Position numbers and translations under genes: made by a program. A stretch of 55,822 bases of DNA from a virus (lineage: Duplodnaviria > Caudoviricetes): the IMG/VR virus record IMGVR_UViG_3300020469_000059, positions 1 through 55,822 of that record. The stretch is one strand, 5' to 3'. The notes below the pieces were generated by a model. That model was not told the DNA's origin. It was given only the letters and a program-made list of their open reading frames with translations, and did no database searches. Each line of letters starts with the position of its first letter. Position 1 is the stretch's first letter. This document shows, piece after piece, positions 1-55,822 of this stretch.

Positions 1-3
1 ACA

Positions 4-342
4 ATGAAAAAAAGCACGACGCATATACCACTAATGAACGGCGATGGAGAAGTAAGATGGGTCTCAGCCCACGGTTATCACTGGGAATGGGAGGGATTCA
101 CATTCGTGATCCACCGTCCGGTTGATCCGAATGATCTCGGAAACCAACCGTTCAAGTCGAAAGGGTGGGTCATGACTGAGACTAATACTGGAGCAAAGGT
201 GAGTGCGTTACCATGCACTACACGTGACGATCTAATTAGCTACATGACTGACAAGCTCAACCTCAATGGGGTTGATAAATTCTCCCGCCTTGTCGCAGCT
301 AACCTCAACAAGCGACGTGATGCGTTGCAAAATAAGGGTTAG
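4..342 (+). CDS. Hypothetical early protein (112 aa)
   Basis: ATG ORF, co-directional with the early block. Confidence 0.7.
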   Translation: MKKSTTHIPLMNGDGEVRWVSAHGYHWEWEGFTFVIHRPVDPNDLGNQPFKSKGWVMTETNTGAKVSALPCTTRDDLISYMTDKLNLNGVDKFSRLVAANLNKRRDALQNKG

Positions 343-355
343 TTTTACATCTATT

Positions 356-413
356 CCCCGCTCCGGCGGGGCGTAGCTCACAGCTACCAGTATGCTGGTG
401 GTTGCGAGCTATG
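356..413 (+). promoter_or_regulatory. Early double-hairpin leader element, copy 1
   Basis: CCCCGC-TCCG-GCGGGG hairpin, then an ~18-bp stem GTAGCTC...GAGCTAT ending in the ATG at 411. Confidence 0.8.
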
Positions 414-641
414 ATAAAGCATGAACATAGAGGGTTTACCCTCGAACTAGATAGGGACGGTGACAACACCGTCTACGCCGACATCTCGAAAGGAGACTTT
501 GTAGGATCGCTCGCAATGGTAGAGGATCTTGGAACCCTCGACCACTACGATGACTGGTCGAAGACCCCAATGAAAGTCCCCCAATCAACGGTGGAATTCT
601 TCCAAAAATGCGAGGAAGAATTCCTCGCCATGACAGACTAA
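411..641 (+). CDS. Hypothetical acidic early protein (76 aa)
   Basis: ORF track 402..641; ATG at 411 sits at the same place in the element as in copies 2 and 3. Confidence 0.75.
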   Translation: MIKHEHRGFTLELDRDGDNTVYADISKGDFVGSLAMVEDLGTLDHYDDWSKTPMKVPQSTVEFFQKCEEEFLAMTD

Positions 642-656
642 CCCTAACAGCTACCA

Positions 657-713
657 CCCCGTTCCGGCGGGGCGTAGCTCTCAGCTACCGGACTCCGGTG
701 GTTGAGAGCTATG
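657..713 (+). promoter_or_regulatory. Early double-hairpin leader element, copy 2
   Basis: CCCCGTTCCGGCGGGG-CGTAGCTCTCAGCTACCGGACTCCGGTGGTTGAGAGCT-ATG. Confidence 0.8.
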
Positions 714-746
714 AGCAAAACAACTGAACCAAGAGACCTACCTTGA
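711..746 (+). CDS. 11-aa minigene or gene remnant (MSKTTEPRDLP)
   Basis: ATG of leader copy 2 reads to TGA at 744-746. Confidence 0.3.
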   Translation: MSKTTEPRDLP

Positions 747-764
747 ACCTCTAACCTAACCGAT

Positions 765-1451
765 ATGAAATTGAACTCAATACACGGCAATAACCGTTAC
801 TGTGGCCCCGCAGCAATCTCCGCGATCACCGGAGCCTCGACAGATGATGCAGCGTATGCCATCCGTCAGAAATCAGGACAGCGTTTCGTCAAAGGCGCAG
901 CCATTCCCCATGTCATCGCTGCCCTCCGCGAATCAGGAGTCTTCGCCGATCAGGTATACTCCGCTCCGGTAGGTAAAGGTCTGACCTTCGCTCAATGGCG
1001 TAGGCACAGCAAAGATGATCGGAAGGCTGGTGTGGTCTATCTCATCGTCGCTGGCAACCATTATCAAGTGGTGTCGGGACGCAAGGCTACCTGTGGTAGG
1101 CTTCGTGAGATTGTCAGCATCGCAGACAAACGTCTCAAGCAACGAGCCAGAGTGTATGCAGTGTGGAAGCTGAGTGCCTCCAAGATCACCCCTCCGTCCC
1201 AGCCCAAACGAGCGAAAGATCTGAATGCCAGCGCAAGGTCGAAGGCCCGAAGACTCGCCACCAAGCACGGATGCAAGATCGACATCGATCAGGGATACGA
1301 CGGCGAGAGAAACCACTACTGGGTCTTCGGCCCCGATCATGTGGAAGCGGACGAAGACTACATCTTCTCCGGCGATCACATAGCATACGATTGGGTCGAG
1401 GTCGTTGATCGAATCGAGAGGATCGCTGCCTTTGCAGAAACGCTCGACTAA
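765..1451 (+). CDS. Papain/C39-like cysteine peptidase-fold early protein
   Basis: N-terminal YCGPAAISAITG and later YLIVAGNHYQVV give a Cys...His pair in C39-like context. Confidence 0.55.
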   Translation: MKLNSIHGNNRYCGPAAISAITGASTDDAAYAIRQKSGQRFVKGAAIPHVIAALRESGVFADQVYSAPVGKGLTFAQWRRHSKDDRKAGVVYLIVAGNHYQVVSGRKATCGRLREIVSIADKRLKQRARVYAVWKLSASKITPPSQPKRAKDLNASARSKARRLATKHGCKIDIDQGYDGERNHYWVFGPDHVEADEDYIFSGDHIAYDWVEVVDRIERIAAFAETLD

Positions 1452-1465
1452 CCCCTAACCGTTAT

Positions 1466-1525
1466 CCCCGCTTGACGGCGGGGCATAGCTCTCAGCCTCC
1501 GGCCAGTCGGAAGTTGAGAGCTATG
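1466..1525 (+). promoter_or_regulatory. Early double-hairpin leader element, copy 3
   Basis: CCCCGCTTGACGGCGGGG-CATAGCTCTCAGCCTCCGGCCAGTCGGAAGTTGAGAGCT-ATG; substitutions mostly preserve pairing. Confidence 0.8.
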
Positions 1526-1708
1526 AGCAAACAAGACATAATTAACCATCCAGATGCCTTCCATTTCTTGACGGTAGCCCATGCAGGTGCTGCCTCAATC
1601 GTGGAAGAACTCAACTCGTTCAATCCCGAAGGAAACCTGATCGCGATTGATGACGATCACCCGAAGTATTCAAAGATCTACATCCTAGATTCTGAATTCG
1701 TATCCTGA
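1523..1708 (+). CDS. Hypothetical early protein (61 aa)
   Basis: ATG at the end of leader copy 3, in frame with ORF 1472..1708. Confidence 0.65.
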   Translation: MSKQDIINHPDAFHFLTVAHAGAASIVEELNSFNPEGNLIAIDDDHPKYSKIYILDSEFVS

Positions 1709-1709
1709 A

Positions 1710-1754
1710 CCCTGAACCGTGTGCCATGCATCATGCATGGCATACCATTCAGGG
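1710..1754 (+). promoter_or_regulatory. Internal-loop hairpin, RNase III-site-like
   Basis: CCCTGAA-cc-GTGTGCCATGC-atcat-GCATGGCATAC-ca-TTCAGGG; no U tract. Confidence 0.55.
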
Positions 1755-1807
1755 GTCACAACGACCCACTGAAACAAGAACCAATAAACCAATAGAAAGA
1801 AAAAACT

Positions 1808-2848
1808 ATGCATCAAATTACAGAAATCGATTCCGTCCTCCGTCCTGCTGGCTCCAAGTATCGCACTTGGCACGGCATTGATACGGAGATCCACCGTCCG
1901 ATCAGCCTTCCGGTTGCGGATGAATACGGAGTGTTGCCAGTTGTCTCGAAAGAGGCACTGTTCACCGCCGGAAGCGATGCTCCGGTCGAGAACTTCAAGG
2001 CTCTCACCGCCATCGATAAGAATGGTGAGAAGCAGACACTCGACGTTGTCAGTGATCGATACAGCATCATTCAAAACGAGCAAGTGTTTCGGACCATGTC
2101 GGAATCGTTCAAAGGAACCGGCCTTGATTACACCCTCTCCTGTATCGGAACTTTAGGAGGACTCAAAAAGTTCTTCATCAGTGTCGCCGTAGGCGATGAC
2201 GCTGGCGGTTTCACCGTCAATGGCGATAAGTTTCACGGCAACGTGAACTTCATCACCAGCCATGACGGTGGCTCGTTCCATGCCCATGACAGTCTCACCC
2301 GCATCGTGTGTGCCAACACCCTCCGCTCCTCGATGGCCGGAAATAAGAACGTAAAGTTCAAGATCCGCCACAAGGGAGATACGAAAGCGAAGTGCGCGGA
2401 TCTCTCCCGCTACTTGAACGGTGTGTTCACTGCCCGTGACGAGTTCGTAGAGAACATGGGCAAGCTCGCCGACCAGCGAGTAGCTGGCGATGACATCCGC
2501 CAGATCGTCGGTGGCTTCTTTGTGAAAGAAGCATTCAAGCGTGGCGAGAAACTTGAAGAGGGTTTCAAGACACGTAGCCTGAACATGATCGACGGCATCA
2601 CTGACCTCGCCATCTCCGGTCGCGGAAACAGTGGACGGTCTCTCTATGATGCCCTCAACGGAGCGACTGAGTTTTGGACATCCGGCGATGGTGTTGGCCG
2701 GACAGCGAGTGCCGGAAAGAAAGCCTACTCTTCCGAATTCGGAAACGCTGCTGCCAGCAAGGAGAAGTTCTCCGAGTATCTGATCAGAGGAGAGTTTGAA
2801 TCCTCGCTTCAGGAAGATACAAAGCGCATCCTCGCCCTCACTTCCTAA
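1808..2848 (+). CDS. DUF932 family protein
   Basis: WHG, VVSDRYSIIQNE, GTLGGLKKFF, SHDG, RIVCANT, IRH and YDALNGATEF motifs typical of phage/plasmid DUF932. Confidence 0.85.
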   Translation: MHQITEIDSVLRPAGSKYRTWHGIDTEIHRPISLPVADEYGVLPVVSKEALFTAGSDAPVENFKALTAIDKNGEKQTLDVVSDRYSIIQNEQVFRTMSESFKGTGLDYTLSCIGTLGGLKKFFISVAVGDDAGGFTVNGDKFHGNVNFITSHDGGSFHAHDSLTRIVCANTLRSSMAGNKNVKFKIRHKGDTKAKCADLSRYLNGVFTARDEFVENMGKLADQRVAGDDIRQIVGGFFVKEAFKRGEKLEEGFKTRSLNMIDGITDLAISGRGNSGRSLYDALNGATEFWTSGDGVGRTASAGKKAYSSEFGNAAASKEKFSEYLIRGEFESSLQEDTKRILALTS

Positions 2849-2853
2849 GTGAG

Positions 2854-2898
2854 TCTTGATACACTGCCCCTTCCGATTGGAGGGGGTAGTAATCAGGA
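2854..2898 (+). promoter_or_regulatory. Internal-loop hairpin abutting an ATG
   Basis: TCTTGAT-ac-ACTGCCCCTTCC-gatt-GGAGGGGGTAGT-a-ATCAGGA followed by ATG at 2899. Confidence 0.5.
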
Positions 2899-3156
2899 AT
2901 GAGCCTGAACTTAAACGATAAAACTAAAATGTATAAGTATACAGAAACAGAGCTTCAATCGCTCCCACCGTCATTCGGCGGCAATAATGAATACGGTTGC
3001 GAGACCGTCACCTGCTTCTCGCCTTCACCTAAGAAGGCGGTAGCGTTGGAGGGAACCATCACCCGCTCCCGTGAGGGAGTCGAGGGCGTCCCCGTCCTCT
3101 TGAATGCGACCCTCGTCGCCCCCAACGGTCGAGTCGTTTTCGACCGTTGGGATTAA
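2899..3156 (+). CDS. Hypothetical early protein (start 2899 or 2929)
   Basis: ORF track; co-directional with neighbours. Confidence 0.6.
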   Translation: MSLNLNDKTKMYKYTETELQSLPPSFGGNNEYGCETVTCFSPSPKKAVALEGTITRSREGVEGVPVLLNATLVAPNGRVVFDRWD

Positions 3157-3178
3157 CCCCTCAACCTGAACCCTGAAC

Positions 3179-3224
3179 CCTGAACCAGTGCTCCCTGTAG
3201 ACGATACAGGGAGCACAATTCAGG
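3179..3224 (+). promoter_or_regulatory. Internal-loop hairpin, RNase III-site-like
   Basis: CCTGAA-cca-GTGCTCCCTGTA-gacga-TACAGGGAGCAC-aa-TTCAGG; same outer stem as 1710-1754, different inner stem. Confidence 0.55.
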
Positions 3225-3228
3225 AGTC

Positions 3229-3579
3229 ATGAAGACTCTTGTGAACAAAAGCAAACTAATGAAAATAACAAATAAACAACTCTTGGATTTCGCGAAGACC
3301 CAAGACCCTCAAGACACGTTCGACCTTAACTCAAGCGACAACTGACTAGCCGCTCAGGCAGCTACTCAGTTGAGTGGCCAACGGCATGGGATGAATGGAT
3401 GGTACGACTTCGCTGTCTTCGGCGAGGGTCTGGAATACACGAATGTATCTCCAGAGTATGCTCGCTGGTGTAAGTCGAGACATGAAGAAGACAGGGATCA
3501 GAGTGATCACACTCCTTTCGAGGACGCAGTCGAAGCTCTGAAATCTTTTGTTGAAAGAGAAGAAAACGAGCGTCGATAA
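3229..3579 (+). pseudogene. Early gene interrupted by one in-frame TGA (pseudogene or readthrough)
   Basis: ATG 3229/3259 reads ...FDLNSSDN-TGA(3343-3345)-LAAQAATQLSGQ... and continues in frame into ORF 3370..3579. Confidence 0.6.
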
Positions 3580-3614
3580 TTTTAACCCTAAAACTAAAGA
3601 AGAAACTAATACCA

Positions 3615-3746
3615 ATGAAAAAGAAACTAATAGACTGGCTCATAGGAGCCGTAATATTTATCGCCTTTCTGGCGGTGATCGGAAACATCGAGGTGTTCCT
3701 TGAGGAGAAATTCCCAACCCCATATGATCTGAAGAGCGATGAATAA
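3615..3746 (+). CDS. Small single-pass membrane protein (43 aa)
   Basis: Read manually: MKKKLIDWLIGAVIFIAFLAVIGNIEVFLEEKFPTPYDLKSDE. Confidence 0.65.
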   Translation: MKKKLIDWLIGAVIFIAFLAVIGNIEVFLEEKFPTPYDLKSDE

Positions 3747-3882
3747 CCTAGAAATCATCGGCCTGATTCTGGCCACGCCTCTGATCGTCATCGTCATCGC
3801 CGCGAGCATGGTCAAGTCAGAGGCTCGCCGTATCGAAAAGATGAAAGCCCGTGCCGATAAGAAGAAAGGGAGGAGGTCATGA
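3739..3882 (+). CDS. Small single-pass membrane protein (47 aa)
   Basis: Read manually: MNNLEIIGLILATPLIVIVIAASMVKSEARRIEKMKARADKKKGRRS; ATGA overlap with next gene. Confidence 0.65.
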   Translation: MNNLEIIGLILATPLIVIVIAASMVKSEARRIEKMKARADKKKGRRS

Positions 3883-4319
3883 TCTACTTCACCGACACCG
3901 ACCCCGACGAGGCAGCGAGCAATCTCTGCGACCGTCACTTGCGGAAGACCGTGAGATTCACCCAAAAAGTGTTCGCGGAAGCCGCTGAGAATCGCACACA
4001 GCATCGCGACCCGTATATCCGGTGGGGCTGTGCCAGTCTCGCGAACTTAAAATGGGTCGTTGAACATGGAAACGCAGCGGCCCATGAGCTTTACTATCGA
4101 TTCCACAAACCCGTCCGAATCGAAGACAGCCTGCCTTTGATCAGGGCCAGAGAGAAGATGGACTCTCTGGCCCTCCCGCCCGTAGACCCTGACGATATCA
4201 TATTCCCTTACTCAGTAGGCAAGGTGAGAGAGTTTTACCGTCTAGAGGTTTTTCCAAATTCGAGATGGACAAGGCGGTATCCGCCTGATTGGATGCACCC
4301 GTCACTTCTGGTGAAGTGA
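3879..4319 (+). CDS. Pyrimidine-dimer DNA glycosylase (DenV-like) family protein, divergent
   Basis: MIYFTDTDP..AA..LCDRHLRK, P.IRW...S..N.KW...HG.....E...RF pattern of phage DenV-like proteins. Confidence 0.6.
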   Translation: MIYFTDTDPDEAASNLCDRHLRKTVRFTQKVFAEAAENRTQHRDPYIRWGCASLANLKWVVEHGNAAAHELYYRFHKPVRIEDSLPLIRAREKMDSLALPPVDPDDIIFPYSVGKVREFYRLEVFPNSRWTRRYPPDWMHPSLLVK

Positions 4320-4342
4320 TTGTTTATTCATAGCATAGCACG

Positions 4343-4377
4343 AAGGAGGTAGGGAGAAATCCCTGCCTCCTTTTTTT
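4343..4377 (+). terminator. Intrinsic terminator ending the early block
   Basis: AAGGAGGTAGGGA-gaaa-TCCCTGCCTCCTT plus T tract. Confidence 0.9.
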
Positions 4378-4388
4378 GTGCCTAGAAA

Positions 4389-4423
4389 TAAGTGGGAAAA
4401 ACCGCCCAGAAATTTCCCACTTA
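4389..4423 (-). terminator. Inverted repeat, possible terminator for the giant gene
   Basis: TAAGTGGGAAA...TTTCCCACTTA in the convergent intergenic region. Confidence 0.4.
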
Positions 4424-4449
4424 CTATCATAGATTAATCCACGCAAGCT

Positions 4450-7400
4450 CTACTCAGATTCTGTAATAGGCCGGACAGGAATGTAGCGGTTGAGCTTTGA
4501 GGCGTGGTCGTAGACCTGCTGCGCTCGCGCCCTGCCGTATTCATCAGTCCTTGGGTCGAGCAGGCTCTCGATAATGTATTTGAACGACGGCCTGTCCATG
4601 TAACCTTTACTCAGTAGAGCGACCCTATCTCGACCAAGCTTCTTATCCTTCATCCCCTTGAGGAGGTCGGTGTCGGTGAGTCCGAGAGAGGCGAACCCTT
4701 TATTGATCCGCATCAGTTCGTAGTTAAGGAGGCGTCGATCCTCGATGTTCTCATCGATGATGTCCGCTACCTCGCCGTCGCTCATAGGGACGTTACGCTT
4801 CACTGCGTTGAGTCCGCTCTTCACGTTGTTGAACCTATTGTTAAGATCCAGCAGGTAACGCGAATACTGTTTCTGGAGATCAACATCATGGATACGGAAC
4901 GGCATCGCGCCGTCCATAATCTCAAGACCCATGCCAGTCAGAGATCCGGTTGACCAGCCCTCGTAAAAATCCTTACCGAGTCGCGGAGCGTATGCCTCCT
5001 TGGCGATGTGGCCTAAGATCTTCGATCCTGCTTCCATCGGACCGTCGGCCCCCTTGTTCCAAATTGGTTTACCCGTTGACGGGTTAAGGTTTCGGCGGGC
5101 CTCAGACACTGCTCCCGCGAGAATCTGATCGTCTAAGTATTGATCCCTCACTAAGCCTAACGCGATGGCGGCTCCCGCTTCAGTGAACTCACCTCTGCGG
5201 ATGTTCTCATACCCTCGCAGGAACGGATCGACCAGTAGCGAGTATGGATTGACGTAGGTCAGGTCAACCGACTTCAGCTCACCGTTCCATCTGTAATAGA
5301 AGAACGTATGCCCTCTGAGGTAATCTGGAATGGATGCACGCATGGCCTCGTCCTCCTCATCCCCGATGCCCGATAGCGCGGCGAGTGCCATAGGAAGAGC
5401 GGAAGAAAGAACTCCTATCGTTCCCATCATTGAGTATTTTCTAAACCTACCTCTCCGAACAAGAACAGGGTTGCCGCTGGCGATCTCCTCACTGGCGAGC
5501 TTGAACGTGTTGATCATGATTCGCGGAACCTCCATCTTGAATCGGATGAACGGGGCGAACAGCAGGCCGAGACCGGACTTCGTGAACGCTGCAACGGCTG
5601 GCGGTGCTTGGCTGTATGCCTGTGAGGTCATGACTACCTTGCGTGCGGCCAGACGCTTGATCTGCGTGTCGCTCATAGCGGCGAGGTTGTTGACCCCCAC
5701 TTTGCCGTCCTTGACCGTGCTTGTGTCGGCGGCTTTTGCTTCCATCAGGATTGCCAACTCATGGTTGTAGTAGACGATCTTGTAGGCGGCGTCGAGAGCG
5801 GCGGATAGATCCTGCGCCTTCTTCTCAATCATCGCTAGACCCTTAGTGACTTTATTAAGTTTCGTCTTTTCACCTAAGTCTTCGATCTGTTTCCTGATGC
5901 CGTCGGGAGTTACCTTACCGTTCAGGAGGTCTCTCAGAACTCCGGCGCGGAGTTCGTCGCCCTTGATGTTCAGGCCGATAAGCTCATTAAGCTCTGGGTC
6001 AATCTCGCCGTCTTTGAAAGGTCTTAGGTCATAAGTTCCTTTCAACATTTCAGAGACCATCTTGTCGTAGCGGAAGAATCCCTGAGAGGTTCCGAACAAT
6101 ATGTTACCGATCCCGTTGCGTAAGTAGAATCCGATGGAGCCTAGAGTCTTAGCTGCCATCGCCTTACCGCTAAGGTTAGCGGCTAAACCAACAACTCCCT
6201 TAACAGCCTTCTCCGCTGTGTCGGCGTATCCCATCGAGAGAGAGTCCATGAGCGCAACGTCCAGAATCTCTTTGAATTCAGGATCTACCAGCATTCCTGA
6301 GAGGGGGTCGTTCTTACTCGGCGCACCCGATCTAGCGGCCTCAAAGTTAGCATACTTGGCGCGGCTCTCTGCGGTAGCTAACTTCTCTTTCACCGTGATC
6401 ATGACGCCAGTTCTCTTGCCGTATGCCACCATCTGGTTCAGGAATGCCTGCTGCGACGCGATTGTCGCGACGGTAGAGTAAGTCCGAAGAATCAAATCGA
6501 TACCGGACTCTGACCCAATTTCGCCGAGAAGATTTCGGATCGGCTCCGGCAGCTCTTTACGGCGTCTGAGGTTGTCCTCAATCATCTTGTAACTTTTAGG
6601 CGTGGCCGTCGTCGAGTCTCTGCCGCCCTTCTCATACTGCATCAAGAAGGTGTTAAGCGAACCCTGCGCGTATGATCCATGTGGGCTGCTTTGGTTCTCT
6701 CTTTCGAGGAGTATGCGAGCTTCAACCTTGGCACGCGACTCGTCCATGCCGCCCTCAAACAGCTCCTTGGCCTTAGTTTTTATGTATTGGTCCTCAAAGA
6801 ACTCCATAGCGGCGTCCCTCACATCTTGATAATCGGGATCTTCCCTCACCTTCTGGAGGTAAGACGAGTCGGTAAACATCCTATAACTGCGGGTAATGTA
6901 GATGCCTCCGGTCTTAGAGATCTTGGCTCCAATATTTTTATCGAGGCCAGAGTCAACGAGTTTCTTCTGCAACGGGATGATCAACTCCTGCCGTATGTCG
7001 ATAATGTGAGCGGCTAGCTCTGGAGAGTCCTTAGCGAGGTCTCTCAGAGCGGCGTCGCGGTCGGCTTCCCTAGACTTTCGGGCCTCTTCGTAAGCTCTAT
7101 CGGTGGCCTCAGTTCTCGCATTATGGGCGAGTCCTTTTAAGGAGTTAGCTTGTTCGTCAGTGATCTCGCCTGCTTTGCGCTTCCTCTCTGCGTCGGCGTG
7201 TGCGTCGTCGTAATCTTTCTCGATAGCGTCAAGCACTTCATCAGTAACCATGTTACCTGTGTAGTGTCCCTGCGCGAGAGCGATCATTTCCATCGGCGCG
7301 TTTTCGTAATCGCCGTAGGTCTCCTTAATGAGTTTATCCATCTTCTTTTTATAGGTGACGACGTTAGCCTCAGTAAGTCGCTTGTAAGCGTCTCGGTTCT

Positions 7401-10400
7401 GGATCAATCGGCGGAAGGCTTCTGGAAGCTCGCCAGCGAACACCTTATTCAGGAACTCCATGATGAAGTTCTGTGGCTTTCCGGTCTCGGTCTCGTATAC
7501 AGGGATCTCAAGGAGATCGACCACTGCGGAGAAGTCTATGTTCGATCCTGTCTGCTGGCCGGACGGCGCGGCTGCGGCTGCGGCTGCGGTGGGGGCTGAA
7601 TACAGAGGTAGTTTTACGGTCTCAGCTCCCTCGTCCGCTTTTCTAAATATAAGTTCGCGTTGAGAAACACCAACGGACGGTGGGAAGATGCTGTCTTCCT
7701 CCGATTTTTTAATTGGATCTGTGTTGCCGTCATAGGGGTCGGCTGCTTTTTTGGGGTTAGGTTTCTTAGCCGAGTAAACTACGTCTTTCCACAGGTTGGA
7801 CTCACTCAGAACGTGGACTACAGGTGTCTCACCCGAAGTGCTGCGTATAGAATATGGGTATGAGTCATGGAAGTCAGTCTCGACGGCTTCGACCTCTCCC
7901 TTCATCGAGAGAACAGCGTAAACCCGCCCAGATGCTTTCTTATCCATTTGCTGAAATTGCTGGAAGGTCTTGACCAGCGGCTCTGCAAAAAGATCTGCCA
8001 TGCCCTGCATGACTGATGCCTGTGCGAGTTTGCCTTGAGGTATGTTACCTTTATTGTATAGGTTCTTGTCACCAGCCAGAAGATCAGCTATGTTCAAAGC
8101 CTGATTTTTCTTTTTATCGAAAGCAGCTTTTTCCTTTGGGCTGAACTTCTTCTGAACTTCCACTGTCGGCAGTTTCATGCTGTCAGCTATTGCTGACGAT
8201 ATCTGAGCGATAAAGGAACCACGTTGTGGGAACACTGACTCTTCAGGGTGGAGATTCTTTTTCATCTCCTCTATGTTTTTAGCCAGTCCGTCTTTCAGCT
8301 TCAGTTTCCTTGAAAATTCTTTGATGGTGGTCGTCTCGACTCCTGTATCTTTGTCTTTCTTTTTAACAACTAATCTCTCTTTACTGGCGTTAACAATAGC
8401 ACGGTTTACGACCGCCTCAGTGATCCCATACTTCTTGGGGTTCTTGGCTAGAGTGGCGAACAGGTTGACCGCTCCCGTAGCCATTGTTGTGGAGCTAAAC
8501 ATCTTCTCGATGGGAGCGGACGTGAGAGCCATAAGAATAGTTCCGTTGTTGCGCTTGGATATCTTGTTAAGGTTTTCCGCCATGTTCACAGCGGCGTCCT
8601 TGGTAGATGCCCAGAAATACCCTTGGTCACCGAACATGACTGGGTAGTAAACACCTCCCTTGCCGTCTACGACCTTATCGCCCTCGACCTCCAGTGTGCC
8701 TGCCATTGCGCCGTCAGGTTGGTGGAGCATGACGGCCATTCCCTCAAACTGGTCGAGGGATTGCTGTATCTTAATGTATCCGTTCTTGATCTTCTCGTAA
8801 AACTTCCCGTCTTCTTTGACGTAGATGTGTTTGACTATGGGATCACTCGCACTGGCGATTTCTGGTGGGGTCTCTATTGGGGCTGAGGAGAGTCTTCTGG
8901 CTGCTCCTCTAATCGGGAGAGAGTCAGGTCCAGTATCAGATCTTGCTGCGCTTGCGAGGATAGGATCTCCTCCGTCTCTTGGAAGAGGGCTTCCAATTCT
9001 TCGTTCGATGTCGTTTCTTTCATAAAGTGTTTCTAAGTAACCGTTATAACTAACGGGCGTTTCTCCAGATTTTCTTATAGAGGCTCCCCATAAAGCGGCT
9101 TGAACTTCTCTGGGTTCCCACCCTAAAGTATTAGCTACTTCAGTCAAGACCTTTTCTGCTTTTTCAAACTGAGCTTTACTAGGCGATGTCTTATTGAAGA
9201 GCATACGAGCAACGTGTCTATCAACAACAACTTTACTCGTATCACCAGCAGAGGCTTTATCGTAGTTAGATATCTTCCTCCCACTCAGCTCTTCATCGTC
9301 CCTGATTTTATCAAGGTTACTAGCTACTCCTTTAAGGTATCCTTTTCCTTTACTGTCGAGGAAAGGCTCCCCCCGCTTCATCTGGCCATACGCTTTAAGG
9401 GCTAAAGCGACATTGGATTTCACACTTGCGGCCTGTGAGGTAGCACTGAGAATTCTCTGGAATAGTTCAGCGTCGGGGCCGAAGTAGTCTTTCAAAAGAG
9501 CTTCGTGTCGATCATAGAAGTCTTTCCAATCTTTTGAGGTTTCAACTGCTTCAATGATCTCTTTTCGGGTCATGCGTAATCTCAAAGAGTTTTTCTTTTT
9601 AACTCTTTTTATAACAGCGTCTTCTACCGGAGCAGACGCTAAACCAACGAAGTCCTGATTCACGGTTCCGAACATCCTGAAAGCCTCCATCGGGTTTTCA
9701 GGATTGAACGCCATCTTCGTGGGCTGGCGGACGAAACCTACCTCGATAGCTCGCATCTCAATAATCAACTTATTGAGGGCGATATCTGCTGCGGCTCCGA
9801 TCTTTTTACGGTTGGCGACCCATCGGTTGATGATCCCCCTAAAGTAACGATTCAGAATCCTAAGTAAGGAAGGCTTTGATTTCCAGAATTGGGTGTCGTC
9901 CTCAGTAGTGAAACCCCGTGTGACCTTCTGGAGGTGCATACGAAGTTTCTCTTCCGCCAACTGATACTTGGCGTCTGCGACTTCTTGAGGGTCAGATGAC
10001 TGAAGTCTCGCCAGCATGGTCGCGAGTCCACTTTCGTTTCCGACGAGGTATTCTTTAGCGATGTCCACGTAGTCTGAGTCAGAAAGACTGTTGATGTAAT
10101 TCTGAATCTCTTCGTCGGTCAAAGCGTTGAAGCTGGCGTTATGGGTCAGCTCCTCGTTGATTATAACACCAGCGATTGCGCGTCCGGCGATGTCACTAAC
10201 GTCGCCTGTCTGGCTCAACATAACAGGCAGGTTTATGAAGATCGCTGAAGAATCAGGGTCCACAAAGGCAGCACTGCCGCCGGACTCAGTAGTGAGTTTT
10301 ATGTCTATGCCCACCGGAACCAGACCCCTGATGTAATTGTATAGTTCTCTTACTTTAGGTCGGTCTGCCTCTGGAACACCTTCAAGGAATCTCTCAGCAT

Positions 10401-13400
10401 CTTCCACGTCTTTCTGACGCTTCGCTTCAAGACGTGCCTGCTCTGTCTCGCGCTGCATCTCGCGCAACGCCTCTGCCCTCTCGATCCGAGACTCGGTTTG
10501 GGCAACTGGTGAACTGTATAACGTCGCTGCATTAGCGACCTGACCGCCCAAAGCTTTGGCGTTGGTGGTCGTTGTCGAGCGGGTATTACCACCCACGTTG
10601 ATAACATCCTCAAGAGATTCTGCTACTTTGCTGGCGTCACCTCTACCTACATTAGGGAACAGCATGGCTAGGTTAGTCAGGAAGCGGGAGAAAAATGAGG
10701 ATCTGTTGGGGGCTGGTTTGAGATCCCTAACGTGCTTCTGCACTTCTTCCGATAACAAGAACTGAGCGGTGAACTCATTAAGATCGACAAGAGCGTTCTC
10801 AAGAGACGGGACGGGTCCGCTTCTTTCTTTCTGCGATTCGTAAGACTCTTTTGCGGAGTCGAAAACAGCGGATAACTGTTTGAGTGTAGTCTGGACTTGA
10901 GACGATTTCTCCGCGATTTGAGCCTCAGTAGCTGAAGTGGTATCAGAAATAAATGCGTGGACGTATTCCTCAAGTAGTGTGTTGACGAGACCTCGACCGT
11001 TTCCAGATGTCACGTTGATAAACACAGTGTGCGAGCCGTCGTTCCCCTTGATGTATTTGCCTGCGATGTCGGCGGTTGTTTCCCCCAACACAAACTTAAC
11101 CCCTTTGATCAAATCAGTGTCACGCAGAAGCAGGTCAGCTACGACTTTGTGAGACGGGTTATCTGAATTTTTAGCGACCTCTTTAAGGGCTTTGATGACG
11201 CTGTCAGGGTTCCCACTCTCAAGACCCAGTCTCTCGATATCAGCCTCGTTCTCAGCCTTGATGGTCGCCCTCTCGGCGGCAGAGATGTTAGATCTCGATA
11301 GGTGGGTGCGGACTGCTTTAGTTAAAGCAATCATTGTGTTCCTCGCCTCGTCAATAGAGATCTGTGTCCCCACGGCGTCAGTGAACAGAGCTTGGAAATA
11401 GCTCACAGCGTCAGAGTTCTCGTAGCTCGCACCGTCCGAGCGGGTTGCGAAGTTGACGAGAAGTAGCGCGTTCAGAAAATCTGTGCCGCTGGTCGAGAGT
11501 TCATTTTTCTCGATAGCATCCACAAGCTTATTAACAGATGGTCTGGTGTCGCCGTTTCCAGATGACATCCATGAAGTAAACAGCCCGAACACGTCTTCGG
11601 CACTCGCGTTCTCAACCATGCCCTTCATCTCAGGAGTGGGGTCGTTCAAGACCTCATCAAGGATAATCTTGTTGACCTCTCTGCGTAAGTCTGGGCTGGT
11701 ATTCACCGCCCCAATCGCGGTGTCTATCGCTCCAGATACTGCGTCGCTTATATCTTGTGGAGAAGCAAGTTCACCGTCAGGGTTACGCCCGAAGTTAGCG
11801 ATCCAACCGCTTACTTTAGCGTTCCTGAACTCAGCGGGGGCTACGTCGAACGGGAGGGTGGAGACCGCTCTCTGTTCTCTAAGGGAGTTGGCGTCGTCCT
11901 GTTGCAACTTAAACTCATCGGTAGCTTTTCTAAGTAGCGTGTCGAAGGTAGGCGTCGCGTTGTTAGCGAAGTCGGGGTTGTTCTGGAGTTTCTGCTCCAC
12001 AAATAATCCTATAACCGCCCCGCCCGTAAGGTTGATGTTAGACTCTACTTTAACAAACGGTAAAAGTTTTTGGGCTGCTTGCTCTACATTTTTAGATCCT
12101 GTCTGAGCCACCACTTCGTCTATAATTGTGGCAGGGTTAGAGAGTAACTTCTCGCGGAGACTGAACAACTGCGCGTTGAACAAGAATTCTTGCTTGGCCG
12201 ACTCTAACGAAGCGGCGTGGAACTCAAGACCACGCTCACCGCTGAGAATTTTAAACCGTGCTTGAACGTCGTCGTTCGTCTCGTCTCCGGTCTTCTCCAG
12301 CTCAAGGGCGAATCTATTGATTCTATTTTTAATGTCAGTAGTGCTAGCGAAAAACTTTCCCTCTATGGGTCCGCCGTTTTCTGGGTCGAAGTCTGCGACG
12401 CCGTTTGGTAGGGCGGCTGGCTTGAACGGGATACTGGCTAAGGCAGCAGCTCTCGCGTTGTTCGGCTCAATCGAACTAACGTCCCTCGCGTTACCGAGCT
12501 TAGACTCTAGCAGGCGACCGTCGGCGGTAGGCCCGACCACGTCAGTAACCCTCCCGTCCGTGATTCGGATAGCGGGGTTGAGGTTTGCCCTATTAAAACT
12601 GCGGGGAACCTTAACGATTCTACCAGACTTCAAGATCTCGATAATGGAGATCGGGTCGTTATCGAATATGCCGTTACCACTATCATCAACAAAAAATTTA
12701 ACGGGCTGTCTTTCGGTCTTACCGGATACGGGATCGAAGTAAGTCCTTTTCGGTCGTTTACTGGTGTCGAGCTTTGCGTTCTTTGGAGGAGCGAGCTTAG
12801 GGTAAGCGGTGTAGACCGCAGAAGCCACAAACTCTGACAGGGACTGCCGTGACGATTCAGACGGCATCGGCAAACCATAGTTTACGTTGGGGTCGAGGTT
12901 AAGCGGGAAGCCGTGGCTGATCGCGAAGTCGATGAGCTTGTTAGCTTTCTCTTCTGCGTCAGGGCCACTGAAGGGAGGGTCATCAAACCTAAGTGTGCCT
13001 GACGACGGCCTTGAAGAATACCGCTTTGACTTAGACGGGTCGAAGCCACGGCTGTTGCTGTTGGTCGAACTTATGTTGGTTCTGGACTCACCTTGAAGGG
13101 AAACACCAACGGACTCTGCGTTAGTTTGTTCTTGGGTGAAGTCGATACTAGGACCGCCAGCGTAGTCTTTAATTTTTCTAGGGGATTTACGACCGTAATC
13201 AAAAGGAGTCTCGGCAGCTGGGACTGAAGGGTCTTCGATGCCCTCAATTTTAAGAACCGTGGTATCCTCACTATTATTAAAGTTGATATTCTGCTGGTTT
13301 CGGATGTTCTCGAAAGCGATCTCAACGTCAAGTGGGCTGGCCTCGTTTAGGGACTGCAAGAACACCTCTGGATCTACCTGCTGGTCAGTAAGTGTAACAT

Positions 13401-16275
13401 CAGGAGTAGTGGGTGACTGTGAGGCAACTCTAAAGTTTTGTTCCTCTTCTGAGAGGGCCATGCTCTCCTGCCCAAGCTCTATTTTCCGTTGTTCGCGGAC
13501 GGCGACCTCGGCTTCTCGCTCCTCCTCATTTTCAGGTAGGGTCGATTCGTCATCGAGTTTAGATATCTCTTGGGCGATCTCCTTACTTCTTTTAGCGTTC
13601 TTTGTTCTTAGTAGCGTCTCCTCAGTAACAGTCTCAGATACCTCTGAGGGGAGTAATGGTGCTGGTTCAGGCGCAGGCGAAGCCGCACCACCCCTTATAC
13701 GGGTCATCATTAGCTCACGAACCTGCGCGGCGGCGAGCGGACTACCTGTTCCTTCAAGCTCAGAAGAAACTTGTTCAGCGAAATCATTCATCATCCGAAT
13801 ACGCTGCTCTAGCTGATCCATCGGGGTAACGCCTAAGCGACCTCCAACGGACTGAATAGCGGGAACACCGCCACCGAGAATACCGCCAACTTGTGCGGCG
13901 TGCCACACCTGCTTCATCCTCTCAAGGATCGGCGTGTCCTGATTAAGTGCCACGTCTTCAACGAATGAATTGACTAACTCATCAACACCTTCTTCAAAAC
14001 CTTCATCGACAACATTCTTTACGATCCTCTTTCCAAGAGTAGCGGCCCCATACTTCTTGATGGAGTCGTTCATTACTTTTGTCATGGTTATTTTGACGGT
14101 CTCATCAGTGATGCCTCCCGTGTTACCCATTGCTTGGAAAAGCTTTTTAGATTCTCTAAAGGTCATGCCTTTAAGCAAGGCGTCCTCAACACCTCCGCGA
14201 CCTATCGCACTGAAGCCAGAAGTGATCACACCTGTGATCGCGCCAGAGGTTATGGCAAAGCCTAAAGCCCTGTCGTGGGCTTCCTCTTCGGTGAGGTTAG
14301 GGTCTTTACGTAGCTGGTTGTAAAGTGAGCCATAGCTCATCGCTCCGCTGCGTGTGGCTGCTGGAACGAAGGTCGCGACCCCCAAATTAAACTTACTGGA
14401 GGCTGCTTTGTTAAATGCTTCGATAGCTTCGATGGTCTTGTCGCGGCCTCCTTTTTCCGCCGACTCCCTGATAAGATCTTTAGCGGCCTTCTCTGCCACT
14501 TCTTTATAACCTTCTTTCGAGCTAGCTCTAAGAACATTACTGGTAAGTGCTTTACCTAGTCCCTTAGCGGTGAGCTGCGCTCCGCCTTTCGTGATACTTC
14601 TCACGGCCAAGTAACCCGCTCCAGCAGCACCACTGGAAACTGAAGCTAACACAGTCGTAGCGGCTATGTCCACGATAAGGGGCGCAACACTTTCGGACAC
14701 GTCTTGGAACAGGCCGTATTGCTCACCAAAAATCTGCGCGACCTCGCGGCGGTCAGACTGTCTCTGAGCCGCATTAGAGAGACCGTCTTTGGCCCAGTCC
14801 GCGCCCATAGCAGCGGGAGCGATATACAGAAGGCTGGCGACAGAGTCCCAGACAGAGTAGGCGATTCCCTTAGCACTGTCCAAGTATTCATTGAAGTTCT
14901 CATCCTTAGCGATGAAATCATCGAAGATGTCTAGGTCATCTCTTCCGGCCTGTCTGCCGGACACAAGAGCTTTCGCCCAGTCGTCACCGACGGCGGACTC
15001 AGACAGGAGCTTGCTGTAGCTCGCGAAGTTTTGTTTGAGAACCTGAACACGGTTATCGGTGAAAAGTTTTTTCTGCTGGGCGGTAAGTTCAGGGTGCGCG
15101 GCAAGAGTATTAACCATGTCCTCTTCACGGGCAAAGACTGCGGGGTTCAGGACTGGGCCAAGCGCGGTCTTGTAAAGGTTCTTACCCGCTTCAGACGGGT
15201 CTTGATGTAACTTAAACGCTCCGGTCCTAGCTCCCTCATTAATAACATGGGCTTCGTAAGCTGCGCGGACATCGTCGGGGCTGTAATTAGCTCCAGAACC
15301 GTTCAGCTTCTCAGTGACATACTCAATCGTATCGTCAAAGGATTGGCGGCTAGCGATATAAATCCTCTTTTTCTTGGAGTTGCTCTCCTCCGATTCAACG
15401 CCAGCAAATGTCAATAGATCGCTAATTCCCCGCGTGACGGTTCCACTTACAGAATCAAAAGCATTCTGATCTTTTCTGGCGAGTTGGCGAGTGTGTCCGG
15501 TAACGTGTTCCGCAACTGAGGCGTCCTGTTGGGCCAACTCAGCGATGCCTTCGGAGATCTCTGCGATCTGCTTGAATTTGTAAAGTTTAACGTCAAGCCC
15601 AGCGACAGGGGAAAGAAGCTTTTGAGCTACCAGACCGTCTTTAAACGACACACCTCCGATCTTGGAGGCTTTGATCGCCTGATTTACGGTCATGTTCTCG
15701 GCGGCGTCGCCGACTAACAGTTCGCGCTCGCCATTTTCATTAGTGACATAAGCCAACGGAATCTGGTTACTCTCCACCAGATTTCTCTTAACCTCATCAA
15801 ATCGGCGGTTAACAACTTCTTCAGACTTTAGTTTAAGACCAGCTATTTTATCTTGGTAAGGCTGGACAGTACCACCAGCGGCTACGACTTTCTCGCCTGC
15901 CTTATACTCAGTGAGGGTCATCCAGTCTTCGTCATCACTGTTCAGTCCGGCGCGGACATACTCAAACTTTTCCTCAAACGACGGCTCCTTGGTAGCTGTA
16001 AGAGCTTGAATAGCTTCTTCGTCTACCACACCGAGGTCAGCTAACTTAGAATTCAGTGATCCACTAATCTCTCCTTCAACACTAGGGGTGTAAGCCCCCT
16101 GTTCAAGGTAGCCCTCACGGACGTAATCCGAATACTGGACGTAGCTCTGAGGGTCAGCTTCGGTTAATTGATTCTCCTCTGACCAAACAGAAAAGGGTTT
16201 AAGTTCGGGCGGTTTAGGAGCCTCTGTGATCAGAGACTTATCAAAGTCGGTAAGGGAAGAATTCAAATCAGTCAT
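4450..16275 (-). CDS. Giant (3941 aa) modular internal virion/ejection protein of large polyvalent protein type
   Basis: Ala/Gly-rich amphipathic N-terminal region, two zincin-like EExxH segments, an HhH-glycosylase-like domain and a helical C-terminal domain typical of podovirus internal proteins; last gene of the ejection cluster. Confidence 0.8.
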   Translation of the reverse strand: MTDLNSSLTDFDKSLITEAPKPPELKPFSVWSEENQLTEADPQSYVQYSDYVREGYLEQGAYTPSVEGEISGSLNSKLADLGVVDEEAIQALTATKEPSFEEKFEYVRAGLNSDDEDWMTLTEYKAGEKVVAAGGTVQPYQDKIAGLKLKSEEVVNRRFDEVKRNLVESNQIPLAYVTNENGERELLVGDAAENMTVNQAIKASKIGGVSFKDGLVAQKLLSPVAGLDVKLYKFKQIAEISEGIAELAQQDASVAEHVTGHTRQLARKDQNAFDSVSGTVTRGISDLLTFAGVESEESNSKKKRIYIASRQSFDDTIEYVTEKLNGSGANYSPDDVRAAYEAHVINEGARTGAFKLHQDPSEAGKNLYKTALGPVLNPAVFAREEDMVNTLAAHPELTAQQKKLFTDNRVQVLKQNFASYSKLLSESAVGDDWAKALVSGRQAGRDDLDIFDDFIAKDENFNEYLDSAKGIAYSVWDSVASLLYIAPAAMGADWAKDGLSNAAQRQSDRREVAQIFGEQYGLFQDVSESVAPLIVDIAATTVLASVSSGAAGAGYLAVRSITKGGAQLTAKGLGKALTSNVLRASSKEGYKEVAEKAAKDLIRESAEKGGRDKTIEAIEAFNKAASSKFNLGVATFVPAATRSGAMSYGSLYNQLRKDPNLTEEEAHDRALGFAITSGAITGVITSGFSAIGRGGVEDALLKGMTFRESKKLFQAMGNTGGITDETVKITMTKVMNDSIKKYGAATLGKRIVKNVVDEGFEEGVDELVNSFVEDVALNQDTPILERMKQVWHAAQVGGILGGGVPAIQSVGGRLGVTPMDQLEQRIRMMNDFAEQVSSELEGTGSPLAAAQVRELMMTRIRGGAASPAPEPAPLLPSEVSETVTEETLLRTKNAKRSKEIAQEISKLDDESTLPENEEEREAEVAVREQRKIELGQESMALSEEEQNFRVASQSPTTPDVTLTDQQVDPEVFLQSLNEASPLDVEIAFENIRNQQNINFNNSEDTTVLKIEGIEDPSVPAAETPFDYGRKSPRKIKDYAGGPSIDFTQEQTNAESVGVSLQGESRTNISSTNSNSRGFDPSKSKRYSSRPSSGTLRFDDPPFSGPDAEEKANKLIDFAISHGFPLNLDPNVNYGLPMPSESSRQSLSEFVASAVYTAYPKLAPPKNAKLDTSKRPKRTYFDPVSGKTERQPVKFFVDDSGNGIFDNDPISIIEILKSGRIVKVPRSFNRANLNPAIRITDGRVTDVVGPTADGRLLESKLGNARDVSSIEPNNARAAALASIPFKPAALPNGVADFDPENGGPIEGKFFASTTDIKNRINRFALELEKTGDETNDDVQARFKILSGERGLEFHAASLESAKQEFLFNAQLFSLREKLLSNPATIIDEVVAQTGSKNVEQAAQKLLPFVKVESNINLTGGAVIGLFVEQKLQNNPDFANNATPTFDTLLRKATDEFKLQQDDANSLREQRAVSTLPFDVAPAEFRNAKVSGWIANFGRNPDGELASPQDISDAVSGAIDTAIGAVNTSPDLRREVNKIILDEVLNDPTPEMKGMVENASAEDVFGLFTSWMSSGNGDTRPSVNKLVDAIEKNELSTSGTDFLNALLLVNFATRSDGASYENSDAVSYFQALFTDAVGTQISIDEARNTMIALTKAVRTHLSRSNISAAERATIKAENEADIERLGLESGNPDSVIKALKEVAKNSDNPSHKVVADLLLRDTDLIKGVKFVLGETTADIAGKYIKGNDGSHTVFINVTSGNGRGLVNTLLEEYVHAFISDTTSATEAQIAEKSSQVQTTLKQLSAVFDSAKESYESQKERSGPVPSLENALVDLNEFTAQFLLSEEVQKHVRDLKPAPNRSSFFSRFLTNLAMLFPNVGRGDASKVAESLEDVINVGGNTRSTTTTNAKALGGQVANAATLYSSPVAQTESRIERAEALREMQRETEQARLEAKRQKDVEDAERFLEGVPEADRPKVRELYNYIRGLVPVGIDIKLTTESGGSAAFVDPDSSAIFINLPVMLSQTGDVSDIAGRAIAGVIINEELTHNASFNALTDEEIQNYINSLSDSDYVDIAKEYLVGNESGLATMLARLQSSDPQEVADAKYQLAEEKLRMHLQKVTRGFTTEDDTQFWKSKPSLLRILNRYFRGIINRWVANRKKIGAAADIALNKLIIEMRAIEVGFVRQPTKMAFNPENPMEAFRMFGTVNQDFVGLASAPVEDAVIKRVKKKNSLRLRMTRKEIIEAVETSKDWKDFYDRHEALLKDYFGPDAELFQRILSATSQAASVKSNVALALKAYGQMKRGEPFLDSKGKGYLKGVASNLDKIRDDEELSGRKISNYDKASAGDTSKVVVDRHVARMLFNKTSPSKAQFEKAEKVLTEVANTLGWEPREVQAALWGASIRKSGETPVSYNGYLETLYERNDIERRIGSPLPRDGGDPILASAARSDTGPDSLPIRGAARRLSSAPIETPPEIASASDPIVKHIYVKEDGKFYEKIKNGYIKIQQSLDQFEGMAVMLHQPDGAMAGTLEVEGDKVVDGKGGVYYPVMFGDQGYFWASTKDAAVNMAENLNKISKRNNGTILMALTSAPIEKMFSSTTMATGAVNLFATLAKNPKKYGITEAVVNRAIVNASKERLVVKKKDKDTGVETTTIKEFSRKLKLKDGLAKNIEEMKKNLHPEESVFPQRGSFIAQISSAIADSMKLPTVEVQKKFSPKEKAAFDKKKNQALNIADLLAGDKNLYNKGNIPQGKLAQASVMQGMADLFAEPLVKTFQQFQQMDKKASGRVYAVLSMKGEVEAVETDFHDSYPYSIRSTSGETPVVHVLSESNLWKDVVYSAKKPNPKKAADPYDGNTDPIKKSEEDSIFPPSVGVSQRELIFRKADEGAETVKLPLYSAPTAAAAAAAPSGQQTGSNIDFSAVVDLLEIPVYETETGKPQNFIMEFLNKVFAGELPEAFRRLIQNRDAYKRLTEANVVTYKKKMDKLIKETYGDYENAPMEMIALAQGHYTGNMVTDEVLDAIEKDYDDAHADAERKRKAGEITDEQANSLKGLAHNARTEATDRAYEEARKSREADRDAALRDLAKDSPELAAHIIDIRQELIIPLQKKLVDSGLDKNIGAKISKTGGIYITRSYRMFTDSSYLQKVREDPDYQDVRDAAMEFFEDQYIKTKAKELFEGGMDESRAKVEARILLERENQSSPHGSYAQGSLNTFLMQYEKGGRDSTTATPKSYKMIEDNLRRRKELPEPIRNLLGEIGSESGIDLILRTYSTVATIASQQAFLNQMVAYGKRTGVMITVKEKLATAESRAKYANFEAARSGAPSKNDPLSGMLVDPEFKEILDVALMDSLSMGYADTAEKAVKGVVGLAANLSGKAMAAKTLGSIGFYLRNGIGNILFGTSQGFFRYDKMVSEMLKGTYDLRPFKDGEIDPELNELIGLNIKGDELRAGVLRDLLNGKVTPDGIRKQIEDLGEKTKLNKVTKGLAMIEKKAQDLSAALDAAYKIVYYNHELAILMEAKAADTSTVKDGKVGVNNLAAMSDTQIKRLAARKVVMTSQAYSQAPPAVAAFTKSGLGLLFAPFIRFKMEVPRIMINTFKLASEEIASGNPVLVRRGRFRKYSMMGTIGVLSSALPMALAALSGIGDEEDEAMRASIPDYLRGHTFFYYRWNGELKSVDLTYVNPYSLLVDPFLRGYENIRRGEFTEAGAAIALGLVRDQYLDDQILAGAVSEARRNLNPSTGKPIWNKGADGPMEAGSKILGHIAKEAYAPRLGKDFYEGWSTGSLTGMGLEIMDGAMPFRIHDVDLQKQYSRYLLDLNNRFNNVKSGLNAVKRNVPMSDGEVADIIDENIEDRRLLNYELMRINKGFASLGLTDTDLLKGMKDKKLGRDRVALLSKGYMDRPSFKYIIESLLDPRTDEYGRARAQQVYDHASKLNRYIPVRPITESE

Positions 16276-16311
16276 AGCTGAAGAGGTTTGTGTTGTGTTG
16301 TTTGGTAGAGT

Positions 16312-17343
16312 TTAAGTATTGATGAGTGAGTTTATTGTGCTTGCCTTTTTAGGCTGGCCGTATTGTCCAAGAAGCCTGCGTTGTTCTAAGACTTTAGAAT
16401 AGGTCGCTCGAAAAAGATCTTTAAGATCCGCATCCTTTAAGGCTTCTCTGTCCACCTTAAAACCAGACCTAGACATGACATCAATATAAGTCTCTTTAAG
16501 TCTTATTTCGTCAGTGTCCTCCAAGTTAAAGCCATCAGATACTTTATCGACAATCTGCTGAATGTCTCCGCCAGCCTTTGGTGCGGTCATATTTTCCCAT
16601 TGATTCTGCGTGGACTTGGTAGTCATGCCCTTTAAGAGGCTTTCAAACTCTTTGTAGCGAGCGTCTACTTTTCCTATAGCCGCAGCCTCAGTCTCAGCCA
16701 TCAATTTATCGTATGCCGCTTTCGTTTTTGTGTCCTTTGCGTCTTTAAACACATCGGATAGGCCGATGTAGGCTTGCTCTGCGTCGTCAACTTCAGGTCC
16801 GGCTAATTTTCTTGTTAGGTCAGTAGCCCCCTGTTGAGCGGCCATTGTCATAAGGCCGAACTTGCGGGACTCCTCTTTCGCTGCTTCGCGTTCTTCTTTT
16901 TCTTGGCGGATGCGATCCACGTTAAGTGCATCATTAGCAGAGGTGAAAAGAGTCCCGATAAGCGGGTTGTTTTGCATGGAAGGAGCATACTGCATCTGGA
17001 GACCGATCAAATCCTTGGTCGCAGTATACGAATCCTTTTCAGGATCGTTCGTAATGGCGTCGAGCTGACTCATGAGGTCAGGCAGCTTTTCCATGAAATC
17101 TAGCTGGGACTTAGCCTTCTGGCGAGACTGCGCCAGACTGAACTTCTGCGTTTCATAGGCTAGGTCTTGTCTCTGCATTGACATAGCGTGCTGCTCCAGC
17201 TTCATAGTGTGCATCTGCATAGGCATAAAGACTTTCTGATGGTAGTCCATCGCTTGATCGAAACCTCTGTCGCCAGCGAGCATTGGAAAATACTGCTGGC
17301 GTAGTGGGGCGATGTCTTGGTTGTAGTCTAGTATCGTAGCCAT
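16312..17343 (-). CDS. Putative internal virion/ejection protein
   Basis: Helical, Q/M/A-rich, directly upstream of the giant protein. Confidence 0.6.
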   Translation of the reverse strand: MATILDYNQDIAPLRQQYFPMLAGDRGFDQAMDYHQKVFMPMQMHTMKLEQHAMSMQRQDLAYETQKFSLAQSRQKAKSQLDFMEKLPDLMSQLDAITNDPEKDSYTATKDLIGLQMQYAPSMQNNPLIGTLFTSANDALNVDRIRQEKEEREAAKEESRKFGLMTMAAQQGATDLTRKLAGPEVDDAEQAYIGLSDVFKDAKDTKTKAAYDKLMAETEAAAIGKVDARYKEFESLLKGMTTKSTQNQWENMTAPKAGGDIQQIVDKVSDGFNLEDTDEIRLKETYIDVMSRSGFKVDREALKDADLKDLFRATYSKVLEQRRLLGQYGQPKKASTINSLINT

Positions 17344-17364
17344 TTTAGTAGTTACTTGTAAAAT

Positions 17365-18297
17365 TTACGCTGGCCTTACTCCGTAAAGACGCGAGGCGTC
17401 AGAGACTCTTTTAGGTATTGAAGATTGGGAGCTGTCATAGCCTTTAGGGTAAATGCCTTCGCTACGATCATCAATACCGTTTCCGTTTTCGTCCCTAAAT
17501 TCGTCCGTTTGCAAACCTCCGCTACCTCCGCTACCTCCGCTACCTCCGCTATCTACACCAGATTGTCCTAGCAGATCTAGTATTTTTTTTACTCTGTCTT
17601 GGTGGGCTAAAGCCTGCTTTCCGGTTTCGATTTTCTGGATCGTCCTCTGCTTCCTCAACTCAGGTGTGTCGATGTTTGGCTCCCCCAGACGCATCTTCTC
17701 TGCGGCTAACGCCATCTGGGCTGCTTGTGCGGTATACCCTTTACGACGGAGCCTACGGGCCGCATTACGTAGCCTGCCACTCGCAGGACCAACTCGCCGC
17801 GCTGGTTGGTTCAACAATGACCCACTACCAAATTTGTAGTTGGGGTCGTTGGTCCTAATATCCATCGCCCTAAGTGCCGAACCATGTTCAGACTCAAAGA
17901 GGGCATTCTGGGCAGCTTCTTGTGGCGACGAAGATTTTGGGGCAGTCGCAAAATTTGAGGGCCGGATTCGGTTTTTATCCATGAACGAATTAAACTGCTC
18001 CTCAGAAACACCAGCGGTGGTAGCCCGTTCGCGAGCCTGTCTAAGAAGATCACCTGTTAAGGCTCCCCGTCGAGACAAGTCTTCTAAGCCGGAGGCGACG
18101 CCCTGTCGGGTGGAGAGTTGTTGTTTTTCTTCGTCCTCGCGAGCTGTTTCGTCGTTCATGACAGAGACGGCCCTTAAAAAATCAGTAGCATCCGTACCTT
18201 CATATCTCGCGTTTTTATTCTCCTGAACAGCATCGTTCGCTTGTTTAATCGCGGCTGCTTTTTCTTTTTCTTTTTCTTTTTCTTTTCTAATGGACAT
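17365..18297 (-). CDS. Putative internal virion protein
   Basis: Charged low-complexity protein with (GGS)n linker and DENGNGIDD Ca-binding-like loop. Confidence 0.55.
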   Translation of the reverse strand: MSIRKEKEKEKEKAAAIKQANDAVQENKNARYEGTDATDFLRAVSVMNDETAREDEEKQQLSTRQGVASGLEDLSRRGALTGDLLRQARERATTAGVSEEQFNSFMDKNRIRPSNFATAPKSSSPQEAAQNALFESEHGSALRAMDIRTNDPNYKFGSGSLLNQPARRVGPASGRLRNAARRLRRKGYTAQAAQMALAAEKMRLGEPNIDTPELRKQRTIQKIETGKQALAHQDRVKKILDLLGQSGVDSGGSGGSGGSGGLQTDEFRDENGNGIDDRSEGIYPKGYDSSQSSIPKRVSDASRLYGVRPA

Positions 18298-18339
18298 GAT
18301 TACGAGAGTGTTTGTAAGCCCAGTGTTGGGCGGTTTAAT

Positions 18340-18981
18340 TTAGAATTTAGCTACGGGCTTCGCTGTCTTCTTGCGGAGGTCAGATTTTACATTCGACAAC
18401 AGGTCACCCCCAAGAGAAGAAGTCCCGAAAAGACTTTTAGAGTAACTACCAACTTCGTAGTTTGGGTCTTGCATGGCTTTTAATCTACCGAGACCCGTAG
18501 TCTGGTTCATTACGTTTTGCGTTGCTTCTGCGGCATTGGTAGGATCTACGCCCCCCATACCCGTCTCCGCAATTTTTGAAGCCCCACCCCCAAGAGAAGA
18601 AATCCCGAAAAGACTTTTAGAGTAACTACCAACTTCGTAGTTTGGGTCTTGCATGGCCTTTAATCTACCGAGACCCGTAGTCTGGTTCATTACGTTTTGC
18701 GTTGCTTCTGCGGCATTGGTAGAGGCATTAGTAGGGGGTGCGCCCCCCATACCCGTCTTTGCAATTTTTGACGCCCCACCATCAAGAGGAGAAGTCCCGA
18801 AAAGAATTTTAGAGTAACTACCAACTTCGTAGTTTGGGTCTTGCATGGCCTTTAATCTACCGAGACCCGTAGTCTGGTTCATTACATTCTGTGCAGCTTC
18901 TGCCGCATTAGTAGGGGCTTCGTTTTTCTTCGCCTGAACAGCATCGTTCGCTTTTTTAAGCTCTTTTTTTCTATCGGCCAT
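18340..18981 (-). CDS. Tandem-repeat protein, putative internal virion protein
   Basis: Three copies of TNAAEAxQNVMNQTTGLGRLKAMQDPNYEVGSYSK. Confidence 0.65.
   Translation of the reverse strand: MADRKKELKKANDAVQAKKNEAPTNAAEAAQNVMNQTTGLGRLKAMQDPNYEVGSYSKILFGTSPLDGGASKIAKTGMGGAPPTNASTNAAEATQNVMNQTTGLGRLKAMQDPNYEVGSYSKSLFGISSLGGGASKIAETGMGGVDPTNAAEATQNVMNQTTGLGRLKAMQDPNYEVGSYSKSLFGTSSLGGDLLSNVKSDLRKKTAKPVAKF
18404..18915. repeat. Three near-identical coding direct repeats (periods 180 and 192 bp)
   Basis: AGAmTTTTAGAGTAACTACCAACTTCGTAG... begins at 18431, 18611 and 18803. Confidence 0.9.
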
Positions 18982-18983
18982 GA

Positions 18984-19277
18984 TTACCAGAGGTGTTTGC
19001 AGGCCCAGTGGCGTGCGGTTGTCTTATCTTTCGCTGTTTTACAGTTGTGTCTGGCCCTGAAATTAGCCCGACGCTTCGGGTTCTTGTGTTTGGTGAAATC
19101 GCTGTAATCACGATGTCCATACGAGACTTTCTTGATTTTGTCACCTTCTTTACCTAATACCACGAATTTTTTTTTCGATCCTTTTGGGGCGCGTTTAGGC
19201 TTATTAAAGCCAGCGAACGTCTCGCCGTGGTATTGGATACGACCGGAAGGGAGCCGCTTGAATCGTTTATTCGCCAC
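18984..19277 (-). CDS. Small basic protein, DUF5754-like
   Basis: KKFVV...KVSYG...YSDFTKHKNPKRRANFRARH...TARHWA...LW motif common in aquatic viruses; GTG start. Confidence 0.7.
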   Translation of the reverse strand: MANKRFKRLPSGRIQYHGETFAGFNKPKRAPKGSKKKFVVLGKEGDKIKKVSYGHRDYSDFTKHKNPKRRANFRARHNCKTAKDKTTARHWACKHLW

Positions 19278-19283
19278 AGGCAG

Positions 19284-19312
19284 AAGATACAGGTTTTAGG
19301 ATGAAGTGTCAA
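19284..19312 (-). promoter_or_regulatory. Sigma70-type promoter, leaderless geometry
   Basis: TTGACA-N17-TATCTT, 6 nt before the GTG at 19277. Confidence 0.75.
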
Positions 19313-19328
19313 TCTTCGGGATTCGGGT

Positions 19329-19407
19329 AAAAAAAACTTTTCTCTGAGGCTCTTAGTACCTAATAATATATTATTGGGTACTAAAGGTCTGAGAGAAAAG
19401 TTTTTTT
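19329..19407. repeat. ~80-bp AT-rich palindromic element, copy 1
   Basis: AAAAAAACTTTTCTCT...TTAGTACCTAATAATATATTATTGGGTACTAA...AGAGAAAAGTTTTTTT. Confidence 0.9.
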
Positions 19408-21196
19408 AGCTGATCAGACTGGTATCTGGATTATTGAGCGCACCGCTAAGACTTTTAATCGTAACCTGTTTCCTGAACCCCGCATCCTTCTCGTCTTTCG
19501 GTGGATCGATAGCCACTAACCCCATACGCTGGCGAGCGCAATCAAGAGCCAGAAACGCAGCATCTGCCAAGTCTGGACTGCGACCGAACCGTGCCTTGAA
19601 CTCTGGTTTCGACTCGATCTTCACTCTCAGCGTGCCTGTTCCCTTAGTCATGTCGTAGTTTCTGGCGCACATTTCTTGTGCAAGATCCGACGATACACCG
19701 TAAATTTGCTTAGTTCTCAGCAGTTCCTTGCCGACGAACCAGAGTTCAGAGACTCGATTCGTGTAGAGTTCGGCTCCGGTTAGCTGGCTATTCATGCTGA
19801 CCCGCTTGTCTGATCCTTTCCCGCCGAAGGTAACCCGCATAAAATCACTAGACCACTCACCAGCCAACACGTCGCAGAATGGCGCACCCGCTCCGGTCGA
19901 GTCGAGTGCCACGTTATTAGCAGAGATATTGCGGCGTTTACAGTGGTCGATAATCTGATGAACGATTTGATAGGTTCGGGGAACCGCTTTATTAGTGGCG
20001 TCGTCGTTTAGGTGTATGGCTTCTCCTAACTTGCAGACGTATTGACCGTTTCGGGCGTATCCTACTTCAGCGGTATACAGAATCGTCCGGTCGCCGCCGT
20101 TAGTGAAAGCCGGATCTATTCCGGCAACAACGGTTGGTTTATCCGCCCAATCTACTTCCCCCATCGCGCCACCTTTGGTCAACTCTGCCTCAGAGTAGAT
20201 TCCCGTCGTTTCGTCAGAGTCGAAAAAGACTGCGCGAACCATCCGCATATATCCTCTGGACTCCGGCCCCAATAACGCCCTGTCTTCCGCCAGCTTCTCA
20301 GCGGTAGGTAGCCAAGGATATTTAACCTCTCCTAACGTAATGTTAGGACTCCGCTCTCCGTCCAGTCTAATATATTTACCGTTCCATTTAGTAGTCCACC
20401 TGTCAGCGGTCTGCGTATCTACGGACTCCCAGCCCTTCTTCGGCTCTGACCAGACACCAAACGCATCAAATCTGCTGTTCGGGTTGGACATACCAATCAT
20501 TTGAAATGACGGGTTTTTCGACAGGTTGGTCAGGCCAGCCTGCAAGATGCTCTCAGAGAGTTCTGAAAGCTCGTCTCCGATCATGATCACCCGCTTTTGC
20601 TTGATTCCGATGAATTTTCCGATGGCTTCTCGCGTCTTAGATTTTTCCGCTGCGATAAGCGAAAGACCAGCTCTCTCGATAAGCGTGCCGTTTTCATCGA
20701 TGTAGGCAGCGTTTCCTATCGAATCCCGTATCTTGATCGGCGCACCATCGATCACGGACAACAAGGACATTACTGAACCCCATATCCTTTTTCGTGCTTC
20801 CCGTAGCGTGGTTGAGGTCATCAGAACCAGCGTATCGCGTGGCTGAGATAGCCACTGGACGATGCCCCATGCGGCCATTGTGTGGGACTTTCCACTACTG
20901 GCTGACCCGCCGACCGCCAGATACTTGTGCTTAATAGCAGCCCGAATCATTTGTTCCGCCCAAGGATGTCGAACCATCATATGCTCTGGCAGTTCTTCCC
21001 TATTCCAGAGTTCGTCGCAGACTCGCCAGAAATAAAACTCCTTGGCCTTGTCGTTCGGGTGGTGCGCGAAACCGTATAACAACGCAGTGAGGAGACTGGT
21101 GGGCTGGATCATTAGACCGCCCACGTCCATTTTCTTGGATTGTGGGTCGATGCGCGGCTCCAGAACGCGCTTGCGCTTGTCTGCTTCTGAGGGCAT
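19406..21196 (-). CDS. terL: Terminase large subunit
   Basis: Walker A GSASSGKS, Walker B MIGDE, SNP motif, nuclease GIDPA...D and SPDLADA; likely ATG at 21196. Confidence 0.93.
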   Translation of the reverse strand: MPSEADKRKRVLEPRIDPQSKKMDVGGLMIQPTSLLTALLYGFAHHPNDKAKEFYFWRVCDELWNREELPEHMMVRHPWAEQMIRAAIKHKYLAVGGSASSGKSHTMAAWGIVQWLSQPRDTLVLMTSTTLREARKRIWGSVMSLLSVIDGAPIKIRDSIGNAAYIDENGTLIERAGLSLIAAEKSKTREAIGKFIGIKQKRVIMIGDELSELSESILQAGLTNLSKNPSFQMIGMSNPNSRFDAFGVWSEPKKGWESVDTQTADRWTTKWNGKYIRLDGERSPNITLGEVKYPWLPTAEKLAEDRALLGPESRGYMRMVRAVFFDSDETTGIYSEAELTKGGAMGEVDWADKPTVVAGIDPAFTNGGDRTILYTAEVGYARNGQYVCKLGEAIHLNDDATNKAVPRTYQIVHQIIDHCKRRNISANNVALDSTGAGAPFCDVLAGEWSSDFMRVTFGGKGSDKRVSMNSQLTGAELYTNRVSELWFVGKELLRTKQIYGVSSDLAQEMCARNYDMTKGTGTLRVKIESKPEFKARFGRSPDLADAAFLALDCARQRMGLVAIDPPKDEKDAGFRKQVTIKSLSGALNNPDTSLIS

Positions 21197-21199
21197 AAT
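21171..21199 (+). promoter_or_regulatory. Sigma70-type promoter inside the terL 5' end
   Basis: TTGCGC-N17-CATAAT, 7 nt before the ATG at 21207. Confidence 0.55.
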
Positions 21200-21206
21200 T
21201 GAGTTG

Positions 21207-21848
21207 ATGTCTGAAAAACCTATACGGGAGTGCGAAGCCGAAGCCTTGCGCCTTAACAAAGAAGGTTACAGTAATAGTTCGATTGGTCAACACATTGGAG
21301 TCCACCGCAACACAATTCGTAAATGGCTGAAGAAGCACGGAGTCGCTGCGAAGGTAAATGGAGACGTGTCAGACGGTAAGGTTCTCGACAACCTGATCCA
21401 CAATAAAAAAGTAAAGGACGAACACCTGAAACCGGACGACGACAAAGACCAGCTTAAAGAAGATATTGAAGAACACTTTAACGAGACGGTGAGTTCTGCG
21501 ATTGTAGAGGAGCGGTTCCGAGCCTCGAAAGAAGAGGACGTTACCCTCAACGAGATCGCAGAGGCCCAGAACTCACCAGCGGACAAATACCAGCACTACG
21601 TAGCCGCAGCCGGAATTAAGTTACTGCGTGACTCGATAAAGACCCTGCGCGGGCCGAGGACAATCCGCGAGATGTCTGAACTAGATCAACTCATTCGCCG
21701 TAACTTAGGTCTTAACGCGAAGACTGGTGGCGGTAGTAGCAAGATGCAGATCGATATTTCTATTCTCAACAACTCCAAAGCAGACAAAGGGGGAGGCGCG
21801 ATAAAACAGAAAAAAACGATTGACGCAGAGACCGGAAAAGAGATTTAA
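21207..21848 (+). CDS. N-terminal HTH protein, terminase small subunit candidate
   Basis: EALRLNKEGYSNSSIGQHIGVHRNTIRKW HTH, helical core and C-terminal IDISIL strand; adjacent to terL. Confidence 0.6.
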   Translation: MSEKPIRECEAEALRLNKEGYSNSSIGQHIGVHRNTIRKWLKKHGVAAKVNGDVSDGKVLDNLIHNKKVKDEHLKPDDDKDQLKEDIEEHFNETVSSAIVEERFRASKEEDVTLNEIAEAQNSPADKYQHYVAAAGIKLLRDSIKTLRGPRTIREMSELDQLIRRNLGLNAKTGGGSSKMQIDISILNNSKADKGGGAIKQKKTIDAETGKEI

Positions 21849-21858
21849 TACCGCTACA

Positions 21859-22089
21859 ATGTTCCAAGATCGTGAACCCGAAGTAGGGCCAAGATTCATT
21901 ACCCGAATAGATGAGGGTTCTGATTTTCGCTTTCCTGTCGATACCGCCGACGGTCTCTGGTATAGAGTAAGGCCGTCAACGGCTCGCGAAGTGTTCTACC
22001 TACAGTCGTTGCCGAAGGGCATCAGGGTTCTTGTGCCAGCGGAGGGCGACGGCCTTCTACTTAGAGGAGATTCAATACCAGTAAAATAA
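21859..22089 (+). CDS. Hypothetical protein
   Basis: ATG at 21859 within ORF 21820..22089; TAATG coupling to next gene. Confidence 0.6.
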   Translation: MFQDREPEVGPRFITRIDEGSDFRFPVDTADGLWYRVRPSTAREVFYLQSLPKGIRVLVPAEGDGLLLRGDSIPVK

Positions 22090-22262
22090 TGAAAAAAGAA
22101 TTAGATTGGCAGAATCTAGATATTATTCGTCTTTTCTTACTTCACCGTGAGGCAGACTTTGAGGAACACATAGAAGAATACGGGTTCGACTCTTCAGAAG
22201 CGGAAGATTACCGAGAAGAAATTATGAAGCTCCTGTGGGATAAAATGGAAGAAGTATTATGA
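22089..22262 (+). CDS. Small acidic hypothetical protein (57 aa)
   Basis: Read manually: MKKELDWQNLDIIRLF...KMEEVL; overlaps both neighbours by TAATG/ATGA. Confidence 0.7.
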   Translation: MKKELDWQNLDIIRLFLLHREADFEEHIEEYGFDSSEAEDYREEIMKLLWDKMEEVL

Positions 22263-22672
22263 AACCCGAAACCCTATTCCGCCTCCACGAAGAGACGTGC
22301 AAGAAAACGCTCGACATCATGCGAGCAAAGAACAGCGACTACTGCGGTGGCACTGAGACCGTAGACGCGCTCGCTAATTTCAAGTCAGCTAAATCGTTAG
22401 GACTCCATCCGGTCACCGGATTGCTGTTGAGGATGCAGGATAAACTGATGAGGATTAAGTCGTTCGTGAACGATGGTCAGTTACAGGTAGCTGGCGAGTC
22501 AGTCGATGACGCCTGTGAAGATCTTGTGAATTACTCTATCTTAGCCAAAGCCCTCCTTACTGAGGAACGCGAGGAACACTGCGAGACGTGCGACGGGCCT
22601 GTGGAAGAGGACTGCGACAATATGTATTGTCCTGAGTATACTCCTAATAGGACAAAGCCGGATTTATTTTAA
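22259..22672 (+). CDS. DUF1599 / nucleotide-modification-associated domain 1 protein
   Basis: KNSDY, ANF, LRMQDKLMRI and ESVDD..EDLVNY motifs. Confidence 0.8.
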   Translation: MKPETLFRLHEETCKKTLDIMRAKNSDYCGGTETVDALANFKSAKSLGLHPVTGLLLRMQDKLMRIKSFVNDGQLQVAGESVDDACEDLVNYSILAKALLTEEREEHCETCDGPVEEDCDNMYCPEYTPNRTKPDLF

Positions 22673-23331
22673 TGAAAAATCTTTTCAAGATACTGACGCG
22701 AGAGGAAAGCGTTAAGACCGATAATTTAATGGGGGTTCTCTCCCCCTTCGGCGAGGTTGAAGTCATACCGGACGTAGAGGGTAATCTAGAGGGGTATACT
22801 GGTATGTGCGGAGATCTTAGACCCGAGGATTTTGAGACTAGAACTACAGCTTGGGATCTTTTATTTAAAGACCTCGCAGAGGAATATACGTGGGTTATTG
22901 AGGATGATGTCGCGTTCAATAAAAAGACAATCAAAAGTATCTTGGAGGCTCTTGAATCTGACAAATCTGATTTAATTTCAAATAAAATACACTCAAAAAA
23001 TAAACGGCCTCGTTGGGGGTGGTGGCACTTAAATTACCGATTTGAAGACTTTGAACTTTTGACTTCGCTGAATTGTTTTTGCAGGATATCACCGACCCTT
23101 ATTCAAAAAGTAAAGCAGCACCGAGATAAATACGGTAAGTTTATGTTCCATGAAATGCTCTTCCCTATCTTATCCGATACGAAACTAGATTTTATGGTAA
23201 CTCACTTTAGGGAATATTTTAATAACTTCCATTGGTCCGAGTCAAAAATCGATCTGGACTCGGTCTCAGAGTATGCCGTATATCACCCCGTTAAGTCGGA
23301 TCGTAGACACACAGATATCTGTAAATTGTGA
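22672..23331 (+). CDS. Putative GT-A glycosyltransferase-like protein
   Basis: TAWD, YTWVIEDDV, CRIS, FHE..FP and YHPVK motifs; visibly more AT-rich than neighbours. Confidence 0.55.
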   Translation: MKNLFKILTREESVKTDNLMGVLSPFGEVEVIPDVEGNLEGYTGMCGDLRPEDFETRTTAWDLLFKDLAEEYTWVIEDDVAFNKKTIKSILEALESDKSDLISNKIHSKNKRPRWGWWHLNYRFEDFELLTSLNCFCRISPTLIQKVKQHRDKYGKFMFHEMLFPILSDTKLDFMVTHFREYFNNFHWSESKIDLDSVSEYAVYHPVKSDRRHTDICKL

Positions 23332-23816
23332 TAATCGGAGTAGACAACGGATTGGATGGCGGACTCTGCGCCATATCGAAACACGACGGCAGTCTCATCG
23401 ATAAAATCCGTATGCCTACTCTCCAGATGTCGAAGAAGAAAGAGATCGACATCCGTAAGGTCCATCAATGGATAATGGATCTGAACACCTCCTTTATATT
23501 TGCGGTCGAGGAACCTCTAGCTCACGCGAAGAGTAGCCAAGCGGTTCGGTCAATGGCGATCTCGTTCGGCAAGCTAGTCGGCATGGCTGAGTCCCACGAC
23601 TACGAAAACATAATGCGTGTGTCAGTCCACAAGTGGCAGAAAGTCATGCTGGGCAGAGTCCCGAAAGGCAAGACCAAAGAAGTTGCGTTGGGGCTAGCGA
23701 ATCAGTTAGAGCCGTCAGAGAACTGGCTGGCTAATAAACGATGCCGGACGCCGCACGACGGCATGATCGATGCCTACCTTATCGCCCGATATATTTGGGG
23801 TGGTAAAAAAAGTTGA
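23328..23816 (+). CDS. RuvC-like Holliday junction resolvase
   Basis: IIGVDNGLDG, AVEE, SFG, KWQK and HDG.IDAYLIA motifs. Confidence 0.85.
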   Translation: MIIGVDNGLDGGLCAISKHDGSLIDKIRMPTLQMSKKKEIDIRKVHQWIMDLNTSFIFAVEEPLAHAKSSQAVRSMAISFGKLVGMAESHDYENIMRVSVHKWQKVMLGRVPKGKTKEVALGLANQLEPSENWLANKRCRTPHDGMIDAYLIARYIWGGKKS

Positions 23817-23871
23817 TTTTTTTCTGGACGTATCACATCCCTTCAATTATTTGTCTGTTCATAGACAATAA

Positions 23872-25164
23872 ATGAAGACGCTATATCCGAAACAACAAGA
23901 CGCTCTCGACTTCTTCCTAGCGAAGCACAAGTTGAATTTGAACTCACTCGACACTAGCCATGTCGGGACTGGTAAGACCGTAGTGGCCGCTCATCTGGCC
24001 GATGCTTTGAATAGACCCGTTGCGGTCTTGTGTCCGAAGGCAGTGATCCCGTCATGGGAGCGTGAGCTTAAAGAGACTGGCATCGAGCCGCTATTCGTTC
24101 TCAACTACGAGAAGATCAGGACGGGCCGGACGGACTTCATGTCCAAGCGTGGCAAGAAGATCATGACGTGGAACTTACCTAAAAACACATTAGTGTTAGT
24201 GGACGAGGTTCACAGATGCAAAGGGCCGTATACGCAAAACGCGCAGTTGTTAGTTTCTCTCGTCGCACAAGGCTACTCGATTCATGCGATGAGTGCGACT
24301 GCCGCCGAAGACCCTACCGAGATGCGGCCAGTCGGTTACGCGCTGGGTCTGCACAACCTCAACAAAGCGGAGGACGGTGTCAAAAGTTGGTTCGGGTGGA
24401 TGATGCAATACGGATGCACTCAGAACCAGTGGAACGCGTGGGAGCTTCGGCGTAAGACTAAACTCAGTGACCTTAATAAGGTCATGTATGGTAAGAATGT
24501 TAAACGGCTCACAGTTGATGACTTTCCCGATTCCTTTAAAGCGAACCGCGTATTCGTGGAGCCGATTGCGTTTGGCTCTGCTGCCAAGATCGCTAAGGCG
24601 TATAAAGATTTAGACATCACTCCTGAGATCATCACCAATCTTCTAGAGAACGGAACTGTGGAGGACAGCGATTGGGTTCTGGTTAACCTACTACGCGCTC
24701 GCCAGCTAGCCGAGTCGCTCAAGGCCAAAGACATGGCAGACATGGCGAAAGATCACGTCGAGCAGGGACACAGTGTTGTGCTGTTCGTCAACTTTACGGA
24801 GACGGCCCAGACACTCCAGCAGTTGTTGGATTGTCCTGCTATCGTTGGTGGTCAGTCGGCTGAAGAACGGCAACAGATCATAGACAATTTCCAAGATGAC
24901 AATGAACACGTCATCGTGGTCAACATCGCTGCTGGCGGAACCGGAATCTCACTTCACGACATCAATGGCGAGAGGCAACGGATCTCATTGATCTCCCCTA
25001 CCTTTAACGTCAAGGATCACCTACAGGCGTTGGGCCGTATCCACCGCAACGGAGCGAAGAGCGACGCCGTCCAAAAGATTCTGGTTGCTAGTGATTCAAT
25101 CGAGGAACACGTTATGCGAGTTGTCGAAGAGAAATCGGATAACCTGAACACTTTGCATCAATGA
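23872..25164 (+). CDS. SF2 (SNF2-like) DNA helicase
   Basis: GTGKT, DEVH, SAT, AGGTGISL and QALGRIHR motifs. Confidence 0.92.
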   Translation: MKTLYPKQQDALDFFLAKHKLNLNSLDTSHVGTGKTVVAAHLADALNRPVAVLCPKAVIPSWERELKETGIEPLFVLNYEKIRTGRTDFMSKRGKKIMTWNLPKNTLVLVDEVHRCKGPYTQNAQLLVSLVAQGYSIHAMSATAAEDPTEMRPVGYALGLHNLNKAEDGVKSWFGWMMQYGCTQNQWNAWELRRKTKLSDLNKVMYGKNVKRLTVDDFPDSFKANRVFVEPIAFGSAAKIAKAYKDLDITPEIITNLLENGTVEDSDWVLVNLLRARQLAESLKAKDMADMAKDHVEQGHSVVLFVNFTETAQTLQQLLDCPAIVGGQSAEERQQIIDNFQDDNEHVIVVNIAAGGTGISLHDINGERQRISLISPTFNVKDHLQALGRIHRNGAKSDAVQKILVASDSIEEHVMRVVEEKSDNLNTLHQ

Positions 25165-25508
25165 ATACAGATAACAAAATTAAAGGACTCACCAAATATA
25201 AACAGGCCGTTGTCGAAAAAGTCTGCTCACTAATATCAGATGAGTTCTCAATCGAAATAGATGACCTTTTTGAAATATCGAGAGCTTACCAATACTCAGT
25301 TCCGAGATCTGTTGCGGCTGCGCTACTGCACAAAAACTTCGGAATCCCGCAACAGACCATCGCGGATTATTTCGGCTACGTATCACACAGCAGCGTCCCT
25401 CATGCGGTCAGATCGATTGACCGTAAAATCAACACCGACCCTGATTTAAGGTCTATTATCCGAAACATCTTGAAAAGCGTTGCTAAAGAAATTAAACCAA
25501 CTAAATAG
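25161..25508 (+). CDS. Stand-alone DnaA domain-IV (DnaA_C-like) DNA-binding protein
   Basis: PRSVAAALL...TIADYFG.VSHSSVPHAVRSI parallels DnaA RQIAMYL...IG..FG.RDHTTV.HA..KI. Confidence 0.75.
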   Translation: MNTDNKIKGLTKYKQAVVEKVCSLISDEFSIEIDDLFEISRAYQYSVPRSVAAALLHKNFGIPQQTIADYFGYVSHSSVPHAVRSIDRKINTDPDLRSIIRNILKSVAKEIKPTK

Positions 25509-25512
25509 AATT

Positions 25513-25932
25513 ATGAAAAAATTATTCATATTAGCACTATGCGTCACTCCGATTGCCGCAGTATTGTTTAGCTCCGCCTCGCCGGATCTCCCCAAACCTG
25601 TCGCGGAAGAAGTCAACGAAGAACCTGAACAAATCAGCGCGTCCGTCCTCCTGTCTAAGTGGCAGTTGGAGAAGATGATGGGTAGTTTTAACAGCGAGGA
25701 CCATCCGTCGGATATGCGCGTTTTCACTTCTGTAGTCAAAAATTCTGCGGACGGCTGGCGTATCTCATCAACGCATTTGGTGCGTAACCCGAAGAATGTA
25801 ATCCTACCGACCACAGAGTATCACGTCATTGATTCGTCATACATCGATTTCTCTGGTAACCTCAGAGAGTGTGTGGAGTATGCGAGTTCCTATAAGGGCC
25901 ACCATGATTATATCGTTGTGCCACTGAAATAA
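25513..25932 (+). CDS. Hypothetical exported or membrane-anchored protein
   Basis: MKKLFILALCVTPIAAVLFSSA signal-like N-terminus. Confidence 0.65.
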   Translation: MKKLFILALCVTPIAAVLFSSASPDLPKPVAEEVNEEPEQISASVLLSKWQLEKMMGSFNSEDHPSDMRVFTSVVKNSADGWRISSTHLVRNPKNVILPTTEYHVIDSSYIDFSGNLRECVEYASSYKGHHDYIVVPLK

Positions 25933-25936
25933 AATT

Positions 25937-25995
25937 TTGCCGAGAGAGTCCGGCAATTAAGACTTCGCTGACGGGGCAGTTAAGCTCTCACCCCG
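25937..25995 (+). ncRNA. Candidate pseudoknotted cis-RNA element
   Basis: TTGCCG/CGGCAA stem; loop GAGAGT complementary to GCTCTC (25984-25989); intervening CTTCG/CGGGG hairpin. Confidence 0.35.
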
Positions 25996-26016
25996 AACCA
26001 CTAACCAAAATAAAAT

Positions 26017-26178
26017 ATGAAAGGTATAGACAAAAAAATAAACGGAAGAAGAAAAAAAGAGTATACAGGGTTTGACCCATGTAGCTTTGCACCATACTTT
26101 GCTCCGGTCGGTATGTCACCTGCATCCAAGTATGCTAAGGGAAGACAAACTAATAAAACAAAACGTAGAAAAAAGTAA
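26017..26178 (+). CDS. Small basic hypothetical protein (53 aa)
   Basis: Read manually: MKGIDKKINGRRKKEYTGFDPC...KRRKK. Confidence 0.5.
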   Translation: MKGIDKKINGRRKKEYTGFDPCSFAPYFAPVGMSPASKYAKGRQTNKTKRRKK

Positions 26179-26182
26179 CATT

Positions 26183-26524
26183 ATGAGAAAACTAGACAAG
26201 AGAAGTAACGATGAAAAAAGAAACGATGAAACCACCCAAAAGGTCTGTTCTCAAATAGACAGAATCTTTTCTTTAGACAAAGCCTGCAAAGGTCTTACTA
26301 GAGCAATCGAAGAATTCGACAAAGAACACGATAGTTCGATTTCTCTTTTTAATTCCTATTGGGTAGTTAGATACTGGCTAATCCAAGTCGGTAAAGAGCG
26401 TTACCAGAAAGTATTTAAAGATTACATTGAGAGGGGGGATGATATTTGTTTCCCGTCTGAAGGTCTTGAATCTATTATTAATGATTCAACAGAAGAAACT
26501 GATCTCTTCGGTAAATATGAGTAA
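26183..26524 (+). CDS. Hypothetical protein
   Basis: ATG at 26183 within ORF 26072..26524. Confidence 0.65.
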   Translation: MRKLDKRSNDEKRNDETTQKVCSQIDRIFSLDKACKGLTRAIEEFDKEHDSSISLFNSYWVVRYWLIQVGKERYQKVFKDYIERGDDICFPSEGLESIINDSTEETDLFGKYE

Positions 26525-26741
26525 CCAACCAGACCATCAAGACACACTTACCGTAGCACGTCGAGATCGACTAAACGAATGTCTACACACTCTTTCTGCG
26601 TGGGTAGACAAGCAGACGCTCGTTGAACACAACCCCGACACAACGCTTGAAATTCTTCAAAGAAAGGTTCAAGAAGTAGTCCACTCCGTCGAGAAGGCGG
26701 GGTGGAACGCGATACCAGAACACAAGAAGGATAAAACATAA
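26517..26741 (+). CDS. Hypothetical protein
   Basis: ATG at 26517 within ORF 26427..26741. Confidence 0.65.
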   Translation: MSNQPDHQDTLTVARRDRLNECLHTLSAWVDKQTLVEHNPDTTLEILQRKVQEVVHSVEKAGWNAIPEHKKDKT

Positions 26742-26743
26742 TT

Positions 26744-27838
26744 ATGAATACACCAGACCATCAAAGCAGAGGTCACGCGGAGTTCTCTCCGTCGAGCCTG
26801 AAGTATGTAGCCGCCTGTGCTGGCTATCAAGGGCGTGACGGCACGTCACCCGCTGCTGAGATGGGGACTCGTATTCATGAGGCTCTTGAAGTCTTCGATC
26901 CTTCCGCGCTCCACACTGAACAGGAGCATGAAATCTACGAGCAGATTGTTAAGATGGAGCAGGACTTCATGAGTAACTTCGCTGAGATCGAGGAAGAGCT
27001 TAACGAGATCCAAGTAGAGGTCGCGCTCGACGGCACTGAGACGTGGGGAACCTGTGACCGATTCTTGATCCTTAAAGGCAGTGACCGAGCGGTTATGGCT
27101 GACTACAAAACCGGAATCAGCATCATTGACCCGCCGGAAAAGAACTGGCAAGCGAAAGCATACACGACCGGAGCGTTCCAGAAGTATCCCGACATTAAGG
27201 AGATTGTATTCGCGTTCTACGTTCCGCAGCACAGTGCGACGCTGCACCACACGTTCACGCGAGAAGACCTCCCTACTCTGGTCGAAGACCTTAGCCGAGT
27301 CATTAAGGCTGGCGAAGAAGTAAGACCGAAGTGGGAGTCTGGCACGCCAGAGTTAGAGGAATGCACCCCGACTCAGTATTGCCGATTCTGTAGGCATGAA
27401 GATACCTGCCCTGCGTTAGGCGGACTCGTTATTAGTGTTGCCAAGAAACTCGATACCACTCTACCGGACATCGACCCGACCGACGTTGACAATCCGGCCA
27501 GACTCTCTGAGCTATTTAACATCGCGAAGATCGTAGAGAACTGGTCGATGTCGATTAAACGCAAAACACTCGACGCTCTTAAAGACGGCGAGCAGCTTGA
27601 CGGTCTTAAACTCCGCTCGATGGGCAGAACCAGAAAGATCTCCGATAATGCGACTTTTGTAAAAATCGCAAAAAAACATGGAATAGATCTGGACACGCTG
27701 CTGGATCAAGTTAATTTCCCCCTCGCCAAGGTTGCCAAAAAAGCGGGAGCCGACAGCAGACAATCTTTCCTCGACGAATGCACAGATGCAGGAATCGTAG
27801 AAACATCAGACGAGCGGCACTGTGTCGCGACTCAATAA
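26744..27838 (+). CDS. Cas4-like PD-(D/E)xK exonuclease (DUF2800 family)
   Basis: HAEFSPSS, GT.IH, GTCD, DYKTG, Q..AY; one N-terminal Cys plus CRFC.....C Fe-S ligands. Confidence 0.88.
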   Translation: MNTPDHQSRGHAEFSPSSLKYVAACAGYQGRDGTSPAAEMGTRIHEALEVFDPSALHTEQEHEIYEQIVKMEQDFMSNFAEIEEELNEIQVEVALDGTETWGTCDRFLILKGSDRAVMADYKTGISIIDPPEKNWQAKAYTTGAFQKYPDIKEIVFAFYVPQHSATLHHTFTREDLPTLVEDLSRVIKAGEEVRPKWESGTPELEECTPTQYCRFCRHEDTCPALGGLVISVAKKLDTTLPDIDPTDVDNPARLSELFNIAKIVENWSMSIKRKTLDALKDGEQLDGLKLRSMGRTRKISDNATFVKIAKKHGIDLDTLLDQVNFPLAKVAKKAGADSRQSFLDECTDAGIVETSDERHCVATQ

Positions 27839-27859
27839 ACCAAACCAATAATTGATATT

Positions 27860-28516
27860 ATGGCTAAAACCCAAAAGCAAGAAGTCGTTGCTGCTGAGAC
27901 CAACACTGGTCTCTCTACCAACGTAAGCGGAATCGAAATCGACGTAGAGGACATCGAGATTCCACGCATTAACGTCTGTCAAAAGATGTCTCAATCCGAC
28001 GCACCTGTCGGGTCGATTCTTTTCGACAAGACATACGAGATCGCCCCACCGGACACTCCGGTTAAGACGATCACCGTAGCTGCCCAGAAGGGCTGGCGGG
28101 AGAACATCCCTTTCGAGGAAGAGGATATCCCCCGCATCGCTTGGTCTAAAGAACAAGCCGACGCCATTGAATCGGAGTCGAATTGGGACATGACCGAGTT
28201 CGCAGAGATCACTCTCCTCATGCGTCAGCCTGAAGGTAGTGAAGAAGGCGATGCGTTCCAGTTGCCTATCGGCGACCACAACTACGCATTGGGCAAGATC
28301 AACGTAGGGAAGAACGCGTATCGTTCGACCTATAAGCGTCTTGCTACATTCGCGGCTCTCCAGTCTGGAGTTCCAATTCACAGCAAAGTTTGGAACTTCG
28401 TTTCTGAAGAACTCAGCAAGGGCAAGTATACTTGGTTCAACCCGTCTCTTAGCGTGACGAAGGAAGAAGCCGACGAAGATGTCACCGCCTTTGTTAAAAA
28501 CTTTCTCGGAGCGTAG
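27860..28516 (+). CDS. Putative ssDNA-binding/annealing protein
   Basis: DIEIPRINVCQKMS motif; position between Cas4-like nuclease and polymerase. Confidence 0.6.
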   Translation: MAKTQKQEVVAAETNTGLSTNVSGIEIDVEDIEIPRINVCQKMSQSDAPVGSILFDKTYEIAPPDTPVKTITVAAQKGWRENIPFEEEDIPRIAWSKEQADAIESESNWDMTEFAEITLLMRQPEGSEEGDAFQLPIGDHNYALGKINVGKNAYRSTYKRLATFAALQSGVPIHSKVWNFVSEELSKGKYTWFNPSLSVTKEEADEDVTAFVKNFLGA

Positions 28517-28518
28517 TT

Positions 28519-28707
28519 ATGACTGACGAAGAGAAAGAACAAAAAACCCGCGATCTCCTGCTTGAAGAGATCACGATGCTCGACGGCATGATCGCTGAAG
28601 TCGAGGAGCAACTCTCGCAAGTCGGGAGCAACTTGAGAAAGTTGCGGGTAGTTCGGGAGGCACTCCAGCACGTTACTGGCGAGCAGACCGAATTGGAATT
28701 GGACTAG
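28519..28707 (+). CDS. Small coiled-coil protein
   Basis: Heptad pattern; followed by a terminator. Confidence 0.7.
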   Translation: MTDEEKEQKTRDLLLEEITMLDGMIAEVEEQLSQVGSNLRKLRVVREALQHVTGEQTELELD

Positions 28708-28724
28708 GAATACTAGTAACACAT

Positions 28725-28772
28725 AAGCCCACCGCAGAGTTTTTAATTTTTTCCCTTTGCGGTGGGCTTTTT
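28725..28772 (+). terminator. Intrinsic terminator
   Basis: AAGCCCACCGCAGAG...CTTTGCGGTGGGCTT plus T tract. Confidence 0.8.
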
Positions 28773-28792
28773 CTGCTCACAAATAAACCAAT

Positions 28793-30550
28793 ATGATTAT
28801 ATACGCACTAGATTTTGAAACCTACTACGACAAGCACTGCTCTATACGACAGCTTGGACCGTTAGGTTACTTCTCCCACTACGACTTCGACGCCTATATG
28901 GTGAGCGTCGTAGGAGATGACGGCTACGAGTTTGTCGGCCACCCTGAAGATTTCGACTGGAACCTGCTTAACGGCAATATCGTTCTGTCACATAACGCAT
29001 CATTTGATGAAACACTTTACCTATATGGAATCAACTGCGGTTGGTGGCCGGAGGTAAAACCAGCAGAATGGCACTGCACCGCTGACATGGCCGCTGCGGT
29101 CGGCTTGCCGAGATCCCTGAAGAACTCAACCGCTGAAGCTTTCGATCTGGAGATCTCCAAATCCACCCGTGATAATATGTCTGGCAAGACATGGGCGGGT
29201 ATGTCTAAAGAGTTCCAGAAGGAAGTAGAGGAGTATGCCATCAAGGACTCCGTCCTCTGCCTCCGTCTATGGAAGGCTTACGAGTCCAAATGGTCGCAGT
29301 TTGAGCGGGATATCAGCGTCACGAATAGACGCATCGTCCAGAGGGGAATCCCGATTGACGTGGACGCTCTACGAAAAGCTAAGGAGACAATAAACGAACT
29401 CATCTTTGAAACGGAGAAGGCGATACCTTGGGCAGACGAGAAGCCCTTACTTAGCCGTAAAGCATTCGATGAACACTGCATCAATCTCGGCATCGAGCCA
29501 CCTGCCTCGCTCGCTAAAACTGATGTTGATGCCCAGCGGTGGATACTGGCACACGGTCACAAATACAAATGGATCGAGGCTGTGACGAACTGGCGTCGTA
29601 TCAATACCATCAAGAAGAAGCTCGATAGCTTCGACTGCGCGACGATGCCAGACAACCGATACTATGGCGGCATCATGTATTTCGGCGGACACACCGGACG
29701 CTTCAGTGGTAGTGGGGGTAACCTTAATCTCCAGAACCTACCTAGAGAGGGCATGTTTGGAGTCAATATGCGTAACCTCATTACCGCACCTAAAGGTAAG
29801 AAGCTAGTCGTCGTAGACCTCTCTCAGATCGAAGTCCGCACTCTTTGCTGGCTATCGGGCGACCGAGAGACGATGGACGCAATCCAAGAGTCGGACGATA
29901 TCTACGAAGCGTTCGCTATTCAGTTTGGACTGTGGTCTGAAGATAAAGGAGTCCTGAAGAAGAGAGACCCCAAGCTCAGACACAAAGTCAAGGCTCTCGT
30001 ATTGGGCTGCGGATACGGCGCGGGGGCTAAAAGGTTTGCTGAGATGTATGATATGCCTCAACAAGAAGCTCAAGACGCTGTAGATCTTTACCGGACTAAG
30101 CTTGCGAAGGTTCCCCGATACTGGAGGAAACTCGGCAAACAAGTCGATAAAGCATATGACGTAGGCCACCTGTCTCTACCACTCCCGTCAGGGAGGTCTC
30201 TTAACTACGGCAATCTTCGCAAGACTTTAGCTCAAGGACGAATCCAGTTTGTCTCTAGTGTCAACCGGAACGGGCAAAAACGCATCATGAAACTATGGGG
30301 CGGAGTCCTCGCTGAGAATCTCTCACAGGCTCTGGCCAGAGATATTTTCAGTTTCATGATGTTAGAGATCGACAAGGCTGGCATAGACATTATCTTCCAC
30401 GTCCATGATGAAGTGGTCTGCGAGTGTGATGAAGACGAAGCCGAAGAAACCCTACAAAAAATTACCCAAATTATGTCCACTCCTCCTGAGTGGATTAGCG
30501 ATATTCCTCTGGATGCGGAGGGAGAAATTCTAACCCAATACCAAAAATAA
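28793..30550 (+). CDS. polA: Family A DNA polymerase with 3'-5' exonuclease
   Basis: Exo DFET / HNASFD / YAIKD; motif A DLSQIEVR, motif B RHKVKALVLGCGYG, motif C HVHDE. Confidence 0.95.
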   Translation: MIIYALDFETYYDKHCSIRQLGPLGYFSHYDFDAYMVSVVGDDGYEFVGHPEDFDWNLLNGNIVLSHNASFDETLYLYGINCGWWPEVKPAEWHCTADMAAAVGLPRSLKNSTAEAFDLEISKSTRDNMSGKTWAGMSKEFQKEVEEYAIKDSVLCLRLWKAYESKWSQFERDISVTNRRIVQRGIPIDVDALRKAKETINELIFETEKAIPWADEKPLLSRKAFDEHCINLGIEPPASLAKTDVDAQRWILAHGHKYKWIEAVTNWRRINTIKKKLDSFDCATMPDNRYYGGIMYFGGHTGRFSGSGGNLNLQNLPREGMFGVNMRNLITAPKGKKLVVVDLSQIEVRTLCWLSGDRETMDAIQESDDIYEAFAIQFGLWSEDKGVLKKRDPKLRHKVKALVLGCGYGAGAKRFAEMYDMPQQEAQDAVDLYRTKLAKVPRYWRKLGKQVDKAYDVGHLSLPLPSGRSLNYGNLRKTLAQGRIQFVSSVNRNGQKRIMKLWGGVLAENLSQALARDIFSFMMLEIDKAGIDIIFHVHDEVVCECDEDEAEETLQKITQIMSTPPEWISDIPLDAEGEILTQYQK

Positions 30551-32740
30551 ATGACCTACAGATATTTGCGTAACTTACGCGACAGTAAAGCCCAGAGAAC
30601 TAGTGAACTCGATAACCTTAAACTAAAGAAGCCATCATTTAAGAATAAAGCCGACTACCGAGAATGGTGCAGTAATAATAATACTGATCACGTATTCTAT
30701 TCTTGTGGTGAGGGACGCGCCCCCTCCAAACGGATTAGTAACGACAACCCCATCCACAAGATCCACGGCGTAGTAGCCGACTACGACTCACCCCTCGATT
30801 GGAAATCTTTTAGGAATAAGTTGGCCAACGCCTGTGCGGGTATACCGCTCCCTACGTGGGCTAGCCGAACTCAAAGCGGTTATCTGCGATTAGTTTGGGA
30901 ATTTGATTCGCCCATACCGATTGACCCCTCTATGTATGACTCGTTCATGGGCTACATAAACAAGTCGCTGAAGATGGACAAACTCTTCGCTGGTTTTGAT
31001 AAGACTTCATTGAAACCTAATCAATATTTTGAGTTAGGTGAAGACTGGATTAAAACAGGGGACGCGATCCCGACAGACGTGTTCCATGCCTGCCTGTCTA
31101 AGGCGGTGTCATCTAAGCCGCCGGAATCTTCAGATACATCTGTTCCTTTAGACGTGGTTGCACCGGAAGTCGAATCCCGATTCCCGAATCGTTGGTTCGG
31201 TGAATTTGAAGTAGGGGCCAGAGGGCCATTGTTCTGGATCGATGACGGCATCGACCGAGACGGCTGTCAGGTTGTGGAGGACGGCGTTGTGTGCTACAGC
31301 GACCGCGCTGGCAAAGGGTTCATGAGTTGGGGCGATATCTTTGGCGGTTCATTCGTCAAAGACTACGAGACCAAGAAGCTGTCTACCCTACTCGACGAAT
31401 ACTGGTTCAATGGTAAGACCTTCTTCAAGCTTCTATACGGAAACGCCGTGTCGATACCGAAAGAGCAACTCCTACTAGAACTTCGGCAAGCGGGGTTCTC
31501 TGTCAGGGTCAGGAGAGGTAGGGCGATCAGCGAGGTCGAGGAAGCTCTCCTGACAGTTAGTAACAACAATCGGATCGACGAGATCGCACCTGTGGTGTTC
31601 TCAAGTGACCGCATTGTGTCCTATAATGCTACCCGTATTCTCAACTGCTCTAACCTAGTTCCAGTGGAGCCAGACTCGGATGGAGATCCAGCCAAGTGGC
31701 CGTTCCTGCACCAATGGCTGAATCAGCTATTCGCAAACAGCTCAAAGAACCCCGCCTTAGATTATTTTTACTCATGGTTGCAGCGTTTCTATACTGCGGT
31801 TTTGGATAGGGTTCCCTTACAGGGACAAGCTCTGCTGCTGGTCGGGCCGACAGGTCGCGGCAAGTCGCTATTGTCGAACAAAATTATCAGTGGCCTTGTA
31901 GGGGGTTTCTCTGATGCGTCTGACTACCTATCAGGTCAGACGAAGTTCAACAAAGACTTAGGTCGTGTCGCCTCATGGGTTATTGACGATACGACCTCGG
32001 CAGCTAGCTTCCAAGACCAGAGACGTGCGACCGAACTTCTCAAGCGTGCGGTAGCCAATCCGAGAGTTGAATATATGGCCAAGTATGCGGACGCCATGTC
32101 GATTCCTTGGACAGGCCGAGTTACCCTGTCGCTGAACATGGACGCAAACTCACTGTCAGTGATCCCGTCTCTGGATACCAGTAACCGCGATAAGCTCATG
32201 GCTTTGTTGATTAGCAATAAGTCCACTAATAGTTTTCCGGCTAACTCCCAGCTAGAGGCTACCATCGAACAAGAGCTGCCCCACTTCGGTAAGTTCCTGC
32301 TCGACTGGAAAGTTCCTAAAGAAGTCGAGGACGTTGGTAGGTTTGGGGTTAAGTCATACATCGACCCCACCATCGCGGACGCCGCTTACGACAACAGCAG
32401 TCGTAGTTCCATCGCGGAGTTGGTCGAGTTCTTCGCCAAGCGTTGCCGTGAGATTTACCCTGACATGGGTAAATGGAGCGGGACTCTGACTGAGTTTCAG
32501 GTGATGGTGCATGAACTAAACAACGGTCGTGACGTTGGTTCTTCTCGTAATCTGGAGTTCTGCCGACGAGGTATGATCACTCTAGAAGAAGCTAGTCGGG
32601 TCAATAACAAGATCCGGCCCGTCATGTCCCAAGGACAAGGGGGAGGTAAATTATGGAGCATTGACCTAAGTGAGAAATACGATATAGGTTATACTTCGGA
32701 TGACAAACGAGGACATGAGGAGGCAGGAGCTTTGCGGTGA
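30551..32740 (+). CDS. Primase fused to SF3-like helicase
   Basis: N-terminal VADYD and SRTQSG..R motifs; C-terminal GPTGRGKS and WVIDD. Confidence 0.8.
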   Translation: MTYRYLRNLRDSKAQRTSELDNLKLKKPSFKNKADYREWCSNNNTDHVFYSCGEGRAPSKRISNDNPIHKIHGVVADYDSPLDWKSFRNKLANACAGIPLPTWASRTQSGYLRLVWEFDSPIPIDPSMYDSFMGYINKSLKMDKLFAGFDKTSLKPNQYFELGEDWIKTGDAIPTDVFHACLSKAVSSKPPESSDTSVPLDVVAPEVESRFPNRWFGEFEVGARGPLFWIDDGIDRDGCQVVEDGVVCYSDRAGKGFMSWGDIFGGSFVKDYETKKLSTLLDEYWFNGKTFFKLLYGNAVSIPKEQLLLELRQAGFSVRVRRGRAISEVEEALLTVSNNNRIDEIAPVVFSSDRIVSYNATRILNCSNLVPVEPDSDGDPAKWPFLHQWLNQLFANSSKNPALDYFYSWLQRFYTAVLDRVPLQGQALLLVGPTGRGKSLLSNKIISGLVGGFSDASDYLSGQTKFNKDLGRVASWVIDDTTSAASFQDQRRATELLKRAVANPRVEYMAKYADAMSIPWTGRVTLSLNMDANSLSVIPSLDTSNRDKLMALLISNKSTNSFPANSQLEATIEQELPHFGKFLLDWKVPKEVEDVGRFGVKSYIDPTIADAAYDNSSRSSIAELVEFFAKRCREIYPDMGKWSGTLTEFQVMVHELNNGRDVGSSRNLEFCRRGMITLEEASRVNNKIRPVMSQGQGGGKLWSIDLSEKYDIGYTSDDKRGHEEAGALR

Positions 32741-32921
32741 ATTTTGGCTGGATCTGCGTGAAGCCATAGAAGAAGTCGGGGGAGACCCATCAACTATAGA
32801 CCTTTACGCAGACGCGCCACTTAGTGAGTTTATCGAACTCGTAGCACCAAACGGCATAAGACCCTTCTTTAAAAAGACGGGCCACATCCACCACAAAAAA
32901 CTACCGCCGGAGGAAGAGTGA
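32700..32921 (+). CDS. Hypothetical protein
   Basis: Last + strand ORF of the replication block. Confidence 0.55.
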   Translation: MTNEDMRRQELCGEFWLDLREAIEEVGGDPSTIDLYADAPLSEFIELVAPNGIRPFFKKTGHIHHKKLPPEEE

Positions 32922-33419
32922 CTCGAAAGCGTCGGGCCTACGAGTCTTCCTGATCTCGATGTTGTATCCGTCAGCCTTGAAACGGAACCCGTCTTTGTCT
33001 AGCGATCCTCTCTTATCGAATCGTTTTTTATGGATGATCGTCTTCTTAGGAGTCCACCCGCAGAGCCATACCTTACGTAGACCTTTGTGGACCCGCATGA
33101 AGAAGTATATGTCGGCCTCAAACTTACTAAATTTGGTTCTGACTACTGAAGCGTTGTAGTCCAGTTTAGGCGGGGTGTTGCAACCCTTAGCCTTAACGTC
33201 AACCTTGAGACCCTTGTATTCGTAGTCGTGGGTGAAGGACTTGTCTCCTACGTAGTCGAACTGCTTGAAGGTATTCTCGAAAGCGACCTCACCTAAGAAG
33301 CCAGTCATGTTTCCTTTGCCGTTAGTGAATGATGTCCTCAATTCACCTAACGCATCGGATCTTCGGCACGCTTCCGCGACATCTTCTGGCGTAGGTTTGT
33401 AGAGTATGAATCGACTCAT
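32901..33419 (-). CDS. PD-(D/E)xK endonuclease-like protein
   Basis: GFLGEVAF...HD...KVDVKAK...DIYFF..V...WLCGW. Confidence 0.65.
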   Translation of the reverse strand: MSRFILYKPTPEDVAEACRRSDALGELRTSFTNGKGNMTGFLGEVAFENTFKQFDYVGDKSFTHDYEYKGLKVDVKAKGCNTPPKLDYNASVVRTKFSKFEADIYFFMRVHKGLRKVWLCGWTPKKTIIHKKRFDKRGSLDKDGFRFKADGYNIEIRKTRRPDAFESLFLRR

Positions 33420-33697
33420 GATTTGCGCTTACGCGCTTTCTTCAGGAGCCTCTTTTTGCTCCTGTATCTCGCGGTCTTCTCCGCGATCTTTTTTGGCTGC
33501 TTGACGTATTGTTTGCCCTTACGCATGCCTTTACGTTTTTTGCGACTGGTTCGGGCATATTCCTCGTCAGTCAAAGCTTCACGCGCAGCCTTCGGTAAAT
33601 ACCGCTCGCCCGTTTTGAGCGACGGCTTACCTGACTTGGTTCCCCACTTCTCCCGTGTCCAGTTGTCGAGGGATCTCTGTGAAGCTTTCTTGGGCAT
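33416..33697 (-). CDS. Basic protein, DUF5872-like C-terminal half
   Basis: QRSL.NWT.EKW.TKSG...ERYLPK.A...L...E...T..KK.KG...GKQ.V. Confidence 0.7.
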   Translation of the reverse strand: MPKKASQRSLDNWTREKWGTKSGKPSLKTGERYLPKAAREALTDEEYARTSRKKRKGMRKGKQYVKQPKKIAEKTARYRSKKRLLKKARKRKS

Positions 33698-33876
33698 TAG
33701 TAACCGGATTGGGGTTTGGCGCGTTTACGGATTATCTTATTAGCCTTCTTTTTAGTAGACGGCTTAGTGTGTCCGTAGCCTCTCTTCTTCATGGCAAGGT
33801 GCTGCTCGTAGGTGTCAGCCTTGTATCCTTTGCCATTCTTGTCGTACATCATGTGTGGTTTGAAGTCTTTCTTCAT
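33697..33876 (-). CDS. Small basic protein (59 aa)
   Basis: Read manually: MKKDFKPHMMYDKNGKGYKADTYEQHLAMKKRGYGH...; TAATG coupling. Confidence 0.75.
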   Translation of the reverse strand: MKKDFKPHMMYDKNGKGYKADTYEQHLAMKKRGYGHTKPSTKKKANKIIRKRAKPQSGY

Positions 33877-33901
33877 CTGTTTCTCTAAGGTTGGGGTTTA
33901 G

Positions 33902-34087
33902 TTAATTTCGATAGCCTCCTCCGGCTTTTTTGTATCTTGCTGCTAGTAGTTGTGCTTTTCGTGCAGACCATTGACCAGCTTTACCGCCTTTAGTCCCTGC
34001 TTTGATTGAGTTGAATAGACGCTTCCTCATCGTAGGCTTCGTGTAGTTGCCTGCCTCATTTACTCTTGATTTACTTTTCTTCTTCAT
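33902..34087 (-). CDS. Basic protein, DUF5872-like N-terminal half
   Basis: YTKP.MRKRL...IKAG.KGGK.GQWSARKAQLLA..YKKAGGGY. Confidence 0.75.
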   Translation of the reverse strand: MKKKSKSRVNEAGNYTKPTMRKRLFNSIKAGTKGGKAGQWSARKAQLLAARYKKAGGGYRN

Positions 34088-34698
34088 TCGGCCACCCTCT
34101 GTTCTACTCGTTCTGCGAACGATGCTTTCTTCTTCGCTTCCTCTTTCAGAAGGTTAGCGAGAAGATCCATTCTGGCGGCTACGCCTGAACCGGATTCTTT
34201 AGCCGCTTTATATTCGTCATTGTCGAGAAATTCTTTAGCGGCTTCAGTAAATTTACCTTCTCGGATGTTCTCCATCGTTTTAGGTGAGCCGGACAAGCCT
34301 CCTCTATAAACAGATGAAATCGCGGCGTCTTGAAGGTCTGGAGAAAGGTCGAAGAACTTGTCGCCAAGCATGTCCGATTTAATCGCACGCGACGCTTTAT
34401 CGGTAATCGATTTCATCATCATGGCTCTAGCGGTTTCTTCCGTGACGGACTTACCAGAAAGATCGGCTTTGTCCGCGATGCCACTCTTCCCCATCGTAAT
34501 CTTGCCAGTGTAGTAGGGTGACTTCTTATAAGCGGCGTCACTACCATCACCAATGAGGCTACCGTAACCGACAGTCCAATACCCTTTGGAATCTTTATAA
34601 GGCTTGGCGACGAACCCTTCTTTGCTCTTAACTTCTTCTGCTAGCTTTGAAAAACTGTAGGGCTTTTTGTTGGGTCTGACTAATACGGGATCTGGCAT
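34084..34698 (-). CDS. T4-type (GH24) lysozyme
   Basis: EGFVAKPYKDSKGYWTVGYG with E-D-T catalytic spacing; AAKEFLD. Confidence 0.85.
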   Translation of the reverse strand: MPDPVLVRPNKKPYSFSKLAEEVKSKEGFVAKPYKDSKGYWTVGYGSLIGDGSDAAYKKSPYYTGKITMGKSGIADKADLSGKSVTEETARAMMMKSITDKASRAIKSDMLGDKFFDLSPDLQDAAISSVYRGGLSGSPKTMENIREGKFTEAAKEFLDNDEYKAAKESGSGVAARMDLLANLLKEEAKKKASFAERVEQRVAE

Positions 34699-34985
34699 TA
34701 CTTTAGGCGTTTAAGGATTCGTTCGTAGGCCGGAAAGAAGACTTCATCAATACAGCGGACACAGGCTTCTTCTTCAAAGTTTTCGCAGAACGAAATACCA
34801 GCGATGTGGAAAGCGGCGTGCAACATTTCATGTCGTAAAGTCGGGATGATTTCGTGTTCTGGTAGCTTATTATGTAACTGGATTATTCGTTTCTCATGAA
34901 GATACTGTCCGTAGCACCCCTCTAACTCAGTCTTATGGATCTTGATCCGCTGACCCGCGATCATGACTGATTTTAAGGATTTCAC
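34698..34985 (-). CDS. Minimal zinc metallopeptidase-like protein
   Basis: TLRHEMLHA (HExxH) plus downstream EE. Confidence 0.65.
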   Translation of the reverse strand: MKSLKSVMIAGQRIKIHKTELEGCYGQYLHEKRIIQLHNKLPEHEIIPTLRHEMLHAAFHIAGISFCENFEEEACVRCIDEVFFPAYERILKRLK

Positions 34986-35197
34986 TTTCTTGATCTGTTA
35001 CTTGATTTACTGAGTAGTCGTAAGTTTCCGCGTGAGTTGTTTCTAGGATTGCCGTCTTTGTGGTCAACGTCCTTGCCCTTGACCCGCTTCCCTAAGATCT
35101 TCTTCATCTTACGGCGTGCGCCATTACGGCTAGCCCGATTCTTTTTCTGTTTCGGCTTGCTATGGTAGTTGTCGTATTCTTTTTGGTAGTTCCTCAT
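34982..35197 (-). CDS. Small HNH-motif protein
   Basis: DVDHKDGNPRNNSRGNLR...N. Confidence 0.75.
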   Translation of the reverse strand: MRNYQKEYDNYHSKPKQKKNRASRNGARRKMKKILGKRVKGKDVDHKDGNPRNNSRGNLRLLSKSSNRSRK

Positions 35198-35847
35198 GCG
35201 TTTTTAAAGTAGCTGACGATTGCCTGTGCGTATGCGTCGGCTAGTAGTGCGTGTTTCACATCAAATAGAACCCATTCCTTTGGGCAGCTACCGAAGAAAG
35301 GCTCGCAGATCACGGCTGGTGGTGGCACGCTCCTCAAGAACCCGCCCCCGCGACCGTCTGATTCAATCGGCTTGATCCCTCTATCCGACTGCACTTTAAA
35401 GGTCTCAGCGTGGGCTTCTCGGAAACACTCAGCCAGACGGCGACCGTTGTTGCTGGTGTGGTAATACAGGTATTCGTAGCCCTCTGCTTTCGAGCTTGAG
35501 TAGCTGTTGAAGTGCAGCTCAATCGCGATGTCGCACTTCTCCTCCGCGATGCTCTGCCCCAACCAGTCCATCGCGCCGCTGTAGCTCTCCGACGGATAGT
35601 CATCGAACACAACGGATTGGACTCCTTGGTGGCGCAGGTGGTTCTTCAGCAGGTCTGCTACTTTCTTGTTGTAAGACCACTCGTCTACGCCGCCGACGGA
35701 AGTGGCCCCTTTATCTCCGATCCTGCTGTGACCCACGCAGATGGCTACTTTCTTGAGCTTCCTAACCTTCTTGCGCTTGACGGCTTTAGCCGCTTTGTAA
35801 GCGGACACAAGTTCTAATATCTTGTCGAGTATTTGGCTTGGACTCAT
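35194..35847 (-). CDS. N-acetylmuramoyl-L-alanine amidase (Amidase_3) endolysin
   Basis: GH...E...ELHFNS...ICEPFF zinc-amidase motifs. Confidence 0.9.
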   Translation of the reverse strand: MSPSQILDKILELVSAYKAAKAVKRKKVRKLKKVAICVGHSRIGDKGATSVGGVDEWSYNKKVADLLKNHLRHQGVQSVVFDDYPSESYSGAMDWLGQSIAEEKCDIAIELHFNSYSSSKAEGYEYLYYHTSNNGRRLAECFREAHAETFKVQSDRGIKPIESDGRGGGFLRSVPPPAVICEPFFGSCPKEWVLFDVKHALLADAYAQAIVSYFKNA

Positions 35848-36080
35848 TTGCCGATTATGATTGCGCGACGATAAGAGTAGTCGCTGTGAAACTTCTGGCC
35901 TCGTCCTTTTAGCTGGCCTTCTACGAACTGATACGTGGCCCCGTCAATCAGAGTCACGGTCGGAGGATCGAGTAATGCGCTCTCGTTCAAACTTGAGTCG
36001 CTTCGCCAAGCGTTCGATCCGCAGCTTTGCAGCAGGGGAACCGTCAGCAGCAAGCTCATCGATGTCGTCTTCCAGTTCAT
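35844..36080 (-). CDS. Outer-membrane lipoprotein spanin candidate
   Basis: MNWKTTSMSLLLTVPLLQS-C lipobox; overlaps the next ORF in another frame. Confidence 0.65.
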   Translation of the reverse strand: MNWKTTSMSLLLTVPLLQSCGSNAWRSDSSLNESALLDPPTVTLIDGATYQFVEGQLKGRGQKFHSDYSYRRAIIIGK

Positions 36081-36153
36081 AAACGTAGCGCCTTCTCTTC
36101 CAGTCAATCATAGCTGTGTATGCCTTGATCAACTCAGTGAGTAATCTAATCAC
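35944..36153 (-). CDS. Inner spanin candidate
   Basis: Helical; overlaps the lipoprotein gene as in Rz/Rz1 pairs; transmembrane segment weak. Confidence 0.5.
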   Translation of the reverse strand: MIRLLTELIKAYTAMIDWKRRRYVYELEDDIDELAADGSPAAKLRIERLAKRLKFERERITRSSDRDSD

Positions 36154-36329
36154 TAAGATTTAGCGTTGAAGATATTAAGGGCGAGCCAATTAATAACCTT
36201 ATAGGCTTTACCGACAAACGTATCGTCTTTCGGGGTAGGGGTTAAGGCAGCGATAGCGGATGCGGCTGCGATGACGGCGGTAACAACCCCGAAGAGCTGC
36301 TCTTTGTTTTCGATGATGTAGTTAATCAT
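36153..36329 (-). CDS. Holin-like membrane protein
   Basis: VIAAASAIAALTPTPKDD...INWLALN holin-like motif. Confidence 0.7.
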   Translation of the reverse strand: MINYIIENKEQLFGVVTAVIAAASAIAALTPTPKDDTFVGKAYKVINWLALNIFNAKS

Positions 36330-36507
36330 TTTTCTTACGGTTACGGAATTTCTCAACTGCCATTATAGCAGAGAGGACGGCGATGATCAAGCCGAGAAAC
36401 GCCGAGACCATCTGGATGATTACGTTGATATTTTCAGGCAGCGTAGACATAAAAACGAATATGGATGCTAGGATACCGGAGATTGGGTGTGTGATGTGTT
36501 GGAACAT
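36322..36507 (-). CDS. Two-TM holin-like protein
   Basis: Two hydrophobic helices and a basic C-tail, in the lysis cassette. Confidence 0.6.
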   Translation of the reverse strand: MFQHITHPISGILASIFVFMSTLPENINVIIQMVSAFLGLIIAVLSAIMAVEKFRNRKKND

Positions 36508-36538
36508 TAGGGTTCAATAAGTTAGGTGTGTTGATCGG

Positions 36539-37702
36539 TTAGATCTGCGGAAATGTTGAGAAATCTGCTTCGGTAACTGTATAGTTTGTCGATACCCCTG
36601 CCTGTGTGTCGGCGGTAGCGATCATGGTGTTGATGCCTGAAATATAGTTTGCCACGGCTGTTCCGCCTCCTGCCCCGCCGTATGTCCAGACGGTCATAAG
36701 AACAAGCTCCCCATCGACGATTATGAACGCAGGGTTACCGCTGTCGCCGCTAATTTTATTCTCATGGAAAATAAGCCTGTTGGGGTCGGTAGGGTTCCGC
36801 ATCCCCCCAAAAGAATTCCAATCAATGATGAGAGCTTTCTCCTCTTGGTCTAACCCAAGGCAGGCTGTCTTAACCTGTTCGTTGGCTAAGTAGGTAGTGT
36901 AATTACTAGGCATTACATAGCAGGGTTTTATTGTAGGGGGTAGGTCACTATCTAAAGTGTAAATGGTTAAGTCTGGATAGTAGGGTCTGTAGTCAGGGTG
37001 TCGGGCTTTTCCAGCCACCGTGCGGTCATGAACCGTCCCGTCTTTCGCCACAAACCTAACCACCGCACCTACAGAATACTCATAGTGCGCCGCTCCAATG
37101 ACATGTCTTGGAGTCACCAGTGTCCCCGCTCGTTTATTACTACCGCTACTGTTCCAAGGGGAGGCGCAGGTAATGTCTAGGTCTCCGCACCATAAATCAG
37201 GATTTCTGACATAGGTTGAATTCGCGTGATCCTGAGAAGTGAATATCTTTCCGTTGACCCCCATGCTCATAGACTCATCCAGCAAGTCGTCGATTTGCTG
37301 AGAGCAATGGGTAGATAAAGAGATTTGCGGCTCAGACTCAGGTAGTGGTTCTTCGTCTTCTGGTTTCAGAGACCGCCATTCCAATTCCGTTACAACGGAC
37401 AAAGCTCCTTGATCAATGTAAGGCTGGAGCGCAGTGAAATCGTCAGGTGTTACTCTCCACGTTGCAAGTTGCAGCATGAGTTGTCCACTTCCGTCGGTGG
37501 TAGTCATGAGTTCTTCGGCTGGTGGGAGTCCGTGTAGGGTCGAGGCTTTTGCTCCACCTATCGGGTAGCCTCTGGACTGGTCAACGTAGCCATACAGGGC
37601 CGGATAGACGTCCGGTGTGGCGAGGAAAAAGAACCATCCGCTATCCAACTGGTCCTGTTCCAACTCAGTGAGTGGTTCGTCGATGTGTTCTTCTTCAGGC
37701 AT
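36539..37702 (-). CDS. Tail-module protein with trypsin-like serine protease domain
   Basis: GTLVTPRHVIGAAH, DL and GDSG give an intact His-Asp-Ser triad. Confidence 0.8.
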   Translation of the reverse strand: MPEEEHIDEPLTELEQDQLDSGWFFFLATPDVYPALYGYVDQSRGYPIGGAKASTLHGLPPAEELMTTTDGSGQLMLQLATWRVTPDDFTALQPYIDQGALSVVTELEWRSLKPEDEEPLPESEPQISLSTHCSQQIDDLLDESMSMGVNGKIFTSQDHANSTYVRNPDLWCGDLDITCASPWNSSGSNKRAGTLVTPRHVIGAAHYEYSVGAVVRFVAKDGTVHDRTVAGKARHPDYRPYYPDLTIYTLDSDLPPTIKPCYVMPSNYTTYLANEQVKTACLGLDQEEKALIIDWNSFGGMRNPTDPNRLIFHENKISGDSGNPAFIIVDGELVLMTVWTYGGAGGGTAVANYISGINTMIATADTQAGVSTNYTVTEADFSTFPQI

Positions 37703-37704
37703 GG

Positions 37705-39009
37705 TTAATAAATTGAGCTTTTGGCGTTCAAATAATCGCGGACCTTTGTTGCATTGCTGTCGGTTAGGGTGTGGTCGAACAGGTAGAGGGCTTCGAGGTC
37801 CATTGCGGGGACTCCAGTTCCTACAGGGTCTTGTCCAATATGGAAATCCTCCGAGGAAAGAGTGCTTAAACCAAATGAGGTTGATTGTTCGTTGCTGTTG
37901 TTGACGCGAGAAAATTGCTGGCCAGCGACAGCCTTTACTTCGTGCAGAATTACACCATTATCGGGATGCCATTTACCTGTGTGAATGCCGCGCCAGTTGT
38001 TCGAGTAATAATACGCTAGGTCGTTGTGGGTTTGTTTTCGCAGCGACCACAAGAATGCCTTATTGCTATTGTAGGCAAACGAATCATCGCTTGATTTCAT
38101 GACGAAAACGCGAGCCGACGAAGGACCGCCATTCCCATTCACCCTGAACGACGCGAAGAAATAACCCCCTTGAGTATTGGTTTCGTTAAACACGCCAACC
38201 AATGACGTATTCGCACCATCGAATCGGAGGAAATTCCTGCGAACAATGGTGGCAGGGTCTTGACCTGATTTGTTGATACTAACCGTCTGCCCTGTCGAGC
38301 AGGTGAAGGAAGACGCGCCATGTGTGGCGTTGCTAAAGTCAATATTAAGCTCTTCGGTTCCGGCAACAGAAAGGGTGGCTGTCTTAATATAGCCGTTCAT
38401 GCTCAGGATTGCCGTTGAAAATTGCCCGTTAAAACTGAGGTGTGTTAACGCAAAAGAGTTAGCTACGTTTTTAGTGGCTTTAATAGCCCCGTCTTGTTTC
38501 AAGGTAATAGTGCCTCCGCTGCGCTCTACTGTTATTGTTGAGTCCCCCGTAGATAAGGCTGAGTCTAAGAGAATGAAGTTGGCGCCCATATAGAAGTATC
38601 CATTAAAAATGGCAAAACGATGGGTAGTCGCCGCTCCCGACACTAAGTGAAAATTGGTAGAATTTAGAAGATGGACCTGAGTAGTGTAGACAAAATCTTC
38701 GCTTGTGCCAATCGAGGGAAATGTAACGCTTGCGGAGTTTCCGCTGACTGATGGCAAATACAAATGGCCTCCACCGACTGGAACGTGTGCGCGGGGTTGA
38801 TTGCTTGCTGTGGTCTGGGTCGCATTCGCTCCACCACTCACTCGGTTATCCAGAGTGGCGACGAGGTCGAGGTTTCCAGCAGCAGCGTCTCCAGCCGCCA
38901 GCATTGACCTGCTCGCCTCAAACGCCAGAATCGGGTTTAGGGATAAGGGGTCGAAGGGTGAGAACGGGCTACCCGTAGTTAGACCTAATCCGAGACTGAG
39001 CCGAGACAT
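37705..39009 (-). CDS. Tail fibre / receptor-binding protein with LamG-like beta domains
   Basis: LSLGLGL N-terminus, beta-rich, C-terminal LYLFDHTLTD..ATKVRDYL typical of LamG-type fibres. Confidence 0.65.
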   Translation of the reverse strand: MSRLSLGLGLTTGSPFSPFDPLSLNPILAFEASRSMLAAGDAAAGNLDLVATLDNRVSGGANATQTTASNQPRAHVPVGGGHLYLPSVSGNSASVTFPSIGTSEDFVYTTQVHLLNSTNFHLVSGAATTHRFAIFNGYFYMGANFILLDSALSTGDSTITVERSGGTITLKQDGAIKATKNVANSFALTHLSFNGQFSTAILSMNGYIKTATLSVAGTEELNIDFSNATHGASSFTCSTGQTVSINKSGQDPATIVRRNFLRFDGANTSLVGVFNETNTQGGYFFASFRVNGNGGPSSARVFVMKSSDDSFAYNSNKAFLWSLRKQTHNDLAYYYSNNWRGIHTGKWHPDNGVILHEVKAVAGQQFSRVNNSNEQSTSFGLSTLSSEDFHIGQDPVGTGVPAMDLEALYLFDHTLTDSNATKVRDYLNAKSSIY

Positions 39010-39015
39010 ACCACG

Positions 39016-39261
39016 TTAAACTTGATTGTATGCGAGAACCTTGCCAGAGTCCAAGGTGAAGGCGGTGATCTGACCGTAGATAACCGTTCCAGCAGGAATG
39101 GCTATTCCGGTCAGAGTTCCAGTCAGTTCGGGCCAAGTAATTGCGCTGAAGTTAGCTTCTGCTAGAACTTGAATGGCGCAGAAATCGCCTGAAGCACTGC
39201 CACTTGTTACGCACACAGCTCCGCTCTGGCCGAAGGATTGTTTGTCGATCTTGTTAGTCAT
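39016..39261 (-). CDS. Small virion/fibre-associated beta protein
   Basis: IPAG.VIYG.IT.FTL.SG.VLAY motif common upstream of fibre genes. Confidence 0.6.
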   Translation of the reverse strand: MTNKIDKQSFGQSGAVCVTSGSASGDFCAIQVLAEANFSAITWPELTGTLTGIAIPAGTVIYGQITAFTLDSGKVLAYNQV

Positions 39262-39264
39262 AAG

Positions 39265-40236
39265 TTAGATAATGTTTGGGGTGTTGAAATTGTTTCCGGC
39301 TGGTTTGAGGGTGACTTTAGGCTTCGCGGCTCCTCTGGTGGCGTCCAGTTCTTCATCGAGAAGCTGGCGGCAGATCGTCCAGTGATACTGGGCGCGTTCC
39401 AAATCGGCGTTGTCCTCCGCCAGCATACCCAAAAGTCCGTGCTTGATGACGTTCAGGTTGCCTAGATACATGATGTCGTCCTGCGTCAGGACTGGCTCCC
39501 ATGCTCGTTTGAGCAGTAGTTTGACGTTCTTGACAGACGAATCGCTGTTGTGGAACCGGAATCGGCGGTAGCGAGCCACGCCGTCACCTTTGATTTCAGC
39601 GAGGATTATTTTTTCGGTGGCGTCGGCATAGTTCTCAGCGATGATACGGATTTTCTCTGGAACCCCGTAATACGAGATGTTTTTAACTTTGAGAGAGCCG
39701 TCATCAAACTCAAAGCTACTAATAGCGGGAGACCCAAATGAAGCAGTAACAGAAGAGTGAGTATCTACGTTATTCTGGTATTCATAGTCTACGTTTATGT
39801 CTCCTATAATATCAATAGTGACCTCTCCTTCAATGGGTAACCCTGTATTAGTCGGTATGGGGACTGCTTTTAGACGGTAATTTTTAGAGCTTGAATAAGG
39901 TATTTCCTCTTTGGTGGGGTGAAACCCGTCGTCCACGATGCCAAAAATGGGGGCGGGGCCGTCGCTGGCGTAGCCAGAGATCCGGTAATCGTGCCACTGA
40001 GACTGCGCTTCTACCGGAGAGTTCTGCAACATTGCCCCTAAAAGGCTGTCAGAATGCTCTGGCAGCGTGAAATAGTCGTTCGTGGTCTCAATAGACCAGT
40101 CATACAGAAGATCCCGCCACATCCCCATCGCATATAGGCGGGGCATGACCATGTTCAATTTCGCCACGATATCCTCATCGGGGCGGACATAGTCGGAAAG
40201 GGCTTTGGTTACGGCCTTGACAGTCAACGCTGGCAT
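39265..40236 (-). CDS. Putative tail adaptor / tubular protein
   Basis: Helical N- and C-termini around a beta core; position in the tail module. Confidence 0.5.
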   Translation of the reverse strand: MPALTVKAVTKALSDYVRPDEDIVAKLNMVMPRLYAMGMWRDLLYDWSIETTNDYFTLPEHSDSLLGAMLQNSPVEAQSQWHDYRISGYASDGPAPIFGIVDDGFHPTKEEIPYSSSKNYRLKAVPIPTNTGLPIEGEVTIDIIGDINVDYEYQNNVDTHSSVTASFGSPAISSFEFDDGSLKVKNISYYGVPEKIRIIAENYADATEKIILAEIKGDGVARYRRFRFHNSDSSVKNVKLLLKRAWEPVLTQDDIMYLGNLNVIKHGLLGMLAEDNADLERAQYHWTICRQLLDEELDATRGAAKPKVTLKPAGNNFNTPNII

Positions 40237-40242
40237 AGGCCG

Positions 40243-40271
40243 AATATAGTCGGGTTAGGCGGTCAAGTCAA
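40243..40271 (-). promoter_or_regulatory. Sigma70-type promoter, leaderless geometry
   Basis: TTGACT-N17-TATATT, 6 nt before the ATG at 40236. Confidence 0.75.
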
Positions 40272-41012
40272 TCACTGAGAAATAGGGGGTAATCCTAAGC
40301 CACGGCGTAGACAGGCTCCTAGACGGGTGTCACTAGCGAGAAGATCGTCCGGCCCGTCGAAGCGGTCAATGAGTCCTGCCAGCGCATGACGCGATGGTAT
40401 AACACCCCAAGAGTTGTAGCTGGCCACTTCTTCGTCAGTTCCGCCCTGCTCCCACAAACCAATCTCCCCGCAATTTATCGGGGCGACCAAGTGCTTAGGT
40501 AGCTCGATCCACTGCCCCCAACCATTGTTTTCGAGGGACTTCCTTACCGCATCAGTAGCCGCCTCCAGCCACCCGATTGCACCATCCTTTCGCACAAGAA
40601 CCTCCAGTGCGAAGTCCGCTGAGTCACGGATAACCTTAGAACCAGCTCTCCCAGCAAAGAAGTTATCCATCCAGTCCCCACTCCACTCTTTGTACCCGAC
40701 GAAATCGAATCCGCGAGCCATCTCGGTAAGCCAAGAAAGATCGGACCAACAAATATAATCCATGTCCACCCAAGCCCCTCCCACAGTAGCGATGAATTTC
40801 TTACGTATCCAATCCACTCGGTGTGTGCAGTAAGCTCTTTCGAGGACTTTCGGGAGTGGTCCTAATGAATCTTCCACATCCTGCCTCCCTATCAGGACGG
40901 CATCGGGGTTGTGATATTTGACAGTCTTCCAGCATAGGTCATAGAACCAATGCCGATTTTCGCCCTCCCAGTAACAGTAGAGCTTATAACTCTCGTCCCT
41001 TTCTGGTTTCAA
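40272..41012 (-). CDS. Glycosyltransferase, GT32/capsule-synthesis-like (DxD)
   Basis: CYW.G, RVDWIR...GGAWVDMD; TTG start overlapping the upstream TGA. Confidence 0.75.
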   Translation of the reverse strand: MKPERDESYKLYCYWEGENRHWFYDLCWKTVKYHNPDAVLIGRQDVEDSLGPLPKVLERAYCTHRVDWIRKKFIATVGGAWVDMDYICWSDLSWLTEMARGFDFVGYKEWSGDWMDNFFAGRAGSKVIRDSADFALEVLVRKDGAIGWLEAATDAVRKSLENNGWGQWIELPKHLVAPINCGEIGLWEQGGTDEEVASYNSWGVIPSRHALAGLIDRFDGPDDLLASDTRLGACLRRGLGLPPISQ

Positions 41013-41728
41013 TTATGCCCTCCCCCTAAGATATTAGCATATTCTATCAGTCTATCTTTGTTATTGCGCCACCCTACAAAGTGTAAGATATGATTGTTGG
41101 CGGCGGTCTCCAAAATAGTGCTTTTTTTCAAAGACTCCCCCGTTGTCTCCGGCCATTGGCATTCGTCTATGTTACGCTGGTTATATTCCTCACCGACCCA
41201 AGTAATCTCGATTCCCGCTTCCGCTGTTCGCATATTCAAAAAATCTTGTTCCCAACACCACTCGTCGGGATAGGGCGGGTCGAGGTTAAGGGAGCGGATA
41301 GCCTCTAGACGGAATAGTAATATACCAGCGTTGAGGTAAGGGTCTTCTACGCCGCAAGCTTTCTCTGCGCTTTCGGGGAAGAATTTAGCGACCCATTCCC
41401 TATACCTATCGTCTTTCGTCGGCCATGCTTGATCTCGCGAGCATATTAGATCTCCTTCTATATCAAATAGATTAGGGCAGCTTGGCAAAACCAGAACATC
41501 GCAGTCTAACACCAGCACTTCCTTATAATAGTCCTGCTCTCGAAACCTCTTCATGAAGTCAACCCATGCCCATACGGGGAGGTTGTTATACGGCTTACCC
41601 GACTCTTCAGGGAACCACTTTACTTCGTGAAAGTCTGCCCCCACTTTACTCGCATACTCTCGCATTGATTCTACAGATGGCCCCACCCAAGGCATATCCC
41701 CAATAGCAAATGTAACAATAAGTCTCAT
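41009..41728 (-). CDS. Glycosyltransferase, GT8-like
   Basis: LVLDCDVL, YLNAGILL, EQDFLN, YN and ILHFVG motifs. Confidence 0.82.
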   Translation of the reverse strand: MRLIVTFAIGDMPWVGPSVESMREYASKVGADFHEVKWFPEESGKPYNNLPVWAWVDFMKRFREQDYYKEVLVLDCDVLVLPSCPNLFDIEGDLICSRDQAWPTKDDRYREWVAKFFPESAEKACGVEDPYLNAGILLFRLEAIRSLNLDPPYPDEWCWEQDFLNMRTAEAGIEITWVGEEYNQRNIDECQWPETTGESLKKSTILETAANNHILHFVGWRNNKDRLIEYANILGGGHN

Positions 41729-41780
41729 CGTCTAAATATTTTTATAAAACCGATTACCGTTTGTCCACTCTTTATCCAAA

Positions 41781-42452
41781 CTACCAAAATTTAGTCTCAT
41801 TTATCTTACCGTTAATATTCGACGAACCTGCTCGCTGGCCCACGATCCAGTCTTTCGGGCAGTAAACGGGCCAGTCCTTGCGGCGGTGCGCTAGCTCGAG
41901 CTGGTGGTCAATATGCTTGTTCGTGTCTCGGTAGTCCGTCGCGTAGGAGATGTGGCGGTATAGTTCCTGAAACGTGGACTGGTTTACAGCGTAGGCGTGG
42001 GTTCGGTTGACGGAGCCTCCAATTACTACATTAGGGGATCTTGTCTGTGCTTTGTCTCTCCGGTGCTGTCCACCTAAGTAAATCTGGCCCCAGTCATCCG
42101 GCACGTCCTCCATGAACTCATTAAGCTTCTCTAGCGAGTCTTCCTTGAAGATCACGTCGTCCTCCAATACCAATACGTTATTTAAGGTCAACGTATGCCG
42201 CCCGTCTCTAGTGTGTAGAACGTCTTCAAGGATTCTCTGGTGTGAACGTAGGCAACCCCACGCTCCGTTGCCGGAACCCCAGTCGGCGGGATGAGTTGTC
42301 CAGTCGCCGATAATAGCTGGATAATAGTGGACCCAGTCATTATTAGCCATTCCGGTTTCTTCCAAATGCCTCTTGGTCTCTTCAAGACGATCCGGTCTGT
42401 GGGCGCAGTTGATCACGTAAACGCGGTCAAACCAGTCGGTTAGGTTTTTCAT
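41781..42452 (-). CDS. Glycosyltransferase, GT25-like
   Basis: YVIN...R.DR, GC.RSH, LVLEDDV, THAYAV and ID motifs. Confidence 0.85.
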   Translation of the reverse strand: MKNLTDWFDRVYVINCAHRPDRLEETKRHLEETGMANNDWVHYYPAIIGDWTTHPADWGSGNGAWGCLRSHQRILEDVLHTRDGRHTLTLNNVLVLEDDVIFKEDSLEKLNEFMEDVPDDWGQIYLGGQHRRDKAQTRSPNVVIGGSVNRTHAYAVNQSTFQELYRHISYATDYRDTNKHIDHQLELAHRRKDWPVYCPKDWIVGQRAGSSNINGKINETKFW

Positions 42453-42473
42453 GATTATTGAAAAGTTAAGTTA

Positions 42474-43664
42474 TCAGTGGCTGCAAGGATTGCTAAGGTC
42501 CACGATGACGCGGTATTGATTGGCATATGTATCTGCCGGATCACCCTCATATAATCCGTCTGGGCCAGCTTCTTCAGAAGCATTATCGTTTTCAATCCAT
42601 CTAGAAAACGTAGAACCGGAAAGGGTGTTGTATTCCCAATACTCTCCGTAACCAATAGTATGACTAACGCCACTAGAGTCTGTGTGAGCGTAAAGACCTA
42701 TTACTTCATCCCAATCTAAATAGAAAGGCCCAGCCACAACTTCCCCAAATCCAGAACTCCCACTGAACTCTGCATCATAGTAAGTTACTGTCGCTGTATC
42801 AGAACAGGAGTCTGAACCTGAACCTGAACCTGAACCTGAATCTGAATCTGAGTCCGATTCCGATACCGAACCTGACACTGAGCCTGAACCTGAGTCTGAT
42901 ACTGAGCCTGAGTCTGAGTCACTGCTGCAAGAGTCGCATCTCACTAGCTCCAGCGTTGAAGACGAATTTAAAAGGGTGTATACCCCGAAATTAGGGCAGT
43001 CCCCATCATTATCATCATCTAGCCCCCCATCCTCACCGAAGGATCCTTGGTTATAGCGTGTCGCTGTGTTTCCCACTAACACAGTCCATACCCCATCAGT
43101 CCACTTCCGAAGAGTGAAGCCATCCCCGCCATTCCCGTCCGTGAAAAACCGTACGTTTGGCGAAAAAGGGTCATTGAAATCAGTCCATACCTCGGTTAGC
43201 TCAATACATCTTATACTCCCATCTACGAGGATCTTAACCATGTAGCACGGACATGATACTGAGCCTGAGTCTGAGCCTGAACCTGAGTCTGAATCTGAAC
43301 CTGAACTTGAGTCTGATTCTGATACCGATGAGCCACTCTTAGAGGAACCGCTGCCGCTGTCGCTGTCGCTGCAAGACGAATCGCTAGTGGTTATGTTGAC
43401 GGGGTGTCGCCTCAACGTGATGTTGAGTAGAGCAGTGTAAGTGCCTGTCGGATCACCTGAGTCTGTTGGTCCCAACCATTTTTGTGGGTTTTCACCTTCA
43501 CTTTGCTGGTTCCTCTGGAAGACCCACCTGCCGAGGAAGTTTGAGTATACAAGGGTGCTTGTCCCATCCGTGTAACCGCCTGCGGCGTCGAGAGTAAGAT
43601 CGTAGTCGAATTCGACATCAAAATCGTCGGTGAAAGAGACGTGCGCTTTACAAGGTAGCGGCAT
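42474..43664 (-). CDS. Ser-Asp/Ser-Gly repeat virion protein with three Cys-bracketed domains
   Basis: Two ~40-aa (SD/SG/SV/SE)n tracts separating three ~90-110 aa beta domains, each bounded by Cys. Confidence 0.75.
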   Translation of the reverse strand: MPLPCKAHVSFTDDFDVEFDYDLTLDAAGGYTDGTSTLVYSNFLGRWVFQRNQQSEGENPQKWLGPTDSGDPTGTYTALLNITLRRHPVNITTSDSSCSDSDSGSGSSKSGSSVSESDSSSGSDSDSGSGSDSGSVSCPCYMVKILVDGSIRCIELTEVWTDFNDPFSPNVRFFTDGNGGDGFTLRKWTDGVWTVLVGNTATRYNQGSFGEDGGLDDDNDGDCPNFGVYTLLNSSSTLELVRCDSCSSDSDSGSVSDSGSGSVSGSVSESDSDSDSGSGSGSGSDSCSDTATVTYYDAEFSGSSGFGEVVAGPFYLDWDEVIGLYAHTDSSGVSHTIGYGEYWEYNTLSGSTFSRWIENDNASEEAGPDGLYEGDPADTYANQYRVIVDLSNPCSH

Positions 43665-44719
43665 TACTCTCTAGGATAGGCTGAGTTAATAAACTTCTCG
43701 TTAGCGATGAATTGCTCTCTGCTACGCTCAGGCATATCAAGGTGCTTGAATCCTTTACGGACTCCAGTCAGCTTCAAAGTAACCTTATTCGGCCTCAAAA
43801 AAGATAAAGGCCACGCTGAGAGAACCACGTTGTTCTTCTCGACCACCGCGCCGACTGATCCGGCCCTGTCGCCAGCGACGCCAGTGATGACCATCGAGTC
43901 TGGCTCGCATACCGCCAAAAATCGATCATCGATTCGGGTTACGGTTTTGGGGCCGACCACCGGAACATCGCGCATCACGAACTCAAAGAGAACCTCGTTG
44001 GACTCCATCGTGAATAACGCACCGTATCCTTTGTCGTGCCAGCCCATCGGCACAATGGCCGTTGATTTATCGGAACCGGAGGGGTCGTCTCCTCCTCCTC
44101 CGCTGGTGGAACCGCTAGAGTCATCACCACTGCCTATACCTCCTATAGGCTCTGCAAAAGCGGTTATCCAATAAACGTCGGTGGATATGTTTTGGTCTAG
44201 TGACGAGATGTCATAACCGCCGTCTCCTTCCGCGACGTTCCCGATTTTAACCCAGAACTTACCGCCGTCTTCATTAGGCAAGCTTTGTTGCTCCGGCTCA
44301 TCTGGACCCTTTAATTCACATAAAGTAACAGAACCTGACGTGTCGGTTTCCCAGTAAAGGTAAACATCGCCGCGCCAGTCTAGGTCATAGAATTTATAAC
44401 GGTTCTCATTACTACTTAGGTTACTGGGGACAATTACTTGCGGGTTACTTAATCCTGTTTGAGATACCAAACCATCTGGCCCAATTACCATCTTGTTAAT
44501 CTGGTGAACCAGAACGCCGAAGTAGATGTGTATTTTACCTTTGGGAGCGGGGCGCAGGGCAAAGGGATACGGTTTGTAGTCTGGGGGTTCCCTAGAAGTC
44601 TCCACCATAGAAGACTCGCCACCTGTATCGAACGCAACGTCGTAGTTTCGGTTATCTTCTGGCGCACTGGTTAGTGGCACAGGTAATTCGATATCGTTCC
44701 TGACGAATGGTTTTTTCAT
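43664..44719 (-). CDS. Putative tail protein with Gly/Ser/Asp linker
   Basis: GGIGSGDDSSGSTSGGGGDDPSGS linker; TAATG coupling to the SD-repeat gene. Confidence 0.6.
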   Translation of the reverse strand: MKKPFVRNDIELPVPLTSAPEDNRNYDVAFDTGGESSMVETSREPPDYKPYPFALRPAPKGKIHIYFGVLVHQINKMVIGPDGLVSQTGLSNPQVIVPSNLSSNENRYKFYDLDWRGDVYLYWETDTSGSVTLCELKGPDEPEQQSLPNEDGGKFWVKIGNVAEGDGGYDISSLDQNISTDVYWITAFAEPIGGIGSGDDSSGSTSGGGGDDPSGSDKSTAIVPMGWHDKGYGALFTMESNEVLFEFVMRDVPVVGPKTVTRIDDRFLAVCEPDSMVITGVAGDRAGSVGAVVEKNNVVLSAWPLSFLRPNKVTLKLTGVRKGFKHLDMPERSREQFIANEKFINSAYPRE

Positions 44720-45991
44720 CTAGGTGGAAGGAGGCGCGTGGACGATTGTGTCTTCTTTCAAGTAACCGCCCCTAAACTTTTTAGAAGTAGAAGATACGAT
44801 CAGGAAATCAGGCCAGTCGGTGTGGTTAGTCGCGTCGAAATCATACTTACCGGCGGTGCGGACATACGTCTCGTCTTCTGTTCCATTATCCACACGCACG
44901 GTTACGGGTCCGTGCAACGTCTCCCTGACTCTCAAATTAAAGTAAGGGGTAGACACAGCGATTGATTCGGGCTGCATGGTTTTAGTGAGGGTAGTTAGAG
45001 TAGGCGGGTTGAGAGACCAAGACCCAGAAACAGTAGCCTTACACGGTCCCCTATACGCGCCTTTCGAGTATTCGACCCTTGGTGAGAAGGTAATAGCTCC
45101 AGATCTTTTTTCCCAAGGGTCAAAATAAATATTATCTAGGACAGGCGGGAAAGAAAAGTTTACGGTTGTATTGTAGCCGTAAAGACCTCCGACTACATTT
45201 CCTGCTGAGTTTGTGGCAGTCGTGTTCACAACTTGTTGCTTTGTCACTGCATACCAGTTGTCCGAGAGTTGCTGCACCGTCCGTAGGATACCGCCAGTCG
45301 TTAGTTTCCAGTAAGGGCTGTTTGGGTCTTTTGCTAGAGCCGAGATAGGATATGATACAAAGTTTACTGTGACTTGCTCAGTCGCATACATCAAGGTCTG
45401 CTTCGTGTAGTTCGTCTGTGAAAAGAACTCGTCGAAGTCGAGTCGGTAAAGGGGGACTTTCTTCACGTAGACCCGCTGCTCAATGACATACAGGCCGTTA
45501 AGCACCTTGTCATTTATCGGAGTCTGCTTACGCTGTGCCAGAACATACGTATCGGTTTTATTCTGGTTAAGTTCATTGACCCTAGCGGTTGAGGGGAACT
45601 TATCGACCGGAACATTAGGCATGGTAGCCCCCATCGCGGGAAGTTCTGGGTTGAACTCGCTACGACGGATCACGTAGTCCCTCGCCACGGCATCGAACTT
45701 AGTTCCTCCGATGTCAGCTTCCGTGTGCGACCAGTTATCGTTGTCCTGATCTAGTTGATCCGCCGCGTAATAGTAACGGTAATACCGAGTCTGTTGTTTA
45801 GGGTCAGCGGCCTCGACATGGATCAGTCTGTGGTTTGGCCACTTCTTAGAGTCTGGGTGCTTGCTGCCGTATTCAGGAATCTCCGTCCCTACCTGCTCTG
45901 CGTCTACAGACTCAAAAAATAAGATGTCGTTGACGTTCGGTGTAGGGAACGTAACGACTGACTGTCTCTGCGGTGATGGGTTAAGGGCCAT
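44720..45991 (-). CDS. Putative tail structural protein
   Basis: Beta-rich 423-aa ORF in the structural operon. Confidence 0.55.
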   Translation of the reverse strand: MALNPSPQRQSVVTFPTPNVNDILFFESVDAEQVGTEIPEYGSKHPDSKKWPNHRLIHVEAADPKQQTRYYRYYYAADQLDQDNDNWSHTEADIGGTKFDAVARDYVIRRSEFNPELPAMGATMPNVPVDKFPSTARVNELNQNKTDTYVLAQRKQTPINDKVLNGLYVIEQRVYVKKVPLYRLDFDEFFSQTNYTKQTLMYATEQVTVNFVSYPISALAKDPNSPYWKLTTGGILRTVQQLSDNWYAVTKQQVVNTTATNSAGNVVGGLYGYNTTVNFSFPPVLDNIYFDPWEKRSGAITFSPRVEYSKGAYRGPCKATVSGSWSLNPPTLTTLTKTMQPESIAVSTPYFNLRVRETLHGPVTVRVDNGTEDETYVRTAGKYDFDATNHTDWPDFLIVSSTSKKFRGGYLKEDTIVHAPPST

Positions 45992-46007
45992 ATCCGTTTA
46001 TATCCGT

Positions 46008-46778
46008 TTAGGAGGTTGCAACTTTGATGATGGCGAAATTCACTATGACGGTTGCTGTTACATTACTAATCCCGCCATTCCTTATAGAAATATCACAAGA
46101 TCCTACTATGGTCTTGGTAACTGAAGCTGATAACGAGTCATGCCCGTCTTGTAAAGACACAACCACAACATCGTTCAACCCTATTGCTGTATTGGTCAAA
46201 GTAAAATTGATCGCCGGATCGGTCGGAGCGGCGTCAACTGCGGGTCGTTGAGCAGGATACGTGTGGTTGACACAGGTGATCACTCCAGAGGGAGCATTCA
46301 AGGTGACTCCCGTAGTAATTGGTAAGGTAGGTGGTGAGGTAGGGTCTTGAGACACCGTGCCGCCAGATGAGTATCCTAGATCTGCGCTGGCTAGGATGTC
46401 GGGTGCGGTAACATCTCCATTTGTCACAGAGACATTACCAGTTCCAACGGAAACATTCCCTGCTGACGTGATAATATCACCACTTCCCGTAGAGATACTG
46501 CCAGATCCCGTAGATATACTGCCTGATGACACGGTAATATTTCCAGATGTTACGGAGATGTTACCATTGGAAGTAATATTACCTGTCGCTGAAACCGTGT
46601 TTGCCGTTAGACTGTTCATGGACAGGTCAACCGTGCCAGTAACACTCGTTGAGCTAGTGATCGTATTAGGTCCGGCTGGTCCGGCTGGTCCGGTTGCACC
46701 CGACAACACGGTAAGCTGGACATCAGGGTCCGATACGGTGATGCTAGGTCGTAGTGTTTCTGTAACTGTTGTGTCCAT
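46008..46778 (-). CDS. Fibre protein with short collagen motif and beta-repeat shaft
   Basis: GATGPAGPAGP, then ~9 six- to seven-residue repeats like SGNITV/SGSIST/TGNVSV. Confidence 0.65.
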   Translation of the reverse strand: MDTTVTETLRPSITVSDPDVQLTVLSGATGPAGPAGPNTITSSTSVTGTVDLSMNSLTANTVSATGNITSNGNISVTSGNITVSSGSISTGSGSISTGSGDIITSAGNVSVGTGNVSVTNGDVTAPDILASADLGYSSGGTVSQDPTSPPTLPITTGVTLNAPSGVITCVNHTYPAQRPAVDAAPTDPAINFTLTNTAIGLNDVVVVSLQDGHDSLSASVTKTIVGSCDISIRNGGISNVTATVIVNFAIIKVATS

Positions 46779-46780
46779 TA

Positions 46781-47119
46781 TTAGGTAACGAAGTTAGAAA
46801 TATCGGTGACGTTCCCCTCGACTATTACGTCTCCGTAAATTAAGCGGGTCGTAATTTCGGGGGTTCCAGATTCGATACGAAAAATATCCCACTTGTAAGT
46901 GGTATTGGCGTCCAGCTTGAGCGACTCTGATCTAGGTAGGGTGACTGTCACCTCGCTCCCACTAAGCGTGCAAGTAAAAGACGCGACGAGTGGTTTCCCA
47001 CTAGCGCGTCTGATCTCGGACTTGAAGGTGTCGCCACTGATGGTGATGCCCGAAACAGTTATCTTAAACGAGAAATCCTCGCCCCTACTTACAATTAGAT
47101 TATGCTTTGCTGCTGCCAT
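46781..47119 (-). CDS. Fibre adaptor-like Ig-fold virion protein
   Basis: L.V.RGEDF...Y.WDI...RLIYG.V.V pattern typical upstream of fibres. Confidence 0.6.
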   Translation of the reverse strand: MAAAKHNLIVSRGEDFSFKITVSGITISGDTFKSEIRRASGKPLVASFTCTLSGSEVTVTLPRSESLKLDANTTYKWDIFRIESGTPEITTRLIYGDVIVEGNVTDISNFVT

Positions 47120-47423
47120 CGGTCATTGCCTTTTCCACGGCGATGACGAAGTCTACCTTATTCGGCTTGCCTTGTCCAGCGTCCGATTTCATCGGGCCAC
47201 CATTGACCACGTAAGCGTGGACAGACTCCAGATAGTCGTTGGCGAGGGTCATTTTTGACTGAACCCAAGCCTCGGTCATCCTCGGCGAGCCGCAGCCGCA
47301 CTGCTCCATGAGCTGTTCGGCGTTGGCCATAATGTTAGACAACTGCTGCTGGATCATCTCCAGATCCTTCTGAACATCGTGGTGATGCTCAGAAGGCTCC
47401 TCGGACTGGTATACGGTGTTCAT
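47100..47423 (-). CDS. Conserved hypothetical phage protein
   Basis: EAWVQSKMTLANDYL motif recalled from other aquatic phage proteins. Confidence 0.6.
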   Translation of the reverse strand: MNTVYQSEEPSEHHHDVQKDLEMIQQQLSNIMANAEQLMEQCGCGSPRMTEAWVQSKMTLANDYLESVHAYVVNGGPMKSDAGQGKPNKVDFVIAVEKAMTDGSSKA

Positions 47424-48898
47424 TAGGAATTACGATAAAACTGTAGAGCGAACTTATTGACCGACGCCTTATCATCTCCAATACCGCCCACGTCTGCAAG
47501 CATAGACTTCATCTTCTCAAGCTTTCCTCTGTCCATGCGGGACTTCGGATCGAACTCGGTTGCGTGAAGATCCTTGAATATCTCAATAGCTTTGTCGGTG
47601 TAATCTTCTGGATCAGACCCAGTCCCAAACATATCTTGGTTGCCACCAGCGACAGCTTTCAATTCCTCTGGGGTTGGTGCTGCTGGCCCAGTCCCAAACA
47701 TATCTTGGTTGTCACCAGCGACAGCTTTCAATTCCTCTGGGGTTGGTGCTGCTGCTGGCTTTGCTGCTGGCTTTGCTGCTGGCTCTGCTGGCTCTGCTGC
47801 TTCTGTTGCTGTTGGCTCTGCTGCTGGCGGCGCGGAAAAATTGAAGGAGTCTCCGGTAGGCACGGCGTCTACCGTGGCTCGTCTTTCCTCTAATGCTTTG
47901 CGTTCTGCTGCATTTCTTTCATTTCGTTCTTTGCGGCGAGCTGCGGCTGCTGCATACTTTGCGTCGTATGCATCCCGTTCTTCTGGGGTCATCATCGCAC
48001 GGGCTTCTCGCCTACGGGCAGTTGCGGCTTCTCTCCCTTTATCGGCATCTACTTTTACGTTTTCACCAAGCTTAGAATCGATGATATCTCTAATTGCCGA
48101 AATGTTTCCGTAGGCTACGTCTACTGGACTTGTGACACTATCCATAGCGGCTTCTCCGCTGAAATACGTATCGTCATCATAGTCCGCAAATTGATCTTCG
48201 ACTCTTTGTCTCTCTTCCTCATCAGTCAAATCATACAAGTCTTTCGCCGCGAGAACTGCACCAAGCGCGCCAGATGCTTTGGCTACTTTGTTGGCTATCG
48301 GTTTAGCACCTTTCAAGAAGCCTGCAACCCGTCCAGTATTTGTAGCTGCTTCTTCGGCTACTTCTTCAGCGGCCTTTTTAGCGGCCTTTTTAGCGGCGTC
48401 GGATGCGTCTTGAACTGCCTGTGTGGCTTTTTGACCTGCCTGTTGCCCTTGCTCCATGCCTTGCTTGAAGCCCTTTGGTTTGGCGGATGCTTTAGGCTTA
48501 TCTGCTTTAGCGGATGCTTTAGGCTGCTCTGCTTTAGCGGATGCTTTAGGCTTCGTTTCCCCAGAAATTTTTGCTACCTCTTCTTTGAAAGTTTTATCAG
48601 TCCAAGCTTTTCTTTCACCATCGGTCATTTTATCCCATTCCCCCGAATCGAGGAGGTCCATCATCTTGTTATAAGTCCTCGTATGCGCTCTTGAATTAGG
48701 GGGTCCACCCGCTCTTACCTCAACTCTTGATAAAAAATCTTCAGGTTCGGCGGATAACAGTTTGTTTACCACTTCGCGATTTTTTTGAAGTAGTTCTTGC
48801 TGTCCGCTAGTCAACGGGCGTCCCTCTAAAGCTAATTCAAGGGCGGTTTTTAAAGGTGAGTTTGAAGCTAACTCGGCTGCGGTTTTTAGTGTCGCCAT
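47423..48898 (-). CDS. Ala/Lys/Glu-rich low-complexity protein with internal repeats
   Basis: PKASAK x3 and APTPEELKAVAGxNQDMFGTG x2 (69-bp period). Confidence 0.7.
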   Translation of the reverse strand: MATLKTAAELASNSPLKTALELALEGRPLTSGQQELLQKNREVVNKLLSAEPEDFLSRVEVRAGGPPNSRAHTRTYNKMMDLLDSGEWDKMTDGERKAWTDKTFKEEVAKISGETKPKASAKAEQPKASAKADKPKASAKPKGFKQGMEQGQQAGQKATQAVQDASDAAKKAAKKAAEEVAEEAATNTGRVAGFLKGAKPIANKVAKASGALGAVLAAKDLYDLTDEEERQRVEDQFADYDDDTYFSGEAAMDSVTSPVDVAYGNISAIRDIIDSKLGENVKVDADKGREAATARRREARAMMTPEERDAYDAKYAAAAARRKERNERNAAERKALEERRATVDAVPTGDSFNFSAPPAAEPTATEAAEPAEPAAKPAAKPAAAPTPEELKAVAGDNQDMFGTGPAAPTPEELKAVAGGNQDMFGTGSDPEDYTDKAIEIFKDLHATEFDPKSRMDRGKLEKMKSMLADVGGIGDDKASVNKFALQFYRNS

Positions 48899-48913
48899 AA
48901 TAATTGTTTCCGT

Positions 48914-48958
48914 AAAAAAGAACCCCGCTGCCCGTTTTAGAGACAGGCAACGGGGTTC
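48914..48958 (-). terminator. Intrinsic terminator after capsid/decoration genes
   Basis: GAACCCCG...CGGGGTTC stem with T6 tract on the - strand. Confidence 0.8.
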
Positions 48959-48982
48959 ATGTTAAGTGAATCGGGATTCGGG

Positions 48983-49180
48983 TTAGGCTGGATCAAGAGT
49001 TGCCTGAAGGGCAATAGCAAGTTCTGAAAGCTTAATCGTTTTAGCTTTTTGCTCAGAGACATCATAGACCTGAATCAAATCATCTCCGTGAGCGCGTCCA
49101 GCATCGTCGCCAGCCGTTCCGGCATTTAATCCAGTCAAGGAAGCTACCTGACCTGTTGGTGCGTCATCTAGTGTTGGCAT
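48983..49180 (-). CDS. Small capsid-associated (decoration/head fibre-like) protein
   Basis: Directly downstream of the capsid gene; D.I.VYDVS...KTI.LSEL motif. Confidence 0.55.
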   Translation of the reverse strand: MPTLDDAPTGQVASLTGLNAGTAGDDAGRAHGDDLIQVYDVSEQKAKTIKLSELAIALQATLDPA

Positions 49181-49242
49181 AATTCTATAAGTGTTACGCT
49201 AAGTAGGGGGCGCGTATTGCACCCCCTACCCAACTAGATTAA

Positions 49243-50550
49243 TTAAGCAGCAGGAGTGCTGGAGTCACGCTTGAAGAGGATCGCATATCCAAACTCAGTC
49301 TTGATGGGCTTGGTAGCACTGGCGAGAACACCACGGAAGAATCCGATGGAACCGTCAGGGTTTGTGATCTCGTTAGCGATGTTCTTCCAGTCAAACTTAC
49401 CACGGTAGTTGACAGGGTCGAAGCTGAGTCCGTTAGAACCACTCATCGGATTAGGGATGAGGGCTTCGCAAACTTCAGGGTGAAGAACGTAAGCTGCCTC
49501 AATAGAAGCGGCTTCGTAAGCGGGGTTCGGGGTAGCGATCCCGTTAGAGTCAACGGTGTAAGGCTCAACCAAGTTGAGTGTTCCGTCAGCGGTGTCGGAG
49601 CCACTACCGTCGATGTCGGCGTCCTGCTCAAAGCGAGGAGCGAGATCGTCAACGAGGTGGTAGAATCCACGGAAGGACTTCTCGATACCAAGTGGAGCAA
49701 TCAGGTCACTGACCTTAGCGTTGTTGTAGCGAACGTCATCGCGGAATCCGGCCTCAGTCTGGAGCTGGTAAGAAGCTTCAGAAGAAAGGACAATCGAGAA
49801 TACCGGACGACCGTTCTCACGACCGTAAGAGTTGCTACCAGCACCTGCGCGGACCTGTCGGAAATAGACTTTGTCCAGAATGGCGTTGGAGAGGTTTCCG
49901 GTAACAGCGGTAGCTGTGATTACCTGATCGACAGTTGAGGAGCCTTCTTTACCAGCAGTAAAGGTGGAAGCAGCACTCTTACAGAGAACGATGTTATCAA
50001 CAACCTTATCAAACTCATCACGGTAGCGGGTCTCCCAAGTGTTGCGGGTGACCTGAGTCATGATGTCCATGATGGCACGGAGCTGATCCTGACGGTGTGC
50101 AGCGAAGCGGAGGTCTTCAAGCGAAATGCGTGGAGACTCGATTACAGCACGCTCAAGACTGAACGCTTTGAGCTTCTTGTTGAAATTAACAAACGAGCGT
50201 TTGTCAGCAGCTCCAGTTCCACGTCCACCCTGTGCGTCTTGTGCGGTGTCAGCGACATCGACAATGTCGCCGGACGATGTTGAGGTTGCAGAAAAGGTGT
50301 TTCCAACAGCGCCCCAGTTAGCTCCAACAGTAGTTCCACCAGCAGAAGTGGTGGCGATTGCACGGTCATAAACGAGCGTGGTCTGTTGGTATCCCATTCC
50401 ATCAGGGAATGCGGACTGCTTAGTGAGATCCAACCAAGGAGAGGTGTGGAGCGTGCGTGAGTAGATATCCTTGCCGATGCGGTTAGCTTCTTCAGCGAGA
50501 ATCGTGTTAATAGCGGTGGTTCCAGCGGAACCTACATCAAATGTAGACAT
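49243..50550 (-). CDS. Major capsid protein
   Basis: 435 aa after scaffold, strongly biased codon use, own promoter; likely ATG at 50550. Confidence 0.8.
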   Translation of the reverse strand: MSTFDVGSAGTTAINTILAEEANRIGKDIYSRTLHTSPWLDLTKQSAFPDGMGYQQTTLVYDRAIATTSAGGTTVGANWGAVGNTFSATSTSSGDIVDVADTAQDAQGGRGTGAADKRSFVNFNKKLKAFSLERAVIESPRISLEDLRFAAHRQDQLRAIMDIMTQVTRNTWETRYRDEFDKVVDNIVLCKSAASTFTAGKEGSSTVDQVITATAVTGNLSNAILDKVYFRQVRAGAGSNSYGRENGRPVFSIVLSSEASYQLQTEAGFRDDVRYNNAKVSDLIAPLGIEKSFRGFYHLVDDLAPRFEQDADIDGSGSDTADGTLNLVEPYTVDSNGIATPNPAYEAASIEAAYVLHPEVCEALIPNPMSGSNGLSFDPVNYRGKFDWKNIANEITNPDGSIGFFRGVLASATKPIKTEFGYAILFKRDSSTPAA

Positions 50551-50716
50551 TGTTCTAAATAAATAAAGGTTTGCGCTTCCGGCCAACGGGGTCGGAAACT
50601 AAAAGAGTTTAGGACGAACCTCTTAGAACTATGCAATGGCTAGAGCAACCGGAGTTTCTATGTGCTGTATCAGTCGTTTTTAGAACTATTCAAAGGCTAG
50701 AGCAACCTAACTGATA
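50551..50716 (-). promoter_or_regulatory. Structured capsid 5' leader with two 28-nt direct repeats
   Basis: 50623-50650 and 50680-50707 match at 26/28 nt; each is enclosed by a different closing stem. Confidence 0.7.
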
Positions 50717-50721
50717 AGCGA

Positions 50722-50749
50722 ATCTTAACACTGTATGCCAATCTGTCAA
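50722..50749 (-). promoter_or_regulatory. Sigma70-type promoter for the capsid gene
   Basis: TTGACA-N16-TAAGAT with TGn extended -10. Confidence 0.7.
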
Positions 50750-50830
50750 CGGGGTCACTCAGACGCGAGGGCGGACAAAATCAGCATCCAAATTATGGCG
50801 AGTAAAGCTGTTTCGTAATAATCCATAACT

Positions 50831-50860
50831 AAAAAGGGGCCAGCTTAATGCTGACCCCTT
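50831..50860 (-). terminator. Intrinsic terminator after the scaffold gene
   Basis: AAGGGGTCAGC-atta-aGCTGGCCCCTTTTT on the - strand. Confidence 0.75.
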
Positions 50861-50886
50861 ACTATATACGGACGTAGGTAAATTTA

Positions 50887-52056
50887 TTACACAGCACCTA
50901 AAGCGGCGTTGACCCGCTCCTCAAAGCTCGCTGTATCAGATACTCCGGCTCTGGTCAATGGTGCTCTCGTCTGGCCAGACATAGCTGGCTCCGCTTCCTC
51001 ATATTCAGCGAGGCGGTCGGTCAGTGACTCGACTTCCTTACGCATCTCCAGATACTGCCGGACGACAGTCGGGAAAACTTGGGCGGATACCGCATTGTAG
51101 GCGTGGTCAACAGGGTGCAGGACAGATGGATCGGTCTCAGACGCCTTCTGCTGGATGGCCGACATATCTAGGCCGTCGATTCCGTTGAGAAACGGCAGCT
51201 TCTGCTGGACACGCTCAACAACATTCCTTGTGATGTTCTGCCTAAGCTGGGCATTTTCCGCTGCGCTCGCGGCCTGCTGCTGCTCCTCCAATTGCTTTGC
51301 TTCTGCCAATGCAGCGTCGGCGTTAGAGTAAAGATGTTCTCTTCGCTGCAAAATAGGGTCGATGTCCTCCATGATCCGGTAGATCTTGGCCTTGTCCCGA
51401 TCACTAGCACTCGGCATAAGCTCCGATAGCTGCTCTTCTTGTTCCTGCGGGTCGTCCAGAGACAGCACGTCAATCAGGGCGTCAGAATCAACCTCATACT
51501 TGTCAGCGATCTGGTCAGCCTGCTCTACAAGTGCTTCCAGTGGCTGCGAGACCGCCTGCTGGTAAGCAGGAGTCTGCTCCAGATTCGTCAAAGCCTGCTG
51601 CTGCTCATACTCAGCGAGCCGCTCTTGTAGCTGCTCAACGTCTTTATTCTCAACGAGTCCCGTCAGTTCTTGGATCTTTGATTGGTATTCTGTGGACTGC
51701 TGCCTCAACATATCCAACTCAGAACGGTTCGTCTTCAACTCAGTCTTGAGTTCCTTGAAACGGTTAGCCGCTTTAGGCGTCCAGTCATCACCAATGTCGT
51801 CAGTCAGGCTCTCAATCGGATCTGTATCCTGAACCTCTGCAACTGGTTCCGGTTCCACTGATTCCGGTTCAGGATCAGGGGTAGGGGGTTCGGGATCGGT
51901 GGTTGCTTGATCCATGTTCGCGAAAGCGGCTTCCAGTGAAGCTTCAAAGGAAGCTGGTTCAGTGGCGTCCGGTAAGGCGTCGATGTTAGTTGGTGCTTCT
52001 ACGGCTTCGGGAGCCTCTACGGCTGCTTCTACAGGTGCTTCTACAGGTGCGTCCAT
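50887..52056 (-). CDS. Capsid scaffolding protein
   Basis: Acidic Pro-rich N-terminus, coiled coil, between portal and capsid. Confidence 0.75.
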   Translation of the reverse strand: MDAPVEAPVEAAVEAPEAVEAPTNIDALPDATEPASFEASLEAAFANMDQATTDPEPPTPDPEPESVEPEPVAEVQDTDPIESLTDDIGDDWTPKAANRFKELKTELKTNRSELDMLRQQSTEYQSKIQELTGLVENKDVEQLQERLAEYEQQQALTNLEQTPAYQQAVSQPLEALVEQADQIADKYEVDSDALIDVLSLDDPQEQEEQLSELMPSASDRDKAKIYRIMEDIDPILQRREHLYSNADAALAEAKQLEEQQQAASAAENAQLRQNITRNVVERVQQKLPFLNGIDGLDMSAIQQKASETDPSVLHPVDHAYNAVSAQVFPTVVRQYLEMRKEVESLTDRLAEYEEAEPAMSGQTRAPLTRAGVSDTASFEERVNAALGAV

Positions 52057-52337
52057 TCGTCGGGTTGGTTGGTTTTAGTGTTGGAGGGCCGATGAGTCAG
52101 CTTCTCCAGATCATTAAAGGCGTCCCTGTATCCCGCATACCAAGCCAGTTTATGGCTGTTCGCTTGCGGATCTGCATCCAACGACGTAACCGTTGGGCCA
52201 GAAGCCTCTTTCAAAATAGCAATAGCCTGTCGCAAGGTAGGGTCGTCGATGATCTCCTTGAGCCTTGTAACTGACTTTAAATCGTTGAACCAGTGTTCCA
52301 GTTTGATTGGGACTACGGCTTTCTTTTTAGCTGGCAT
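52041..52337 (-). CDS. Small portal-adjacent protein
   Basis: Typical position between portal and scaffold; coupled overlaps. Confidence 0.65.
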   Translation of the reverse strand: MPAKKKAVVPIKLEHWFNDLKSVTRLKEIIDDPTLRQAIAILKEASGPTVTSLDADPQANSHKLAWYAGYRDAFNDLEKLTHRPSNTKTNQPDEWTHL

Positions 52338-54559
52338 TATTCTTGTTCACGAAACTTCAAGGCGGCTTGCGCGTCGCGAATCGCTTGCTCTTGGTCGAAC
52401 TTTTGTTGCTTGATAGCCATCTCAAGTTCAGCCTTCTGCTGCGTAATCTGCATATCGACTTGCGCCTTCTGTAGCTTCATGTCTACCTCAGACATCTGAG
52501 GCTGTCCAGCCTCTTCTTGAATATTTTCTGCCTGTTCTCTCTGGATCTTTTCCAACGCCTTCATGGTGTTGTTGATCGCCTCTTCAGCATACTGGAGAAT
52601 CTGCTTGGCGTTTCCGACTACGGCTCCCAATGCCGGATCACCGGATGCGTATTGGGCGGTCTCGGAAATGTGCTGGTAGAGTGCCTGCAACGCCGGAAGA
52701 ACCTGCTGCGGATCTGCTTGGCCCTCGTTGATGGCCTGAATGAACTGCTGCAACAGCGGGACGTGCAACTGCAAGTGCTGGCCGTGTAACTCGCTAGAGA
52801 CAACAGGAACCTGCTGGCCCTGCTGCAACTGCTGGTTCTCAAGATACGCGATCTTGGTATCTACCGTCTGTCTCTCCGACTCTTGCGCCGGAACGTAGCG
52901 ATCCGCGAGGTCGTGGCCGACACGAGTGCTAACGATGTCACGAGTAAGGTTGCGGCGACCAACGTCGTCGAATTGACCACTGATTCCTTGAAGCTCGCGA
53001 AGCGAGACGAGTCTGTTTGCGTGCGATCCATTACCAATGGAACGAACTGCTTTGGTTTGTGCGACATCTAATTTTTGAATGAATTCTTTCTCTACGCCCC
53101 GCTTCTCACAGCGGTCGAAGAAATCTTTAATCGCCGCATCAGGCCGCTTGACCTGAACAATACGACGGACCATCTCGCGCATCAGGCGAGTCCAACTTGA
53201 GTAAAAGAGGTTAAGCGTTGAACCACTAATCCTTGTAGCGACATCCATGTCCGCTACCACCTGCATCTTGTTCTTGTATGGCGATGTCTGGTTCGGGCCA
53301 TACGGAGACATCGTATCAGTGTTGAGGTTCAACTGCTGAGTGAGATCCTGCAAGGCTGGCTGAACCGCTGTTCCTAAGTTCGGAATAGCCTTCTCGACGA
53401 TCTTCACGTTAGGTGACATCACGGCATACGCTCCGTAGAACGTGAAGCTGAGTTCGTCTAGCGAGCGTTGGTTCTCCGGCTGGATCATCACCGACGAAGC
53501 CAACATCGCGCCGTCGATCTGCTGACAACGGAGCCTGTTACTGGTCTGGATGTGGGAGAAGATCCGCTGGCCGAGTCCTCTGATCGAGTGGTAAGTGCCG
53601 TTACTGCCTACTCCATAAGTGAAGAAGATATACGCCTGTTCAGGCGAATCGTAGCGACTGACTTTCTTGTAGAGGAAATCTTTAGGACTAGACTCAGCAG
53701 ATATGTAATGACTCACGCTACCGTCGATCTCACGCACCCAGTAGTGCAACACGTCAACAGTGGGGTTCTGGATGCCTGTGTAGAGATCGTTGTTCTTAAT
53801 CTCTGCCTGCAACGCTTCATAGTCGGAGTATGTGTTGCCGGACGTGTAAGCACGGCCAGAGGTCTTGACGTTCTCCATCATGACCCGCTTGACCTCTTTT
53901 ACGTTCCAGCCGACCGCCTTAGCGGCCTTCTCGTTCTTAATAAAGTGGTATAGTTCGTGTAGCTGATACTGGCGGCGTCCGACCGCGATATCGATTGAGT
54001 TCTCCGATGCCTGCGACTGGCGCGGAATCAGAATGTCAGCGAAGCCGCCGACGCGGAACTTCCAGTCTTCGGGCGAGTCGAAGTAAGCGACTCCGACTCC
54101 ATGCTTAATAAACTGTGTGCAGAGGCGTAGGTAGCTGCTGTGGAACTCCGGCCAGCGTCGGAAGAGATCCGTCAGCTCTTGCGCTACGATGTCCTCCTTT
54201 GGCCCTGTTTCGCTCCTCTCGCCTGTAGTAGCCTTTACCTCCACAAGACGCTCCAAAGAGGTGTATAGGTCAACGTAGGCCGAAAGAGAGATGTCCAGCA
54301 GACGCTGCGCTTCCCCGAAGTTCAGGTTGGTCTTGAGTCCCTGACCACTGGCCGCTAACTGCGATTCGTTGTAGGGTGCAACGCCGTCGAACATACTGTC
54401 GATCCGCGAGCGGTTCACGGCGGACTTTTCGTCTGCGCGTAGCAAGGTTGCAAAAATACCGACGGCGGCTTTTACATCCTTGAGACGTGTTTCGACAGGC
54501 TTACCCTTTTCATCGAGGCTCCCTAAATCGAGGCCGTCTAAGTCAATTAAATTTGACAT
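52337..54559 (-). CDS. Portal protein
   Basis: 740 aa, first gene of the head operon, Gln-rich helical C-terminal barrel as in P22-type portals. Confidence 0.8.
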   Translation of the reverse strand: MSNLIDLDGLDLGSLDEKGKPVETRLKDVKAAVGIFATLLRADEKSAVNRSRIDSMFDGVAPYNESQLAASGQGLKTNLNFGEAQRLLDISLSAYVDLYTSLERLVEVKATTGERSETGPKEDIVAQELTDLFRRWPEFHSSYLRLCTQFIKHGVGVAYFDSPEDWKFRVGGFADILIPRQSQASENSIDIAVGRRQYQLHELYHFIKNEKAAKAVGWNVKEVKRVMMENVKTSGRAYTSGNTYSDYEALQAEIKNNDLYTGIQNPTVDVLHYWVREIDGSVSHYISAESSPKDFLYKKVSRYDSPEQAYIFFTYGVGSNGTYHSIRGLGQRIFSHIQTSNRLRCQQIDGAMLASSVMIQPENQRSLDELSFTFYGAYAVMSPNVKIVEKAIPNLGTAVQPALQDLTQQLNLNTDTMSPYGPNQTSPYKNKMQVVADMDVATRISGSTLNLFYSSWTRLMREMVRRIVQVKRPDAAIKDFFDRCEKRGVEKEFIQKLDVAQTKAVRSIGNGSHANRLVSLRELQGISGQFDDVGRRNLTRDIVSTRVGHDLADRYVPAQESERQTVDTKIAYLENQQLQQGQQVPVVSSELHGQHLQLHVPLLQQFIQAINEGQADPQQVLPALQALYQHISETAQYASGDPALGAVVGNAKQILQYAEEAINNTMKALEKIQREQAENIQEEAGQPQMSEVDMKLQKAQVDMQITQQKAELEMAIKQQKFDQEQAIRDAQAALKFREQE

Positions 54560-54567
54560 ACTTGGCT

Positions 54568-54595
54568 AGTATATTGTTTTGACGGGTAATGTCAA
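54568..54595 (-). promoter_or_regulatory. Sigma70-type promoter for portal, near-leaderless
   Basis: TTGACA-N16-TATACT, 8 nt before the ATG at 54559. Confidence 0.7.
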
Positions 54596-55032
54596 TCATT
54601 GGGGTAAGCCTCCTCCATAATCTTTTCCATCCGAACCCAGTGGGCGCGACCATCCTCCGTCTTGAGACGGACGTATTCTTTCTTTCCGAAGTCCTTAGTA
54701 TGCACTAAAAAAGGGACGCCCCTGTATCTTTTGCTCGTATTCTGGTATTTCCAGACAGCCCCGTATGGCGTTACCTTGTAATCAGGATAGCCGTCTACCA
54801 CTACAAACTCCTCGTCCGGCAGTCCGTGGCAGGCCACAGATGGTCTGTCGTGGTTTACTTTCCTGTAGACGCCCTCGTCGTCAGTAACAAAGGAGTGGTG
54901 TTTTAGGTTCTGCCAGTAACGCTTGATCTTCTTGTCGGTTTTCAGGTTGTAGACGTAATCGTCGTCGGTCAGGGCGTAATGGGACGCTCCCTCAATAGGT
55001 GTCCAGTCTTCGGGTATTTTGTGTTCAATCAT
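54592..55032 (-). CDS. Protein with two NUMOD4-like repeats and no HNH domain
   Basis: WTPIEG..HY.LT....VY and F..VDGYPDY.VT.YG.VW....YVRL. Confidence 0.6.
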   Translation of the reverse strand: MIEHKIPEDWTPIEGASHYALTDDDYVYNLKTDKKIKRYWQNLKHHSFVTDDEGVYRKVNHDRPSVACHGLPDEEFVVVDGYPDYKVTPYGAVWKYQNTSKRYRGVPFLVHTKDFGKKEYVRLKTEDGRAHWVRMEKIMEEAYPND

Positions 55033-55041
55033 GTCGGAGTT

Positions 55042-55124
55042 GGTAAAAAAAACTTTTCTCTGAGGCTCTTAGTACCTAATAATATATTATTAGGTACTAT
55101 ACGTCCAGAAGAAAAGTTTTTTTT
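55042..55124. repeat. ~80-bp palindromic element, copy 2
   Basis: Perfect 30-bp core TAGTACCTAATAATATATTATTAGGTACTA with A-tract/T-tract arms. Confidence 0.9.
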
Positions 55125-55160
55125 CTGGTTTTAGGTGCTGCTTTTCCAGCACTGCATATC

Positions 55161-55241
55161 GGTAAAAAAAACTTTTCTCTGAGGCTCTTAGTATCTAATA
55201 ATATATTATTAGGTACTAAAGGTCTGAGGAGAAAGTTTTTT
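55161..55241. repeat. ~80-bp palindromic element, copy 3
   Basis: GGTAAAAAAAACTTTTCTCTGAGGCTCTTAGTATCTAATAATATATTATTAGGTACTAAAGGTCTGAGGAGAAAGTTTTTT. Confidence 0.9.
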
Positions 55242-55500
55242 ATTGGGTTTTAAGTGCCGCTTTTCTAGCATTGCGTTTAGCCATGATTTTAGCCTTGTTT
55301 TTACGGTAATACTCTTTGTTGTAGTTCTTTACCCGATTCTTGAATGACTCATACTCCTCCGGCTCAAGGACTTTTGCCACCTCTAATTTCCGAGAGTAGC
55401 TGTATTTTGTCTTACGGTAATACTCATTTTGGTAGTCGAGCCTCTTTTCCCGATTCTTCAAATAGTATTCCTTCTTCTTTTTTGGGTCGTAATTTGCCAT
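55240..55500 (-). CDS. Small basic Tyr/Lys-rich helical protein
   Basis: KEYY.KN.EK-type repeats; ATG at 55500 matches the promoter spacing. Confidence 0.65.
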   Translation of the reverse strand: MANYDPKKKKEYYLKNREKRLDYQNEYYRKTKYSYSRKLEVAKVLEPEEYESFKNRVKNYNKEYYRKNKAKIMAKRNARKAALKTQ

Positions 55501-55505
55501 GCCCA

Positions 55506-55534
55506 ACTCTAGCCGAAAGCCAGACCCCCGTCAA
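55506..55534 (-). promoter_or_regulatory. Sigma70-type promoter, leaderless geometry
   Basis: A-tract, then TTGACG-N17-TAGAGT, 5 nt before the ATG at 55500. Confidence 0.65.
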
Positions 55535-55603
55535 TTTTTTTCTAAACACACATATATACATGTGCACGCCACGCAAAAAAGTCGAGACCTACCGGTGGCG
55601 TAT

Positions 55604-55711
55604 CCCGAACCCCGAACCCCGAACCACTATCACTATCATCACATCACGATACGACGATGCGTGATTCAGGGTGGGGGATCAGGATGCGGGAATCAGGGAA
55701 CAGGGAATCAG
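55604..55711 (+). repeat. Short non-coding repeats near the genome end
   Basis: (CCCGAAC)x3 and four (A/T)TCAGG-ending units at ~13-14-nt spacing. Confidence 0.7.
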
Positions 55712-55755
55712 GTGTCGGTGGATCGACAGGATGGCGGGACGTTGCTCTGCATCGT

Positions 55756-55822
55756 GTCTGGTCTGGTCTGGTCTGGTCTGGTCTGGTCTGGTCTGGTCTG
55801 GTCTGGTCTGGTCTGGTCTGGT
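55756..55822 (+). repeat. (GGTCT)n pentamer array running off the contig end
   Basis: About 13 perfect copies. Confidence 0.95.

Follow-up and report, generated by a model that had tools for sequence, protein, structure and literature searches.

The DNA analyzed here, referred to as the window, is a stretch of 55,822 nucleotides from an uncultured marine phage, in which a folded linker of ~ 75 nucleotides is repeated between the first genes. Each of the three copies in the window comprises an upstream hexamer (motif X), a small GC hairpin (HP1) and a long hairpin whose 3′ arm ends in an ATG. The initial annotation had placed the elements at 356–413, 657–713 and 1466–1525, each after a stop codon, and both these coordinates and the anatomy hold. 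The stop codons (340–342, 639–641 and 1449–1451) precede the elements by 13–15 nucleotides in all three copies. The features of the early gene cluster are as follows.

1–342 (+): first ORF, with its true start just beyond the left end of the window
349–354 (+): copy 1 motif X (ATCTAT), partially complementary to the 5′ base of the long stem
356–371 (+): copy 1 HP1, 6 bp, loop TCCG
372–413 (+): copy 1 long hairpin, 19 opposed positions, loop 391–394, ATG 411–413 paired at the base
411–641 (+): 76-residue ORF beginning at the copy 1 ATG
649–654 (+): copy 2 motif X (AGCTAC), complementary to GTAGCT at 674–679
657–672 (+): copy 2 HP1
673–713 (+): copy 2 long hairpin, loop 692–694, ATG 711–713 paired
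711–746 (+): 11-residue stub ORF following copy 2, a likely remnant
765–1451 (+): 228-residue ORF that has an ATG of its own, preceded by an unstructured leader (−2.6 kcal/mol)
1460–1465 (+): copy 3 motif X (CGTTAT)
1466–1483 (+): copy 3 HP1, 7 bp
1484–1525 (+): copy 3 long hairpin, ATG 1523–1525 paired
1523–1708 (+): 61-residue ORF beginning at the copy 3 ATG
1706–1758 (+): class-2 intergenic hairpin with a lower stem, an internal loop and a 12-bp upper stem, the latter covarying in L077 and L078
2854–2898 (+): class-2 intergenic hairpin ending directly before the ATG at 2899
3174–3229 (+): class-2 intergenic hairpin, the ATG at 3229 lying 4 nucleotides after the lower stem
4342–4383 (+): canonical hairpin-plus-T-run terminator with a 14-bp stem, the only one after a gene end in the early plus-strand cluster

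The long stem, described initially as 17–20 bp with the ATG in its 3′ arm, does contain the ATG there; its length is corrected to 19 positions, and all ATG bases are paired, the C that immediately follows the GC hairpin pairing with the G of the ATG. The RNA folds of the three copies have energies of −41.3 to −45.7 kcal/mol (z scores of −6.4 to −7.3), and none of 200 shuffled sequences is as stable. An exact 15-nucleotide core occurs three times in the window, always on the plus strand; with up to three mismatches there are seven matches versus 2.1 expected, a count reached in none of 100 shuffles. The first bases of the window sit just 3′ of a fourth copy, truncated by the left end: in L078 and L181, the gene homologous to the first ORF begins four codons before window base 4, at the ATG of an element.

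A covariance model and pattern scans of related uncultured phages yielded 51 copies at 21 loci, 48 of the copies being distinct. Among the 48 distinct copies, 95.9% of the opposed positions of the long stem are paired (19 stem positions, median of 19 opposed) with at most single mismatches; slid registers yield 29–38% pairing. Eleven stem positions have changed on both sides and still pair. These doubly variable positions are paired in 93.2% of cases versus 76.1% in shuffles, none of 1000 of which reaches the observed value; since the copies are mutually related, such shuffle controls overstate their independence. In an earlier set of 15 copies, 95.7% of the cells are paired and both partners have changed in 9 of 25 pairs, with slid registers at 36–49% and 0 of 500 shuffles as high. 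The apical pairing that the initial annotation saw conserved despite sequence change is thus borne out as covariation in both sets. The sequence of HP1 is fully replaceable (CCCCGC, GCCACC, GCGGA, CGCGGC and GCCGCC types), sometimes within one contig. Its stem measures 5–8 bp, its loops are mostly of 4 nucleotides (UCCG in 13 and UUCG in 12 of 48), and it abuts the long stem with no intervening nucleotide in 42 of 48 copies. The compensatory changes, together with the wholesale replacement of HP1, strongly support selection on the fold rather than on the sequence. Stem positions 1–6 are invariant across the 48 distinct copies, and the C:G pairs at positions 10, 13, 16 and 17 keep their orientation. 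The fixed orientation of the latter points away from a plain helix and towards either a reader that recognizes sequence or a weak, sequestered GGNRG motif of Shine-Dalgarno type.

The sense strand is favored. G·U cells number 90 versus 18 A·C cells in a tally that ended early in 6 of the 48 stems, and the plus-strand fold is the more stable in 40 of 48 copies, with means of −42.3 and −36.1 kcal/mol. Stem position 14 is U·G in 28 copies, C·A in 13 and C:G in 5; exchange of U·G for C·A preserves an isosteric wobble geometry that is typical of RNA.

Matches to the covariance model are confined to the early gene cluster and to the sense strand, with 14 full-length matches in five whole records and one in a sixth. 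The 15-nucleotide core was found in 73 stretches of viral contigs. L032 and L072, the only ones with more than one match, were inspected and both carry elements; the single-match L008 is also genuine, and the remaining 70 of 71 single-match stretches are presumed to be chance occurrences. Of the 80 metagenome loci listed, 62 have no covariance-model match. A scan of viral contigs for a second element subtype returned three stretches, none of which matches the model, so that this subtype is known solely from metagenome contigs. No copy was detected by the model in the distant relative L079. A different repeated intergenic element is present in L079.

No Rfam match overlaps the elements at E values up to 10 (window 1–5000), nor was one found at E up to 0.1 in four loci of relatives. 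Window 640–730 has no blastn match among 50,697 phage records, and none of the papers listed by literature searches describes such an element. The covariance-model analysis proposed by the initial annotation thus yielded covariation among homologues and no known Rfam family. Assignment as a self-cleaving ribozyme, a CRISPR-like array or a toxin-antitoxin repeat was rejected, there being no Rfam match and the copies being separated by genes rather than arranged in tandem. An integron attC site was also rejected: an upstream YTAAC motif is present without a complementary 3′ partner, the partner of the 3′ arm being the 5′ arm of the long stem, and no integrase was recognized among the ORFs scanned. 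Terminase relatives are binned in metagenome-assembled genomes (MAGs) of three phyla (Opitutae, Blastopirellula and Altibacter), although the binning of phage contigs is unreliable; the Opitutae MAG also has a contig with three element copies.

The element ends exactly in ATG in 51 of 51 copies, and in 50 of them this ATG opens an ORF of at least 60 residues. Bases +4 to +30 consist of 54% A, versus 27% later in the ORFs. Judged from the sequence, the ATG of the element is the real start codon, and its three bases are held in the helix in all 48 distinct copies. Genes of this phage mostly lack Shine-Dalgarno sequences. The initial annotation had reported none here; indeed no canonical motif precedes the element ATG, but GGNRG-like purines occupy positions −14 to −10 of the 3′ arm, inside the stem (GGTGG in 28 of 49), and could be a sequestered weak ribosome-binding motif. 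The conserved motif X can pair with the 5′ base of the long stem, freeing the AUG. That this hexamer must pair with two partners would account for the invariance of stem positions 1–6. The cost of freeing the AUG averages 7.3 kcal/mol relative to the closed form, compared with 10.1 kcal/mol for shuffled flanks. In 46 of 51 copies the real flank does better than the average shuffle, and in 28 of 51 at most three of 60 shuffles are as good, the flank being mis-set in two rows of this test (W3 and M2).

These properties bear on a translational lock or operator that would work without cleavage, in which a phage or host protein, or X:X′ pairing, opens or closes the AUG and so times or limits the synthesis of early, possibly toxic, proteins. 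Such AUG-closing operators have precedents in the replicase operator hairpin of MS2 and in T4 RegA. The consistently paired AUG, the enrichment of the AUG-freeing conformer over shuffled flanks and the potentially sequestered GGNRG motif all agree with a lock, and the invariant positions 1–6 with the fixed C:G pairs at 10, 13, 16 and 17 resemble a protein-recognition surface. However, with the closed form more stable by 7.3 kcal/mol, the AUG would nearly always be shut unless the RNA were cut or an active factor intervened. Exchange between the two forms is a 6-bp branch migration that should be fast and leave no kinetic window. No RNA-binding protein or helicase was recognized among the early ORFs, and a lock leaves the abutment of HP1 and the long stem unexplained. 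We consider this explanation unlikely. The switch that was among the three options of the initial annotation accordingly gains a conserved hexamer able to free the AUG, but the conformer that does so is ~ 7 kcal/mol less stable. The start sites of the lambda N leader, whose hairpin is opened by RNase III cleavage, and of the MS2 replicase, whose hairpin is closed by protein, resemble the element in that the initiation region is held in a hairpin and translation depends on an RNA event. Both are single sites with a Shine-Dalgarno sequence, whereas the element is a modular, repeated linker in front of genes that mostly have none.

The ORFs that follow 50 of the copies fall into 28 gene families, answering positively the question, raised initially, of whether different genes follow the element in related phages. 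The same family is found behind different element subtypes and vice versa, and Pfam matches are nearly absent among the cassette proteins. Across the upstream gene and the element, the window and L181 are near-identical; once the ATG is reached, they are unrelated. Because homology stops exactly at the ATG, the elements are viewed as cassette boundaries, like the PeSLs of T4-like phages; this comparison supports the proposal that the element also marks where phages swap small early genes. The first 14–28 nucleotides of the 11-residue stub behind copy 2 are similar to the beginnings of cassette genes in relatives, which makes the stub a likely remnant and agrees with the cassette turnover suggested for it at the outset.

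PeSLs of T4-type phages are described, in PMC2839356 and PMC4122927, as intergenic sequences with a GC-rich stem-loop that end in a start codon, flank ORFans, serve as crossover points and carry a σ70-like promoter and a Shine-Dalgarno sequence. Both PeSLs and the element are cassettes of ~ 75–100 nucleotides that cluster in a plastic early region, finish with the start codon of a small ORFan and serve as points of exchange; the space taken by the promoter and Shine-Dalgarno sequence in PeSLs is occupied in the element by the covarying 19-bp hairpin, with no conserved promoter. The repeats might then exist mainly for the swapping of early ORFans, the hairpins being attenuators or incidental. 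This is consistent with the 28 families, the mixing of families and subtypes, the L181 boundary, the stub and the features shared with PeSLs. Recombination, however, requires sequence identity and not pairing, and the 11 compensated positions and the replacement of HP1 indicate that the fold itself is selected; nor are the PeSL promoter and Shine-Dalgarno sequence conserved here. A linker with recombination as its main purpose is thus quite unlikely, and exchange is better regarded as a consequence of the repeats that is compatible with the RNA-processing explanation developed below. The third option of the initial annotation therefore survives as cassette turnover, while its single-stranded DNA hairpin, for which DNA folds of −18 to −23 kcal/mol leave room, is disfavored by the strand asymmetry.

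The elements appear to lie inside a single operon, with the lone canonical terminator (4342–4383) at its end. No U run follows the GC hairpin, in agreement with the initial annotation, and no hairpin-plus-T-run site overlaps any of the three window copies. The sole σ70-like site overlapping copy 3 (1514–1542) straddles the ATG and has no conserved counterpart in copies 1 and 2, and no such site was scored in L077 4800–7700. A resemblance to a single-subunit-polymerase promoter at 1757–1775 was considered and dropped, the motif being single-copy in the window. One marine oligo-dT RNA run contains 6% of the sampled words of window 1–4400; its contigs, 151 nucleotides each at 1176–1326 and 1337–1487 and a partial one at 4008–4043, cannot show transcript ends. 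No RNA polymerase or RNase was recognized among ~ 40 ORFs scanned. Immediately before the first copy, relatives carry a hairpin that has a short T run. Should this hairpin terminate transcription efficiently, the early genes would have to be served by separate promoters, which would count against the processing explanation.

Promoters of this kind could be DNA hairpins or cruciforms in the style of phage N4, at which a virion polymerase would start each early transcript. A giant virion-type protein of 3941 residues, which might perhaps contain such a polymerase, is encoded at 4450–16275. The sole relative of this protein in the databases is a 'structural protein' of a Flavobacterium phage; its matches are confined to DUF7178 and phrog_3842 in Pfam and PHROGs and to DUF7178 at 0.80 in the Atlas. 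No polymerase signal was found in it with Pfam, PHROGs, NCBIfam, PDB sequences, simple catalytic-motif patterns or Atlas, searches that are blind to a very divergent fold. According to PMC4496689, N4 promoter hairpins have a 5–7 bp stem, a 3-nucleotide loop and conserved bases at −17 to +1. N4 and this phage have in common a giant virion protein and small GC-rich hairpins that recur at the first-entering end of the genome, and the HP1 stem of 5–8 bp is of similar size. The conserved CRTAGC begins ~ 10 nucleotides past the HP1 loop, near an N4-type start, the DNA folds are stable on both strands (−18 to −23 kcal/mol), and the terminator-like hairpin of the relatives would suit local initiation. 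However, N4 depends on conserved hairpin bases and a 3-nucleotide loop, whereas HP1 stems are unrelated within one contig and their loops are mostly of 4 nucleotides. According to the same source, the N4 hairpins form on the template DNA strand before the start site; in the element the wobble asymmetry favors the non-template, sense strand, and a second, long hairpin includes the AUG. A transcript starting past HP1 would also open with this long hairpin and its AUG would still be locked. An N4-style promoter is consequently very unlikely.

The two abutting hairpins in the sense RNA, with copies placed upstream of structured intergenic regions, are also reminiscent of put of phage HK022, an antiterminator RNA of two adjacent hairpins, and could in principle make RNA polymerase read through downstream stops. 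However, the element occurs before each gene and not once per operon, it ends exactly at the ATG in every copy, and the sequence of its first hairpin is free to vary. Antitermination of this type is highly improbable.

The folded signal is most likely an RNA cutting and stabilizing site. The explanation we favor, albeit tentatively, is that the element acts between the cistrons of a polycistronic early mRNA made by the host, where an RNase III-type cut would cap the upstream mRNA and free the AUG of the next gene behind a short leader. A T7-like processing site, the first of the options in the initial annotation, ranks first because what looks like one operon has a single canonical terminator, the helix has a suitable length, the wobble pairs favor the sense strand, class-2 hairpins occur in the same operon and no phage RNA polymerase was found among the ORFs scanned; the cut itself is proposed by analogy. 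Taken as a whole, the initial interpretation is thus partly supported. Host RNA polymerase would start at a promoter that precedes the first copy, transcribe through the elements and stop at the terminator at 4342–4383. In the intact transcript, the next AUG and ~ 16 nucleotides before it would be locked in the 19-bp helix, which would stack end to end on the GC hairpin to form a quasi-continuous double helix of ~ 25 bp. A double-strand-specific endonuclease, most likely host RNase III, would cut at a site within the long helix, leaving an upstream product that terminates in the GC hairpin. Motif X could then pair with the freed 5′ base of the cut stem, producing an extended hairpin as a 3′ cap against exonucleases, and the same capture would release the 3′ strand. 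The downstream mRNA would start a few nucleotides before an unpaired AUG that is followed by an A-rich unstructured stretch, a 5′ end suited to a host that initiates translation without Shine-Dalgarno pairing. Since each cassette carries the same ~ 75-nucleotide linker, homologous recombination between linkers could swap the small early genes.

In its most specific form, this mechanism would be a cut-triggered strand exchange, in which a single cut in the 25-bp stacked helix lets motif X capture the 5′ base of the stem and so generates the upstream 3′ cap and, irreversibly, the near-leaderless AUG in one step. The element would then be a plug-and-play early-gene linker for hosts that do not rely on Shine-Dalgarno sequences, and any ORF dropped behind it would be expressed correctly because the whole device travels with each gene. 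This elaboration is doubtful.

PMC3867540 gives an idealized substrate of 22 bp for E. coli RNase III and ~ 20 bp or less for cellular ones, five RNase III signals in the ~ 7000-nucleotide early precursor of T7, and cleavage that can leave stabilizing 3′ hairpins. Relative to these values, the median of 19 opposed positions with an abutting HP1 of 5–8 bp is in the range of the T7-type helix of ~ 20–22 bp, and by analogy the size of the helix fits RNase III. The T7 signals are, like the element, repeated hairpins of about two turns between early cistrons, just past stop codons, and they leave a 3′ hairpin on the upstream message, as is proposed for the element. The two have no sequence similarity, and T7-like cutting is only proposed here. 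Unlike the T7 signals, the element has the AUG paired at its base, no Shine-Dalgarno sequence, a separate abutting GC hairpin and a strand-capturing motif. The near-perfect long stem also lacks the internal loop of the T7 signals. The three class-2 hairpins of the same operon, two of which end 0 and 4 nucleotides before an ATG, have such a loop, as in the T7 form.

The element would provide a structured RNA family supported by covariation for uncultured marine phages of ~ 56 kb, a group lacking cultured or annotated relatives. The processing of early mRNA known from T7 would be extended to a non-Shine-Dalgarno setting, in which the translatable 5′ end would arise from the cut itself. If cut-and-capture is true, the element could also offer a compact insulator between genes in engineered operons. 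The covariance model serves as a handle by which the first-expressed genes of such phages, here 28 families of small ORFans, may be found in metagenomes, and the element marks the exact boundaries of early-gene exchange. Small early ORFans are the class in which host-takeover and anti-defense functions are usually found.

The positions given in the initial annotation for three elements, 356–413, 657–713 and 1466–1525, were confirmed on the window sequence. Each comprises a small GC hairpin, HP1, and a long hairpin, with 0 nt spacing between them in all three copies. The 3′ arm ends in the ATG of the next ORF, and the C directly after HP1 pairs with the G of this ATG. A 15-nt core has three exact occurrences in the window, every time on the + strand. 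The sense-strand RNA of the three copies is predicted to fold at −41.3 to −45.7 kcal/mol (z −6.4 to −7.3; 0 of 200 shuffles as stable), and the antisense fold is weaker, −32.6 to −39.9 kcal/mol.

Features of the window (coordinates, strand, description).
356–371, 657–672 and 1466–1483, +, HP1 of copies 1–3, GC hairpin of 6–7 bp
372–413, 673–713 and 1484–1525, +, long hairpin of copies 1–3, 19 opposed positions
1706–1758, 2854–2898 and 3174–3229, +, class-2 intergenic hairpins, early operon
1–4319, +, early cluster of small genes, closed by the terminator at 4342–4383
4342–4383, +, terminator at the end of the early cluster, 14-bp hairpin and T run
4450–16275, −, giant ORF of 3941 aa, its only recognisable domain a weak DUF7178 match

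Relatives were found by pattern scans of viral contigs and by a protein search with the DUF932 gene. Five related records of 37–58 kb contain 2, 2, 5, 2 and 1 copies. The 15 copies of the window and these records served to build a covariance model, which was run over whole records; full-length matches were confined to already known places, in sense orientation throughout, the remainder being weak antisense matches to the palindromic long stem and two at E 0.7–0.9. A metagenome contig scan gave at least 120 stretches, with a model match in 18 among the 80 loci listed, and contributed at least 36 sequences once duplicates were removed. The total set holds at least 51 copies, at least 48 of them distinct, from at least 21 loci, and the counts below refer to these 51 or 48. 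By the model, a more distant relative, L079 (66 kb, DUF932 51% identical), is without a copy. At 2872–8188 its small early genes are each preceded by another kind of intergenic element, present seven times and made up of a small GC hairpin, 45 conserved nt and an A/C-rich leader. This layout resembles that of the promoter-early stem-loops (PeSLs) of T4-type phages. MAG bins labelled Opitutae, Blastopirellula and Altibacter contain close terminase relatives (76–90% identity), and the one labelled Opitutae also has a contig with three element copies.

The long stem is conserved chiefly as structure. Over the 48 distinct copies 95.9% of its cells are paired, and slid registers pair only 29–38%. 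At the 11 positions variable on both sides pairing is 93.2% vs 76.1% with partners shuffled, a level reached in 0 of 1000 shuffles, and the first 15 copies gave 95.7% with both-side changes in 9 of 25 pairs (0 of 500 shuffles as high); these controls overstate independence because the copies are related. Counted from the base, positions 1–6 are essentially fixed (5′ C-R-U-A-G-C vs G-C-U-A-U-G 3′), alternative Watson–Crick pairs occur at 7, 8, 9, 11, 12, 15, 18 and 19, and positions 10, 13, 16 and 17 are C:G in a single orientation. HP1 is constant in form alone (5–8 bp, GC-rich, loops of 3–9 nt); its stem sequence is wholly swapped between subtypes, different subtypes can share a single contig, and its spacing from the long stem is 0 nt in 42 and 1 nt in 5 of 48 copies.

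Position 14 is U·G in 28 copies, C·A in 13 and C:G in 5. Exchange of U·G for C·A preserves wobble geometry, a pattern familiar from RNA comparisons. The long stem has 90 G·U cells vs 18 A·C cells, in a tally whose inward walk ended early in 6 of 48 stems, and 40 of 48 copies fold more stably as the sense strand. The wobble bias counts against an N4-like promoter, a rival reading in which the hairpin would act as DNA. DNA-level hairpins are disfavoured, though both strands still fold with DNA parameters (−18 to −23 kcal/mol).

Just 5′ of HP1 lies a conserved motif, X (YTAAC-N-GCTAY), ending in six bases that complement the 5′ base of the long stem. A hexamer with two obligatory partners, one containing the start codon, is expected to be fixed, and positions 1–6 fit this. 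When the AUG hexamer is forced single-stranded, the predicted fold extends HP1 by X pairing and retains the upper 13 bp of the long stem. The mean cost of freeing the AUG is 7.3 kcal/mol vs 10.1 with shuffled flanks, lying below the shuffle mean in 46 of 51 copies, with at most 3 of 60 shuffles as good in 28 of 51; the flank was mis-set in two rows of this test, W3 and M2. Because the closed form is favoured by ~7 kcal/mol, we infer that X pairing would matter after a cut rather than in free equilibrium. A translational lock, holding the AUG without cleavage, was considered. Within the 3′ arm, at −14 to −10, lies GGTGG or similar, perhaps a nuclease determinant or a ribosome-binding motif that is weak and sequestered.

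The element ATG opens an ORF of at least 60 aa in 50 of 51 copies, two of these running past contig ends. The 50 ORFs fall into 28 families, with almost no Pfam or PADLOC matches. Copy 2 of the window is the exception: it leads into an 11-aa stub resembling the first 14–28 nt of relatives' cassette genes, and the 228-aa ORF behind the stub starts at an ATG of its own, after an unstructured leader. Bases +4 to +30 past the ATG are 54% A vs 27% further into the ORFs. Genome-wide, most gene starts follow A/C-rich stretches and lack a Shine–Dalgarno sequence; a clear one precedes the starts at 3879 and 41012 (gene 40272–41012, − strand). No hairpin-plus-T-run site overlaps copies 1–3, the single such site after a gene end being the 14-bp cluster-end terminator, and a search around the copies in the related stretch L077 scored no sigma-70-like site. 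An apparently non-coding leader of 300–450 nt separates a TTGACC-type −35 box from the first element in three relatives (L078 60–440; L086 ~1000–1500; L191 390–860); it ends in L078 with a hairpin and short T run, and had no Rfam match. Among the ORFs scanned, none was recognisable as an RNA polymerase or RNase. A polymerase-modifying RNA was also considered as a rival reading.

The class-2 hairpins consist of a 6–7 bp lower stem (CCUGAA/UUCAGG or variant), a 2–3 nt internal loop and a 12-bp upper stem (z −4.7 to −6.4). An ATG follows two of the three, at 0 and 4 nt, and in L077 and L078 the 1706–1758 hairpin has an upper stem of other, again complementary, sequence. T7 RNase III signals have an internal-loop form, and the class-2 hairpins show the same form. 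C-rich, G-poor heptamer arrays (CCCTAAC, CCTGAAC, CCCGAAC) stand directly after stop codons at 642–650, 1452–1460, 1704–1726, 3165–3187 and 55604–55626; tandem units place a stop in every frame, and the class-2 lower stem takes its 5′ strand from one unit.

In the proposed mechanism, host polymerase would transcribe the whole early cluster as one RNA, and the steps that we infer beyond it are these. A dsRNA nuclease would cleave each long helix, lengthened by HP1 stacking. X would pair with the freed 5′ base, and the extended HP1 would cap the upstream message. The new 5′ end of the freed 3′ strand would lie a few nt before an AUG, now unpaired, with an A-rich loading region downstream of it. 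A review (PMC3867540) places five RNase III signals in the T7 early precursor (~7000 nt), gives 22 bp for the ideal substrate and ~20 bp or less for cellular helices, and notes that single-strand cuts can leave stabilising 3′ hairpins.

The window is an entire IMG/VR virus record, linear, 55,822 bp and an estimated 96% complete, and encodes terminase, helicase, exonuclease, DNA polymerase, a primase-like protein, lysis enzymes and glycosyltransferases. The sole relative of the 3941-aa protein among 50,697 phage records is a Flavobacterium phage 'structural protein' (residues 2474–2871, 35% identity). Families, PDB sequences, simple motifs and the protein atlas gave no polymerase signal in it; a cryptic polymerase is possible. 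The left window end falls directly after a fourth element copy: in L078 and L181 the homologue of the first ORF takes an element ATG as its start, four codons ahead of the position of window base 4. A (GTCTG)n array terminates the window (55746–55822). In relatives (L077 4600–4900; L181 5500–5700) it is continued by further short arrays and by non-coding DNA of ~450 nt that leads up to the first element, and the window record is therefore broken inside repeats. An 81-nt repeat at 19326–19406, 55042–55122 and 55161–55241 (91–94% alike), an A run, a long near-perfect palindrome and a T run, looks like a two-way terminator or operator at gene-block borders.

The window and L181 are near-identical through the upstream gene (last 110 nt identical) and the element, and unrelated from the ATG on. 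The DUF932 gene is 83–85% identical among relatives, and between the conserved control region and this gene the small-gene sets differ between the window, L077 and L078. A recombination linker was considered as a rival main function. According to PMC2839356 and PMC4122927, PeSLs have a shown role in gene exchange in T4-type phages, which the element's cassette exchange matches; as described there, however, PeSLs have a promoter and a Shine–Dalgarno sequence, neither of which is conserved in the element. The element had no Rfam family match and no cultured-phage match by blastn, and no published description was found in the literature searched. Its position and likely function group it with the intercistronic processing hairpins and regulatory cassettes already known from phage early regions.
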